IMG/VR virus record: IMGVR_UViG_3300045988_063132
Span: 32,001-96,000 of that record
DNA from: a virus
Length of the DNA stretch: 64,000 bases
Strand: one strand, 5' to 3'
Both the position numbers and the translations under genes were made by a program. Under the pieces are notes generated by a model. That model was given only the letters and a program-made list of their open reading frames with translations. It searched no databases and was not told where the DNA came from. Positions 1 through 64,000 of the stretch are shown here, one piece after another (position 1 is the stretch's first letter; every line of letters begins with the position of its first letter).

Positions 1-184
1 TAGGTTGCTGAAAGATATTATATAAACTTAGTGCATCTTGCATGGATAAATCGATAGAATCAATTACTTCACTATTAATATCATTAATGTCTTTAATCAC
101 ATTCAATCTAATTTGCCCATTTGGAAGGAGAGTTATAAGCTTACTATAATCTCCTAACATGTTTTGTATCATTTGTTGTATCAT
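1..184 (-). CDS. hypothetical protein, N-terminal part (ATG at 184, continues past window start); begins MIQQMIQNMLGDYSKL
   Basis: Open minus-strand frame from ATG at 184 to the window edge, immediately downstream (minus sense) of a rho-independent terminator; not in the provided track because it is partial. Confidence 0.35.
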   Translation of the reverse strand, partial: MIQQMIQNMLGDYSKLITLLPNGQIRLNVIKDINDINSEVIDSIDLSMQDALSLYNIFQQP

Positions 185-220
185 GACTCTATAACGTAAT
201 AGTTGTGTTTTTGTTGCAAC

Positions 221-260
221 TTTTTACAAATAAAAAGGGGTTAAGTAAAACCTAACCCCT
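221..260 (-). terminator. rho-independent terminator downstream of CDS 315..692
   Basis: 8-bp perfect stem AGGGGTTA/TAACCCCT (236-243 / 253-260) followed on the minus strand by a U-tract (plus strand aaaaa at 232-236). Confidence 0.55.
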
Positions 261-314
261 AGTGACACCACATACAACCACGATTTAATTAAAAGACTAA
301 CGCTTTAGTCTAGT

Positions 315-692
315 TTATTTTTTAATAAAAGCTACTACATTATATGGATTTACTAACTGAGAATCTTTAAATAGATCAAAATCAATTGTAGATTTTCTAG
401 AGTAAGCTATAATATCACCTACTTCAGGATGATTGTTAGGATCTGTCCATTGATAGTTAGCTGGAATTGCTAACACTATACCTTTCTTAAAGGTTGTAGG
501 TACTTTCTCTGTAACTGTTTCACTATCTGTAATCTGATAGCCATTTTCATCTGTTTCCCCAGTATTGATAGGCTTTGTTATTTCTTTTTCAATATACTCT
601 TCTGGTAATGGTTTTACCAAGATATCTTTAATAAATTGAAACTCTAACTTAGACAGTACTGTATTCAATAATTCTTTATCTTCTGTATTCAT
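315..692 (-). CDS. hypothetical protein (125 aa)
   Basis: ORF in six-frame track; no recognisable motif. Confidence 0.5.
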   Translation of the reverse strand: MNTEDKELLNTVLSKLEFQFIKDILVKPLPEEYIEKEITKPINTGETDENGYQITDSETVTEKVPTTFKKGIVLAIPANYQWTDPNNHPEVGDIIAYSRKSTIDFDLFKDSQLVNPYNVVAFIKK

Positions 693-752
693 GAATAACT
701 TAATTTAATTGGTTACTATAACGTAATAACTCTTGAAAATGTTCCAAAAACA

Positions 753-974
753 TTATATTTTATATTTTAGTATATTACCACCTGTGCAGCATATATCTAA
801 AGCTATCTTTGGACAATGTTCTTTATCTTCAAAGACACATCCATCACAACTACCACTAGGTTGAGGGTGTACTATGTATTCAATATCGTTGATTATTACT
901 AAGCCTTTTAATATAGCTTCTTTAGCCTCTGGTTCTCCCATCTCAAATTTAATCATAATTAAACTCTCCATCAC
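753..974 (-). CDS. small Cys-rich hypothetical protein (73 aa; CDGCVFEDKEHCPK...CCTGG)
   Basis: ORF track; cysteine cluster suggests metal binding. Confidence 0.45.
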   Translation of the reverse strand: MMESLIMIKFEMGEPEAKEAILKGLVIINDIEYIVHPQPSGSCDGCVFEDKEHCPKIALDICCTGGNILKYKI

Positions 975-1097
975 AAGGATCTATATCAAGATCTTCATCA
1001 TTACAATAGTTATAATCTATATCATCCATAATAGTATTAAGTTAAGTGATCTAGAGTAAGAGTAGATAGTTTATAATTTATTATCTTTACTCTGGAT

Positions 1098-1134
1098 TTA
1101 TCTATCTATTACTATCTATTACTATCTATTACTC
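1098..1134. repeat. tandem repeat, 10-bp unit TATCTATTAC x3 plus a partial copy
   Basis: Perfect copies at 1103-1112, 1113-1122 and 1123-1132, in the intergenic region upstream (minus sense) of CDS 753..974. Confidence 0.8.
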
Positions 1135-1200
1135 AGTAACAGATAACGTTTGATATATCAATTTTGTTCCATTTTTAGTAAAATAAAAATAATTTTAACA

Positions 1201-1401
1201 TTATTTATGATTATTTAATTCTTTCAACATTTGTACTCGTCTTTTTAGTTCTTTTTGAAACTCTTCCCAACCTTTTCTTCCAGTATACATTCCTTTGCCT
1301 ATGCAATATATACCGTTACCAATAGGTCCGATTTGACAATAATCTTTAATTTTCTTAGCACATTTTTCAAAATCTTCTATTGTTAGAGGCTTATTTAACA
1401 T
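1201..1401 (-). CDS. hypothetical protein (66 aa)
   Basis: ORF track. Confidence 0.4.
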   Translation of the reverse strand: MLNKPLTIEDFEKCAKKIKDYCQIGPIGNGIYCIGKGMYTGRKGWEEFQKELKRRVQMLKELNNHK

Positions 1402-1414
1402 AATTTAACTATTT

Positions 1415-1693
1415 TTAATATATTTTATAATTTAAAAGTGTTAACAAATCATAAAATTTGTTAATATTATCGAAATATAATGTATAACAAATCTTAAAAT
1501 ATGTTAAATTTTCAAAATAATTATTTAAAGATATTGCAGATATCTTAATACATTTATCACCATTTACCTTAGTATGTTCACCCATAACAAAACTTAATAC
1601 TTCAAATTCACTATATTCATAGTACCATAGCTTACTAGATTCATTGTAAGTAAATCCTTTTTCTAATAGTTCTTTTTTAATTTCTTCCATCAT
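1415..1693 (-). CDS. hypothetical protein (92 aa)
   Basis: ORF track. Confidence 0.45.
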   Translation of the reverse strand: MMEEIKKELLEKGFTYNESSKLWYYEYSEFEVLSFVMGEHTKVNGDKCIKISAISLNNYFENLTYFKICYTLYFDNINKFYDLLTLLNYKIY

Positions 1694-1916
1694 AATAAAG
1701 TTTATTACATAAACGTGTATGTGGGAATATAGTTCAAAAATATTTTATAAAAATTTTTGGGTAGCGTAATAGTGAGAGCGTGAATAAAATTTTTCAAAAA
1801 TAAAAATATAGCATAATAATGAGAGCATGAAGCACCAAACTCCAAGCCCCCCTCTTACCCCTTCGGGGGAAACACCCCCGTTGTATAGTTTTGTTCTTAT
1901 TTAAATTTGTAGTATT
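1694..1916. promoter_or_regulatory. divergent intergenic control region between minus-strand early genes and the plus-strand block
   Basis: Two 23-nt direct repeats TAGCGTAATAGTGAGAGCGTGAA (1762-1784) and TAGCATAATAATGAGAGCATGAA (1809-1831), each preceded by TTTTT(G/C)AAAAAT. GC-rich hairpin CCCCTTCGGGGG / GGGGGAAACACCCCC at 1851-1879. TAAATTTG at 1902-1909 resembles the Bacteroidota -7 element TAnnTTTG. Confidence 0.4.
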
Positions 1917-2360
1917 GTGGATAAATTAAGTATTTTTCAGATCGAGGATGCAAGTACTAAAGAGTACGACGCTATCCGTGTGAAACTGTTTCCAGGTGAA
2001 GACATTGAAGACGCTGTTATAGGCTTTAATCGAATTGTCTTCGAAAACAATCAGAGTTTGTTATACTCCAGACTAAAGAAAAAGCTTGGAGATGAAGATA
2101 CCTGGGAATGTAATGAAGACTTTACTGATTGTGTAAAGGTTTCAGGTGAAGCTAAAAGAGTTGCTTGTCGTAAACACTATCGCTTTGAGCGTGATGCGAA
2201 AGGTAATATCAAGAAGGCTTCGCCTGAAAGAGTAATCAGTTTTGTTAAATTGGTTGCTTTTCGAGGCGATACAATTGAGTCTGAACTCGAAAGATATCTC
2301 AATCAGATACCTGATGAGTTATTTTTAGAGGATGAAGAAGAGAAAGAGGGAGAGGAATAA
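1917..2360 (+). CDS. hypothetical protein (147 aa, GTG start, acidic C-terminus EDEEEKEGEE)
   Basis: ORF track; GC-richer codon usage than neighbouring genes. Confidence 0.55.
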   Translation: MDKLSIFQIEDASTKEYDAIRVKLFPGEDIEDAVIGFNRIVFENNQSLLYSRLKKKLGDEDTWECNEDFTDCVKVSGEAKRVACRKHYRFERDAKGNIKKASPERVISFVKLVAFRGDTIESELERYLNQIPDELFLEDEEEKEGEE

Positions 2361-2380
2361 ATCCTCTTCCCCTCTTTTTA
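2344..2380 (+). terminator. rho-independent terminator after CDS 1917..2360
   Basis: Imperfect stem AGAGGGAGAGGA / TCCTCTTCCCCTCT followed by TTTTTA. Confidence 0.5.
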
Positions 2381-2496
2381 CGGCATCAATCATCAATCAT
2401 AAATAATCATTACATTTAATATATAGCGCATTATGGAGTACATCGTCGTTTTGATGTTTATCATTCTTCATTTAATAGACAAATATTTTATTAAAG

Positions 2497-2712
2497 ATGA
2501 TAAATAAGGAAATACAAGACTATATTGATTATCTATTATTTCTTAAATATGATAGACAATTAGTATGGTCTAATACTACAATTGCTAAAATGTCAGATAA
2601 GCATTTAGTTAATGCTATAAAATATCTGGAACAACATAATCCTAATCATAATATGTTAGCAATAATGTATAAAGAAAGAGACTATCGATTAGGTTGTTTT
2701 CAATTTACTTAA
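2497..2712 (+). CDS. hypothetical protein (71 aa)
   Basis: ORF track. Confidence 0.45.
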   Translation: MINKEIQDYIDYLLFLKYDRQLVWSNTTIAKMSDKHLVNAIKYLEQHNPNHNMLAIMYKERDYRLGCFQFT

Positions 2713-2736
2713 TTTTAATCAATAAAATTATACATC

Positions 2737-2859
2737 ATGTCAGATATAGAATTTACAATGATTACTACTGCCATTTTACTATATGCTTCAGCTATAGGTA
2801 TAATAGCAGTTTTCATTCATACTCTTTATTCAATATACAAAGAGCGTAAAGAGCAGTAA
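2737..2859 (+). CDS. small hydrophobic protein (40 aa, one predicted TM helix)
   Basis: ATG at 2737 and TAA at 2857-2859, read manually; shorter than the track cutoff. Confidence 0.3.
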   Translation: MSDIEFTMITTAILLYASAIGIIAVFIHTLYSIYKERKEQ

Positions 2860-2879
2860 AAACAAGTTATGTTTAACTT

Positions 2880-3789
2880 AATAGTTGTAGGTGTATATAC
2901 TTAAACCTTCAGCATTATGATTAAAAACAACCAATCCCAGGTGAGTGGAAGTTCCACTTTTAAATATCCTGGGCAGTAGCCAGCCACAGCTACATAAGTA
3001 AACTTGGGCATTTTATTTACTTGCTGGTGGGGTAGTTTAAACCAGTAGTGCTGTTTTTGGCAGTTTGATAACGAAGCACTTAAAAGATAACAAAGGTAAA
3101 CTGTACAGGAAACCAATTCCGATTTATAAGTTTGGTGACAACTTGAAAGAGAGTGACAGCTTGGAGAGACAGCATTGTATACTAATACTACTATTTTTTT
3201 ATGATTTAAGTTTTACAAGCGTCTTATAGTTTAATTTAGACTATAAGTTTCAGTGAAGGTTCTAACTGAGTAATGCGTATCAGAACCATAAAAAACTCAA
3301 TAACTTCCCAAGACATTGAGGGCACCAGTTTCTTATAGGTTACGCATGTGAGGACGAATATACTCCTTGCGATATAAGTTTTAGGTGTAAAATGCACGGT
3401 TCAATAAGCATTTATTTATAAATAGTTAACTGTCTTTTGAATATCTACTCCTCACAGTCGATTTCCTATATCGACTTATCATTGTGAAATGATTATTCCT
3501 CGCTAAGTAATAGTTAGTAAGTATGCGTTGATACGCCAAGGTACAGGTTAGGAGACCTGTATACTGAACACTATTACTCTCACCTCTCCAAAGTAATGAC
3601 AACCTCATCGTAGTTACTCACTCCTGCTTAATTTTATCGTTTATCGTTTGCCATAATCACGTAAGAGTAACGGGTTTTGGAGTCCAGTATTATAAGACCA
3701 GTGGAACACTAACACATAGTAATATGTATAGCATACTGGCATAGAAGCTAATAGTCATTATTTCTCTGAATATTAAATTCATAATATAT
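2880..3789. other. ORF-free GC-enriched island; candidate structured ncRNA or regulatory region
   Basis: No credible ORF on either strand. Nested hairpins (e.g. CCCAGG..AGTGGAA/TTCCACT..CCTGGG at ~2935-2975), near-direct repeats GTGACAACTTG / GTGACAGCTTGG at ~3136-3165, and several short inverted repeats. Confidence 0.35.
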
Positions 3790-4119
3790 ATGGTTAGATT
3801 AATATTAGAGAACAAGTACGAAACCAGTTGGTTTCAACAGTTTCGATTTCTCAAAGCAGAATTGAGACTAAAACTACGAGAATGTATTAAATTGTTTTAT
3901 CATATTAAAAAAGGAAGAACAATATTAATACAACCTTGTAAAGACGAACTTCCTCTAAATTTAAAGCTTGATGTTTCATATCATAGATTAAAACCTTATT
4001 TCTATGTAGAAATGTCAGATATATCTTCAGTATTTAACAGTTTAGTTGATGCAAATCACTATACTTGTTATATTGTAGATTACTATAGAGGATATCGTAT
4101 TTACATTTCTCGTACGTAA
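3790..4119 (+). CDS. hypothetical protein (109 aa)
   Basis: ORF track; low-complexity AT-rich codons, so weak. Confidence 0.3.
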   Translation: MVRLILENKYETSWFQQFRFLKAELRLKLRECIKLFYHIKKGRTILIQPCKDELPLNLKLDVSYHRLKPYFYVEMSDISSVFNSLVDANHYTCYIVDYYRGYRIYISRT

Positions 4120-4344
4120 ATTTAAAGAGTGAGTATTGCATTAATTCCTGTATTTGCTTTTACTCACTCTTTTGTCTTGAATATTAATTTAAAACATTCA
4201 TATTATGAAAATAGAAATCAAATTTGGAAAAGATTACACCTGTTGGTATTTAACTCCAGCTATTGGTATAGGGAATTTTAGTCTTTCTACTATTATTGGT
4301 ATAGCTTTCTTATGTTTTAGTATAGAATTAAAAGTTTATAAATC

Positions 4345-4587
4345 ATGAAAGCAGAACGTGGTAGTTTAATACAACAGCTTATAGGTAGAAAAGTAACTAT
4401 CATAAGCCACAATCTGATGGGAACAATCATATATATGGATATTGCTAAACATAGCAGATCTGTAAATATACTATTAAGGGTTAAAAGACTTGACAAAATA
4501 TCTTACAAGACTATTACTGAAGATAGAGAAATATCTCTGAGTCTTACAGGATTATTAAAGGATGTCAGGTTACACGCCTTAATATAA
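4345..4587 (+). CDS. hypothetical protein (80 aa)
   Basis: ORF track. Confidence 0.4.
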   Translation: MKAERGSLIQQLIGRKVTIISHNLMGTIIYMDIAKHSRSVNILLRVKRLDKISYKTITEDREISLSLTGLLKDVRLHALI

Positions 4588-4760
4588 TTTCTTAAGATAC
4601 TTGTTGAATGTAATTATAGACTCTATCTCGGATGACATGTGAATGGACTAGAGATTAACTTAACCATAGTGTAGTAATATAATAGCAGCTTGGCAGCGTT
4701 AGTGAAATTATTACTATTACTATGGTTATTTATTATTAATGCGTTTAAATCAATTAAATC

Positions 4761-5165
4761 ATGGGAATAAAACTTTTATTTAATTACAAGAATTTAAATC
4801 AAAAACTTCGCCAAATAAAAATTTTACAAACATTGTTTGGTTTAAGTTTAAAGGAAGCTAAATATGCTGTAGATTGTGGAGAACTTATCCTACAAGATGA
4901 ATGTGATAAAAGCTTAGTTGAAACGATTAGAAGTAATTCTGATGCCAATATTGAAGTAGTAATACTTTCTTCACAAAAAACAGAAAAAACGTTTCAACTA
5001 ACAGTTTATTCACATCTACAAAATCTATCTCCTCAAGAATGTATTCTTCTTAATAAGAAAGAATATGAAAAAGAGCGTAAAGAATTAATGAAATATAAAT
5101 CTTTATATTTTGATCTTGTAGGAAGTATAAATAGTATTTTAAATGAATTCTTAAAGAATAATTGA
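4761..5165 (+). CDS. hypothetical protein (134 aa)
   Basis: ORF track. Confidence 0.5.
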   Translation: MGIKLLFNYKNLNQKLRQIKILQTLFGLSLKEAKYAVDCGELILQDECDKSLVETIRSNSDANIEVVILSSQKTEKTFQLTVYSHLQNLSPQECILLNKKEYEKERKELMKYKSLYFDLVGSINSILNEFLKNN

Positions 5166-5219
5166 TGAAAATCAATTATATAGTTCAATTTTTATTAATT
5201 AATAAACGTTTATCAAAAA

Positions 5220-5735
5220 ATGGAAAATGAACAAGGTTCAGGAGCCTTTAAAGGCTTCGTGTCGGTAGTATTAGTACTACTGTTGGTATGTGCAGGTATT
5301 TGCACTTACAAGTATGTTAAGGGAGAAATCCCTGGTGTTACACAGAATTCCACTACTGAGGAATTTATTGAGTCTGAAATGCAAGCTGTGCCTACAGTGG
5401 AAGAAGCTATGCAAGAATGGAATGATCTTAGAGAATCATCCAGGTGTTACGAAGTTTATAGTAACTTTCCACCAGCAATAATGCAAGCATTGTTTGAAAA
5501 ATTGGGTACGCAAGAACCTGTAAAAAGTTATGTATATGAATACGAACGTAATAGGGAGTATTACATATCATTACAGATTGCTAAACAATTAGAAAAACAA
5601 GGACTCGATAATCCTGGAGTAGATGGAAAAAGAATTGAAGGAGTAGAAATAACTACAAAGTTAAAGAAAGAAAAGGAACCTGAGAAGGTACCAATTCCAG
5701 CAAAAGCTGCCAAGGATACAATAGTGTATCAATAA
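5220..5735 (+). CDS. membrane-anchored hypothetical protein (171 aa; N-terminal TM FVSVVLVLLLVCAGIC)
   Basis: ORF track; hydrophobic N-terminal helix followed by a charged soluble domain. Confidence 0.55.
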   Translation: MENEQGSGAFKGFVSVVLVLLLVCAGICTYKYVKGEIPGVTQNSTTEEFIESEMQAVPTVEEAMQEWNDLRESSRCYEVYSNFPPAIMQALFEKLGTQEPVKSYVYEYERNREYYISLQIAKQLEKQGLDNPGVDGKRIEGVEITTKLKKEKEPEKVPIPAKAAKDTIVYQ

Positions 5736-6081
5736 CAGTTTGCAACTTCATTATTTCTTCAGTGGCTGTACTTGCATGTGAATGTAGGTGCAGTCGTCCT
5801 TACTGTGAGAATCAGTGATAAACTTGTGGGGCTCATGTCTTATCAAAAGGGTGGCCAACTTTTAGATAGCATTAGTGCGGACGTTAAAATCAAGTAGATG
5901 ATAAGAATTGTACTGACAATACAATTCTGCTGTATCTTAAAACAAGTTTTGATAGTCAAATTTTCCTAAACCAATCCTCGTTATTAGGTAAAATTTCTTT
6001 TTGTTTACGTATTGCTACAACAATATCCTCACTGTTCATTCGTTATTTGCATTGTAGTTGTAGATACAATGCCGTCATCAA

Positions 6082-6549
6082 ATGTCAAATTTAAAAACAA
6101 TCCAAAAAATGAAAGGAATTGTATTAATTGTGATGCCAGATGCATCACAACACGTAGAAGTAAAAATACCTAATGGTATTACTCCTGCACAGTTTGATGC
6201 GATTATGAATCGTATTAAGCACGACTTCTTTACGACAGTAAAACCACAAGCTGATGCTGATTCATTAGTTGTTACAACTTATGATGAAAGTGAAGCAAAT
6301 GCTATACTGTCAAATGCAACATCTATTAATGCTGCAAAAGTATTAATTGACGTTGTAGGTAATCCTCAAGACTCTGATTGGAGTGGAAGATTCTTTACAC
6401 TCTATGGTAACGGAGATCCGAAAGTAGCACAAGCAATCTTATTCTTAAAACAGAATATGGATGCTTCAGCACAGAATTATCTTAAATCTAATGGTTTAGG
6501 ATGGTTATGTGACTTCTTAGGTCTTGGTATAACCAAATTTAGATTCTAA
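6082..6549 (+). CDS. hypothetical protein (155 aa)
   Basis: ORF track. Confidence 0.55.
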   Translation: MSNLKTIQKMKGIVLIVMPDASQHVEVKIPNGITPAQFDAIMNRIKHDFFTTVKPQADADSLVVTTYDESEANAILSNATSINAAKVLIDVVGNPQDSDWSGRFFTLYGNGDPKVAQAILFLKQNMDASAQNYLKSNGLGWLCDFLGLGITKFRF

Positions 6550-6671
6550 TGGGAAAGACATTCAAAGACATGAAAGCATCCAAATCTTTACGAGAAAATA
6601 AAAATTCTCATAAGAAGCGGATGCTTCCTTACAAGAGAGAGAATAAAAAATATGATGAAACTCGCCAGTAA
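6549..6671 (+). CDS. small basic protein (40 aa, K/R-rich)
   Basis: ATG at 6549 overlaps the preceding stop; TAA at 6669-6671; read manually. Confidence 0.25.
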   Translation: MGKTFKDMKASKSLRENKNSHKKRMLPYKRENKKYDETRQ

Positions 6672-6854
6672 CATCAAATATTTTTATTATATGGTGGTTA
6701 TCCCCAAGAAAGTGTAAAAGTCCAGAGTCCTAAGACAAATCAAAGCTATATGAAGATATATAGTACGTCGATAAAGTAGTTGGGATATTGTCGAAATAAG
6801 TTAAATGAATAAGACAAACACTTTCTTTTTATTCGCATCTTAAAACAATCAAAT

Positions 6855-7076
6855 ATGAAAAGTAAAAAGAAATTATTTTTGTGGTTATATATACCACAAA
6901 ATAGTAAAGTACAGTTTGATCCTTACAAGAGTTCTGTAACTCGAGTAGAAGTAGAATGTACTTTTAAAAAAGTGATACGTGATAAACATTCACCAATTGT
7001 AGAGTATACTTATACTCATCCACGACTTAATAAAAAGCTTACAGGTATAATACCTAAAGCTTTGTGGGAGGCATAA
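6855..7076 (+). CDS. hypothetical protein (73 aa)
   Basis: ORF track. Confidence 0.4.
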   Translation: MKSKKKLFLWLYIPQNSKVQFDPYKSSVTRVEVECTFKKVIRDKHSPIVEYTYTHPRLNKKLTGIIPKALWEA

Positions 7077-7077
7077 T

Positions 7078-7263
7078 ATGTTAAGAGAGATTATAGAATA
7101 TATAGTATTCTTCATATGGATCTTTGGCTTTGTTATGTCATATGCGTTTGGTGATATTCCTGCGATACTATATATCGTAATCTCTTTTATTATTATGGCT
7201 CGTATTCACATACGAGGCTTAAAGAAACTATTTTTATTAATAATTAAATCAATTAAAGAATAA
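7078..7263 (+). CDS. small membrane protein (61 aa, hydrophobic)
   Basis: ORF track; IVFFIWIFGFVMSYAF TM segment; tightly coupled to flanking ORFs. Confidence 0.4.
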   Translation: MLREIIEYIVFFIWIFGFVMSYAFGDIPAILYIVISFIIMARIHIRGLKKLFLLIIKSIKE

Positions 7264-7268
7264 AAAGT

Positions 7269-7640
7269 ATGAGTTGGAGTGATGAACTTGAAGAACAAAT
7301 TCTTTATCACTTTGGTAAAGATCCACCAAGTGAAGATAAAGATATAAAAAAGAAAGAAATCAAGAAAAAGATACGAGAAGAATTAAGTAAAAATCCAACA
7401 TTATCTAATATCCTAAAACAAAACAAGGCTGAAGGTAAATTCATAAAAGAATTTACTGATCAACTTATGGGATATAATTATAGTCCTAGAGATATAGGTA
7501 TTAGAATTACTTATGCTATAAAACATAGTTGTTGTCCAATAGATAATGCGTTATGTTGGAGAAATACTAGTCAAGGTCACAGTTATTGGAAAAAACTTAA
7601 TTCAATTGTATCAGAAAATCTAAGGAAAACAAAATTTTAA
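7269..7640 (+). CDS. hypothetical protein (123 aa)
   Basis: ORF track. Confidence 0.5.
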   Translation: MSWSDELEEQILYHFGKDPPSEDKDIKKKEIKKKIREELSKNPTLSNILKQNKAEGKFIKEFTDQLMGYNYSPRDIGIRITYAIKHSCCPIDNALCWRNTSQGHSYWKKLNSIVSENLRKTKF

Positions 7641-7675
7641 ACACTTATTTATTAACACTTTAAATTATCAAAATT

Positions 7676-8074
7676 ATGAGCGAAATTAAAGACGAAATTC
7701 GTAACGGTAGAATTATCAACAAAGAAGTAGTAACTGCAGCAGCTGAAGAACTGGCTAAGAAACGTAATGCGAAACTGACGAAAGAAATGATGCGTATTGC
7801 CGTTGATTCTGAGTTCGAACGCAAGAATGCATTATTGAATTTGCAGCGCAATCGTGATGAAGAAGATCCGATCAAGGCTTGTTTGAAAGCTAAAGAAGCA
7901 AATGAAATTGCAGTAAAAGAAGGAAAGATGACACCGGAAGAATTTCGTGAAGCAAATCGTAAAGCCGATGATGAAAAAGCTAAAGCTTTACGTAGTATTT
8001 CTGATGAATACTACACTCTGCGTAACCAGTTGCAGAAGCAGTGTTATGACGTCCTGAATGATTGGGATGATTAA
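7676..8074 (+). CDS. helical charged hypothetical protein (132 aa)
   Basis: ORF track; noticeably GC-richer codon usage (gcg, ccg, cgt) than neighbours. Confidence 0.55.
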   Translation: MSEIKDEIRNGRIINKEVVTAAAEELAKKRNAKLTKEMMRIAVDSEFERKNALLNLQRNRDEEDPIKACLKAKEANEIAVKEGKMTPEEFREANRKADDEKAKALRSISDEYYTLRNQLQKQCYDVLNDWDD

Positions 8075-8084
8075 TAACAACTCC

Positions 8085-8410
8085 GAACCTGTGCCGACAA
8101 GTACTGTAAAGCTTATCAATTAATATTAGTGTCTTTACATTTGTAGAGACACTAATACTAGTTAGTGCCGAAAGTTATTAAACCGAATGGATTTAGTAGG
8201 TAATTAAGTTGAATTGACAACTTCCCTCAAGTGCTATATGCCGTAGGGTGGAAAAACAACGTGCCACTGATCATGTGCCGAAGATCATTACTATTGTTTT
8301 AGCTATTGTACTTTATGTCCTGCATAAAAACAATAGGCTCTACTTGTAGAGTTTTATAGTAATGGTTATCAAAACACATATAGAAATTGTGCTTTATGCC
8401 GAAGTTTTAT
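8085..8410. promoter_or_regulatory. intergenic cluster of five or six dispersed direct repeats (G/A)TGCCGAAG plus two palindromes
   Basis: GTGCCGACAAG ~8089, GTGCCGAAAG ~8166, ATGCCGTAGG ~8239, GTGCCACTGA ~8262, GTGCCGAAGATC ~8276, ATGCCGAAGTT ~8397. Hairpin TTAGTGTCTTTAC..GTAGAGACACTAA at 8128-8158. Perfect palindrome CTCTACTTGTAGAG at ~8338-8351. Confidence 0.35.
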
Positions 8411-8684
8411 TTTTAATATATAGTATAAACGTTAAGTAAATCATATTTATATGATTTTTAAAATATTTATACGAACTTCAATTTCTATCAGTCTATCAAA
8501 GGCACAGAATTCTAAGTAATATAATGCTTTATGCTTAAATGTTGTTTATAGAAGAGAAAAATATGTAATAATGGGTCCTCGATAAGGACGTCTTTAGACG
8601 GTAATAGAGTAGGAACAGATAGTACAGTCGCTCTATAAAGAATATTTAGTATTACTTAGGATAAACTCTTAAAAATTCACAATT

Positions 8685-8816
8685 ATGGATTGGACAAGAG
8701 AAGACTTAGAAAATAAGTCAAAAGAAGAACTTATAGACATCATTATGAACATTCAGGAAGATTTAGAGTATTTTCCAGATCTTTATGATAGTACATATGA
8801 TGACTATGAGGAATAG
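8685..8816 (+). CDS. small acidic protein (43 aa; MDWTREDLENKSKEELIDIIMNIQEDLEYFPDLYDSTYDDYEE)
   Basis: ATG at 8685 and TAG at 8814-8816; followed directly by a strong terminator hairpin; read manually. Confidence 0.35.
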   Translation: MDWTREDLENKSKEELIDIIMNIQEDLEYFPDLYDSTYDDYEE

Positions 8817-8819
8817 AGA

Positions 8820-8856
8820 GTAAGGAGAGAAATCTCCTTACTTTCACGACCTTTTG
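8820..8856 (+). terminator. rho-independent terminator
   Basis: 9-bp perfect stem GTAAGGAGA / TCTCCTTAC with GAAA loop, followed by TTTCACGACCTTTT. Confidence 0.55.
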
Positions 8857-9098
8857 GTTCATATTATTAAAATTATTAAAAGTAGATATTCACAATATAA
8901 GAACTGTATTGTGTCTTATTAGGCTTATTAATCATTGTTAGGACGAGGGTTCGATTAAAATGGTCGAGTTTAAATTGGGTGAATTCAGGGAACGCTAAAC
9001 AAAAATGCTCAGAAATGACATTTTTGCATGCCAATCCTGAGCTAAGCATGTAGTACACTACATGAAAGTGCAGAGACTACTGGAGAACTAAAGTGTTC

Positions 9099-9608
9099 TT
9101 AATTACCAGCTAGAGCGCCCAACCCTTCATTGGAAGGTGAAGAGATAGTCCAAGATTCACGAAACTTTTTAAGTTTCTCCTCAGAAATGAGGTTCCTATG
9201 AACCATTCTATGGCAATTAGGACATAAAGTTATTAAGTTTGTAATTTCATTTTTACCACCGTTAGATACAGGTATAATATGATGAACATCACAAGAAGTT
9301 TTATTCCAACCGCATATTGCACAAGGTTGTAATAATAGAAAATTGTAAAACGATCTAGTAATAGTATTATTAGATTTCATTCTTTTACGATAATCTTTTA
9401 ATTTACAAGCATTTGTACAATACTTTGCTTTAGAAGATTGTGCTTCAAATTCCTGTTCACATACAATACATTTACATTTATATTTCTTTCTATGTAAATT
9501 TCTGTATTTAGCAGCACATGAAAGTGAACAAAATTTTGCATTTCCTCTGTTTACCTCTCGTAAATCAGCTTGGAATTCATTATTACAATATAAACATTCT
9601 TTTTTCAT
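9099..9608 (-). CDS. HNH homing-type endonuclease (169 aa) with N-terminal CxxC zinc-ribbon pairs
   Basis: HNH motif CDVHHIIPVSNGGKNEITNLITLCPNCH; two CxxC...CxxC pairs in the N-terminal half; free-standing on the opposite strand within the plus-strand block. Confidence 0.85.
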   Translation of the reverse strand: MKKECLYCNNEFQADLREVNRGNAKFCSLSCAAKYRNLHRKKYKCKCIVCEQEFEAQSSKAKYCTNACKLKDYRKRMKSNNTITRSFYNFLLLQPCAICGWNKTSCDVHHIIPVSNGGKNEITNLITLCPNCHRMVHRNLISEEKLKKFRESWTISSPSNEGLGALAGN

Positions 9609-9901
9609 ATAACTATAACGTATGTGGAGATAAAATGTTCTAATAACTTAAAAGAATCTGTCCCTCCAGCTCCACGCTCACAAGAGCTACAAGGGAAAAC
9701 AAAACTAGGATTTTTGATCGTGTTGACCGTGCGCCAAGTTTTTAAATTTTAGAACGGTCAAAAGGGGCTGCATGGATTTGACTAGCAAATTAGAGAGATA
9801 AGATAGGTTCATTGTGTGTTTAAATGGCAACACTATGTTTGTCACTGATTATTCTTGCGTAGCGTAAGAATATGATGCGTGCTAAATACGAAAGTTAGGG
9901 A

Positions 9902-9971
9902 TACTCTTTAGTTCAACAGGTTAGAATCGTAATTTTATTACAGAATGTGGGTTCGAGTCCCACAAGAGTAA
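9902..9971 (+). tRNA. tRNA-like gene with canonical T-arm but non-canonical or truncated anticodon arm (possible pseudo-tRNA)
   Basis: 7-bp acceptor TACTCTT/AAGAGTA, D-arm GTTC..GAAT, T-arm GTGGG-TTCGAGT-CCCAC. Only ~18 nt remain for the anticodon arm plus variable loop. Confidence 0.45.
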
Positions 9972-10007
9972 CAATTAACTTATGTTTAATTTCTTAAAAG
10001 TAATCAG

Positions 10008-10385
10008 ATGAAAAAGATGACTTTAAGCCAATTACATGGTAATCTAAAGACTTTCAGTAAAGAATTTATAGGAGCTGGAAGTAGAAATAGTGTAGTTGGA
10101 TTGTATCGGAAACTTATTGAGTTAGGAGCAATTCCATCCAGTAAGGAAAAGGATAACAGTCTTATTAGCTCTAAGCAAAAGATTGTTATTCTATGTGTTA
10201 ACGATGGAATTAGGAGTAAATTCGCTCGTATCTCATTGCATGAAAGATCATGGTGGGACTATTGGCATAACAAAGCACACAAGCATTGTAAGCCAGCTTA
10301 TATTACTTATAATGTACCAAAACAAATGAGTACAGTAATAAGTAACTTAAATATTAAAGAATTAGAAACCCTAATCCCAGAGTAA
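10008..10385 (+). CDS. hypothetical protein (125 aa)
   Basis: ORF track. Confidence 0.5.
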   Translation: MKKMTLSQLHGNLKTFSKEFIGAGSRNSVVGLYRKLIELGAIPSSKEKDNSLISSKQKIVILCVNDGIRSKFARISLHERSWWDYWHNKAHKHCKPAYITYNVPKQMSTVISNLNIKELETLIPE

Positions 10386-10386
10386 T

Positions 10387-10581
10387 ATGGAACTATCTTA
10401 TTGGATTTATTTTAAACCAGGTGAAAAAGATAAGCTTAAACAAATTATCGATGAAAATCCTAATCCTTTAATGGCAAATATTGCTATTCAAGAGGAGTTT
10501 GGTGTATCACTCACCGAAGCTGAGAAAATTATTGAGGTGTATAACAATAAAATTAATAAAACATGTCATCAAGAATCATAA
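10387..10581 (+). CDS. hypothetical protein (64 aa)
   Basis: ORF track; translationally coupled to neighbours. Confidence 0.4.
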   Translation: MELSYWIYFKPGEKDKLKQIIDENPNPLMANIAIQEEFGVSLTEAEKIIEVYNNKINKTCHQES

Positions 10582-10997
10582 CGCTTAATAAACCAGGTTT
10601 ATATGTTGCAGAACACAATTCTACTGGTAAGCAATTTTTAGTAAGTATAGGTGGTGAATTACCTATGTTGCGTGTAATTAATATAATCAATTTATCTGAT
10701 TTTGTTAGTGGTTTTTATGCTGATAATAAAGATAAACAAAAATTACAAGATGACATGGAAGCACATCCTAATACATACACTTATACTCCTATTCAAGTTA
10801 AATTAGAAAAAGAGTATGAAGAAGTAAAAGAGGATATTCTTGATTTATCTAAATATTCAACATTAGTTGAAAATAAGGATAAATTATTAGGAATGGATGA
10901 TAATATGGCAGTTATTACTATATGTAAAGATGAAGGTCTTGATGTAGCTATTGCCACTGAGATTTGGAAACAATTCAAATTATCATTACGACCGTGA
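10563..10997 (+). CDS. hypothetical protein (144 aa)
   Basis: ORF track. Confidence 0.5.
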   Translation: MSSRIITLNKPGLYVAEHNSTGKQFLVSIGGELPMLRVINIINLSDFVSGFYADNKDKQKLQDDMEAHPNTYTYTPIQVKLEKEYEEVKEDILDLSKYSTLVENKDKLLGMDDNMAVITICKDEGLDVAIATEIWKQFKLSLRP

Positions 10998-11500
10998 ATG
11001 CAGATGAAGTAAAAAAGTATATTTACGATAAATCTGCAAAGCTATCACAGCAGTTTATTGACTTCATTAAAAATGAAGGAGTTCCTAATTATTTATTACC
11101 ATCATTTGATAATAATAGTGGTTATAGATGTGATTGGAACATAATAGGTGGAGAAGAAGCAAAAGAATATTTTAAACCTTATTATAAACCAATAAGTGAT
11201 AAATTTATTCTTAGCTTAGAACAAAGAAAAAACGTACAAACTTGGTTATATAGAGTTAGTACTAAACTTTTTCTACCTGAATTGATGGTAGGAAGTCCTA
11301 TCACAACCGATAAAGTACAGCTACGAATAGCTACTTCTTTAATCGACAAATTAAACATTCCAAGACAATATCGAGATTATCTATTTGATAACACTATATA
11401 TTGTTTTTGGATTCGTAAACGAGCATATAGTAATTTCTTTTGGCAAGAAATAGTACAGCTTCCGTTTGCGCCAGATTATCGTTTAAATATTAAGTATTAA
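10964..11500 (+). CDS. hypothetical protein (178 aa)
   Basis: ORF track. Confidence 0.5.
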   Translation: METIQIIITTVNADEVKKYIYDKSAKLSQQFIDFIKNEGVPNYLLPSFDNNSGYRCDWNIIGGEEAKEYFKPYYKPISDKFILSLEQRKNVQTWLYRVSTKLFLPELMVGSPITTDKVQLRIATSLIDKLNIPRQYRDYLFDNTIYCFWIRKRAYSNFFWQEIVQLPFAPDYRLNIKY

Positions 11501-11506
11501 ATGATA

Positions 11507-11545
11507 ATAGGGTAAGAGAGATTGGGTTCTCTCTTACTCACTAAT
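11507..11545 (+). terminator. strong hairpin, terminator or attenuator, upstream of the sigma factor gene (no U-tract)
   Basis: 10-bp stem TAAGAGAGAT / (G)TTCTCTCTTA around loop TGG. Confidence 0.35.
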
Positions 11546-11555
11546 CCGTAGGCCT

Positions 11556-12122
11556 ATGAAAGAAGAAGAAAAGATTCTAATTGAAAAGGCGAAGCACGGT
11601 GATGAAAAGGCCTTTAAGCAATTATATGATAATTATTATCGTTTAATACGATATATTATCTATGATGCGATAAAAGATGAAGAAGCAACAGCTGATTTAT
11701 TATCTGTTACTTTTACTAAGGCCTTCAAACGTCTCGATTATTTTGTTGAAACTATTTCTTTTGAAGCATGGTTAAAAACTATTGCAGTAAATACAGTCAT
11801 TGACTATATTAGAAAGAATAAGAATCAACAAGATAATATCTCTATAGATAATGAGGATAATACAATTCAAATATCTAGTGATAATGATCCCGAAACTGAT
11901 TTAATTAAATCAGAGTCAATAGATATTCTTAGAATTGCATTAACTCGACTTAGAGCCAAATATAGGAACCTTCTAGAACTCAGATATTTTGGTAATCTAA
12001 GTTATGAAGAGTTAAGTGCTGAGCTTGGTATACCGGTTGGAACTGTAAAGTCTGACTTAAACAAAGCTAAGCATAGACTCAAGTATTATTTTCAAAAAAT
12101 TTCAAAAACTAACAAAACATGA
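11556..12122 (+). CDS. RNA polymerase sigma-70 family sigma factor, ECF-like (188 aa)
   Basis: Region 2 YDNYYRLIRYIIYD...DLLSVTFTKAFKRLDYF...FEAWLKTIAVNTVIDYIRK. Region 4 LLELRYFGNLSYEELSAELGIPVGTVKSDLNKAKHRLK. Confidence 0.85.
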   Translation: MKEEEKILIEKAKHGDEKAFKQLYDNYYRLIRYIIYDAIKDEEATADLLSVTFTKAFKRLDYFVETISFEAWLKTIAVNTVIDYIRKNKNQQDNISIDNEDNTIQISSDNDPETDLIKSESIDILRIALTRLRAKYRNLLELRYFGNLSYEELSAELGIPVGTVKSDLNKAKHRLKYYFQKISKTNKT

Positions 12123-12496
12123 CAACATTCATTGTATCTATGCTAGTAATTATCGGTATTGTTGCAATTGCACGATATTACGGTAGTTCGTCAATGGCAA
12201 GCAATTTATTGCTTACTTTGGCATTTTCTGTTGTCGTGGGTCTTGGTATTCAATTTGCTACTAAGGGAAACCATAGTAAAAAAGAGAATGCTAAGATTGA
12301 AAATTCCATTGCAGTTAGTAATCCTGTATCCACACAGTCTGTTTGTACAGTGTTGGAACCTGTAAAAACTAGCCATTCTGGGGCTGTGAGTCAGGTACAG
12401 GATTATAAAACTGTAGTAAAGGAGTTTCCACGATTAAATTCCAAAAAGCTTGCGTATACTGAACGTATAGCTCCCCCATTCCCAGATTCATCCTAG
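12119..12496 (+). CDS. membrane protein (125 aa, two N-terminal TM helices), translationally coupled to the sigma gene by an ATGA overlap
   Basis: ORF track; hydrophobic segments MLVIIGIVAIARYY and LLLTLAFSVVVGLGIQFA. Confidence 0.5.
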   Translation: MTTFIVSMLVIIGIVAIARYYGSSSMASNLLLTLAFSVVVGLGIQFATKGNHSKKENAKIENSIAVSNPVSTQSVCTVLEPVKTSHSGAVSQVQDYKTVVKEFPRLNSKKLAYTERIAPPFPDSS

Positions 12497-12582
12497 ATGA
12501 ATATAACGGGATCACATTATTAGCTTTATAAAATAATTTATTAACTTTTAATATTCGAAAAGGCGAATTAAACATTATCAAA

Positions 12583-13977
12583 ATGGGAAATAATAAGAAC
12601 AAAGGTCAGAAGACTGACGATAAAACAAAGAAAACTACTGCCGCTCCTGCGGCTGCACCGGCTGCACAAACTAAGAAAGAACAGCCGAAGACGGGATTAA
12701 AGGAAGATAAAACTCCTAAACCCGCAGCTCCTACAGCTCCTAAGAAAGAGGAAAAGGAGACAAAAAAGCCTACTACTGATGCTACTGGTACAGTAGAAAA
12801 TGTAGCAGCAGAAGAAGTAAAGAAACCTGTAGCTTCTCCGTTAGAATCACCTAAAGTAGATTCCCTGATTTCACTTATGGGTCCTAATGATCTGATGGAT
12901 GCGAATCATGCTGCAGAATTCTTATCGGCGCTTGAACGTCGTACTGCCCGGATGGATCGTAGTAAACCTATTACGATTCAGATGGAATCCATGCTGGATT
13001 ACAATATGATGTGGTATGCTGTACGTTTGTCTGTACAATCATTTGCACAGAAACGTGAATGTAATATGCTTACGCCGAATGATGAACTTATTGTTCAGCA
13101 AGCCATTGATACGGCTGCATCTATGGGTGTTGCTCTTGAAGCTCATCCTACAGATGATCCCAATCAGATGCGTCTTGAATTTAAGGATATTTCCCCTGAA
13201 ACAAAAGCAGCAGCTGATGCAGAGAATGCCGCATCAGGTTTAGCTTCAACAGTTAAACCACCTAGACATGTAAAACTTACCGAAGAACAGATGAATCCCC
13301 TGAATTGGAAGAATGATGATGAAGCGAAAGCTGCAATCACTCAAGATCTTCAAGAATCAGGAGAAACTCCATCTAACAAATTCTTACGTATCTTGGGTAA
13401 AATCAAAACATATCGTGAGAATACTACAGAAGATCCCGTTCAGAAGGGAATCTGGAGTAGTGCTAACTTGGGAGCTCTTGCAAAAGAGTATTTCAACATT
13501 ATCGGTAAGAAAGGTATTGTTGTGCTCTCTGGACTCATGTCTTCTACCACAACTTCGTTGAAGTTAGGTCAGACTATGATCTTTGCACATTCTCTCTTAC
13601 GGAAGAATATGAAAGGTCTGAATGATCAAGATGTAGTAGACTTGATTAAAGCGTTTATTGAAGTAATGCACGCAGATCCTGCACAGCCTATCGAACAAGA
13701 TCCTTGTGTAGTAAAGGGTATTTTGGCTCCAACTCGTGATACGTTTGTACGTATTGCGTTACAAAAGCCAGCAGAAGACGAACTAATGGATTGGTTCAAG
13801 AAGATTATGGGACCGTTCTATGATATCTATAAAGATGAAGTAGGTTCTAAATCTGATGAAGATTTTGCTCTGAAAGCAGCAAATAAGATGATCGAAATAC
13901 GTAACATGTATGTCGATAAAGAAGCTGCATTCCCGCTCTTTACAAAAGAAGATTTCAAGGCTGTAATGGGTAAATAA
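12583..13977 (+). CDS. hypothetical protein (464 aa) with a K/P/A-rich disordered N-terminus
   Basis: ORF track; N-terminal KTKKTTAAPAAAPAAQTKKEQPKTG...PKPAAPTAPKKEEKE resembles histone H1-like tails; GC-richer codons. Confidence 0.6.
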   Translation: MGNNKNKGQKTDDKTKKTTAAPAAAPAAQTKKEQPKTGLKEDKTPKPAAPTAPKKEEKETKKPTTDATGTVENVAAEEVKKPVASPLESPKVDSLISLMGPNDLMDANHAAEFLSALERRTARMDRSKPITIQMESMLDYNMMWYAVRLSVQSFAQKRECNMLTPNDELIVQQAIDTAASMGVALEAHPTDDPNQMRLEFKDISPETKAAADAENAASGLASTVKPPRHVKLTEEQMNPLNWKNDDEAKAAITQDLQESGETPSNKFLRILGKIKTYRENTTEDPVQKGIWSSANLGALAKEYFNIIGKKGIVVLSGLMSSTTTSLKLGQTMIFAHSLLRKNMKGLNDQDVVDLIKAFIEVMHADPAQPIEQDPCVVKGILAPTRDTFVRIALQKPAEDELMDWFKKIMGPFYDIYKDEVGSKSDEDFALKAANKMIEIRNMYVDKEAAFPLFTKEDFKAVMGK

Positions 13978-13990
13978 CCTATTATATCAA

Positions 13991-14374
13991 ATGAAAGGTA
14001 AATTTGCTTATTTAGCAGTATTCGTTGTAGGTCTTATTATGTCCTACAATACTAACATTTTCAAACCCGAAAGTGTTACGGCAACAGAAACCATTAAAAC
14101 GGTTCAGTTACCCCCAATTCCAGGTAATTTTAAACTTAACCTGGATTTAGAGACAGGTAAAAGTATCGTGGAAAGTAATATACCCGTTACAAGTACTGAT
14201 ATAACTGTCAATCACCCCACGAAAATCGTGGAAAAGGTAGTGTATAAAAAATCTAAACCCAAAGTAGTATATGAAACAAAAACTGAGGTACAAACGAGAC
14301 CGGTAATGTTCACTCTACCAACTCCCCGCTCTCACAAATTTGTACCTGAGTATCCTAAAAGTGTAGAGAAATGA
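13991..14374 (+). CDS. hypothetical protein with N-terminal signal peptide or TM (127 aa)
   Basis: ORF track; MKGKFAYLAVFVVGLIMS. Confidence 0.5.
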   Translation: MKGKFAYLAVFVVGLIMSYNTNIFKPESVTATETIKTVQLPPIPGNFKLNLDLETGKSIVESNIPVTSTDITVNHPTKIVEKVVYKKSKPKVVYETKTEVQTRPVMFTLPTPRSHKFVPEYPKSVEK

Positions 14375-14469
14375 AGCAAAAAATAACTAAAACTAATATA
14401 GTATCATTAATTGGTATTATCTTATTCTATTTATTTTGTTTATTTTTTGCTTATTGTATTAGTGATTAA
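14371..14469 (+). CDS. small hydrophobic protein (32 aa)
   Basis: ATGA overlap with the preceding stop; TM-like LIGIILFYLFCLFFAYCI; read manually. Confidence 0.25.
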   Translation: MKQKITKTNIVSLIGIILFYLFCLFFAYCISD

Positions 14470-16819
14470 CTATGTGCTTACCGTAGAATGGCACCGGGGA
14501 AAACGAGTCTCTCCCCCGTAGTAAGAAGCAGGGCATTATATATAGTGGTATTGTAGCTGTACACTCTAAAAGCAATAAGACAGCATATATATATTAGGAA
14601 TATCAAAGGCCAAGAGGATTCGTATATATAGATAAGTAATACAGGATATGAGAATATGATAACAGCTAACACTGTGATTCAAAAGGTAATATGATAGCTT
14701 ACTATGGATTTATTACTTTATCCGTGAAGAATTAGTAAGAAAATGGGATAGCGTGCTAAACCCATAAAATCTCAGAGAACCGTCTGGCGGAGATTTAAAA
14801 AACGCGATCTAGGTCAGCAGACACGAAGACAAATTCAGCAAAGGTATCGGCATCCTAAAGTAAATATAGTTATGAGATGTATTTATGAGTGTATTGAAGT
14901 CTACACAAAGGAGAAACCTATGTCCGTGGGTACAATCATGTACGAAATCAAGAAGGGACTAAACACGAGTTGCCCCTTAGTTAAACATCCAAAAGTTTAC
15001 TAAGTTTTGACTCCTGACTAACGTTCTTGGGTGTGTCCAAAGCATCCATTCTGAATCTATTATTGGAAGATATAGATAAGATAAAAATGCTACTGTAGTG
15101 TTCTCTACAAGGTACCAAATGGTTTAAATTGGAACGTATGTTTAAATACATATAAAAGTAGATATGAAGGCAGAGAGATTAATCGAGGGTGCTATTAGGT
15201 GCTACGTGAAGAAGTAAAACGGTACAATTCCGTAATCTTTTACTCTTAGAAGTAAAGGATAATAGTCTGTATTATTACTTTGAAACATATGGCTGAGAGG
15301 CTATGATCCATACAATGAACTTTAAATTCATTAGAATATAATAAGAATTCGAGACTTTTATTATATTTAAGTATGACAGATTATCCGGATTAGGTGCCAA
15401 ACCTATACTTAATAGAACGATTAATACAAATGTGTCAGTGTTTGCTTCAAGTTATGACACAATAATATATGGAAAGAAGCAGGTTGTAAAACGTGTCCTA
15501 TAACACTACTACAGAATAACGACATCCTTTAGCAAGATGGTTACTTCGCAAGAAGTGAGAGGGATCTCAATAATTTACGTTATCGAAAAGTTAAATACGC
15601 CGGTAGAAACACCGTTACCTGAGAAGAAAGGTAGAAGTTCAATCAGATCTCAGTCGGCTTTCCGAGAGATAAAAAGCGAAAGTTGGGCTAATGTATAGTC
15701 AATGGGCTAAATTCAAGTCTGTTAATCCAGAGAAACGTAAATGTTATGATATTTACCTGAATCCAACGATTCATCACTGGCCCGAGAGTTAACGTCACTC
15801 TTAAACAAAAGCGAGAATAACATGTTTAACCTAAGTAGTGGCTACGCCCACGAAATAATAAATCCAGGGGAGTCCCCGCTAGGGATAGTAGAATCTGCTG
15901 TTGTATAGTAGTATATGTTTCCTGACTGCGTCCTTGGCAAGCCAACCGTTATTGCTAAATAAAACTAATAGAGTGTATTGCGCAACAATATATGTTCATT
16001 AGAAAGCGTTTCATGAATCTTCATAGACTGGATACCTGTCGTGCGGAAAGAGTAGTGAAAAGTAGGTGGAAGTCCTCAATATTCGTGCTTGTAAAACAAT
16101 CCTATGGACGGTTATATAATAATATATATTATTGTATGTAATTCCGTATAGGAAACTTAAAACCGTTGCTGCATTTGTAGGGCAGAACTAGTTAAGTAAC
16201 GTTAGAAAACGACCGTATCTGTAACGGATTCGATAAAGTGGTAAGTATTAACTTCTGGGTAATTATAAGCTACATGACAGGCCAATCTGCATGTGCAACT
16301 GTCTTGCAAACAGTTACTTTGTATTTGTGATTACTTGCTGAGATTAACCCCGAGACGCCGGGAAATACTAAGTTAATATGATGAGCAATAGTTCCTTTCT
16401 CTTAAGCGTAAGAGAATTGTAAAATCTAAAGTAATGGTATTATAATATGTATATTAAATGTCTTAGATCTCATTAGTCTAAAGAAAAAGCTGTGCAGTAT
16501 CAATAGTATGATAAGCTATTAATTTATTATATGTAGACACTCGTATAAGTAATATTAATTCTGGTATCCGAACTACTCTGTAGAAGCAAGGAATGCAGAA
16601 AGGAAGAGGAAGTATCTACCTTGATTTCGATGTAAGTAAATCATTAATATGAAGATTATGCGTTTAAAACGAAAATATTTATACTTTGTAAAGGATTGTA
16701 CTTGAATGTACGTAGACGATTAGACACATCCTCTATATAATAAAATCTATACAAAGAGAGCAAAACTCGTTAATTTAAACTCATAAAATATGTAAATCAA
16801 TTGTTTAACATCTCCGTAG
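14470..16819. other. 2.35-kb coding-void, GC-enriched region; candidate large structured ncRNA(s) or regulatory or origin region
   Basis: No ORF of 60 aa or more on either strand apart from one 64-aa minus-strand ORF at the edge. All three stop codons occur in every frame, so recoding is unlikely. Many local hairpins. GC is visibly above the flanking coding DNA. Confidence 0.5.
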
Positions 16820-17395
16820 GTGGAATCAACCACGGAATCAAAAAAGGAATTTAAAATGGATAAATCAGTTATTTTGGCATCACAGTGTGGTGCATCATTA
16901 GGTAAATATATTCTCACTATAGAGAAGAACTCAGTAGATCCGAATTATTCACGGAAAGTACAGAATAATGAATTACGGACTAGTCAGCAGATTAATCTGT
17001 ATTCAATTAAACCTATTAAGGTTAAAATGGCTCAGGAAGTAGAAAGTGCTGAAGGCACTAAATTTGTAGAGTATAACGGCGATTCGAAGTTACGGCTTCA
17101 GATTTCCGGTATTAACGACATTGCGGATATTATCCCGAAGCCCAACGCAGAAAGCGTAAAGAATGCGATTACTCGGTTCGAATCAACCGGTGAGATTACA
17201 ATCTTTATTGATTATCCTCAGTTGACAAAAGAAATAGTTGCTCTGAATATGGAATCACGGGCTAAACTTACAGCGTTTGTCAACGAACAGATGCGGTTCA
17301 TTAAAACATTTGAAACTGCAAACGAAACTGAAATTGCTGCTTGTAAGACGGCAATGGCCGCTGAAGGTATCGAAATTAACAATTATTTCGGATAA
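16820..17395 (+). CDS. hypothetical protein (191 aa)
   Basis: ORF track; GC-richer codon usage. Confidence 0.55.
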   Translation: MESTTESKKEFKMDKSVILASQCGASLGKYILTIEKNSVDPNYSRKVQNNELRTSQQINLYSIKPIKVKMAQEVESAEGTKFVEYNGDSKLRLQISGINDIADIIPKPNAESVKNAITRFESTGEITIFIDYPQLTKEIVALNMESRAKLTAFVNEQMRFIKTFETANETEIAACKTAMAAEGIEINNYFG

Positions 17396-17403
17396 AGTAA
17401 ACT

Positions 17404-17895
17404 ATGAGTACGCCTTTAACGAAAGAAGCGTTCCTAGACCTTCAGCATATGTTTGCTGATAAAGACTTTATATCTTTGCTATTTATGGATGAGAAAGAAA
17501 TAGCTAGATATATTCATGTCGAAAAAGACGGTAGTGTAACGTTAGGCAGAACAAAATACAAATTTATCAATAGACTCTTTAAAGATGAGAAAGTATTGAG
17601 TACTAATGATATTTGTTTACGGCTTATTAAAGTCATTACTGGAAAAGGAGGAACGCGAAACAATGAAGCTTTTGATTGTCTTGTAAAAGATTTTACTAAA
17701 GCTTTAGATAAAGGAGATTACTCCTATGCTATTACTCGGATATTTATTGGTTATCGTCTAGGATATCTAAACGATGTTGCAGCAATGCAAGCTTCTTCGG
17801 AAAAAGGTGAGGTAAGACTTCCGAATAAGCGAGTATTGGTACAAGATGGTTTCGGAGATTTCTATGCGATTAAAATAGGTAAGTATCCTAGTTAA
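17404..17895 (+). CDS. hypothetical protein (163 aa)
   Basis: ORF track. Confidence 0.55.
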   Translation: MSTPLTKEAFLDLQHMFADKDFISLLFMDEKEIARYIHVEKDGSVTLGRTKYKFINRLFKDEKVLSTNDICLRLIKVITGKGGTRNNEAFDCLVKDFTKALDKGDYSYAITRIFIGYRLGYLNDVAAMQASSEKGEVRLPNKRVLVQDGFGDFYAIKIGKYPS

Positions 17896-17996
17896 TTAAA
17901 GTTGACTATTCTAAAGTAATAAGAGTATTGAATGTATAATAGCAGATGTAACGCAAACAATATAGAAAATATAATTATTACTTTTCAAGATATATC

Positions 17997-18040
17997 AAAG
18001 GACTTGCAGATGTAAGTCAAGTCCTTTCTCTTATATCTTA
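17997..18040 (+). terminator. hairpin terminator after CDS 17404..17895 (weak U-tract)
   Basis: 10-bp perfect stem AAAGGACTTG / CAAGTCCTTT with 11-nt loop, then CTCTTATATCTT. Confidence 0.4.
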
Positions 18041-18197
18041 TAAGGCTATGATAATGTATCTGTAATGGATACTAAGTGAAGGAAAGCTTCAAGAATAAGA
18101 CGAAGATGTCATATCGGGATGAACATAGCCACAAAGTACAGGTAGTTGATCATATTTGAGTATACTTTTATGTTTAATCAATTAAAATCAAAAGTAT

Positions 18198-18701
18198 ATG
18201 AAAAAAATTAAATCAACTGAAATTATTGAAAATCGTAAGAAGTATGACAAAGAGATCAAAAAGATGTGGAATATTATTCGTACTGAAAATTTGATCGATA
18301 AAAACGCTACACGAAATTACGATATGAAAGCATTGTTGGATACAATTACAGAGATGTCCAATAATCGAATTCAGACCAAGCTGGATTCAATTGCTATTAA
18401 TCTAGGTTTTAAGAGTCGTAAAGACTTTCCTAAAGAAAGTATTTATCCTATTATTTATACTCTATCTGAAAAGAATGAGTATTTAGTTCAGTTGGGATCT
18501 ATTCCGACTATTAATCCTGGTTTAAAAGCTAAACTTGGTAAAAAGAAATTGTTTAAAACTGAAGAAATCACTGCAGATTATATTACTAAACTAAAGAATA
18601 AACTGCAGCTGGAAATCAATGCTCTGAAGAAGAAGCTTGAAGATTTCAACAGTAATGCTGAAATAGATATATCTACTGCATATATGTATTTAGCAGCATA
18701 A
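18198..18701 (+). CDS. hypothetical protein (167 aa)
   Basis: ORF track. Confidence 0.55.
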   Translation: MKKIKSTEIIENRKKYDKEIKKMWNIIRTENLIDKNATRNYDMKALLDTITEMSNNRIQTKLDSIAINLGFKSRKDFPKESIYPIIYTLSEKNEYLVQLGSIPTINPGLKAKLGKKKLFKTEEITADYITKLKNKLQLEINALKKKLEDFNSNAEIDISTAYMYLAA

Positions 18702-18709
18702 GGTAAACT

Positions 18710-18828
18710 GGTCTCCGTAAGTTATTTTTAAAGTTCAGCATCTCTATTTATAACTGTGAACTATTCTAATAGCATAAAGTAACATTAAAATAACGAGTGG
18801 CAAGTGGGGTTCGAATCCCCGGAGACCA
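18710..18828 (+). ncRNA. atypical ~119-nt tRNA-like element (7-bp terminal stem plus canonical T-arm)
   Basis: GGTCTCC (18710-18716) pairs with GGAGACC (18821-18827), flanking T-arm TGGGG-TTCGAAT-CCCC(G). About 119 nt between them, too long for a standard tRNA. Confidence 0.35.
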
Positions 18829-18872
18829 ACAAGTCTCGAAATATTAATATTAACATTTTAAAAAGTAAAGTC

Positions 18873-20216
18873 ATGAAAAAAGATATCAAATCTCAAACAA
18901 TTGACAATTCTACCAAAAAATATCCGGTAGAAAGTAAAACATGGAAGTCTGATGTATGTCAGGCTTTGAAATTAGGTTATAAAGTAGAAGCTTTAAATGA
19001 AGAGCAAGCCGAATATATTAAGAAGATTGAAACTAAGCTTGCAGAAAAGGCTGCAAAAGCCAAAGTAAAAGAAGAGATGAAACAAACTCTTCTGAAAAAG
19101 ATGTCAGATATAATGAAAGCTAAGAAAGCAGCAATTATATCTGCAGCCAATGATCTAGCTGATAGAATTATTCTTCGTGCCATTGAGAAAGAAGAGCAGA
19201 AGAAGAAATTCGATGAAACCGACAAGAAAATTAAGGAGAAAGTCAAGAAGGATAAAATGGCAATAGCTGAAAAGAAACGTAAACGTAAAGCAGAATTACG
19301 TAATAAAACTATTCCTAGTCCTGAAGCTATAGCTAATGCTAAGAAACAACAAGATTTTCTTGCAAAAGCTCATGCCGCTAAACGTGAAGAGATTGAAGCT
19401 CGTCTCGATGAGAAAGAAAATTTCATGAATCAATCTGCAGAAGAATGGAGTAAAAAACATGAAGAACGTATTAAACGTAATACGGAACTTGCTCTCAAAC
19501 GATTGCATCACAAAGAGATTAAGCTCAAACGTACTACAAAAGCTGAAAGAATTGAAGCAATTAAAGCTAAGAAAGAAGCTGGTAAAGCAGCTTTCAATGC
19601 TGAAATGAAACGTCAAGCTTCAGAAATTGCAGCAGACCGTCAAGGTTATGCTAATCGCGTAGAGAAACGTAGACGTACTGAAACAGAACGTCTTGCAATG
19701 ATTGCAGAGCGTAGAAAACTACGTAAAGATAAGATTTTTACAGAACATCTTAAACAACAAAAGATTCAGCAATTGAATCTTAAACGTTTTATAGAGTCTG
19801 AAAAAGCTCGTCTAGCACGAAAAGAAGAAAAACGTGCCAAGTATCTTACTACGGGTGGAATAAAAGTTCCCAAAGTAAAGAACAATGTTGCTATAGATAA
19901 AACTAGAGCAGAAGAATATATTAAAGTTGCTGAAACAAAAATGAAAGATGAAAAAGAACGTTATATAATACGTATTGCATCAATTGCTTCATCAGAAATT
20001 GTAAGTGATTCTGTTTGTGCATTCATTTGTAAACCAGAAGAACTTAATAAACGTATGAAAGAAGTTCATAACAAACATATGAAAGAAGAACCCGATACAT
20101 ATGTAGGTATTTATGCTTACTCTGGCATCGGTAAAGATCAGAAATGTGTAAGTGAGATGCTAAACGATAAGTTTAAGGATCGTAGTAGACTTAATCCGAA
20201 AAATGAAGCAGCATAA
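18873..20216 (+). CDS. K/E-rich coiled-coil protein (about 447 aa)
   Basis: Start moved to ATG 18873 because the track start at 18804 overlaps the tRNA-like element. Highly charged repetitive KEE/AKK heptad-like sequence. Confidence 0.55.
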   Translation: MKKDIKSQTIDNSTKKYPVESKTWKSDVCQALKLGYKVEALNEEQAEYIKKIETKLAEKAAKAKVKEEMKQTLLKKMSDIMKAKKAAIISAANDLADRIILRAIEKEEQKKKFDETDKKIKEKVKKDKMAIAEKKRKRKAELRNKTIPSPEAIANAKKQQDFLAKAHAAKREEIEARLDEKENFMNQSAEEWSKKHEERIKRNTELALKRLHHKEIKLKRTTKAERIEAIKAKKEAGKAAFNAEMKRQASEIAADRQGYANRVEKRRRTETERLAMIAERRKLRKDKIFTEHLKQQKIQQLNLKRFIESEKARLARKEEKRAKYLTTGGIKVPKVKNNVAIDKTRAEEYIKVAETKMKDEKERYIIRIASIASSEIVSDSVCAFICKPEELNKRMKEVHNKHMKEEPDTYVGIYAYSGIGKDQKCVSEMLNDKFKDRSRLNPKNEAA

Positions 20217-20250
20217 TATACAACAGGGGTGCGTCTGTAACGCACAATAT

Positions 20251-20322
20251 AGCGGGATGGCGCAAAGGTAGCGCGTAGCTTTCACGAGGCTGAGGTTGGT
20301 AGTTCGAATCTATCTCCCGCAA
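20251..20322 (+). tRNA. tRNA; anticodon loop TTCACGA suggests anticodon CAC (Val), to be verified
   Basis: Acceptor (A)GCGGGA/TCCCGC(A), D-arm GCGC-AAAGGTA-GCGC, anticodon stem TAGCT/GGCTG, T-arm GGTAG-TTCGAAT-CTATC. Confidence 0.75.
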
Positions 20323-20340
20323 CTAATTAACCGTAGTACT

Positions 20341-22251
20341 ATGAAAATTAAAGGAAAGACTTGCGTAGTCTTTGATATTGAAGTTTTAAAGAACGTATTT
20401 ACTTGTACTTGTAAGAATACTGAAACAAAACAGATTACAGTATTTGAAATATCTCCAAGAAGAGTAGATATACAAGGATTAGTTACATTCTTTTATGAAG
20501 ATTATTATTTTGTAGGTTATAATAATATACATTATGATAATCCTATACTAAACTATATTATAATGCTATATAATAAACATTATTTTAATAGTTATAGTAC
20601 TAGAGAATTAACTGAATCAATATTTAGAATGAGTCAATTAGTAATTGATAAAAATTCTGATTTTGATTTATGGAAAGAGTATAAATACGCTAGAAACTTC
20701 TTATCAATAGATCTATTAACAATGTTATATTCTAAAGCTTTACGAGTATCTTTAAAAGAGATGCAAGTAACAATGCAATATAAGAATGTAGAAGAATTCG
20801 TAGTAGATTGGCATCAAGATCTTCCTGAAAAGGATATAGATAGATTAATATCATATAATATAAATGATGTAGAATCTACTGAAGAATTACTATATAGATG
20901 CGAAAGTGATCTAAATCTAAGAGTAGCTATTGAAGAAGAATATAAGATAAATTGTCTAAGTTTAGATGGTGTAAATACTGGTATGAAGATTCTTGAACAA
21001 GAATATATTAAACATACTGGTATTTCTAAAGAAAAATTAGAACAATTAAGGAGTCCTTGTGATCAAATAGATCTAGAGAAAGTAATATTTCCCTGGATTG
21101 AATTTGATAGTCCTATATTACAGAATCTATTAAAAGAAATGAAACAACTACATAATGTATCACCAGGAAGAAAAGGATATGAAAATACCTTTATTTTTGG
21201 AGATATGAAAGTAACTGTAGGTGTTGGTGGTATTCATGGAGATCGTGGTATAGAAATTATTAAACCACGAGAAGACGAATTATTATTAGATTCTGACGTT
21301 AGTTCTCTATATCCTAGTATGATTATAGAACATAATTTATATCCACCACATTTAGGTAAAGAATTCTTAGAGACTTACTCTAGTATTCGTACAAGAAGAT
21401 TGAACGCTAAGAAGAATAAGAATAAAGTAGTAGATAAAACACTTAAATTATCATTAAATGGTTTAAGTGGTAACTTACAGAATGAACATTCTTGGTGTTA
21501 TAGCCCATTTACTGTAATGCAAATTAGAATTAATGGACAATTACTACTTTTAAAGCTCTCTGAGAGACTTTTATCCATTGGATGTAAGTTACATCAGATT
21601 AATACTGATGGTGTCTTATATACGTGTAAAAAGACTAAATATGAAGAACTACAAAAGATATTAAAAGAATGGGAAGACTTAACTAAATTAAAATTAGAAA
21701 CGGAAGAGTTTACTCAATTCTATCAATTAGCTATTAACGATTACTTTGGATTATCTCCAGAAGGACACATTAAAGAAAAAGGATATTTCCTTACAGAAAT
21801 TACTTTAGGAAAAGGTTTATCTCCAAAGATAATTCCAGAAGCTATTATTAATTATTTTATACATAATATTCCAGTAGAAGATACTATTAAATTTTGTAAA
21901 GATATACGTAAATTCTTACAAGCTGAAAAGACAGGAAAACAATGGACAGTTGAATATAATGAACAAATTCAACAAAGAACCAATCGTTTTTACGTTAGTA
22001 ATAGTGGATACTATTTATGGAAATGGAAATTAGATGATACTGGTAAGAAGTCTTATCAAATAATGTTAAAAGATCATGGAGTAAGATTACATAATAAATT
22101 TTATTCTGATGAAGATCTTCAATGGAAATACTCTCAAGGAGAGACATTCCAAAGTATTTATGATATAGATTATCAGTATTATATTAATCAATGTATAAAA
22201 GTAATTGAAAAACTAAAACCAAAGCAGTTAAATCTGTTTAATTTTGACTAA
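20341..22251 (+). CDS. family B DNA polymerase with N-terminal 3'-5' exonuclease (about 636 aa)
   Basis: Exo I FDIEV, Exo II YNNIHYDNPIL, Exo III YNINDV. Pol motif A DSDVSSLYPSMI, motif B KLSLNGLSGNL, motif C-like INTDGVLY. Start moved to ATG 20341 (MKIKGK), downstream of the tRNA. Confidence 0.8.
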   Translation: MKIKGKTCVVFDIEVLKNVFTCTCKNTETKQITVFEISPRRVDIQGLVTFFYEDYYFVGYNNIHYDNPILNYIIMLYNKHYFNSYSTRELTESIFRMSQLVIDKNSDFDLWKEYKYARNFLSIDLLTMLYSKALRVSLKEMQVTMQYKNVEEFVVDWHQDLPEKDIDRLISYNINDVESTEELLYRCESDLNLRVAIEEEYKINCLSLDGVNTGMKILEQEYIKHTGISKEKLEQLRSPCDQIDLEKVIFPWIEFDSPILQNLLKEMKQLHNVSPGRKGYENTFIFGDMKVTVGVGGIHGDRGIEIIKPREDELLLDSDVSSLYPSMIIEHNLYPPHLGKEFLETYSSIRTRRLNAKKNKNKVVDKTLKLSLNGLSGNLQNEHSWCYSPFTVMQIRINGQLLLLKLSERLLSIGCKLHQINTDGVLYTCKKTKYEELQKILKEWEDLTKLKLETEEFTQFYQLAINDYFGLSPEGHIKEKGYFLTEITLGKGLSPKIIPEAIINYFIHNIPVEDTIKFCKDIRKFLQAEKTGKQWTVEYNEQIQQRTNRFYVSNSGYYLWKWKLDDTGKKSYQIMLKDHGVRLHNKFYSDEDLQWKYSQGETFQSIYDIDYQYYINQCIKVIEKLKPKQLNLFNFD

Positions 22252-22302
22252 TATTAACAAAAACTATCATACTCTAGAACAGATGAATTAAATTAATTCA
22301 TT

Positions 22303-22863
22303 ATGATACTAGAAATAGATACAAGTCTATTAAAAAAGATAGACAATCTTTCATTAAGTCAGCTAGTATTTTTAAATCTTGTATTAGACAATAATCAAAA
22401 ATCTATCAAAGAGGTCAAAGACATCGTTAGCCAGGTCAGCGACAATGATATACAAGATTTAATCAACAGAGGATTTCTTATTAGAGAAGAAAAAGCTAAA
22501 AAAGTTTCTTATAAAGAAACTGAACTATTAGTAAATATTATTACTGGTAATGCAGATTTATTTGAAGAATTTAAGAAGCATTATCCTATAGTAGTAATAA
22601 GACCTGATGGTACTAAAGGCTTTTTACAAGGTAATTCAAAGAAATGTAGAACTTTATATAATAAGATCATTAAAAATGATATTATTTTACATAATCATAT
22701 TATTCAATGTTTGGAGAAAGAAGTATCTGACAAACTTATGAGTGGTAAAATAGGTTATATGAAGACTATGTGGAAATGGCTTACTAACTCTGAATGGGAA
22801 ATTTATGAAGAACAAATTAATGAACCAATAAAAGATAATCTCTATGGAACAGAACTTATCTAG
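22303..22863 (+). CDS. hypothetical protein (186 aa), replication-module neighbour
   Basis: ORF track. Confidence 0.5.
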   Translation: MILEIDTSLLKKIDNLSLSQLVFLNLVLDNNQKSIKEVKDIVSQVSDNDIQDLINRGFLIREEKAKKVSYKETELLVNIITGNADLFEEFKKHYPIVVIRPDGTKGFLQGNSKKCRTLYNKIIKNDIILHNHIIQCLEKEVSDKLMSGKIGYMKTMWKWLTNSEWEIYEEQINEPIKDNLYGTELI

Positions 22864-23800
22864 TCCCTTACCATTTAAACATATATCTGTGGCTGCTGAT
22901 GAAGCGGTTACCTATATAAAACAGCGTAAGAATCATGAAATTGAACCACTCAAAAGTAGGTGGAATAAATTCAATTTTATGTGCTGTGGTGGTATTGAAC
23001 CAGGATGCGTTTATACTATAGTAGGTGCTTCTGGTACTGGTAAATCATCATTTGTAAATACGCTTGAAACTGACTTAATTGAACTTAATCCTGATAAGGA
23101 ATTAGTTGTATTATCATTTTCTTTTGAAATGCTCTCTAGTAGACAAGTAGGAAGAAAGCTATCTAATAAGTTGCGTCACACAACTTCAGAGCTGTATAGT
23201 GCATCAGAAGATGTTTCTGATAGTTTACTACAGGATATTGAAAAAGAAGTAGAAGTTATTAAACAATATCCCATCTACTATGTAGATGAATCAGCTACAG
23301 TAAGTAAGATAGAAGATACTATAACTTATTTTCAAAATACGATTGCAAAAGATAAATGGCTTATCGTATTTCTAGATCATACATTATTGGTCGAAGGAAA
23401 TGATACTAATGATGAGCGTAAAATTATAGCTGCATTAGAAAGAGTATTTATTAGAGCTAAGAAAGTTGGTAAAACAAGTATAATTCAACTTTCTCAAATG
23501 AATCGTAATATTGAAATGCCTGAAAGGATTATAAATCCATCAAGTCATTATCCTATGAGAAGTGACTTATCATCCTCAGATTCTGTATTTCAAGGTAGTG
23601 ATGTTATAGCAGTTTTATCAAGACCTGAAACATTAGGTATTACTGCATACGGACCGTCACGATTACCTGTACAAAATAAAGTATATCTACACTTTTTAAA
23701 AGTTAGAGAAGGCAAATTAGCCATACTTGAATATGAGAACGATCTGCAATATAACAACTTAATTGAAGTAGATAGATCTGAGAATAAACCACAGTATTAA
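22844..23800 (+). CDS. DnaB-like (SF4) replicative helicase RecA-fold domain (318 aa)
   Basis: Walker A GASGTGKSSF, H1a-like FSFEMLS, Walker B FLDHTLLV, H3-like IQLSQMNRN. Confidence 0.75.
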   Translation: MEQNLSSPLPFKHISVAADEAVTYIKQRKNHEIEPLKSRWNKFNFMCCGGIEPGCVYTIVGASGTGKSSFVNTLETDLIELNPDKELVVLSFSFEMLSSRQVGRKLSNKLRHTTSELYSASEDVSDSLLQDIEKEVEVIKQYPIYYVDESATVSKIEDTITYFQNTIAKDKWLIVFLDHTLLVEGNDTNDERKIIAALERVFIRAKKVGKTSIIQLSQMNRNIEMPERIINPSSHYPMRSDLSSSDSVFQGSDVIAVLSRPETLGITAYGPSRLPVQNKVYLHFLKVREGKLAILEYENDLQYNNLIEVDRSENKPQY

Positions 23801-23808
23801 TTTAATTT

Positions 23809-24333
23809 TTGGCTAACATGACTACAACATTTTTGAATAAAAAGGGTAACAATAATAACTTTAACTTTAACACTTACGATTTCTTGAATCCGTATTACGA
23901 GAAAATCAGTAAGAAAAAAGATGATAATTATATTGATAATCTTCTGACAAAAGCCTTTAAGAATCTGGTTCCTTGGGCAAAGAAAGAAGATAAGAAAGAT
24001 AGTATTTATATCATCTTCGGTGATGAACCGACGAAGAAATATACGTTTGAGAAGCCGAGTTTTACAATTACAAATATTTCTCCTACTTCTCTGAATCTGG
24101 AATGGAATAAAGCAGCTACACATTTGTTAGAATGTGTATATTATACTAATAATCCTACTTATGATTTTATTATCTGTGATACACCAATTAAAATTCATGG
24201 TAATTATATTCAGGTAGGTTCAGAAATTATTCCGACATTCACTCGTTCTGATTTCTTTACAACTATGAAGAAAGAAGATCAGATTAATATTTATAATATT
24301 GCAGTAGAAATTAACGCTATTTTTGCTGCGTAA
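23809..24333 (+). CDS. hypothetical protein (174 aa)
   Basis: ORF track. Confidence 0.5.
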   Translation: MANMTTTFLNKKGNNNNFNFNTYDFLNPYYEKISKKKDDNYIDNLLTKAFKNLVPWAKKEDKKDSIYIIFGDEPTKKYTFEKPSFTITNISPTSLNLEWNKAATHLLECVYYTNNPTYDFIICDTPIKIHGNYIQVGSEIIPTFTRSDFFTTMKKEDQINIYNIAVEINAIFAA

Positions 24334-24424
24334 TTGTTAACAAAACTTTTCAGATTCTTTCAAATTTTATCAAATTCTTTCGTAACTTATCAAATTATAT
24401 CTGGAAAGGTAAAAATATCTTAAT

Positions 24425-24742
24425 ATGATAGTATTACCTACAGAAAAAGTAAAAGCAAAAGTAAATAATCCTAGATTTTTGATTATTTACGGTCGACCTA
24501 AAACTGGTAAAACTAGTTGTGTAGCAGCTCTAGAGAATAATTTAATTATTGATCTAGAAGGTGGCTCTGAATTCTTAGATGCATTAGCAGTACAAGCAAG
24601 AACTGTTAATGATTTCGCTGAAATTGCAAATGCAATCAGAGAAAAGATCAAAGAAACAGGCAAAAAGCCCTATAAGTATATTACTATAGATAATGCTACA
24701 CGACTAGAAGAAATATGTCTATCTTACGCAGGTACGCTCTAA
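24425..24742 (+). CDS. Sak4/AAA_24-like RecA-fold ATPase, exon 1 (Walker A); gene interrupted by a group I intron
   Basis: Walker A IIYGRPKTGKTS and Walker B-like YITIDNATRLEE; the ORF stops right at the start of the intron-like structured RNA. Confidence 0.5.
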   Translation: MIVLPTEKVKAKVNNPRFLIIYGRPKTGKTSCVAALENNLIIDLEGGSEFLDALAVQARTVNDFAEIANAIREKIKETGKKPYKYITIDNATRLEEICLSYAGTL

Positions 24743-25622
24743 ATTTATGGAGCGCTATTTAGTAATGAATAGTGTAAAAGCTTTCTAATTTCTGGAACAT
24801 TTTACCTTTAAGTACGTTAAAGATACATTTAAAGTAAAAGGTAAAACAATCAGAAGCGAAGCAATGAAAGAAAAAACATTAAATAAATATATTGGTAAAA
24901 CTCATGGTGTATTAACTGTTATAGATTTAGACCATGAAACTTATGATAAAGAAAAACAAAGAAAACGAACTTATTTTAAATGCAAATGTAATAAATGTGG
25001 TAATATAACTATAGTAAGATCAGATAAATTAACTACTAAATATTGGATACCAAAGTGTTGTAATAATTGTGTCAATCAACAACAACACGAAACGGCAATA
25101 AAATTACATGAAAACGGTATTCCTAGTTATTTTAAAAAAAGAATTAGTTCTATTAAAGGAAATGCAAAAAGTAGAAATATAAATATGCAATTAACTAATA
25201 ATGAAATTTATAACATTATTCAAAAACCATGTTTCTATTGTAAAGAAAAAGAAGCATATGGAATAGATAGAATTGATTCTACAAAAGATTATACTATAGA
25301 TAATTGTGTACCTTGTTGTTTTATTTGCAATCGTATAAAAAATAAATATTCAATAGGTGTTTTTCTAGATAAAATAAGTAAAATATATAATAATTTTTTC
25401 ATTGAACGTTCAACGACTATCCCGAAAGGGAGTACATTACAAGCTAATGGTAATGGAAACGGAAGCATTCCTACTATTAATTAATAGGGAATATGATATA
25501 GTCTAATCTATATGGTGACATATAGCAGTTCATAAGAGAACGTATACAAATTTGCGAATTGTATAGAATATAATGATAAAGCTCAACCTCAAGGAAAATC
25601 TTGGCAAGGTACTGATGTTAGA
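24738..25622 (+). mobile_element. putative group I self-splicing intron carrying an EndoVII/HNH-type homing endonuclease ORF
   Basis: Core elements: P-like TAATTTCTGGAACA (24787-24800), Q-like AATCAGAAGC (24848-24857, complementary to P), R GTTCAACGACTATCC (25408-25422), S ATGATATAGTCT (25493-25504). R and S can pair as P7 (GACTAT/ATAGTC). Exon 2 frame is open upstream of its TTG pseudo-start back to 25536. Exact splice sites not determined. Confidence 0.55.
24864..25484 (+). CDS. His-Me finger (T4 EndoVII-like/HNH) homing endonuclease (206 aa)
   Basis: CKCNKCG zinc ribbon and GIDRIDSTKDYTIDNCVPCCFICNRIKN, matching the EndoVII-family pattern GxDHxx..N..CxxCN..K. The C-terminal coding sequence overlaps the intron R element. 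Confidence 0.75.
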   Translation: MKEKTLNKYIGKTHGVLTVIDLDHETYDKEKQRKRTYFKCKCNKCGNITIVRSDKLTTKYWIPKCCNNCVNQQQHETAIKLHENGIPSYFKKRISSIKGNAKSRNINMQLTNNEIYNIIQKPCFYCKEKEAYGIDRIDSTKDYTIDNCVPCCFICNRIKNKYSIGVFLDKISKIYNNFFIERSTTIPKGSTLQANGNGNGSIPTIN

Positions 25623-26003
25623 TTGCTTCCACAAGGAGCAGGATATCAATATATTAGACTTGCTGTAAGAAAAGTTATCGATATGTTTAAAGAACTTACT
25701 GATAACTTAATTCTTATTGGTCATACTAAGGATAAAATGATTAATAAGAATGGTGAGGATATGACAGAAATGTCCTTAGATCTTGTAGGTAAACTAGGAG
25801 ATATTATATGTGGAGAAGCTGATGCAGTAGGTTTTATGTATCGAAAAGGTAATGAAACAATTATTAATTTCGATAGTAAAGATGAAACTACAAAAGGAGC
25901 AAGAGCACCACATTTGCGTGAGCAAAAAATAGTAATTGCAGAAAGCAATGAAAACAATGAATTAGTATTTCATTGGGACAGAATTTATTTACCAGAAGTT
26001 TAA
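25623..26003 (+). CDS. Sak4/AAA_24-like ATPase, exon 2 (C-terminal part; no ATG, the track used TTG)
   Basis: No in-frame ATG at the start; the frame stays open upstream to 25536. Motif LILIGHTKDK typical of RecA-fold sensor regions. Confidence 0.45.
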   Translation: MLPQGAGYQYIRLAVRKVIDMFKELTDNLILIGHTKDKMINKNGEDMTEMSLDLVGKLGDIICGEADAVGFMYRKGNETIINFDSKDETTKGARAPHLREQKIVIAESNENNELVFHWDRIYLPEV

Positions 26004-26023
26004 GTTAACCAAAATTAAAGAGT

Positions 26024-26635
26024 ATGTATAGTTCCGAAAGAGCCAAGACTATTGTAAAGAAAGACGTAGCACACTTGTCAGCAGGTATTGAAGATAACGT
26101 AATGTTAACTGCAGTAAGATTTGATAAATCTATTAATGGTAATAGTTTTATTGAATTTAAGTTTGAAAAAGAAGGTAAATTGCTGACGCATACTGAGTGG
26201 GAACCTTCTAAGAGATCTGATGAAACTGAAGAAAGTTTTCAGAATAAATGTGATAATCAATTTTCAAGAATTGAACAAATTTTGAAATGTTATTATCCTA
26301 ATGCTGAAGATCGTAAATTTATCGGTGAAAACTTCACTCAGTTTGCTCAATGGGTAACAGAAATGCTGAATAAAGCAGATTTGACTACGCCATTAAGAGT
26401 TAAAATTGTATACAATAATAGTGGTTATACTACATTACCAAAGTATGCAAAGTATACGTTTATTGAACCAATGTCTTTGGTAAACGAAAATAAATCTGTT
26501 ATTGTAAAATTAGGTATCGATCAATTCGAGAAGCCTATTGTAGCAGATTTAGAAAAATCTAATCCAAGTCCTTTCTCTATGGGAAGTTCTATGGATGAAA
26601 ATAACAGCGCCGATCCTAATGGATTGCCGTTTTAA
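26024..26635 (+). CDS. hypothetical protein, possible single-stranded DNA-binding protein (203 aa)
   Basis: C-terminal acidic tail ending ...DENNSADPNGLPF resembles the D/E-rich ...PF tail of SSBs; sits between the recombinase-like ATPase and the primase. Confidence 0.4.
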   Translation: MYSSERAKTIVKKDVAHLSAGIEDNVMLTAVRFDKSINGNSFIEFKFEKEGKLLTHTEWEPSKRSDETEESFQNKCDNQFSRIEQILKCYYPNAEDRKFIGENFTQFAQWVTEMLNKADLTTPLRVKIVYNNSGYTTLPKYAKYTFIEPMSLVNENKSVIVKLGIDQFEKPIVADLEKSNPSPFSMGSSMDENNSADPNGLPF

Positions 26636-26762
26636 GATATAATTCTATTTGCGCAATAGAACGAAGACTATACTACCTCTGACTTTTGTCATGTAAGTAT
26701 ACCAGATCGTAGGCTGGCACTGACCACACAGGGGGTATTGTTAAAGGTGGAGAAGAGTAAGC

Positions 26763-26866
26763 ACATATTTCTTTAATATAAGAAATGAGCAGATGTGTGA
26801 ATGGGCCTAATACAAATGCTAACTAGCATGTATTTAAATGGGGCGGTTCGAGTCCGCCACTCTTCA
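26763..26866 (+). ncRNA. atypical ~104-nt tRNA-like element (7-bp terminal stem plus canonical T-arm plus internal hairpins)
   Basis: GAAGAGT (26763-26769) pairs with ACTCTTC (26859-26865). T-arm GGCGG-TTCGAGT-CCGCC. Internal hairpins ATTTCTT..AAGAAAT and ATGCT-AACT-AGCAT. Confidence 0.3.
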
Positions 26867-26888
26867 CTTTATTTAAATCTATATCATA

Positions 26889-27850
26889 TGTATGACTCTA
26901 CAAAAATAAAACAGCAAGATACTCCAATTACTTTGGATTATATCTTATCAAAAGTCACAGAATATGATATTTACGCTCGATATATTGGACAATTTAAGAT
27001 TGGTTTTATTTATAATAGTCCATTTAGACAGGATAAAAATCCTTCATTTGGAATATTCAGAAGTAAAAAATCAGGCAAATTACTTTTCAAAGATCATGGA
27101 AATGGTGAATGTGGTGATGTTATTAAATTTGTAGAGATTTATACAGGTCTAACAAATTATAATGATATATTACAACGAATTGTAACTGATTTATCTATTA
27201 CAAATAATACTAAGCTTAAAAGTACCAAGTACTATGAATCTAAAGATACCATAATAGGTGTAGTTAGACAAGAATGGACAGATATAGATAAACAATTCTG
27301 GTCACAATTTGGTATTAGTAAAGATACATTAAATAAATATAATGTATCTAGTATTAAATATTATTTATGTGACGGAATTGTTAAGGGCATATATAAGGAT
27401 GAAAATCCTATGTATGCTTATAAAGTATATGATCATTTCAAGATTTATAGACCTTTAGCAGATAAATATACTAAATGGCGTAATAATTTAACTGAGAATG
27501 ATATTCAAGGTTATGAACAATTACCTAAAACTGGTGATTTATTAATTATTACTAAATCTTTAAAAGACGTAATGGTTCTTTATGAAATGGGATACAATGC
27601 TATATCACCATCATCAGAAAGTACTTTTATTCCAGATAAAGCTTTAAAGCAACTTAAGAAACGATTTAAACGTATTTTAATTTGTTTTGATAGAGATATT
27701 CCTGGAGTTAAGAATATGCGTAAAATAAGCCTTAAAACAGGCTTAAATGGATTCTTAGTACATAAGAAATTCCATAGTAAAGATATATCAGATGCTGTTA
27801 AGAATAATAGCTTTGATATAATTAAAAACTGGTTAAAAGAAATATTATGA
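26889..27850 (+). CDS. DNA primase, DnaG/Toprim type (about 320 aa)
   Basis: N-terminal primase-like SPFRQDKNPSFGIF. Toprim E motif LLIITKSLKDVMVLYEMGYNA and DxD motif ILICFDRDIPG. Start moved to ATG 26889, downstream of the tRNA-like element. Confidence 0.7.
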
Positions 27851-28089
27851 ATATATATTATTGGATTTGGAATGATACAAGTTCTACAAAAGAACTACAA
27901 GAGTATTGTGGTGGAACAACTGTAGTAGCTGCAAATTCAGAAGAAGAAGCAAAACAACTTATTCGAGATGCATATGCTCCAGGGTTTGGTAAACCTGTAT
28001 TAGATATAGATTTAATATATAAAATAATGGGTGCCACAATTGATTGCGAAGAACCAACAATATTAATAGAAGAAGGACACGTAGAATGA
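27847..28089 (+). CDS. hypothetical protein (80 aa)
   Basis: ORF track; ATGA overlap with primase. Confidence 0.45.
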   Translation: MNIYYWIWNDTSSTKELQEYCGGTTVVAANSEEEAKQLIRDAYAPGFGKPVLDIDLIYKIMGATIDCEEPTILIEEGHVE

Positions 28090-28649
28090 TTTGGTTTACT
28101 TCAGATCTACATTTCTTTCATGACCGTATCTTAGAATTCCATCCAAAACGTAAAGAAATATTTGGAAATACTGTTGAAAAGGCTAAAGAAGCTATGATAC
28201 AGTTATGGAATTCCAGAGTAAATAAGAAGGATACAGTGTATATTCTTGGTGATTTATCATTTGGTGAAGTAGAAGATAAAAGAAAACTATTTCAAAGACT
28301 AAATGGTAATAAAGTCTTAATATTAGGTAATCATGATAAAGTACCAGATCATTTGAAATGTTATTTTAATCATATTACTCAAATCAAGAATATAAAATTT
28401 AAGAAATCTGTATATAACTTTCTATACAAAGATCTTGAAGTGATTATGTGTCATTTTCCAATGTTAAGTTGGGAACATAAAGACAAAGGATCTGTAATGA
28501 TACACGGTCATTGTCATGGAAAAGTAGATCAAATAAACACGGATTCTAAAGAATTAAGAGTAGATGTTGGTATAGATGCAAATCTAGCTAATTACGATTT
28601 AATATCTTTAGAGAAACTATCTAAACATTTAGAAAAAATAGAAAAATGA
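28086..28649 (+). CDS. calcineurin-like metallophosphoesterase (about 187 aa)
   Basis: Motifs SDLHF, GDLSFG, GNHD, GHCHG. Start moved to ATG 28086 (MIWFTSDLHF). Confidence 0.75.
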   Translation: MIWFTSDLHFFHDRILEFHPKRKEIFGNTVEKAKEAMIQLWNSRVNKKDTVYILGDLSFGEVEDKRKLFQRLNGNKVLILGNHDKVPDHLKCYFNHITQIKNIKFKKSVYNFLYKDLEVIMCHFPMLSWEHKDKGSVMIHGHCHGKVDQINTDSKELRVDVGIDANLANYDLISLEKLSKHLEKIEK

Positions 28650-28742
28650 CAATAACAGTATTTGAATTAGCACTAATTGTATTTATTTCTAATATTGGTG
28701 CTACAATGGTCTGTGAAGGAATCGAAACTCTGGTAGAAGCGT

Positions 28743-37548: not shown

Positions 37549-40290
37549 TTAACTTTTAATACAATGATTCATTTCATCAGTTGGAAATTCTTTAGAATCG
37601 TTAAACTCATTATTTGATTGATTCTTCGATTCTTCTTCTGGTTTCCTATGTTCTTCATTATCTTCAGTTACTTCAGTAGCTTCAACGTTTGTAACATCAA
37701 ACGGATTGTCAATAGGAACAAACATTTCATTTTGTAAGAATTTAGGTTCAAATTCAATAGAAAGATCTGTAGCATCTATCCTCTGATTACCATCAATAAA
37801 AGAAGTAGTAGTACCTTCATTAATGGTAAAACCTCTTTCCTTGAAGTTGATGGAATTGGTTGCAGCATATACAGGATAATAATCTGTTTCATTTTGAAGT
37901 CTACCAACAAGTTTGAAAAGAGTATTGTTATACTGTAAATAAGGAACTGGTAAACCTGTAGTGGTATTATAGTCTCCTTGTTCTGTAGTAATGTACACTG
38001 TTTGACCTTCATGTAATTGCTGTCTGTTTGGTGTAGCAGATTGTACTATATCTTCTACGCCTTGTAAAGCTCTAAATGCATAATCCACATATTTATTAAA
38101 ATCTAAAGAGTTATCGTTAGAACGTTTTAACAAGTCTTTCAGATGTTGATTGTAAGTATAATCTACACCATCCACAGTATAAGATAAATTACCCAGTACT
38201 TCAAAAGGTACTAAATCTAAAGTAGCATAAATACCTGTACCTCTACCACCACTAGTATAGAAGGAGTATATAATTAAATCTTTTGCAATATTTCTAACTT
38301 CTTCTGAACTATGTTCTAATAGATCTCTCCAAGCATAAGTGTATGCGTTCTTTGCATCTGTATCTCTTAATTTCAATACTGTTTCAAATTTTTTAGGTTT
38401 ACCTTCTACATTTATGCCAGGTATAAGCATCTTCAGTAACATGTTGTCGCTTAATTCTAGATACCTAGTACCAGTTAATATTTGATTTCTAAGTCTATCT
38501 ACTCTGTCTACAATAGTGTTATTACCATAGAACATGTCTTTCAAATTTATATTGTTTTGCTTACAGTATTCATTAAAAAATTCCGCCTGCATCGCAAACT
38601 TCATTTCTGACATATACTTGGTTATATTGTTTGATTTTCTATCATAATAAGTATTCGATAATTCACCAAACTTATTGACCATTTTTAAGAAACCTGGACT
38701 GAACTCTATCATTTCATTCTTAAGTAAGTCGAATAATAGACCTGTACTATTGTTTAGTTTTCTGCCTAAGAATGTTTTATTATACACATCTTCAGCATTA
38801 GTAAAATGAGGATCATCCATCATCCTTTCAATGTTATGTAAAGACAGTATCAATTCAGCTTGATTTTTACCCATTTTACCGGTATCCACCTGAGAAGCCA
38901 ACACCATGTTACTTAATGCCTTACTATAGTTCTGAATATCTGTAAAATATTCATATATAATCACTTGATTTCTATACCAATCTGTAGAGAAGTTTTTATT
39001 ATAATGATCTCTCAATTGTTCTTTTAACCATTCAGCATTAAATACTAAATCTTTTACATTGTAAGTATTACCATTCCATTCTATAGTAAGAGTTCCATCA
39101 TCTAAACGACTGTAGAAATTCTTTTTATCAAGCTTGGCTGCTTTTTCGTATTTGTTTAATATAGAATCCTTCCATCGTTTATCATTTCGCTCTTTCTTAG
39201 TAAGACCCATCTTTGATGAACCTCTTCTAATGGACTCATTTGCAATCTCTTTCAATACCGGTTGAGGTAAAAAGTAAAATTGATTCAAACCAACACCAGA
39301 GGAAGTTAATAAAGCTACTACATCATAAGTATACGAGTTTACATTTAAACGAGTAATATAAGAGTCTTTTGCAGCATCTACGTGGGCATTGATCAATGCA
39401 GAAGTCCAATCCATGATGGAGATACCATTAGCATCAAATTTATCATACAAATTACCTATATTTGGTATAATACTAAAAAGATTTCTCTTTGTATTGACCT
39501 TGCCTCTTCTTCTAGATATTTCTATAGTTTTATCAAGATCCAATTTTGCGATTTGCATAATTACACGGAAGGTATTAATCAAAGCCATAGGTCCAATACC
39601 AGCGTCTGCACCAACGTTTTGTGTTTTAACGTTTTCTTGATATAAAGGGAATAATGGTTCAAGATTGTTATAATTCTTATTGATATTAGAATAAGAATCA
39701 ACCACTTTTACAGCTTCTTTTAATGCGTCTGTAGCAAAGTCCAAAGGTACTGTTGCATCCATATAATGATTTGAAGAAGTTAAAGTCGTTTGGAATACTT
39801 CTAGCAATCTATTTTCAATCTGTCTGTGATCATTTAATTGCCATTTATTTTTACCAGAATTCTCTTGCACAAATTCTTCAAAAGTCATTTTTCTATCTTC
39901 GAACTTGAAAGATGATGCTAATTTAAGAATCTTTTTATTAGGAGCTAATTCTGGATCTCTTAAAATTTGATTAAACTTTCTTTGACCTATAAAGATTGAA
40001 TATTTATTTTTCATACTCTTGAGTATATTAATAGAATCTTCAGTTAATTCTCCATTTCTATTAATATCCACCAGTACAGATTGTAATATTTTAGGTATTT
40101 CTACTTTTGCTTGTTTGTAGAAATCTGTATTAAACCAACGATATCTATGATCGTATACTTTTTTCAAGTATTCTTCTTCGTTCAAATAAATCGGATTACC
40201 TAATTCATCTAATCCTACATAATCATCAATGAATTCTGTCTTATATAATTTACCACCTATTACATCATAATTATATCTAGCTAGATACAT
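37549..40290 (-). CDS. giant virion-type protein, 3' exon (913 aa as annotated; continuous with 41200..51543 after intron removal)
   Basis: Separated from the upstream 3447-aa ORF only by a group I intron plus homing endonuclease gene; the upstream frame is open for 9 codons before the ATG. Confidence 0.65.
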   Translation of the reverse strand: MYLARYNYDVIGGKLYKTEFIDDYVGLDELGNPIYLNEEEYLKKVYDHRYRWFNTDFYKQAKVEIPKILQSVLVDINRNGELTEDSINILKSMKNKYSIFIGQRKFNQILRDPELAPNKKILKLASSFKFEDRKMTFEEFVQENSGKNKWQLNDHRQIENRLLEVFQTTLTSSNHYMDATVPLDFATDALKEAVKVVDSYSNINKNYNNLEPLFPLYQENVKTQNVGADAGIGPMALINTFRVIMQIAKLDLDKTIEISRRRGKVNTKRNLFSIIPNIGNLYDKFDANGISIMDWTSALINAHVDAAKDSYITRLNVNSYTYDVVALLTSSGVGLNQFYFLPQPVLKEIANESIRRGSSKMGLTKKERNDKRWKDSILNKYEKAAKLDKKNFYSRLDDGTLTIEWNGNTYNVKDLVFNAEWLKEQLRDHYNKNFSTDWYRNQVIIYEYFTDIQNYSKALSNMVLASQVDTGKMGKNQAELILSLHNIERMMDDPHFTNAEDVYNKTFLGRKLNNSTGLLFDLLKNEMIEFSPGFLKMVNKFGELSNTYYDRKSNNITKYMSEMKFAMQAEFFNEYCKQNNINLKDMFYGNNTIVDRVDRLRNQILTGTRYLELSDNMLLKMLIPGINVEGKPKKFETVLKLRDTDAKNAYTYAWRDLLEHSSEEVRNIAKDLIIYSFYTSGGRGTGIYATLDLVPFEVLGNLSYTVDGVDYTYNQHLKDLLKRSNDNSLDFNKYVDYAFRALQGVEDIVQSATPNRQQLHEGQTVYITTEQGDYNTTTGLPVPYLQYNNTLFKLVGRLQNETDYYPVYAATNSINFKERGFTINEGTTTSFIDGNQRIDATDLSIEFEPKFLQNEMFVPIDNPFDVTNVEATEVTEDNEEHRKPEEESKNQSNNEFNDSKEFPTDEMNHCIKS

Positions 40291-41199
40291 TTTATCAACC
40301 GCTACTACCTTATATCTCTATAAGGGCTAGACTATATCTTCACCTTACGGTGCTCCCCATTTCGCCTTTCGGCTACACAGCGTGTGTACGCTGACTCAAA
40401 TCATATTGAATTTTATGAATCATTGAAGGAACCTGTTCAACAAATGGTTTTACAATGTTTATAAACTTTATTCCTTCTTTTGTTCCACAGCATAAAGAAT
40501 AACTGTTTTCTTTTTTGCCTTCGTGAAACATATAAAAATCAATATTCCAAACTTCTTTAAAGTAATCTATTATTATTTGTAATTCTTCTTTTGGCATACA
40601 AGTTGCAATTTTTATATAGAAACCATGAACTTTACCATTAGTTGTTCTATAATTTATATGTCCATCATCCATATACCAAATTGCAATTCCTTTAGCATCA
40701 AGTCTATTTAACAATTTTCTATTACCTATTTTTTTATAAGGTTTGTAAAAAACTCTTCTTAAGACCTTTACAAAAGGTATAATATTTAATTGTGTGTAAT
40801 AAACTGTTTTACCAGTATTATAACCTTTAACACTGACGTATTCTTTTAAACCGTTGTTTCGTAAACCTGCTTCTTTAAGTTGTTCTATTTTCCACTCAAG
40901 ATAATCGCGTTGTTCTTCACAATGACTTAATTTAAATACGTTGTTATTACTTATTGTTCCATCACCAAGTAAAAGAGCTATTAATAAATTTCTAGATTCT
41001 TTAGTTATTTTTGTTTTCATATTTGCTATCCATTTAGGAAGCTTCAGTTGAGTATTAGTCGTTGAACCTTCCGATTAGTTATATAGATAACGATCGGCTT
41101 GGCTGCTGGTTGCCCAATCCTTTGGGTTTTTACTACGCTTAGTACCTTAGGCTCTAAGGGGTTTCCAGCAATTAAAGGAGTTTTACTTCAACTATGTTG
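40291..41199 (-). mobile_element. group I self-splicing intron with embedded LAGLIDADG homing endonuclease gene
   Basis: Minus-sense core elements: P UUAAUUGCUGGAAACCCC (plus 41158-41175), Q ACCAGCAGCCAAGCCG (41094-41109), R GGUUCAACGACUAAUAC (41053-41069), S AAGAUAUAGUCUAGCCC (40324-40340). These match the Tetrahymena-type consensus (AAUUGCGGGAAA, CGCAGCCAAGUCC, GUUCACAGACUAAA, AAGAUAUAGUC). GC-rich structured RNA lies between two halves of one giant gene. Confidence 0.7.
40373..41020 (-). CDS. LAGLIDADG homing endonuclease, double-motif (215 aa)
   Basis: LLIALLLGDGTIS and GIAIWYMDDGHIN motifs. Confidence 0.9.
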   Translation of the reverse strand: MKTKITKESRNLLIALLLGDGTISNNNVFKLSHCEEQRDYLEWKIEQLKEAGLRNNGLKEYVSVKGYNTGKTVYYTQLNIIPFVKVLRRVFYKPYKKIGNRKLLNRLDAKGIAIWYMDDGHINYRTTNGKVHGFYIKIATCMPKEELQIIIDYFKEVWNIDFYMFHEGKKENSYSLCCGTKEGIKFINIVKPFVEQVPSMIHKIQYDLSQRTHAV

Positions 41200-44100
41200 T
41201 TAATCGAAGTCCGCACCGGTTAACTTAGTTAATTCGGCAGGTAATACGATAGTATCCCCAACATTCGATGGCAATACGTCTACTATAGTAATAGGTAATG
41301 TAGAGTTCATACCCTGAGTAGGAATACGATAAGACAGAACTGCTAAATCCTGATTATCTAAGATGAATTTTTTAGCCTCTTCAAAGTAAGAAGTGTTATT
41401 CTTTTTTGCTTGTTCTAATAAATAATCTTTTGGCAGTACATCTTTGAATAGATTTATAGATACAATTGCTTGTAATCTATTATTTTCATCCTTAAATCGA
41501 AGTTCTTTATTGAATTTATATTCATATTTGCTAGCGTCTACTTCAGCAAAAGAATCTTTGTAAGCAAAGTTAGACATCTGAATCATGGAACCACCAGGAG
41601 TATTTATATCTATGGTTTCTTTCTTAATCATAGATATGATACGACTTTGAATCCAGGCTAATGCAGGTATACCAGATAATTCAATATAGTAATCTTTGTT
41701 ACCATCTTCATTTTCAATGGTTTTTAAAACATCAATAAGATTTGATGGTAAGTTACTATTTATGGCATCATCCTTTAACATTTGAACAAACTTGTCACGA
41801 TTAACGGTCATATAGGTTTTACCATTCTCTGTTATTTCGCTTATCCCAAACTGTTCATATATGTTATTTCTACCAATATCTGATAAAGCTGAAATAGCTC
41901 CTACGTAGTCATCAATTAATTGCTTACCAGAATATTTTACGCCTTCGTATTCATACACATCATTGTCTTCTACTCCAGCAACACCAATTTTAGCCATCTG
42001 AGTACCTAACGAGATTCTAGATACATGGTGAGGATCTGTTACCAACTGTTTACCTAAATACTTGAATGATTGTTCATATACAGGAATTTCTTGTAATTCT
42101 GTATTAGGTTTACCATCTACATAGAATGTACCTTTTTGTCTTAAACCTGATTTTACAGAAGTATCAAATTTAATCATGTCTACATCTTTATCATTCATTA
42201 AATCATATACTTTCTGTAAGTCTCTACCTTTTGCTACTCTTTTGAATACAGTAGCCAATGACATCTTATCGTAGATGGGTATCTGTAATCCATTAATGAA
42301 ATCATAACCAAAATGTATGTATTTCAATGGTTGCATTACTACAGAATAAGCATACAATTCATCTTCTAATGATAAAGGCTCATCTGATTCCATTAAATTA
42401 TAAGCTTCTTCTTTTTCTCCATTCCACTCACCATTCATGATGGCAAGTTTTCTAAACATCTTTGGGCTAATAAGTACCTGCGCATCTGTTTGGTCAGTTT
42501 CAAGATAACCATTTAAACGTTTATCAGCTTCTTTAACCACCTCTTCTTTCAATTGTTCATCAGTCATATCAGCAAATCTACCAACACGTCTTTCTCTGAA
42601 CATCTCAAACTGTTTCCAAAGTAAACCATGATTGTCATCAGTACCTACGTACTTCGACATCATTTCATTATACATTACTCTGGATTCTACAATGTTTGAA
42701 TTGAAAATAGCAGTTTTATACTTGTGCGTATCAAAGTCTAAGAATCCTTCTGGCCAATTTTCACGTAATACAGATTTTGTTGAAGTTAATGCAGAATAAC
42801 GTTTTACTCTATCATCCAACATTGCCTGATAGTCTTTACTACCTTTATAAAACGCAACATCCCCTGATACAAGTTTTTCAAATTCATACACAGCGATTGC
42901 TGAATTTATAGCATAATCTGCAATAGCTTCTGCTAAATCAATTTTTTCATTAACCTTTTGTTTTACAATAGATGCTGGTAAAAGTCTATTACTAAATATA
43001 AGATTTGTATTTATCCTTTTACTGTCGTTTTCTTTTATAAACTCATCATCCAGATACTTTTCGTTACCGTTTATCAATTTCTGATTAATAAACTGTTTTA
43101 TAGTGTTGTTAACTTGTTGAATAAGACTCTCTTCAATTACTTTTCTAAGACCTTTACTATTAATATCAAAGAATTTATCATCTGATAATTTATTTTGTAA
43201 AGATGAGAAATATCTGAATTTGTAACCATTACCTGTTAAACGCATTGCACCACCTTTAACAATGTAATGGTAGTTTTCAACAAGTTCTTTATAATTCGTA
43301 TCTTTCTCTTTCATTAAAGAATCCTGTTCAACTTTTGACATCTTGTTCCAAGATTCTTCAGAAACACCAAGTCTATTTAAGAAGTTATTCTTAGCATTTA
43401 TTGCAGCTTGAATTGTAGAGTATTCATTGATAGCATAATTTACAAATAAATCAATAGTTTCTTTATTCAAAGAACCATTTTGAATAGTAACCTCTTGACG
43501 ATTCAAACCTGTTATAAAATAGAATGTACGTTTGTTTGCAAGAGTTGGTAAAGGTAAACGATTGTTTCTTACAGCATTGAATTTAAGTAATAAGTCTTCA
43601 TTTGGTGCTATATCCAAATACCCACGTCCTGTATCATAGCCATCTTTATCAATCATAGATAGCATTGTATCAACGTGAACATTAGATCTTACTTTGGGAT
43701 CAGTCATCTGTTGCAACCAAAATGAAGATTTATTATAAGTTACACCATTTATCTGAGTAAAGAAGCTATCGTCTTTTAACCATTCTTCAAACATAGAAGT
43801 AATGGTGTTATTTTCACTATACGCATAAACCAAGTTGCCATCTGGTCCTAACACACTATCATCTTCCGCTGTAGGATTTGCAGCAACATATGCTTTTGCC
43901 AATTCTGCTACCGATTTTTCTTTGCTTAGTAAATTTAAAGCATGACTAGTTACATCTTCTATTTTGTCGTTAACCAAATTGTAAAACAAACCTTGTTCTC
44001 CAAATAATTGGTCTAATCCTACAGGATCTTTAGAACCAACTCTAGGTACACCATTTATAAGATTTTTTAAAGCAACGTTTAGATTGCTATTAAAATAATG

Positions 44101-47100
44101 ATTATTTAATAAAACACCGATCGCATCACCATCTACAGCAATGTTCACATTGTTAAGTATGCGGACTAATTCTAGTACATTCTCGGCATAATCGTTTTTA
44201 AGGAAATTGTGCTTTTTAGATTTATTTTTTAACTCTTTATAATCTGCAATAGCTTGTTGTAAAACATTCTTATTTGCAAATGTACCATTTACACCGAATG
44301 TTGCTGACCAGTTCTGTTCAAGTCTATTAGAACGTTTATTAACATCAGCGTCACCATAAGTAATAGTATAAGAAGTTAGCTCTTTACCTTTATCATTGGT
44401 ATCCTTACCAAAGTAAGCGTTAATAAATCTATTTCTGTGTTTTTTAAACGTATTCCAGAATCTTGTTTTCAACATTTCATCCTCGTTACCACTTTCATCC
44501 TTAGTGGTAAGGATTTCATACAATTCTGAATACATATTTATCTTACTAGAATCTCCTTTGGCTTGTCTGATAGTACTGGTTTCATCTGCTTTTTTCTTCA
44601 ACAGCTCCAACATTTCATCTATAGACTTTGCATTGTGAATTGTACTAAAGGCATTAAACCAAGCTACATCGGGATTTATATATACAGGAAGGAATGTTTC
44701 TGGATCTAATGTTTCAGAATCTTTTAATGTTAAAAACATTACTCTAATATCCGCTTGCGCATTTTCTTTTGCTGAAAATTCATAAGCGGATCTTATTTCA
44801 TCATTAACTAAGTCATTTAGATCATCTTTTTCCTCTAGTTTAGATTCTACTCTACGTATATTAAATCCTTGCAACTTAACATCAATAAGAGGTCTAAACA
44901 CTGTATCAAAGTTATCAAGTATTTCATTATAAAGATCTACCTTTTCTTCGTAGATAGCTCTTTCTAATTCACCAAACGCTTCGTTTTGTGAGGCTGCTAA
45001 ATGCTTATCTCTGATGTCAATTAGTTGATCTTTTACTGCCTTAAAACTTAATCCTCTCTCTAAACTTTCTATATTCTGTATACCATTAACATCTATGGTC
45101 ATAGAAGTTAAAGTACTAACAATATTTCCAAGTAAAGAGCTATTGTAAATTTGATGCAATGTGACTCCATTAACAGTAAGAGGTGCATCCGCATTTGCAT
45201 ATCTTTGATTAAAATTAGTTAATGCCGCTTTGTTAATCTTAGCAAATTTATATTTACCGTTTTTAATAGCATTAAAAAATCCATCAATATTATCTATTTT
45301 GGTTTTGTTTAAACCTAAGAATGATTTAATAAAGTTTTTAATATCTGAAATAACTCTACCTAACTTACTGTGGGAATCGGGAGTATTATTGATAACATCT
45401 TCTCGGAAACGTTCAGCTAAAAATTCTTCCACTTCATTATCGTTACGATTAAATAGTGAATATTCTTTTCTAGCTAAATTGTACATTCTGGCTTGTTCTT
45501 CCGGACTCAACAATAATAATGATACTCTATGAAAAGCTTCATGATAAGCAGCACCAGCCGCTGGACGTTCAAACAAGGTTACACCATCCTCATTCATTAT
45601 TGACCATGCCCAACCAGGTCTACCAGATTCTCCAATTATACGAATTAATTGATCTACCAATTTAATATTACCACCAGCTCTTTTACCAAGCATTCTACGA
45701 TAATTTAATAATTCTTTTTCTAAATCAGAAGTTTGTTTAACATTATCATAAACCTGCATTGATACAGAAGGTTTCTTACCAAAAGTAGTAAACTTATTTT
45801 TTGGTTTTTTTCTAGTAAAACCAATCATTTCATCAGTAATACCGGCAGCTTTATTTAACTCTCTTGGATCTAATGGAGCGTTGGTAACAGGAGCTTCTTT
45901 TACTGGAGATTCTTTGATTTTTCTTTCTCTTAATTTAAGAGTACCTTTACGTATGTCATTATAAATTTCAAAATTAGGTATAGAATCTGAAATTTGATCA
46001 TTCATTCTAGATAAGAAATCAATCATCTCATCAGAATCCATTTGATCAAAATTGTTTCTATAGTCATTTACCAAATTTTGGTATTCGGCTGCGTCTTTTA
46101 CATACGCTCCTAATTTAAACGGAGATGTTTCCTTAGTAATCTCAACAAGAGGTTTTTCAGTATCCGTTGCTTTCTCATCTACTTTTTCTGGCACAGTTTT
46201 TACTGGAGAAATTTGTTGAGATGCTTCTACTGGAATTACTTTACCTAAATTTAAAAGTATTCTACTTACCGTATTCCCATCTGGGAAAGTATAATCCAAT
46301 AAATTTGATAACTCTTCTTTTGTTATATTCGCACTAGGTATTGCTTTACGTTTTGTCAACAATGATCTAACAGCACTATCATACATCAATTTGCTAGATA
46401 ATGTTGATAAATTATTTATAAGTCTATCATAAACCTCACGTAATTTTTTCACCTCTTCCGTTTGCTCAATGGAATCAAAAGGATTATTAGTAAGCAAACC
46501 AAAAGTATTTGTATTTTTTGGTTCAGGTTTAGCTGTTTCTTTTCTTTTAGACTCTGCAGAAGGTTTTACAGTTTTTGGTGGAGCAATTGTAGCCTTTTTA
46601 ATAGCTTCATAGTACTTGGGATTTTCAATTTGTTTATTTTGTTTGTTGACTGTAACAGTTTTTTGTGTATAAATCTTTAAACCTGTTTTATCAACAGTAA
46701 CCAATTTACCCTCATCTTTTACTTTTTCCTGAGCTTCTGGATGTTCACTTTCATATTTTATAAGATCATCTATACTCTTGTTATACACATCTACAAGGGC
46801 TTTTCTTATATTCTGTGAAAGTTCTTCTTCATTTAACCCTTCAATATTTAACAGTTCTTCTCCTTTTAAGGAAACCAATTTAGTTCCTTGTTTTACTAAA
46901 GCTGCTTTATTTGCATACTTTTGAGCACCCGGAATTTTTGCAGTTATAGTACTACCGTCTGGTAAATTGTTTATCTTTTCAGATAAATTTTCTACACTTT
47001 TAAATACGATTTCCTCTTTTTCAAAGACTTCAGAAGTTTTCTCTTCCTTCGGAGAAGGAACACTATCTGTAGTAATAACTCTCTCGGTTATAGGAATGTT

Positions 47101-50100
47101 TTGTACTACCAAATAAGATTTTGAAATTAAACCTTTAGATATATCTAAATCAGTACTTAAAAAATCATTATCAATGATTGCATTTAAATATCTAGCACCA
47201 CTTTTAAAATCAATAGTCTTATTACCAGCTTTAATTTTAAAGCCGTATTTAACCGGCATGTCATTGTTTAACATCGCTCTAGAAATAGCAAAGTTCTTAT
47301 TTACAGACATCCATTTGGCAAATTTTGCAATAGAATCTTCATCATTTGGTCTCAGCGCTTCGTGTTTTGCACCAAATCGTACTATATTACTATTGTTTGT
47401 ATCAAAGTAAAGTATCTTACTAGGTTCACGCTTAGAATTTACTGTAGATTCCCCAAAGTAAACCAAACTATTTAAGAACTGAGCGTAAGTGAGGTACCCA
47501 ACATTAACCGGTTCAATTCCATAAGTATTATCAGCAGGTATAGCATCCTTTAATCTAATTTTTCTAGAAGATAAATCAGCAAATACCCTAGCAATAGATG
47601 TAGCTAATTCCAAAGGTATTTTATTGGGATTAAGTTTTGCAACATAACCCTCTTCACCAGTAAGTTGATATTTACCAGGTATTATTAAATAAGGAGAACC
47701 TGGAGTACCTGTAGCATTTGCTGTAAGTAAATATTCTGACTCTCTAGAAGGATCTATATAGAAAATAGAATTGGTTGCATCTGCTATACCTATTCTCATG
47801 GGAGTACCATTAGGAAATACATATTCCCCATCCTTATTCAATTTGAGATCCAAACCCTTTACTAAAGTATTAGAAGTATTAGGTTGATAATTATTATAAC
47901 CCGGAGTACGTACAATATTACCTGCTGGCACTTTTACGTTACCTTTATTTTTAAGCAGTTCTAGTACTAACTTTGTTTTTTCTTTACTTGCGTTTGAAAA
48001 TGCAAACACTTTATTAGAATAACCTTTATTAGTAATAATGCCTTGTATAGGTAAATATTGAATTAACTCATTTCTTTCTACTTCAGATAAATTGTCCAAA
48101 GCTTCAATAGGATTAGATGATTTTAACAGAGTTAAATACTTCTTTTTTGCAGCCTTTTCTTTAGCGTATCCTGATAAATTTTCAATATTATCACTTATAG
48201 TAAAGTCAATAGCAAATTTACTAACATCTGTACTAGGATTATTGATTATAGCATTGAATTTATCATCAGATGCAAGTCTTACTCCCTCTTTGTAGGTATC
48301 GTCTTTTGCATAATCCTTTGCTAATTTTGACTTAGGATTGGTAATTTCATAATCTTCATTTTGACCCTCTTTTAGATTTAGTTCTTGTCTTGGAGAAGTA
48401 TCTTCTAAAAGTTTATTTTGTTCTGCAGCCAATTGTGCTAAACTTATTGTGCCACCAGATTTGGATTCAATGTTATAGTTTAACAATTCCCCTTGACCAA
48501 CTTCAATAGGCTTACCATCTTTATCATTTAAAGTATAAACAAAACCATACTTCTCTGATTTCTTAGTAGCTTTTTTATCTATTGTAAACTCTTTACCATC
48601 TTTTGAGATAACCTTATCATTTACATTACTAAAGTCAGCATCTACAGGATTGGGAATACTTTTTGCAATTTCTTCGTCTTCCTTAGTCTTTTTATCTCTC
48701 AGATAATTAATTTCGAAGTCTTTATTATCTATTAAATTTTTTATATTACTTCGTTCTTCCTTCGCCGATACTGGTAATTTGTTTAAATCTCTTATTAATT
48801 GCTTTTTCTGTGCTTCAGCGATTTCTAATTGAGATCCTGTATCACCTTCTTTTGCAGAAGTATAAAGACGTAAAGTATCTTCAGATGTATTTGGATCATT
48901 TATAACGGAATCTAAAGACGTTTTATAATCATCACTACTGAAATAATCTTCTACAGCTTTGGTTTTCTTTTCTATCGCTGCTAATTTGTCTTCTATTGCT
49001 TTTATTGATGAATAGACTTTTTCTGTTTGAAATCGTTTGTCATACAAACCTTTTACATAATCTTTGTCTGTAGTAAGATCTTTCAATCTTTTTATATCTA
49101 CTACTTCATCAATTGCATTATTTGCTAATTGTGCTTGTTTTATTGCATAATCATGTATGTTTGTTATCTGAGAATTACGATTTTCAAAATTAACTGCATG
49201 TTTTATTACAAAATTCCTAGCGTCTTCTATTGCCTTTTTTAGTTCATTTTCATCTGCAGCCTTTCTTATAGCATCATACTTTTCATTAAGCGTATCTGTA
49301 TATTTTACATTACTAGTAAAATTTTCTTCTACAGCTTGTTTTAAATCATTATTATTAGACAATAATGAATTTATTTCACCATTTAGTTTTCTATTTCTAA
49401 GATTGTTGATTTGTCTATTTGCATCTATTGTGTAGATACTATTCTCAATATCTTGTCTAGTTTGTAACCAAGCTCTTCTTTGTTCCTCAGATTCAAACTT
49501 TTTAGGTTTGGGTAAAATTTTATTTATTTTATCCTTTGCATCTTTTTTAGAAGATGCGATAATGTCAGCTTCTTCAGTTCTACCTGATTCTCTAAGAGCT
49601 CTTTCAAATCTATCTACAGTACTAATTTCAGCTACTTTATTATTTACTGTAACTACTCTAGAAGAATTATTTAAAATGTCTACAAATTGCTTATAATCAT
49701 CTTCTAAGCCATTTTTAGTATTTTGTATATAATCATCTTGATTTCTAAGCTGTTTTAATACCGCTTCAGATATTTCCATTTGATTCTTAGGATCATATGA
49801 GGCTACTCTAGCAAATAAATCTTTATTATCTGTGTACAAAGTATTTAATACTTCAGCTCTAGATTTAATACCGTCATACTGTTGTTGAGTTATAGCCCCT
49901 TTAGTAAGAGCCATATTCATACCAGCCATCAAAGATTCATATTCTCCAGAAGCAATAAAAGGAACAATAGATCTATCTTCTTTTACTTTGGAATGTACAA
50001 ATCCCCCAAGTAAACCAGCAATAGCACCCGCTGCTCCTTCTTCCAAAGCCGATTTAAAAGATTCCTTGCTAAATAATTCTGTGCCGAACTTACCTTTACC

Positions 50101-64000: not shown

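What the first reader, a model, noticed from the sequence alone, without database searches (positions are those of the whole stretch)
18710..18828. Unusually long tRNA-like elements (about 119 nt and 104 nt) with canonical T-arm and 7-bp terminal stem
Two loci end in a textbook T-arm plus acceptor 3' strand: 18710-18828 GGTCTCC...TGGGGTTCGAATCCCCGGAGACC, and 26763-26866 GAAGAGT...GGCGGTTCGAGTCCGCCACTCTTC. In each the exact 7-nt complement lies about 100-115 nt upstream. A 7-mer match by chance in that span has a probability below 1%, and it occurs twice. Standard tRNAs are 72-90 nt. These could be intron-containing tRNAs, tRNA-like ncRNAs, or attP-like tRNA 3'-fragments. A third element (9902-9971) has a good acceptor, D-arm and T-arm but a truncated anticodon arm. 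One reading of that loop gives UUA, an ochre-suppressor-like anticodon, but this is speculative.
Basis: seen in the sequence. Interest (0 to 1): 0.55.

Follow-up and report, generated by a model that had tools for sequence, protein, structure and literature searches.

The report
tRNA-like punctuation elements in a crAss-like phage
Three intergenic spots in this gut (crAss-like) phage carry RNAs that keep only the top half of a tRNA, the acceptor stem and T-arm, and they most likely act as cutting signals for the host's tRNA-processing enzymes rather than as decoding tRNAs.

Summary
ARAGORN does not call either a tRNA, and Rfam tRNA scores stay below threshold. The window is a Suoliviridae crAss-like phage, about 97% identical to cr1_1.

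In relatives both helices are kept by compensatory changes: all 7 acceptor pairs in E1, and 4 pairs in E2. The region between the helices is free to vary. It ranges from about 20 nt to about 110 nt, and the hairpin tips are replaced wholesale between near-identical genomes.

The slot just upstream of the primase gene is filled in different phages by E2, by a 47-nt mini-element, by other tRNA-like forms, or by genuine tRNA-Met, Arg or Leu. In every case the element ends 16-25 nt before the ATG. The third element (9902-9971) belongs to the same kind and follows a permuted tmRNA gene.

Best reading (inferred, confidence about 0.5): these are tRNA-derived "punctuation" signals cut by RNase P and RNase Z in a polycistronic replication-gene transcript, like plant mitochondrial t-elements. 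The intron-containing-tRNA, suppressor-tRNA and attP readings are not supported.

The parts
18709..18829 (+). E1, a tRNA-like element. It begins 8 nt after the stop codon of ORF 18198-18701 and ends 44 nt before the ATG at 18873. Layout: acceptor 5' strand 18709-18715; CG; GUAAGU; stem GTTATTTT 18721-28; hypervariable AT-rich tip 18729-18786; AAAATAAC 18787-94; invariant GAGTGGCAAG 18795-18804; T-arm 18805-18821; acceptor 3' strand 18822-18828; discriminator A18829.
   Evidence: Sequence. Relatives. Covariation: all 7 acceptor pairs and 1 T-stem pair compensated. Fold: z = -2.6. No tRNA call from ARAGORN or Rfam.
18830..18840 (+). CAAGTCTCGAA, an 11-mer that follows E1 unchanged in all three E1 types even though their acceptor stems differ. 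In the window, GTCTC could also pair with the acceptor 3' strand GAGAC.
   Evidence: Role unknown.
26752..26866 (+). E2, a tRNA-like element ending 21 nt before the primase ATG at 26888. Layout: acceptor 26752-58; D-like arm CACAT/ATGTG 26762-66 and 26793-97, with a variable tip at 26767-87; conserved GAATGGGCC; second hairpin 26808-38; TGG; T-arm 26842-58; acceptor 3' strand 26859-65; discriminator A26866.
   Evidence: Sequence. Rfam tRNA 20.7 bits, below threshold, acceptor and T-arm only. Fold: z = -3.9. Relatives. Covariation.
26636..26751 (+). Conserved structured leader between the upstream ORF's stop codon and E2. It has four hairpins. One exists in two alternative forms with compensatory changes. 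The single-stranded motifs ACGAAGAC and CACUGACCACACAGGGGGUA are invariant. The same leader precedes three different tRNA-like cassettes in relatives.
   Evidence: No Rfam match at E up to 10.
9902..9971 (+). Third tRNA-like element, annotated tRNA-Lys(UUU) in RefSeq relatives. The acceptor, D-arm and T-arm are canonical, but the anticodon arm is only 13 nt. It lies 30 nt after the stop codon of the tmRNA tag reading frame and 36 nt before the ATG at 10008.
   Evidence: Homologues have a 6-nt loop (cr50_1), a 4-nt loop (cr10_1), or are a 43-nt mini-element (cr52_1).
20251..20322 (+). Genuine tRNA-Val(CAC), 54.4 bits. It occupies an equivalent slot, ending 20 nt before the DNA polymerase ATG. 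cr50_1 has a tRNA-Ser at the same place.

Best explanation
E1, E2 and the 9902 element are tRNA-derived "top-half" mimics embedded in the polycistronic + strand transcript of the phage's early/replication module.

Selection keeps only the parts that tRNA end-processing enzymes read:
- the coaxial stack of acceptor stem and T-stem, 11-12 bp long;
- a consensus T-loop;
- a nearby UGG that could form the elbow;
- a discriminator A with no encoded CCA.

The former D and anticodon region has become a free expansion zone.

Proposed mechanism (inferred, not shown):
1. Host RNase P cuts at the 5' end of the element. This defines the 3' end of the upstream mRNA or of the tmRNA coding piece.
2. An RNase Z-type activity cuts after the discriminator. 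This releases the downstream mRNA with a short AU-rich leader of about 15-45 nt.

The elements would therefore act as punctuation, or insulators, between cistrons. Any tRNA-shaped cassette, real or degenerate, could fill a slot.
For: **Shown**
1. The helices are under selection. E1 has 7 of 7 acceptor pairs and one T-stem pair compensated, with 100% pairing. E2 has 4 compensated pairs and 96% pairing.
2. The bottom half is unconstrained. E1 is 66 nt in cr50_1-type and most IMG/VR relatives but 121 nt here, and at least 4 unrelated tips occur among genomes 94-98% identical in the neighbouring gene. The tip of the E2 D-like arm is 5 to 63 nt, and hairpin 2 is 13 to 31 nt. The tips have no second copy in the window.
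3. Slot behaviour. Directly upstream of the primase ATG, different phages carry E2, a 47-nt mini-element, a form resembling a long-variable-arm (class II) tRNA, tandem elements, or genuine tRNA-Met, Arg or Leu. The element's 3' end lies 16-25 nt from the ATG whatever its type. The DNA polymerase slot swaps tRNA-Val for tRNA-Ser.
4. Co-transcription is likely. E1 starts 8 nt after a stop codon. All elements share the strand of their flanking genes. No + strand terminator-like site is adjacent, and promoter-like hits are at chance level.
5. The same operon carries other RNA-processing devices in intergenic positions: a hatchet self-cleaving ribozyme, RAGATH-22 and a group I intron.

**From established knowledge**
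- RNase P, RNase Z and the CCA-adding enzyme recognise the acceptor/T-arm minihelix (my own knowledge).
- Plant mitochondrial t-elements, found with the same GGTTCRANYCC motif, direct RNase P and RNase Z cleavage that forms mRNA ends (PMC1920247).
Against: - No transcript-end data exist, so cleavage is purely inferred.
- E1 (canonical register) has C at position -1 and U at +1, which is not the preferred U(-1)/G(+1) for RNase P. The alternative register does give U(-1)/G(+1).
- E1 and E2 lack a canonical D-loop, so the elbow that RNase P reads may be imperfect.
- The highly conserved leader upstream of E2 (26636-26751) and the invariant CAAGTCTCGAA after E1 are not explained by a simple punctuation model. 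They hint at extra protein or RNA interactions.
- I did not verify that the unknown Bacteroidales host uses RNase Z on CCA-less precursors.
- The E1 slot is not conserved in Loutivirinae, where the genes abut, so the element is not indispensable.
Confidence: 0.5

Rival explanations
1. Trans-acting stable small RNAs. After excision and CCA addition, the tRNA top-half mimics accumulate and act as decoys or mimics. They might titrate a host defence or enzyme that reads the tRNA acceptor/T-arm, or cooperate with the phage tmRNA in ribosome rescue.
For: - The top half is strictly conserved while the rest is free.
- The phage invests in translation-related RNAs: a permuted tmRNA and tRNAs.
- Invariant flanking motifs (UGGCAAG, CAAGTCTCGAA, the E2 leader) suggest specific partners.
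Against: - There is no anticodon loop, so the elements cannot decoy anticodon nucleases.
- Nothing in the sequence points to aminoacylation: position 3:70 is not G-U in E1 or E2.
- Interchangeability with ordinary tRNAs of different identity at a fixed distance from the ATG fits a cis role better.
- This reading is compatible with the processing model and could co-exist with it.
Confidence: 0.15
2. Uncleaved cis-regulatory structures. The folded tRNA-like domain stays on the mRNA. It would act as a 5' stabiliser, a ribosome standby site or an insulator for the downstream start codon, or as a 3' protective cap for the upstream mRNA.
For: - The fixed 16-25 nt spacing to the primase ATG.
- The conserved AU-rich sequence between the element and the ATG.
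- The conserved leader upstream of E2.
Against: - A generic stabilising hairpin would not need a consensus T-loop with a G53-C61 closing pair and a 7+5 stack.
- Real tRNAs at the same slot are certainly excised in order to function.
- A stable structure 16-20 nt from the start codon would more likely hinder 30S binding unless it is removed (inference).
Confidence: 0.15
3. Decaying tRNA pseudogenes with no present function, retained by chance in intergenic DNA.
For: - The anticodon regions are destroyed and vary in length.
- The detectors fail.
- The E1 slot is absent in Loutivirinae.
Against: - Compensatory substitutions keep 96-100% pairing of the acceptor and T-stems across genera.
- The T-loop is invariant.
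- The elements persist in compact phage genomes at constant spacing.
- Decay is confined to the bottom half.
Confidence: 0.08
4. Functional but unusual tRNAs: intron-containing, suppressor or frameshifting decoders.
For: - ARAGORN can draw 9902-9972 with a 7-nt loop AUUUUAU and anticodon UUU.
- Some related loci carry a form with a canonical D-arm (L016).
Against: - No conserved 7-nt anticodon loop exists in E1 or E2, with or without the tips.
- Homologues of the 9902 element have 6-nt, 4-nt or no loop.
- Rfam finds no intron family in E1 or E2.
- The long ORFs read through in the standard code, so no suppressor is needed.
Confidence: 0.04
5. attP-like copies of a host tRNA 3' end used for integration.
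For: tRNA 3' halves are classic integration sites (my own knowledge).
Against: - A full, compensated 5' strand is present.
- The 24-nt 3' halves of E2 and E1 match no tRNA in 185,579 species genomes. E2 gave 0 hits. E1 gave 1 hit, inside a GC-rich coding-like region and not a tRNA.
- The acceptor sequence differs between closely related phages.
- No integrase was seen next to either element.
Confidence: 0.02

Closest known systems
Plant mitochondrial t-elements (tRNA-like processing signals; Hanic-Joyce 1990, Forner 2007, PMC1920247)
   Same: - Non-canonical cloverleaves that keep the acceptor stem and a T-arm with GGTTCRANYCC.
- Embedded in polycistronic or mRNA precursors, next to mRNA 5' and 3' ends.
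- Sit alongside genuine tRNAs that do the same job.
   Different: - The context here is a dsDNA phage of Bacteroidales rather than an organelle.
- Cleavage is not demonstrated.
- The elements carry large, rapidly replaced expansion hairpins and conserved flanking motifs.
- The cassettes are swapped among phage lineages at fixed slots.
mascRNA / MALAT1 and MEN-beta tRNA-like 3'-end processing modules (Rfam RF01684)
   Same: A tRNA-like fold with a defective anticodon arm, used in cis so that RNase P and RNase Z create the end of a longer RNA. The small RNA released receives CCA.
   Different: Eukaryotic nuclear lncRNAs. Rfam gives only a 13-bit T-arm match, so there is no homology.
Canonical tRNA (Rfam RF00005)
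   Same: 7-bp acceptor, 5-bp T-stem, UUCGA(A/G)U T-loop with a G-C closing pair, and discriminator A. Evidently derived from tRNA genes, and positionally exchangeable with them.
   Different: No anticodon loop. No D-arm in E1 and a non-canonical one in E2. Length 115-121 nt. Below the Rfam gathering score or not detected. Not called by ARAGORN.
tRNA-like domain of tmRNA
   Same: Acceptor and T-arm without an anticodon arm. A real permuted tmRNA lies in the same operon, immediately upstream of the 9902 element.
   Different: E1 and E2 have no tag reading frame, no pseudoknots and no G3-U70 pair. ARAGORN and Rfam tmRNA models do not match them.
Small stable tRNA-like RNAs of phage T4 (species 1 and 2), and phage P1/P4 RNAs processed by RNase P (recalled from memory, not checked here)
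   Same: Phage-encoded RNAs that are not tRNAs but have acceptor-like ends matured by host tRNA-processing enzymes.
   Different: The T4 RNAs lie inside a tRNA gene cluster. The P1 and P4 RNAs are antisense regulators. No sequence relationship was tested.

Membership tests
tRNA (RF00005) | Score at or above the Rfam gathering threshold, or a call by a tRNA finder | tested here: not met
   E1: no hit at E up to 10. E2: 20.7 bits against a gathering score of 29. ARAGORN calls neither. The 9902 element does pass (51.7 bits).
tRNA (RF00005) | Anticodon arm with a 5-bp stem and a 7-nt loop, conserved among homologues | tested here: not met
   E1 and E2 have none. Homologues of the 9902 element have 13-nt arms, 6-nt or 4-nt loops, or no arm.
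tRNA (RF00005) | 7-bp acceptor stacked on a 5-bp T-stem, with a UUCRANY T-loop | tested here: met
tRNA-like processing signals (t-element / mascRNA type) | Non-canonical cloverleaf that retains the acceptor stem and T-arm motif GGTTCRANYCC | tested here: met
   Definition taken from PMC1920247.
tRNA-like processing signals (t-element / mascRNA type) | Located inside a longer co-directional transcript, next to coding regions | tested here: inconclusive
   The geometry fits: 8 nt after a stop codon, 16-45 nt before start codons, no adjacent terminator-like site. Transcripts themselves were not observed.
tRNA-like processing signals (t-element / mascRNA type) | Element borders coincide with RNA ends made by RNase P and RNase Z | not testable with these tools
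   Needs end mapping or in vitro cleavage.
tmRNA | tRNA-like domain with a G3-U70 pair, plus a tag reading frame and pseudoknots | tested here: not met
   Not met for E1 or E2. It is met by a separate gene at about 8935-9870 once the intron is removed.
Group I intron-containing tRNA | Group I catalytic core interrupting the tRNA | tested here: not met
   Rfam at E up to 10 finds no intron in E1 or E2. The inserts are 5-63 nt.
attP tRNA 3' fragment | Identity with the 3' end of a host tRNA gene | tested here: not met
   Exact 24-mers are absent from the tRNAs of 185,579 species genomes.
attP tRNA 3' fragment | Adjacent integrase | not tested
   No integrase is annotated in the cr1_1 stretches fetched around E1 and E2. 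Pfam on 10 window ORFs, six of them near E1 or E2, found none. The whole window was not scanned.

The most novel reading that the evidence does not exclude
crAss-like phages carry a modular system of exchangeable tRNA top-half cassettes. After excision and CCA addition, the cassettes persist as a new class of phage small RNAs with a conserved tRNA-mimic handle and a fast-evolving payload hairpin. These would act in trans, for example by titrating or redirecting host factors that read the acceptor/T-arm, or by working with the phage's own two-piece tmRNA. The conserved E2 leader and the CAAGTCTCGAA box would serve as dedicated recognition sites.
Probability: 0.12. Interest if true: 0.8.

Novelty: new variant of a known kind. 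Interest (0 to 1): 0.55.

Why it matters
crAss-like phages are the most abundant viruses of the human gut, yet how their long transcripts are matured is almost unknown.

If the reading is right, these phages would use mitochondrion-style tRNA punctuation. In the same operon they also carry a hatchet ribozyme and a group I intron. This would be a natural set of RNA insulators that borrows the host's RNase P and RNase Z.

The finding also has a practical side:
- The elements are unannotated in the RefSeq genomes checked (cr1_1, cr50_1, cr56_1, cr4_1, cr10_1).
- tRNA finders miss them.
- In cr50_1, cr10_1 and cr52_1 ARAGORN and RefSeq fold the tRNA-like element after the tmRNA into the tmRNA call, or give it an undefined anticodon, and the cr1_1 and cr55_1 copies of the 9902 element carry the label tRNA-Lys.

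The fixed slots with swappable cassettes give a clean system for testing what RNase P and RNase Z minimally need in Bacteroidales.

Full-text searches found no description of tRNA-like elements in crAss-like phages.

Tried and rejected
- **Rfam at permissive E-values.** On E1, E2 and the E2 leader it gave only chance-level hits.
- **Intron-containing tRNA.** Rejected. The inserts are too short for group I introns, and nothing tRNA-like remains in the bottom half once they are removed.
- **tmRNA-like reading of E1 and E2.** Rejected. There is no tag reading frame, no G3-U70 pair and no ARAGORN or Rfam match.
- **attP.** Rejected. The single E1 hit lies inside a GC-rich gammaproteobacterial coding-like region and is not a tRNA.
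- **Antisense or guide role for the hypervariable tips.** No second copy or complement in the window or the fetched loci beyond the homologous sites.
- **Hammerhead or another known ribozyme in the E2 leader.** Inspection shows CUGA but not the CUGAUGA...GAAA core, and Rfam finds nothing.
- **Independent transcription unit.** The sigma-70-type scan is at chance level and no terminator is adjacent. This scan is not designed for Bacteroidales or phage RNA polymerases, so the result is weak.
- **MAFFT alignment of full-length E1.** It misaligned the acceptor across types. I used equal-length core constructs instead. This limits the covariation test to the acceptor, T-stem and, for E2, the bases of the D-like and second arms.
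- **Single-sequence fold of the type C E1.** The minimum-energy fold prefers an alternative pairing, so for that type the comparative evidence carries the argument, not thermodynamics.
- **Literature.** Searches for crAss tRNA-like elements, phage tRNA-like RNase P punctuation, and hatchet ribozymes in crAss phages returned nothing directly relevant.

Full report
**What the window is**

The window is a crAss-like phage: Crassvirales, Suoliviridae, Boorivirinae, genus Culoivirus. It is 96-98% identical to cr1_1 and cr55_1 over the regions tested. Genes on the + strand up to about 31.5 kb form the early/replication module. This includes a DnaG-type primase, a DNA polymerase, a helicase and a metallophosphoesterase. 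The giant virion genes lie on the minus strand.

**Checking the observation**

Both elements exist as described.
- **E1.** The T-arm TGGGG-TTCGAAT-CCCCG lies at 18805-18821. It is followed by an acceptor 3' strand whose exact complement lies about 110 nt upstream. Comparison with relatives favours the canonical register: TGGTCTC (18709-15) with GAGACCA (18822-28), positions 8-9 as CG, and discriminator A18829.
- **E2.** The T-arm GGCGG-TTCGAGT-CCGCC lies at 26842-58. The acceptor is GAAGAGT (26752-58) with ACTCTTC (26859-65), with discriminator A26866.
- **Scan.** A scan for a T-arm plus a perfect 7-bp partner finds only these two and the 9902 element, all on the + strand. Shuffles gave about 0.5 hits.
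- **Detectors.** ARAGORN and Rfam recognise only tRNA-Lys-like 9902-9971 and tRNA-Val 20251-20322. E2 reaches 20.7 bits on the tRNA model through its acceptor and T-arm alone. E1 gets nothing.
- **Folding.** Both fold better than shuffled controls, with z = -2.6 for E1 and -3.9 for E2.

**Comparative evidence for E1**

Homologues fall into three types.
- Type A is the window type, 103-125 nt from acceptor start to discriminator.
- Types B (cr50_1) and C (most IMG/VR relatives) are only 66 nt.

The acceptor stems are entirely different yet fully paired: TGGTCTC/GAGACCA, GATCTAT/ATAGATC and GATTTGT/ACGAATC. On the core alignment all 7 acceptor pairs and one T-stem pair carry changes on both sides. 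Pairing is 100%, no shuffle out of 500 reaches the observed score, and slid registers drop to 28-64%.

Several features are invariant: CG at positions 8-9, UGGCAAG before the T-arm, the T-loop, and an 11-mer CAAGTCTCGAA just after the element.

In type A a stem GTTATTTT/AAAATAAC carries an AT-rich tip of 44-63 nt. At least four mutually unrelated tip versions occur in genomes whose neighbouring gene product is 94-98% identical. The tips fold weakly and have no other copy in the window.

**Comparative evidence for E2**

The E2 family keeps these parts: acceptor, AA(G/A)CACA, a D-like arm, GAAUGGNCC, a second hairpin, UGG, and the T-arm.
- The tip of the D-like arm ranges from 5 to 63 nt, including GC-rich hairpins.
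- The second hairpin ranges from 13 to 31 nt. It shows a U-A to C-G compensation in cr50_1.
- On the core alignment pairing is 96%. Two acceptor pairs and two T-stem pairs are compensated, for example GGCGG/CCGCC, AGCGG/CCGCU, GGUGG/CCACC and AGAGG/CCUCU. No shuffle out of 500 reaches the score.
- G-U pairs in both families show that the + strand RNA is the selected molecule.
- Length changes that are not multiples of three rule out coding sequence. The mechanical ORFs that overlap the 3' parts start upstream of the annotated ATGs.

**Slot behaviour**

I fetched the DNA upstream of 80 primase homologues and examined the 57 distinct upstream regions, including three RefSeq genomes.
- The position immediately before the ATG is occupied by one of: E2; a 47-nt mini-element (GCAAUGU-CUAAUGGUUAGAUUCG-T-arm-ACAUUGC-A, the commonest form); a form with a canonical D-arm, an 11-bp "anticodon" stem and a long variable arm (L016); tandem elements (L018, L047-49, cr10_1); other idiosyncratic tRNA-like forms (cr56_1, cr4_1, L056, L066, L072, L079-84); or genuine tRNAs, namely Met-CAT, Arg-ACG, Leu-AAG and Leu-TAA.
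- ARAGORN accepts only about ten of the 57 as tRNAs.
- The relaxed scan found an acceptor and T-arm partner near the primase start in 44 of the 57, a few of them low-scoring.
- The distance from the acceptor 3' end to the ATG is 16-25 nt whatever the element type. This holds once three groups are corrected for tblastn matches that begin inside the gene.
- In Boorivirinae the exchange happens exactly at the element borders. The upstream flank is a constant leader ending in AAGGUGGA. The downstream flank is a constant ACUUAUUUAAAUCUAUAUCAUAUG.
- The polymerase slot behaves the same way: tRNA-Val here, ending 20 nt before the ATG, and tRNA-Ser in cr50_1.

**The third element and its neighbour**

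RefSeq and ARAGORN label 9902-9971 as tRNA-Lys(UUU). Its anticodon arm is only 13 nt. Homologues have a 6-nt loop (cr50_1, ARAGORN "tRNA-???"), a 4-bp stem with a 4-nt loop (cr10_1), or are a 43-nt mini-element (cr52_1). It therefore belongs to the same kind of element. The UUA suppressor reading has no support.

Following its upstream homology led to an unexpected neighbour, a permuted (two-piece) tmRNA gene.
- Rfam's tmRNA_permuted family scores 60.3 bits in cr50_1 and 49.6 bits in cr10_1, against a gathering score of 47.
- In the window the T-loop of the acceptor piece is split by a group I intron (Rfam 63 bits). The intron carries an HNH endonuclease ORF on the opposite strand.
- Removing 8956-9660 in silico obeys the group I rules: U ends the 5' exon and G ends the intron. 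ARAGORN then calls a permuted tmRNA with tag GNTMFVTDYSCVA*.
- Read from the sequence, the restored acceptor stem pairs GGGGCUG with CAGCUCC, which includes a G3-U70 pair.
- The tRNA-like element sits 30 nt after the tag's stop codon. An RNase P cut there would form the 3' end of the coding piece.

**Mechanism**

What is shown:
- There is selection on a tRNA top half.
- The bottom half is free to vary.
- Position and spacing are fixed, and the elements are interchangeable with real tRNAs.
- The elements share the strand of tightly packed flanking genes. E1 begins 8 nt after a stop codon, and no terminator-like site is adjacent.
- Other RNA-processing devices lie in the same operon: the hatchet ribozyme at 5796-5895, RAGATH-22 at 8094-8273, and the group I intron.

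What is inferred: RNase P, RNase Z and the CCA-adding enzyme read just this top half (established knowledge). The elements would therefore be cut out of the polycistronic RNA, which defines the ends of the neighbouring mRNAs. Plant mitochondrial t-elements, found with the same GGTTCRANYCC motif, do exactly this (PMC1920247). I put this reading at about 0.5.

Rivals:
- Trans-acting tRNA-mimic small RNAs (0.15). This is compatible with excision.
- Uncleaved cis structures that stabilise or insulate the mRNA (0.15).
- Neutral pseudogenes (0.08). This is contradicted by the compensation.
- Odd decoding tRNAs (0.04).
- attP (0.02). The 24-nt 3' halves match no tRNA in 185,579 species genomes.

**What remains unexplained**

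- The leader at 26636-26751 has four hairpins. One comes in two alternative forms with compensatory changes. ACGAAGAC and CACUGACCACACAGGGGGUA are invariant, and Rfam finds nothing. It is more conserved than the tRNA-like cassette it precedes. Its CACUGA(C/U)CA resembles the conserved tail of RAGATH-20 and RAGATH-22.
- The CAAGTCTCGAA box after E1.
- A recurrent GUAAGU motif.

A bare punctuation model does not require any of these.

**Comparison and novelty**

- The elements fail membership of tRNA (anticodon arm, gathering score), of tmRNA, of intron-containing tRNA and of attP.
- They meet the structural definition of tRNA-like processing signals. The defining functional feature, ends made by RNase P and RNase Z, cannot be tested here.
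- Full-text searches found no report of tRNA-like elements in crAss-like phages.
- The elements are unannotated in the RefSeq records checked.
- I rate this a new variant of a known kind, of moderate interest (0.55).
- The intron-split permuted tmRNA is a notable by-product.

Noticed in passing
window 8935-9870 (exon 1 ends at 8955; intron 8956-9660; exon 2 from 9661; coding piece from 9764; tag reading frame about 9826-9867): A permuted (two-piece) tmRNA gene. The T-loop of its acceptor piece is interrupted by a 705-nt group I intron (Rfam 63 bits). Removing the intron in silico makes ARAGORN call a permuted tmRNA with tag GNTMFVTDYSCVA*. The restored acceptor, read from the sequence, includes a G3-U70 pair. 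Intron-less homologues in cr50_1 and cr10_1 pass Rfam's tmRNA_permuted threshold, and RefSeq annotates them as SsrA.
   Followed up: partly
window 9099-9608, minus strand: An HNH endonuclease ORF (Pfam E = 2e-13) lies inside the group I intron but on the strand opposite to the intron and tmRNA.
   Followed up: partly
window 5796-5895 and 8094-8273 (+); also 8250-8286: A hatchet self-cleaving ribozyme (76.5 bits) and a RAGATH-22 RNA (125.6 bits) lie in intergenic positions of the same + strand operon. The RAGATH-22 tail also matches the RAGATH-20 tail. cr52_1 has a full RAGATH-20 upstream of its tmRNA.
   Followed up: no
window 26636-26751 (+): A conserved structured leader upstream of E2. It has four hairpins and compensatory changes in one that exists in two alternative forms. 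Single-stranded motifs are invariant and there is no Rfam match. It precedes three different tRNA-like cassettes in relatives. CACUGACCA resembles the RAGATH-20/22 tail CACUGAUCA.
   Followed up: partly
window 18830-18840 (+): The 11-mer CAAGTCTCGAA follows E1 unchanged in all three E1 types despite their different acceptor stems. It echoes the CAAGT...TCGAA that flanks the T-arm. In the window it could pair with the acceptor 3' strand (GAGAC with GTCTC).
   Followed up: no
window 18729-18786 and 26767-26787; loci L088, L094, L096, L031, L036: The hairpin tips of E1 and E2 are replaced wholesale (5-63 nt, unrelated sequences, some GC-rich) between genomes that are otherwise 94-98% identical nearby. 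No second copy exists in the window.
   Followed up: partly
window 18690-18701 and 20208-20216: The ORF before E1 ends in ...YMYLAA*, and LAA is conserved in the relatives. The next ORF ends in ...AA*. This resembles the C-terminal degron of SsrA tags, in a phage that encodes its own tmRNA.
   Followed up: no
window 20251-20322 (+): tRNA-Val(CAC) has an A1-A72 mismatch at the top of its acceptor stem and ends 20 nt before the DNA polymerase ATG. cr50_1 carries a tRNA-Ser at the same position.
   Followed up: no
window 18717-18722 and 26693-26698; L016, cr56_1 (L005), cr10_1 (L007), L066, L083: The motif GUAAGU (or GUAAGC) recurs in or just upstream of many of the tRNA-like elements and their leaders. 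In some it sits as a possible GUAA tetraloop. Its significance was not assessed.
   Followed up: no
L018; L047-L049; cr10_1 (L007 about 975-1222); L085: Some relatives carry two tandem tRNA or tRNA-like elements in the primase slot, for example a D-arm-bearing long element followed by an E2-type element.
   Followed up: no

Follow-up and report, generated by a model that had tools for sequence, protein, structure and literature searches.

The 64,000-nucleotide stretch of viral DNA analysed here (the window) carries three open reading frames (ORFs) on the plus strand between positions 24425 and 26003. The first (105 codons, 24425-24742) contains Walker A (GRPKTGKTS) and Walker B (ITID) motifs and ends abruptly at a TAA codon at 24740-24742; the third (126 codons, 25623-26003) begins with TTG, lacks an ATG and lies in a frame that stays open upstream as far as 25536; between them is a 206-codon ORF with the HNH/His-Me finger motif GIDRID...CCFICNRIKN, the Walker A motif, the abrupt end, the missing ATG, the open upstream frame and the endonuclease ORF being as described in a first-pass annotation of the locus. 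The assignment of the two outer ORFs to a Sak4/AAA_24 ATPase, made at the same time, is borne out by homology searches: the product of the first segment aligns with positions 5-84 of 195 in Pfam AAA_24 (E 6.3e-15) and with PHROG 124, 'Sak4-like ssDNA annealing protein' (E 5e-20), and that of the second with AAA_24 positions 80-192 of 195 (E 1.1e-11), PHROG 124 matching both halves. Joining 24740 to 25576, the conceptual splicing that had been suggested as a check, yields 744 nt in frame and a 247-aa protein with homology across the junction, residues 19-212 matching PF13479 (AAA_24) positions 5-191 of 195 in a single stretch (102.9 bits, cut-off 27 bits, E 2.5e-29). This protein is identical at 245 of 247 residues to the uninterrupted protein of cr1_1, and its gene at 732 of 744 nucleotides to the intronless cr1_1 gene. 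Consecutive AAA_24 segments in two flanking ORFs, together with an exact excision of 835 nt that restores the gene, are far above chance expectation. With TIGR01618 (phage_P_loop) the spliced ATPase scores 42 bits against a cut-off of 138.75, which places it outside that equivalog. By sequence comparison, 24425-26003 makes up a single AAA_24/Sak4-like ATPase gene interrupted by an insert, and its product is a putative recombination/replication ATPase of a crAss-like phage (Suoliviridae), with a predicted annealing activity.

The limits of the insert are given by natural alleles that lack it. Relative to cr1_1 and cr55_1, each 98% identical over the region, it is an exact indel of 835 nt (taking 835 nt from the 1801-nt query leaves the 966 nt matched in both genomes), and the position of the junction is fixed independently by the intronless cr1_1 allele. 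The register of the indel could shift by one base; in only one register are both group I splice-site rules obeyed, with the 5' splice site directly after U24740 and omega-G, the last intron base, at 25575. There, the exon strand CGCUCU (24735-24740) is complementary to the guide GGAGCG (24749-24754) at six of six positions, forming P1 with its U.G pair (U24740.G24749) at the splice site, and UUUAU (24744-24748) is complementary to the start of exon 2, AUAAA, at five of five positions (P10). The U.G pair, omega-G and a guide pairing with both exons are all present, and splicing at these sites would be expected (Table 1). A P1 of 6 bp is specific to this genome, the intron-containing relatives having mostly only four contiguous pairs. 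The synonymous base G24736, which extends the helix to this length, is private to this genome, and a proposal of exon-intron co-adaptation through it was dropped as anecdotal.

Table 1. Predicted features of the interrupted ATPase gene (positions in the window)
Feature	Position	Strand	Remarks
Exon 1, AAA_24/Sak4-like ATPase gene	24425..24740	+	codons 1-105 and first base of Tyr106
Group I intron, 835 nt, T4 td/nrdB-like (subgroup IA)	24741..25575	+	25% G+C; omega-G 25575
Internal guide region and P2	24744..24772	+	P2: CUAUUU (24755-24760) with GAAUAG (24767-24772)
5' core	24780..24857	+	P3 5' strand, J3/4, P4, P5, P4', first P6 pair
P3 5' strand GCUUUC	24780-85	+	pairs with P3' GGAAGC (25461-66), 6/6
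J3/4 UAA	between P3 and P4	+	5' core
P element TAATTTCTGGAACA	24786-24799	+	pairs with Q (P4)
P4 UUCUGG	24790-95	+	pairs with P4' UCAGAA (24850-55)
P5 UUUUACCUUU	24800-09	+	pairs with AAAGGUAAAA (24837-46)
Q element AATCAGAAGC	24848-24857	+	pairs with P (P4)
First P6 pair GC	24856-57	+	end of 5' core
P6 5' strand CAAUGAAAGAA	24862..24872	+	includes endonuclease AUG 24864-24866
Putative homing endonuclease gene, 206 aa, in P6 loop	24864..25484	+	PacI-type HNH/His-Me finger
P6 3' strand UUUUUUCAUUG	25394..25404	+	pairs with 24862..24872 across ORF, 11/11 complementary
3' core	25408..25575	+	J6/7 through P9.2 and omega-G
R element GTTCAACGACTATCC	25408-25422	+	pairs with S (P7)
J6/7 and P7 5' strand A[C]GACUA	25413-19	+	3' core
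P7.1 UCCC-GAAA-GGGA	25420-31	+	hairpin, 3' core
P7.2	25435-55	+	hairpin, 3' core
P8	25467-92	+	contains endonuclease stop codon 25482-84
J8/7 AUGAUA	25493-98	+	3' core
S element ATGATATAGTCT	25493-25504	+	pairs with R (P7)
P7' UAGUCU	25499-504	+	3' core
P9, GUGA loop	25508-25	+	3' core
P9.1	25528-41	+	3' core
P9.2	25543-65	+	3' core
Intron 3' terminus GAAUAUAAUG	ending 25575	+	closes with omega-G
Exon 2, ATPase gene	25576..26003	+	AU completing Tyr106, codons 107-247, stop
Predicted ligated exon junction	24740/25576	+	GCAGGTAC[G/T]CTCT joined to ATAAAGCTCAACC
Unspliced boundaries	24740/24741 and 25575/25576	+	CTCTAAATTTATGG and AATATAATGATAAAG

The general group I model of Rfam (RF00028, Intron_gpI) reports zero introns in the whole window at its gathering score of 50 bits. 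With E-value thresholds the search that the first-pass annotation had suggested does find the insert, at 35.8 bits (E 2.9e-7 in a 1-kb search); the match remains below the gathering score and is confined to 25390-25525, so that this check alone would look marginal. The model aligns only the P7-P9 part because a 620-nt ORF in P6 splits the core, and the shortfall is treated here as a limitation of the test and no evidence against group I membership. At least three group I introns occur in the window, one visible only under permissive Rfam filters and two never reaching the gathering score; the present intron, earlier called the 'second', is a group I intron as proposed, and a count of two was too few. 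The intron with which it had been compared sits on the minus strand at about 41222-40264.

Since the intron falls below the Rfam gathering score, two covariance half-models were built from the window and its relatives, and applied to 88 (5' half) and 128 (3' half) related phage introns. In the window itself complementarity is complete in all helices, P1 through P10, and the P, Q, R and S elements recognized earlier are present, P with Q forming P4 and R with S forming P7. Across the 128 introns of the 3' half, 95.7% of alignment cells are paired, compared with 66.4% after shuffling and 32-49% in slid controls, and both-sided changes occur in 37 of 40 pairs; P7.1 (98.6% paired) and P7.2 (95.8%) both covary. 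The 5' half is 89.9% paired over its 88 introns versus 60.6% when shuffled. Here the covariation of P and Q, first noticed between two introns, turns out to be general, P4 being paired in 99.4% of cells with both-sided changes in five of its six pairs; P2 is 92.8% paired with both-sided changes in all six, and the outer pairs of P5 covary (75.6% paired over the whole helix). The alignments behind these values were fitted to half-models made here and are for this reason biased towards structure. Free of this bias are the permutation tests of P3 and P6 and an energy-only fold. Over the 88 introns P3, which was left unpaired in both half-models, has on average 5.81 of 6 positions paired, whereas permutation gives 3.53 +/- 0.10, and its two strands occur in 70 different combinations; for P6, formed across the ORF, the longest helix averages 7.65 in 46 ORF-bearing relatives and 4.81 +/- 0.18 with permuted partners. 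The minimum free energy fold of the ORF-deleted intron (z = -4.5) recovers P2, P3, P4, P5, P6, P7.1, P7.2, P8, P9 and P9.1 in full. Covariation is thus seen in the core helices P3 to P8, including the P3/P7 pseudoknot. Three outcomes had been named in advance as speaking against a group I intron (a joined protein without homology across the junction, outer ORFs from unrelated families, no hit by an intron covariance model), and none of them was obtained.

The closest well-known relatives are introns of phage T4. The 3'-half model scores 116.2 bits on the T4 nrdB intron and 110.3 bits on the T4 td intron, which is independent support, by homology, for the identity of the intron, and the 5'-half model scores 58 bits on the nrdB intron; the scores of the half-models on the present intron (174.6 and 77.7 bits) hold by construction, as the window is among the seeds. 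The td and nrdB introns are labelled group IA in the T4 record, and the two features taken to define a T4 td/nrdB-like member of subgroup IA, the presence of P7.1 plus P7.2 and similarity to td/nrdB, are both found here; within the Michel-Westhof scheme we take the subgroup to be IA2. Shared with the T4 introns are the core layout, to which the additional hairpins P7.1 and P7.2 as well as P9.1 and P9.2 belong, the strings AACGACUAUCC...GGAGUA and GAUAUAGUCU, a GNRA-type loop on P9, an end resembling AUAAUG, an endonuclease ORF looped out of P6 and a host gene of phage DNA metabolism. The host genes themselves differ, thymidylate synthase and ribonucleotide reductase in T4 and an AAA_24 ATPase here, and so do the nucleases, I-TevI (td) being of the GIY-YIG type and I-TevIII (nrdB) a canonical HNH enzyme whereas the present one is of the PacI HNH type. 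Moreover, the ORF continues here through P7-P8 of the core, while in the td intron the I-TevI ORF presumably ends at the start of P7. The phage orders are also distinct, the window belonging to the Crassvirales, for which Bacteroidota hosts are given in the literature.

A blastn search with the 3' core alone matches 736 phage records, Staphylococcus and Bacillus phages among them. In Bacillus and Staphylococcus phages, group I introns encoding HNH enzymes interrupt DNA polymerase genes; the enzymes, I-HmuI (SPO1), I-BasI (Bastille) and I-TwoI (Twort), nick DNA and have the canonical catalytic His. As these introns are generally described, they share with the present one the combination of a phage replication gene, a group I intron and an HNH-family homing nuclease.

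The ORF in P6 had been assigned to an EndoVII/HNH-type homing endonuclease. PHROG 1035 'endonuclease VII' (E 1.4e-14) and PHROG 3118 'HNH endonuclease' (E 1e-10) do match it; among Pfam and NCBIfam models zero HNH families were found (Pfam HNH none at E <= 0.1), and a DNMK match at E 0.0085 was set aside as weak and irrelevant. The sequence search of the PDB (phmmer) points to the restriction enzyme PacI (3ldy, E 5e-4), with GIDRIDSTKDY..N..CCFICNRIK aligned, residues 130-166 corresponding to PacI 87-123 and D135-R136 and Y143 to the D-R and Y of PacI. PacI is likewise the top Foldseek match (E 2.8e-4) of an AF2 model of the protein (pLDDT 83.6, below 50 in the tail, residues 181-206), with the Gme HNH nuclease also among the top matches. 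Two strands, residues 133-136 and 148-151, and the helix after them, 153-161, together with the Asn residues and the pairs C123/C126 and C152/C155, give the model the features of a beta-beta-alpha-metal fold. In 33 homologues, down to about 30% identity, C123, Y125, C126, G133, D135, R136, Y143, N147, C152, C155, N156 and K159 are invariant. After an N-terminal part the layout reads CxYC...GIDRID...Y...N..CC..CN..K, and the beta-rich N-terminal part with its cysteine pairs is read as a zinc-ribbon-like module.

The catalytic His of HNH enzymes is absent, its position being occupied by Arg136 (Arg in 33 of 33 homologues), and the His-less motif with a loop Tyr that is typical of PacI, GxDRxD....Y...N....CxxCNRIK, is present. 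In PacI, which belongs to group 20 of the His-Me finger nucleases (Jablonska et al., 2017; PMC5714182), the loop Tyr replaces the role of the missing His (PMC5714182). The common motif with PacI (PDB 3LDY/3M7K) can be written G-[VI]-D-R-x-D-x4-Y-x3-N-x4-C-[FC]-x-C-N-R-I-K, and Arg in place of the catalytic His, the loop Tyr and the CxxC pairs for zinc are common to both proteins. PacI differs in being, according to the literature, a 142-aa restriction enzyme that acts as a homodimer on an 8-bp target, whereas the present protein is intron-encoded and has an unlike N-terminal DNA-binding part; at 19% identity over the structural alignment and a TM score of 0.33-0.46 it is a distant relative. 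From homology and the structural model, the endonuclease is best classified as an HNH variant of PacI type, with PacI a nearer relative than T4 endonuclease VII. By analogy with PacI it would be an active nuclease, and Tyr143 may take part in catalysis.

This phage group was already known to carry introns in the gene. Yutin et al. (2021; PMC7886860) described Delta-group (Suoliviridae) crAss-like phages whose 'ATP_43b' ATPase gene contains group I introns, and the window, which in this region shares 98% identity with Culoivirus cr1_1 of the Suoliviridae (Delta group), shows the same phenomenon in the same gene. In the available part of that paper (PMC7886860) the introns are detected through endonuclease protein domains, and boundaries, RNA structure and nuclease type are not given there for this intron. 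The element is of an ordinary mobile kind, and as such is well supported.

Three alleles of the ATPase gene coexist in human-gut assemblies, one intronless and two with an intron at either of two sites. Among the cluster members listed, the intact 247-aa protein is found on more than 1100 contigs; about 375 carry the 105-aa exon 1 fragment and 85 a fragment of 158 aa that corresponds to the second site. Many contigs of 95-100 kb have this intron in the same context, with a nuclease 96% identical to the present one, and in more distant phages the site holds a nuclease of 60% identity. A related intron lies at a different site of the same ATPase gene in cr50_1, and cr53_1 and cr118_1 have related introns in their DNA polymerase genes, the cr118_1 copy with most of its ORF gone. 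Homing gains indirect support from the coexistence of alleles with and without the intron at 98% identity and from related introns elsewhere. No co-conversion tract was seen around the junction when exon differences from cr1_1 and from other intron-containing genomes were compared: 10 of the 12 exon differences from cr1_1 fall in exon 1, unclustered at the junction, and the junction-adjacent exon bases of the other intron-containing genomes are the same as in intronless cr1_1.

The missing co-conversion signature would suit a decaying relic, in which the nuclease, the ribozyme or both are dead and the intron is only inherited vertically, or the ATPase gene is a pseudogene here. The presence of a 60%-identical nuclease at this site in diverged phages is in keeping with long vertical residence, related introns include ORF-less derivatives such as that of cr118_1, and the nuclease combines the loss of the HNH catalytic His to Arg with the lack of a match to any Pfam or NCBIfam model. 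The Arg/Tyr arrangement is, however, invariant throughout the family and matches that of active PacI, and dozens of contigs carry the ORF undamaged, its 96%-identical variants being full length. Nor do the core helices, omega-G or the G-site pair of P7 show any decay, outside the intron the host gene shares 99% identity with intact alleles, and a share of roughly one quarter of intron-containing alleles fits an element that is moving now or did so recently. Decay is on balance an improbable account of the locus.

Far less probable still is an unspliced split gene, in which a free-standing homing endonuclease gene has landed inside the ATPase gene and two polypeptides assemble. Such an arrangement would resemble the split genes found beside free-standing endonucleases in T4-like phages, and free-standing PacI-like HNH genes exist in lactococcal phages (PMC12724721). 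The GenBank records of cr50_1 and cr53_1 also give the exon pieces as separate CDS, and gene callers applied to public assemblies report 105-aa and 106-aa fragments separately. Against it, the C-terminal piece has no ATG, and initiation at the TTG at 25623 would drop 16 conserved residues; the boundaries obey group I rules, with U preceding the 5' site, G preceding the 3' site, and P1 and P10 both present; and about 215 nt outside the ORF form a covarying core common with td/nrdB, for which a free-standing gene would have no need. Although phages also carry inteins and group II introns, and inteins have been reported in crAss-like phages (PMC7886860; PMC12350094), these elements and an assembly or chimera artefact have next to no likelihood and are excluded, an intein by the stop codon at 24740-24742 and an insert out of frame with the exons, a group II intron by the lack of a reverse transcriptase and of a domain V/VI match (Rfam gives only Intron_gpI here), and an artefact by the same arrangement on many independent assemblies from different studies.

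High confidence attaches to the reading that a mobile group I intron of td/nrdB type, 835 nt long, interrupts the Sak4-like ATPase gene of a crAss-like phage directly after U24740, and its mode of action can be proposed along the lines of established group I chemistry. In the folded pre-mRNA the exon end CGCUCU would pair with the guide GGAGCG (P1), and free guanosine, docked on the conserved G25415-C25503 pair of P7 (the G site), would attack after U24740. Omega-G 25575 would then occupy the G site while P10 (AUAAA/UUUAU) positions exon 2, and ligation of the exons would produce a message encoding the 247-aa ATPase. A given RNA molecule should be unable to serve for translation of the ORF and to fold into the ribozyme at the same time, because the start codon lies within the P6 stem and the last ~30 codons run through P6'-P7-P7.1-P7.2-P3'-P8. 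During mixed infection the nuclease may cut or nick the intronless allele near the boundary of GGTACTCTCT and ATAAAGCTC, and recombinational repair would copy the intron into the cut allele, as in homing.

The locus matters chiefly for annotation: public records of close relatives as well as metagenome gene callers list the ATPase halves and the intron ORF as three unrelated genes, and marking the intron restores one 247-aa protein. The Rfam gathering threshold overlooks ORF-bearing phage group I introns such as this one. The locus adds a documented example to the Suoliviridae, which are known to be intron-rich, and the allele polymorphism could serve as a marker of recombination and co-infection among crAss-like phages. 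For the homing endonuclease field, the PacI-type nuclease and the overlap of its C-terminus with the ribozyme are of minor interest.

The last ~30 endonuclease codons (25394-25484) double as ribozyme core from P6' to P8, and the family profile of the endonuclease finds 61,123 representatives of 50%-identity clusters. These observations invite a broader proposal, advanced tentatively and with slightly less than even confidence, which joins a large His-less family of PacI-type homing enzymes, a dual-coding C-terminus and a choice between splicing and translation for each transcript. If it is correct, a PacI-type family without a Pfam or NCBIfam model propels td-like introns through gut phages, and its members may employ tyrosine in catalysis. 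The last ~25-30 codons would be strictly dual-coding with P7, P7.1, P7.2, P3' and P8, and the conserved peptide ...STTIPKGSTLQANGNGNG... would be translated ribozyme and no functional protein segment. With its start codon buried in P6, each transcript would choose between splicing and synthesis of the nuclease.

The window is crAss-like phage DNA: about 1.8 kb around the interrupted gene show 98% identity to the Culoivirus genomes cr1_1 and cr55_1 (Crassvirales, Suoliviridae), from which 835 bases are absent (1801 nt of query versus 966 nt matched), and the gene order, comprising a helicase (DnaB_C), a 174-aa ORF, the interrupted gene, a 203-aa ORF and a primase, is the same in cr1_1. The three ORFs described in the first-pass annotation were all found in their places (see table). 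The two outer ones consecutively cover positions 5-84 and 80-192 of the 195 in the Pfam profile AAA_24, and both match PHROG 124 ("Sak4-like ssDNA annealing protein"). Alignment of both junctions with the intronless cr1_1 places the insertion point at CTCT|ATAAAG, inside a Tyr codon 14 codons past the Walker B motif. When 24740 is joined to 25576, a 744-nt reading frame results that is identical to the cr1_1 gene in 732 of 744 nucleotides and 245 of 247 amino acids; the AAA_24 homology expected across the junction of the conceptually spliced protein is a single, continuous match (residues 19-212, profile positions 5-191 of 195, 102.9 bits). The initial observation is thus confirmed, and its interpretation is supported by the exact insertion, the intron structure and the nuclease matches: it is very probable that the AAA_24 ATPase gene is interrupted by a group I intron harbouring a gene for an HNH-type homing endonuclease.

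Features of the window, and split genes of related phages (relatives named; all other positions are those of the window)
Feature	Position	Strand	Remarks
105-aa ORF	24425..24742		GRPKTGKTS
Insert (intron)	24741..25575		835 nt, 25% G+C
206-aa ORF	24864..25484		GIDRID...CCFICNRIKN
126-aa ORF	25623..26003		TTG start, frame open back to 25536
P3	24780-85 with 25461-66		GCUUUC with GGAAGC
P6	24862-72 with 25394-404		CAAUGAAAGAA with UUUUUUCAUUG
P7			A[C]GACUA with UAGUCU
P2, P4, P5, P7.1, P7.2, P8, P9, P9.1, P9.2			located; GUGA loop in P9
Third td-like group I intron	about 40264..41222	minus	5'-half model R2, 48 bits (41098..41222); 3'-half model R1, 32 bits (40264..40428)
LAGLIDADG_2 ORF	40373..41020		PF03161, E 8.9e-22
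3447-aa ORF	41200..51543
913-aa ORF	37549..40290
Intron_gpI match	8927..9171	plus	63 bits, above gathering score
Canonical HNH ORF	9099..9608	minus	PF01844, E 2e-13
Hatchet ribozyme	5796..5895		76.5 bits, above gathering score
RAGATH-22 RNA	8094..8273		125.6 bits, above gathering score
RAGATH-9	6694..6828		58.5 vs 75.2, sub-threshold
RAGATH-20	8206..8286		55.2 vs 101.4, sub-threshold
tRNA-Lys (anticodon ttt)	9902..9972
tRNA-Val (anticodon cac)	20251..20323
Long ORFs flanking tRNA-Val	18804..20216, 20296..22251		no Pfam match for either
Split ATPase CDS, cr50_1 (L002, NC_055868)	1618..3369
Split DNA polymerase CDS, cr53_1 (L003)	624..3436
Split DNA polymerase CDS, cr118_1 (L004)	1115..3402

The boundaries of the insert conform to group I rules: P1 (6 bp, CGCUCU/GGAGCG) ends with U24740 paired to G24749, G25575 is the final intron base, and P10 forms between AUAAA, the first five bases of exon 2, and a UUUAU that directly precedes the guide sequence. 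When the ORF is swapped for a tetraloop and the intron is folded on energy alone (z-score -4.5), P2, P3, P4, P5, P6, P7.1, P7.2, P8, P9 and P9.1 are recovered in full; P7 is beyond such a fold because it is a pseudoknot with P3. In the proposed scan with Rfam Intron_gpI (RF00028), the region stays unreported when the gathering threshold is applied, and a local search scores 35.8 bits for 25390..25525; the model is of limited use here since a 620-nt ORF separates the two core halves. A synonymous ACT-to-ACG change at 24736, four bases upstream of the 5' splice site, raises the contiguous P1 pairs from 4 to 6; it is private to this genome and absent from six other intron-containing relatives.

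By blastn the 3' core alone matches 736 phage records, including other crAss-like phages, Lak megaphages and phages of Escherichia, Staphylococcus and Bacillus. A pattern scan of IMG/VR yielded 120 loci, and covariance models were built for the 3' half (R1, 20 seeds) and the 5' half (R2, 15 seeds). The R1 structure is paired in 95.7% of cells over 128 introns, versus 66.4% in column shuffles and 32-49% with the partner slid, and 37 of its 40 pairs have changed on both sides (30.9 +/- 1.3 when shuffled). For R2 the value is 89.9% over 88 introns (60.6% shuffled), and P4, the P/Q pairing for which covariation had been claimed, is paired in 99.4% of cells in these 88 with compensatory changes in five of six pairs. 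As the alignments are fitted to their own models, model-independent tests were added for P3 and P6. P3, which connects both halves and is unpaired in R1 and R2 alike, retains 5.81 of 6 pairs in the 88 introns versus 3.53 +/- 0.10 with permuted partners (maximum 3.89 in 2000), over 70 distinct strand combinations, the window intron having all six. For P6, two 16-nt segments, one following the 5' half and one preceding the 3' half, were used from each of 46 ORF-bearing introns; the longest helix across the ORF is 7.65 versus 4.81 +/- 0.18 permuted, and 11 in the window intron. The gap between halves is either ~16-25 nt or ~450-900 nt, a bimodality that optional ORFs in the P6 loop would give.

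The phage T4 nrdB intron is matched by R1 at 116.2 bits and by R2 at 58.4 bits, and the td intron by R1 at 110.3 bits; the T4 record labels these introns group 1A, carrying I-TevIII and I-TevI, respectively. The hairpins P7.1 and P7.2 between P7 and P3', which we take to be the hallmark of subgroup IA2, are both present in the window intron and covary. Because of these matches and hairpins, the window intron is, as judged from sequence, a member of the td/nrdB-like family. The T4 td/nrdB-like members are textbook self-splicing introns; present-day splicing and homing of the window intron are inferred from its sequence.

Other RNA elements occur in the window. A third td-like intron, the "intron 1" (UUGCUGG...CCAGCAG) of the first-pass annotation, carries a LAGLIDADG_2 ORF, has P3 (CUCCUU/GGGGAG) paired at 6/6 and keeps the 3447-aa and 913-aa ORFs apart. 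The Intron_gpI match at 8927..9171 appears with permissive filters only, being missed by the default gathering run, and its 3' end is overlapped on the opposite strand by a canonical HNH ORF. The Hatchet and three RAGATH matches lie in the early phage region within 3 kb of one another. Elsewhere in IMG/VR, loci L021, L030, L109 and L017 show 3-4 td-like introns within ~2 kb on single viral contigs, with both 5' and 3' halves present and a very high intron density.

The 206-aa ORF of the intron has no nuclease match in Pfam (E <= 0.1) or NCBIfam, and neither the query nor any of its 92 first-round homologues has a Pfam domain on record. In PHROGs it matches phrog_1035 "endonuclease VII" (E 1.4e-14) and phrog_3118 "HNH endonuclease" (E 1e-10), and in a PDB sequence search the restriction enzyme PacI is the only significant match (eayGIDRIDStkdYtidNcvpCCFICNRIKn aligned with qclGVDRSDSfegYspqNarlaCFICNRIKs of PacI). 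Foldseek with an AlphaFold model (33 homologues, mean pLDDT 83.6) also finds PacI best (E 2.8e-4), with an HNH nicking enzyme in second place. Residues C123, Y125, C126, G133, D135, R136, Y143, N147, C152, C155, N156 and K159 are invariant in homologues down to ~30% identity; thus an Arg always occupies the canonical catalytic His position and a Tyr always follows seven residues on. This is exactly the arrangement of PacI, where the missing His is functionally replaced by the Tyr (PMC5714182, PMC3384342); by analogy, the Tyr may act likewise here. Lactococcal phages have PacI-like HNH genes that were recently assigned to the putative free-standing homing endonucleases (PMC12724721), and therefore this nuclease type is not new in phages. 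At E <= 1e-3 a family profile retrieves 61,123 representatives of 50%-identity clusters, and at E <= 1e-30 it retrieves 11,540. The match to the profile is divided into 2-7 stretches in many PacI-type members, suggesting that an N-terminal DNA-binding module is repeated.

The nuclease gene overlaps the ribozyme: its AUG sits within the P6 stem and the ORF traverses P6', J6/7, P7, P7.1, P7.2 and P3' to a stop in the P8 loop (25482-84). The overlap peptide ...STTIPKGSTLQANGNGNG... is the best-conserved segment of proteins otherwise 30-60% identical, yet residues 181-206 are predicted to be disordered (pLDDT < 50), and in blastn against cr53_1 the 3' core DNA is 80% identical while the remainder of the ORF is unmatched; we therefore conclude that conservation of the peptide is imposed by the RNA. 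With this overlap, translating ribosomes would unfold the ribozyme core, and a folded P6 would conceal the nuclease start codon.

Group I introns in this ATPase gene of Delta-group crAss-like phages are reported by Yutin et al. (PMC7886860), and the Delta group corresponds to Suoliviridae, so the intron class in this gene is already published. In the literature consulted, the precise ends of this intron, its td/nrdB-like structure, the PacI type of its nuclease and the overlap of ORF and core are not described. In our assessment neither the kind of element nor its location is new, and the finding is of some use for annotation: in RefSeq/GenBank records of relatives the exon pieces are separate CDS without an intron feature.

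In the relevant 90% clusters, the members listed place the intact 247-aa protein on >1100 contigs, the 105-aa exon-1 fragment on ~375 and a 158-aa fragment on 85. On many contigs of 95-100 kb from different studies this intron recurs in identical context, its nuclease being 96% identical, and in more distant phages exactly this site is occupied by an intron whose nuclease is just 60% identical. A related intron (3' core 83-85% identical) lies elsewhere in the ATPase gene of cr50_1 (GHTKD|K) and its nuclease, a different protein of 264 aa, belongs to the same family. No co-conversion tract was found on comparing the junction exons with cr1_1 and intron-containing relatives. Close relatives of the window intron reside in the DNA polymerase genes of cr53_1 and cr118_1, the latter with the nuclease ORF deleted down to both ends, a 48-aa remnant. 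Homing introns usually pass through such a cycle: they invade a site, become fixed, undergo decay of the ORF and spread to new sites.

Follow-up and report, generated by a model that had tools for sequence, protein, structure and literature searches.

Group I introns with homing endonucleases, of the LAGLIDADG or other types, have already been described in crAss-like phages: for the Delta and Zeta groups, Yutin et al. (2021; PMC7886860) reported them in core genes, and the legend to their Fig. 3 names, within the transcription gene block, a LAGLIDADG endonuclease-maturase that an intron encodes. So the basic phenomenon is already published for Delta-group crAss-like phages and is no surprise to specialists. 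The phage analysed here, a Culoivirus-like crAss-like phage, belongs to the same order and to the Delta-group family Suoliviridae, its intron is of the same class, and in both cases the most conserved genes are the insertion sites. Splice sites in the polymerase gene, RNA structure and position relative to the DxDxD motif were not given in that paper, whereas here the boundaries were placed to the base, the structure is backed by covariation, and the insertion site lies inside the catalytic motif.

Other relevant systems are the introns of T4 td, nrdB and sunY and of the Bacillus phages SPO1, AR9 and PBS1. They resemble our intron in their P1-P10 self-splicing architecture (predicted here), in carrying the endonuclease ORF in a loop of a peripheral helix, and in their choice of a strongly conserved catalytic site for insertion. 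Two extra helices, P7.1 and P7.2, are predicted here in the stretch from P7 to P3', where subgroup IA introns have such helices. A blastn search with the P3-P6 region returned matches to introns of other phages, PBS1 and AR9 among them. The host gene, however, is different, because it encodes a single-chain two-barrel virion RNA polymerase and not a nucleotide-metabolism or DNA-polymerase protein. The endonuclease also differs, since to our knowledge the T4 introns encode GIY-YIG or HNH enzymes, whereas the one here is LAGLIDADG.

The window analysed is a stretch of 64,000 nt (positions 32,001 to 96,000 of IMG/VR record IMGVR_UViG_3300045988_063132) from a human-gut crAss-like phage. All features described below lie on its minus strand, and a slash within a motif or junction marks the splice or insertion point. 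We are highly confident that a mobile group I intron of 903 nt (40300-41202) interrupts a single virion RNA polymerase (vRNAP) gene between the third and fourth DFDVD codons and would be spliced out.

An exact insertion in one gene

Three minus-strand ORFs were listed in this part of the window, 41200..51543 (3447 aa), 37549..40290 (913 aa) and, between them, 40373..41020 (215 aa). A sequence-only reading had proposed that the two large ORFs are one gene split by a group I intron, and the analysis confirmed the observation and supported this interpretation. In cr1_1 and cr55_1, which are approximately 98% identical phages (97.5% identity in the alignment of a 4.5-kb query), precisely the 903 nt are missing and the gene is uninterrupted; in cr1_1 it is a single CDS of 4551 aa. 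The span first proposed, 40291-41199, is the gap between the two ORFs, and the intron proper had to be placed at 40300-41202. It starts with UAACAACAUAG and ends with GUAGUAGCG, the terminal G (omega G) being nucleotide 40300. The first three intron bases are an in-frame UAA, so translation of unspliced RNA would end at the intron start.

The junction reads GAC/GUU in cr1_1 and cr55_1, and GAU, intron, GUU in the window. The −1 base is therefore U in the window and C in the intron-less allele, and this synonymous change supplies the obligatory splice-site U. The last base of exon 1 is the U of ...GACUUCGAU, which pairs with G in P1. Exon 2 starts directly after the terminal G and reaches the ATG at 40290 after 9 nt, so the splice sites were as guessed (a U ending exon 1, a G preceding exon 2, and an exon 2 start within about 27 nt upstream of that ATG). 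The ATG itself is an internal Met of exon 2, not a start codon. All mapped relatives have U at −1 and G as the final intron base, and in all of them D[F/Y]DxD is restored.

Exon 1 (41203..51543, 3447 codons) ends with ...LTGADFD, its last codon being GAU, and is collinear with cr1_1 (L001, 3001-13797) at 98.4% identity. Exon 2 (37549..40299, 916 codons plus stop) begins with GUU GAU AAA AUG, or VDKM, and is collinear with cr1_1 (L001, 13799-16462) at 97.7% identity. Joined in frame, the exons encode 4363 aa without an internal stop, close to the 4360 aa estimated before, and the junction is identical to the continuous cr1_1 protein (...GADFDVDKMY...).

Ribozyme core and covariation

The core elements called P, Q, R and S in the sequence-only reading were each found once on the minus strand: P at 41162-41175, Q at 41096-41108, R (GUUCAACGACUAAUA) at 41053-41067 and S (AAGAUAUAGUC) at 40330-40340. 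Their complementarity was also borne out, with UGCUGG (41165-41170) and CCAGCA (41104-41109) forming P4, and GACUA (41056-41060, within R) and UAGUC (40330-40334, within S) forming the two strands of P7. Both guide pairings exist. The internal guide sequence (41185..41199) provides GUUGAAGU (41185-41192), which pairs with the exon strand ACUUCGAU (41203..41210) in a P1 of 8 bp whose terminal U41203, the 5' splice-site U, stands opposite G as a U.G wobble. It also provides CAAC (41196-41199), which pairs with the exon 2 start GUUG in a P10 of 4 bp, set apart from P1 by 3 nt; P10 reaches up to 7 bp in relatives. The P1 guide covaries with the exon in relatives, for example as AUUUCGAU with GUCGAAAU in cr116_1.

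Downstream of the guide, CUCCUU (41175..41180) is the 5' strand of P3 and pairs with GGGGAG (40353-40358). The P4-P5 domain occupies 41101..41170, and there P5 (CCC with GGG) closes three hairpins taken from the minimum free energy (MFE) fold, at 41145-41159, 41131-41144 and 41113-41126. The P6 hairpin (CCGAU...AUCGG, 41071..41097) is backed by covariation. P7.1 is an MFE-fold pairing of ACUCAA (41048-41053) with UUGAGU (40394-40399), and its 3' strand overlaps the last codons of the endonuclease, as does a hairpin CAGCGU-ACAC-ACGCUG at 40378-40393. Then follow P7.2 (GCC-GAAA-GGC, 40364-40373), which with its flanks is identical in an ORF-less mini-intron of contig L087, the 3' strand of P3, the P8 hairpin (CACC-GUAA-GGUG, 40341-40352), which also covaries, the 3' strand of P7, and the P9 hairpin (40308-40325) with the tail UAGUAGC. 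Extra helices at the place predicted here for P7.1 and P7.2 are a trait of subgroup IA introns.

Covariation was scored for 37 pairs in a MAFFT alignment of 27 distinct related introns. This analysis showed that 91.2% of cells were paired, compared with 29-42% when partners were slid, and that 18 of the 37 pairs had changes on both sides. The covariation score was 0.418; slid partners gave at most 0.11, and none of 500 shuffles reached the observed value. Compensatory changes occurred at five of six pairs in P3 (96.9% of cells paired), three of five in P5, all five in P6 (95.4%) and three of four in P8 (98.1%). In all 27 introns P7 was invariant and P4 was either invariant or G.U/G-C. P7.1 showed some covariation, with only 75% of cells paired, and becomes UUAAAU with AUUUAA in cr116_1. 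P1 and P10 were scored sequence by sequence, because MAFFT misaligns P1 between site classes.

The GC enrichment noticed in the gap is real and belongs to the RNA-only flanks, which have a GC content of 0.39-0.43; the exons have about 0.30 and the endonuclease ORF 0.24-0.30. After deletion of the ORF, the intron folded with z = −3.06, and none of 100 shuffles folded as well. One MFE prediction of this ORF-deleted RNA disagrees with the comparative structure, and MFE folding gives unstable alternatives, so the structure rests on covariation.

With the Rfam model RF00028, whole-window scans in gathering mode or E-value mode gave no hit at the locus, while a search of the 1.1-kb region gave two halves, 40959-41240 (43 bits, E 2.2e-9) and 40308-40505 (42.6 bits, E 2.8e-9), both below the gathering score of 50. 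We attribute this to a limit of the model and not to a missing feature, because the 648-nt ORF splits the core and defeats both filters and model. ORF-less relatives of 276 nt at the same site, which have their first 52 nt in common with the window intron, matched RF00028 at full length with 78.6 bits. The half-alignments placed the endonuclease ORF inside P8, and this placement was rejected by the comparative analysis, in which P3' and a short P8 lie downstream of the ORF; so the ORF sits in P7.1, with the 5' strand of P7 before it and P3' after it.

The endonuclease and the spread of the intron

As the sequence-only reading had it, a LAGLIDADG homing endonuclease gene with two motifs lies between R and S (215 aa, 40373..41020), and it begins at an AUG of its own, 182 nt into the intron. 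The translation matched LAGLIDADG_2 (PF03161) with E 8.9e-22 and 78.2 bits (cutoff 25) over profile positions 3-167 of 168, and phrog_11023 with E 1.7e-21. Both motifs, LLIALLLGDGTI and GIAIWYMDDGHI, were read directly from it and carry their acidic residues.

The identical endonuclease protein was found in 102 blocks of the assembly collection. At all eight places examined it has an ORF of 3447 aa on its upstream side, while the downstream side holds one of 913 aa (five places), one of 1101 aa (two places) or, in L096, one of 100 aa and then one of 1093 aa. The eight contigs came from eight different samples, were 54.9-102.8 kb long (several were about 100 kb, and the complete genomes of cr1_1 and cr55_1 are 98-100 kb), and carried introns 99.9-100% identical to that of the window. 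The scaffold of 102.8 kb, from sample SAMEA3136746, showed no difference from the window in the 5.5 kb that were compared. With 102 such blocks and eight copies from eight samples, the intron is no assembly artefact. An IMG/VR search with the exact 5' junction returned only ORF-less mini-introns and one other relative, with the first 52-61 nt in common, and no copy of the intron seen in the window.

Intron-containing and intron-less alleles thus coexist among phages that are 98% identical. Compared with cr1_1, mismatches make up 8% of the 400 nt upstream of the intron site and 1.6% overall, and synonymous variation is mosaic within approximately 450 nt upstream. A clean co-conversion tract linked to the intron was considered as the cause of this cluster and rejected. 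Within the nearest 100 nt, and apart from the −1 base, seven of the eight other intron-containing contigs are roughly as different from the window as cr1_1 is; L097, the eighth, matches the window fully. The cluster therefore reflects mosaic recombination near the site and is not evidence of homing.

An intron that has decayed and no longer splices, leaving the polymerase gene a pseudogene or dependent on a helper, would be in keeping with the sub-threshold RF00028 scores in the window, and we regard it as very improbable. Every core helix is intact, with P7 and P4 conserved as described above, the complete endonuclease ORF retains the two acidic motifs, and the intron is nearly invariant in eight contigs from eight samples. 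The 12 exon differences from cr1_1 nearest to the junction, all within 100 nt of it, fall at third-codon positions, as purifying selection predicts. Loss of the polymerase would also be at odds with phi14:2, where vRNAP is required for early transcription (established knowledge cited in Yutin et al. 2021).

The host gene is a virion RNA polymerase

Pfam and PHROGs searches with both host ORFs gave no matches, and the identity of the gene was obtained solely through a PDB sequence search. Exon 1 residues 2995-3447 align with residues 949-1377 of phi14:2 gp66 (PDB 6VR4), a DNA-dependent RNA polymerase, with E 1.2e-24, and this alignment stops precisely at the exon end. Exon 2 alone had no PDB match at E 0.01. 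A query spanning the junction matched 6VR4 with E 1.4e-29: GADFD/VDKMY of the window aligns to the catalytic GSDFDIDKMY of gp66, and the alignment continues into exon 2 (gp66 residues 1484-1677). By homology, then, the host is a crAss-type vRNAP, a gp66-like class with two double-psi beta-barrels, and the intron lies inside its catalytic DxDxD motif, and the 'giant virion protein' proposed earlier stands as the host gene and can be named more specifically. The window protein aligns to gp66 residues 949-1677 in all, including the catalytic motif, and the alignment runs unbroken across the intron site of the window. The two differ in size, since the PDB chain has 2194 residues and the window protein 4363, of which approximately the N-terminal half is outside the gp66-matching region. 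Its homology to gp66 suggests that the protein travels in the virion and enters the host cell by injection.

For metagenome contigs, cr116_1, cr131_1 and bajarodcaudo virus 1, gene callers and GenBank annotation list the pieces one by one, each as a 'hypothetical protein', and an ATG does open the second ORF. One could therefore suppose two independent genes making separate proteins of 3447 and 913 aa, with a free-standing homing endonuclease gene in the spacer and no splicing. This is very improbable, because the break falls inside the catalytic DFD/VD, so neither piece would have a complete metal-binding site, and near-identical phages have one uninterrupted CDS, relative to which the insertion is exact to the base. 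Moreover, the 255 nt around the endonuclease ORF are a covarying group I core, and the 9 nt upstream of the ATG keep both the reading frame and the homology.

Skipping by the ribosome would have to span 903 nt, far beyond the translational bypasses known to us, of which that in T4 gene 60 is 50 nt. Removal at the protein or ribosome level, although inteins do occur in crAss-like phages, for example in TerL (Yutin et al. 2021), has a negligible chance of being correct and is already contradicted by the sequence, since the insert opens with an in-frame UAA and has many host-frame stops, no Hint or intein domain was found, and the endonuclease has an ORF and an AUG to itself.

Proposed splicing and homing

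For the mobile intron that we favour, we propose that the whole gene is transcribed into one pre-mRNA, in which the ribozyme would fold into P1-P10, including the P3/P7 pseudoknot, with P7.1 closing the loop that holds the endonuclease ORF. Free guanosine would attack after U41203, wobble-paired to the guide GUUGAAGU; exon 2 would be aligned by P10 (CAAC with GUUG), and the 3' OH of exon 1 would then attack after the terminal G 40300. The ligated exons (...GAC UUC GAU/GUU GAU AAA AUG...) would encode the 4363-aa protein with its active site GADFDVDKMY intact. The predicted spliced RNA junction is GGACUUCGAU/GUUGAUAAAAUG, or GGTGCGGACTTCGAT/GTTGATAAAATGTATC as a read-spanning sequence. We infer from these features that the intron is spliced in vivo.

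The free-standing 215-aa endonuclease would be translated from its own AUG. In a mixed infection it probably cleaves intron-less alleles (cr1_1-type target, ACTGGTGCGGACTTCGACGTTGATAAAATGTATC), and double-strand-break repair would then copy the intron into the cleaved allele. Both its activity and this target are predictions.

Four insertion registers in one motif

One lineage of intron and endonuclease was found at four successive codon boundaries of DFDxD in different phages. There were 21 loci with D/FDxD, 13 with DF/DxD, 23 with DFD/xD (including the window) and one with DFDI/D; about a dozen of the site-B and site-C loci were placed by an automated brute-force junction finder on a P1 of only 4-5 bp, so their 5' ends are unreliable and they were assigned to a site class by the exon-2 reading. 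For some of these, the 5' end had been placed earlier by motif. A matching P1 guide was clear in most loci of the set.

In the tree of the endonucleases, members of the different site classes are intermingled. The intron of L009 (site B) is 98-100% identical to the site-A intron of the window over nt 21-320, whereas the P1 guide and the 3' tail differ. The near-identical body with a different guide and tail, together with the interleaved classes, suggests that the register changes by swapping of short guide modules. So we lean slightly towards the view that the 12 nt encoding D-F-D-x are a multi-register homing hot spot, in which guide-module swaps shift the register while the endonuclease target stays constant, and intron position is uncoupled from endonuclease specificity.

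Implications for crAss-like phages

Two 'hypothetical proteins' of this phage are one vRNAP of 4363 aa, and the same split is seen in cr116_1, cr131_1, bajarodcaudo virus 1 and many metagenome contigs. Gene models, protein phylogenies and proteomics of these very abundant human-gut phages can be correct only once the pieces are joined. The four registers with their swapped guides also form a compact natural dataset on the moves of group I introns and their endonucleases from site to site. Because the enzyme that starts the infection would depend on RNA splicing, the spliced junction may serve as a convenient metatranscriptome marker of active infection.

Boundaries of the intron and its intron-less allele

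The ORF list placed two host ORFs on the minus strand, one of 3447 aa upstream (41200..51543) and one of 913 aa downstream (37549..40290), separated by the gap of about 910 nt that the sequence-only reading had described, and a 215-aa ORF (40373..41020, minus strand) lay inside the gap. Megablast with window 38500-43000 as the query matched the uncultured phages cr1_1 (MT774380) and cr55_1 (MT774376) (Crassvirales, Suoliviridae, Culoivirus) at 97.5% identity, with a query coverage of only 80% in two pieces. The equivalent region of cr1_1 was a single CDS of 4551 aa, in agreement with the earlier view that the two ORFs are one gene. Alignment to cr1_1 (L001) gave collinear blocks on the exon-1 side (window 52000..41204 = L001 3001..13797) and on the exon-2 side (window 40299..37636 = L001 13799..16462). 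At the junction, ...GCGGACTTCGAC was directly followed by GTTGATAAAATG... in cr1_1, while ...GCGGACTTCGAT was followed by 903 nt and then by GTTGATAAAATG... in the window. This comparison set the intron at 41202..40300, so the span first proposed (40291-41199) did hold the intron, and its limits had to be corrected to 40300-41202. As predicted, exon 1 ended at a U, where the intron-less allele had a synonymous C, and the intron ended at a G; exon 2 began 9 nt before the ATG (40290), within the range of about 27 nt that had been expected. The first three intron bases were UAA, in frame with exon 1. The computed spliced protein was 4363 aa (about 4360 aa had been anticipated), had no internal stops and was the same as the cr1_1 protein at the junction (...LTGADFDVDKMYLARY...).

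The interrupted gene

Searches of the two host ORFs against Pfam and PHROGs gave no match. A 675-aa query across the spliced junction matched one PDB sequence, 6VR4 (E 1.4e-29), which is the DNA-dependent RNA polymerase gp66 of Cellulophaga phage phi14:2; TGADFDVDKMY of the window was aligned with TGSDFDIDKMY of gp66, and a second aligned block was in exon 2. Exon 1 alone against gp66 was matched over residues 949-1377, ending exactly where exon 1 ends. These gp66 matches identify the host gene as the crAss-type virion RNA polymerase, here as one fused protein of 4363 aa, and the "virion protein" label given to it earlier would follow from the same homology. Within the catalytic DxDxD motif, the intron separated the third codon from the fourth.

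Some other features of this region were also recorded. An HExxH motif (AAYHEAFHRV), read by eye in the central part of the 3447-aa product and placed in the large N-terminal part outside the gp66-matching region, would fit a candidate zincin-like metalloprotease motif. Near the end of exon 2, cr1_1 was longer than the window by 563 nt (188 aa) (window 37613-37635 vs L001 16463-17048); both C-terminal forms (exon-2 ORFs of 913 and 1101 aa) occurred among intron-containing metagenome contigs, and the extra cr1_1 segment alone had no Pfam match. The next gene downstream (31552-37542, minus strand, 1996 aa) carried ART-PolyVal (PF18760, E 3e-19), the ADP-ribosyltransferase domain of polyvalent proteins, together with an exonuclease-like match in PHROGs.

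Structure of the group I ribozyme

The core elements P (41162-41175), Q (41096-41108), R (41053-41067) and S (40330-40340) were each found exactly once, all on the minus strand, and the complementarities proposed for them held, with UGCUGG/CCAGCA pairing P with Q (P4) and GACUA/UAGUC pairing R with S (P7). The suggested GC enrichment was located in the non-coding flanks of the gap (0.39-0.43), compared with 0.24-0.30 in the inner ORF and near 0.30 in the exons. In gathering mode, an Rfam scan of the entire window reported nothing at this locus. A second scan limited to 40200-41300 gave two minus-strand half matches to RF00028, the model named in the sequence-only reading: 40959-41240 (43 bits, E 2.2e-9), spanning P1 to P7 (5' strand), and 40308-40505 (42.6 bits, E 2.8e-9), with P7 (3' strand) and P9. 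The match was broken in two by the endonuclease ORF. As a direct control, four IMG/VR contigs (L087, L088, L090 and L091) had an ORF-less intron of 276 nt at the same site, which matched RF00028 over its full length (78.6 bits, gathering 50, E 1.1e-18) and was identical to the window intron in the first 52 nt and in the P7.2, P3' and S regions. These mini-introns suggest that a single ribozyme lineage has gained or lost the endonuclease ORF.

Related introns were retrieved with the endonuclease protein from GenBank (cr116_1, bajarodcaudo virus 1 and cr131_1) and about 50 IMG/VR contigs, their splice junctions were mapped, the ORFs were removed, and 27 distinct introns were aligned (alignment A1). 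Helices P3, P4, P5, P6, P7, P7.1 and P8, defined on the window sequence, had standard pairs in 91.2% of cells, whereas sliding the 3' partners by 1-3 columns gave 29-42%. Changes on both sides were seen in 18 of 37 pairs, and the covariation score was 0.418 (≤0.11 when slid; reached by 0 of 500 shuffles). Compensatory changes occurred in P3 (5/6 pairs), P6 (5/5), P8 (3/4) and P5 (3/5); P7 was invariant, and P4 had no compensatory pairs, one pair alternating between G.U and G-C and the others being invariant. Both guide pairings, whose absence would have spoken against the intron, were present: P1 was ACUUCGAU/GUUGAAGU, an 8-bp helix whose splice-site pair was U.G, and P10 was GUUG/CAAC. Among relatives the guide sequence covaried with the exon; cr116_1, for instance, had AUUUCGAU/GUCGAAAU. 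The endonuclease ORF came after the 5' strand of P7 and before the 3' strand of P3, in a loop that P7.1 (ACUCAA/UUGAGU) closes, and was followed on its 3' side by a hairpin and then P7.2 (GCC-GAAA-GGC). A location in P8, as drawn from the Rfam half-alignment, was rejected, as the ORF falls in the P7.1 loop. This predicted P7.1/P7.2 layout resembles subgroup IA.

Endonuclease and insertion sites in relatives

The 215-aa ORF encoded a LAGLIDADG_2 endonuclease (PF03161, E 8.9e-22; phrog_11023, E 1.7e-21), and both motifs of the claimed double-motif enzyme were legible in its translation (LLIALLLGDGTI and GIAIWYMDDGHI). The identical endonuclease was on record in 102 blocks of a public assembly collection. 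In all 8 places listed, from 8 different samples, the 3447-aa ORF was on one side, and the downstream ORF was 913 aa in five places, 1101 aa in two and, in metagenome contig L096, 100 aa then 1093 aa; their introns were 99.9-100% identical to that of the window. The window intron is not an assembly artefact.

In L096 (3231-3632), exon 2 was broken again about 300 nt 3' of the intron, giving the 100-aa and 1093-aa ORFs, and after about 200 nt the contig was strongly diverged from the window. This break may be due to another insertion or to a C-terminal region of recombinant origin. The 1093-aa variant was on record with PF12694 (cpYpsA).

Across related loci (L003-L059), the same intron and endonuclease lineage was found, in different crAss-like phages, at four successive codon boundaries of DFDxD. 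An automated junction finder counted 21 loci at site B (D/FDxD, e.g. cr131_1), 13 at site C (DF/DxD, e.g. L032), 23 at site A (DFD/xD, e.g. the window) and one at site D (DFDI/D, L048), the 5' ends being less certain in about a dozen B- and C-site loci where the finder saw only 4-5 bp of P1. All mapped loci had U at -1 and G as the final intron base, and the matching guide sequence was clear in most of them. Site classes were interleaved on the endonuclease tree (UPGMA). In L009, a site B locus 6 nt upstream of the window site, the intron was 98-100% identical over nt 21-320 to that of the window and the endonuclease was 89% identical, with the P1 guide and the 3' tail replaced. This suggests that the register may change by swapping of guide modules while the endonuclease target stays constant.

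Second intron and other structured RNAs

At 8927-9171 (plus strand; RF00028, 63 bits, gathering 50, E 1.4e-15) there was a second group I intron core, one lacking an ORF, which the gathering-mode scan had missed. An HNH endonuclease ORF (9099-9608, minus strand; PF01844, E 2e-13) overlapped its 3' part on the opposite strand, and no plus-strand host ORF of ≥60 aa was found around 8927-9171. Upstream was a cluster of structured RNAs (5796-5895, 8094-8273, 6694-6828 and 8206-8286, all plus strand). Above the gathering score were a Hatchet ribozyme (76.5 bits; gathering score 51) and RAGATH-22 (125.6 bits; gathering score 120.3), and under it were RAGATH-9 (58.5 bits) and RAGATH-20 (55.2 bits). 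tRNA genes were at 9902-9971 and 20251-20322.

Proposed splicing and mobility, and previous reports

Standard group I splicing is the best-supported reading of the locus. Guanosine would attack directly after U41203, and the exons would be ligated after G40300 with P1 and P10 as guides, which would restore the active-site motif of the polymerase; mobility would come from the free-standing LAGLIDADG enzyme cutting intron-less alleles. The analysis established where the intron begins and ends, its structure, the family of its endonuclease and the identity of the interrupted gene; that the intron splices and homes is inferred. Four rival readings, namely two genes kept apart with an endonuclease gene standing free between them, an intron that is no longer active, an intein and translational bypass, are contradicted by a split catalytic motif, a base-exact presence/absence polymorphism, an in-frame UAA and a covarying RNA core.

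Mismatches between the window and cr1_1 reached 8% in the 400 nt upstream of the site, compared with 1.6% overall, and the 12 nearest the junction (≤100 nt) were at third-codon positions. This cluster was rejected as a clean co-conversion marker of homing, because, over the nearest 100 nt, 7 of the 8 other intron-containing contigs examined were about as different from the window as cr1_1 was; it is mosaic recombination near the site.

Delta-group crAss-like phages (Suoliviridae) were already reported to have group I introns in core genes (Yutin et al. 2021, PMC7886860). The Fig. 3 legend of that paper marks an intron-encoded LAGLIDADG in the transcription gene block, and its text mentions Zeta-group disruptions that fall within DxDxD; a 2023 review restates this. 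Our literature search found no account of the splice sites, structure or position of the intron relative to DxDxD, and the GenBank records (cr116_1, bajarodcaudo virus 1 and cr131_1) annotate the gene pieces as separate hypothetical proteins. The observation made in the sequence-only reading is confirmed and its interpretation supported. The phenomenon was already known in these phages, and the window intron adds a well-defined further case.
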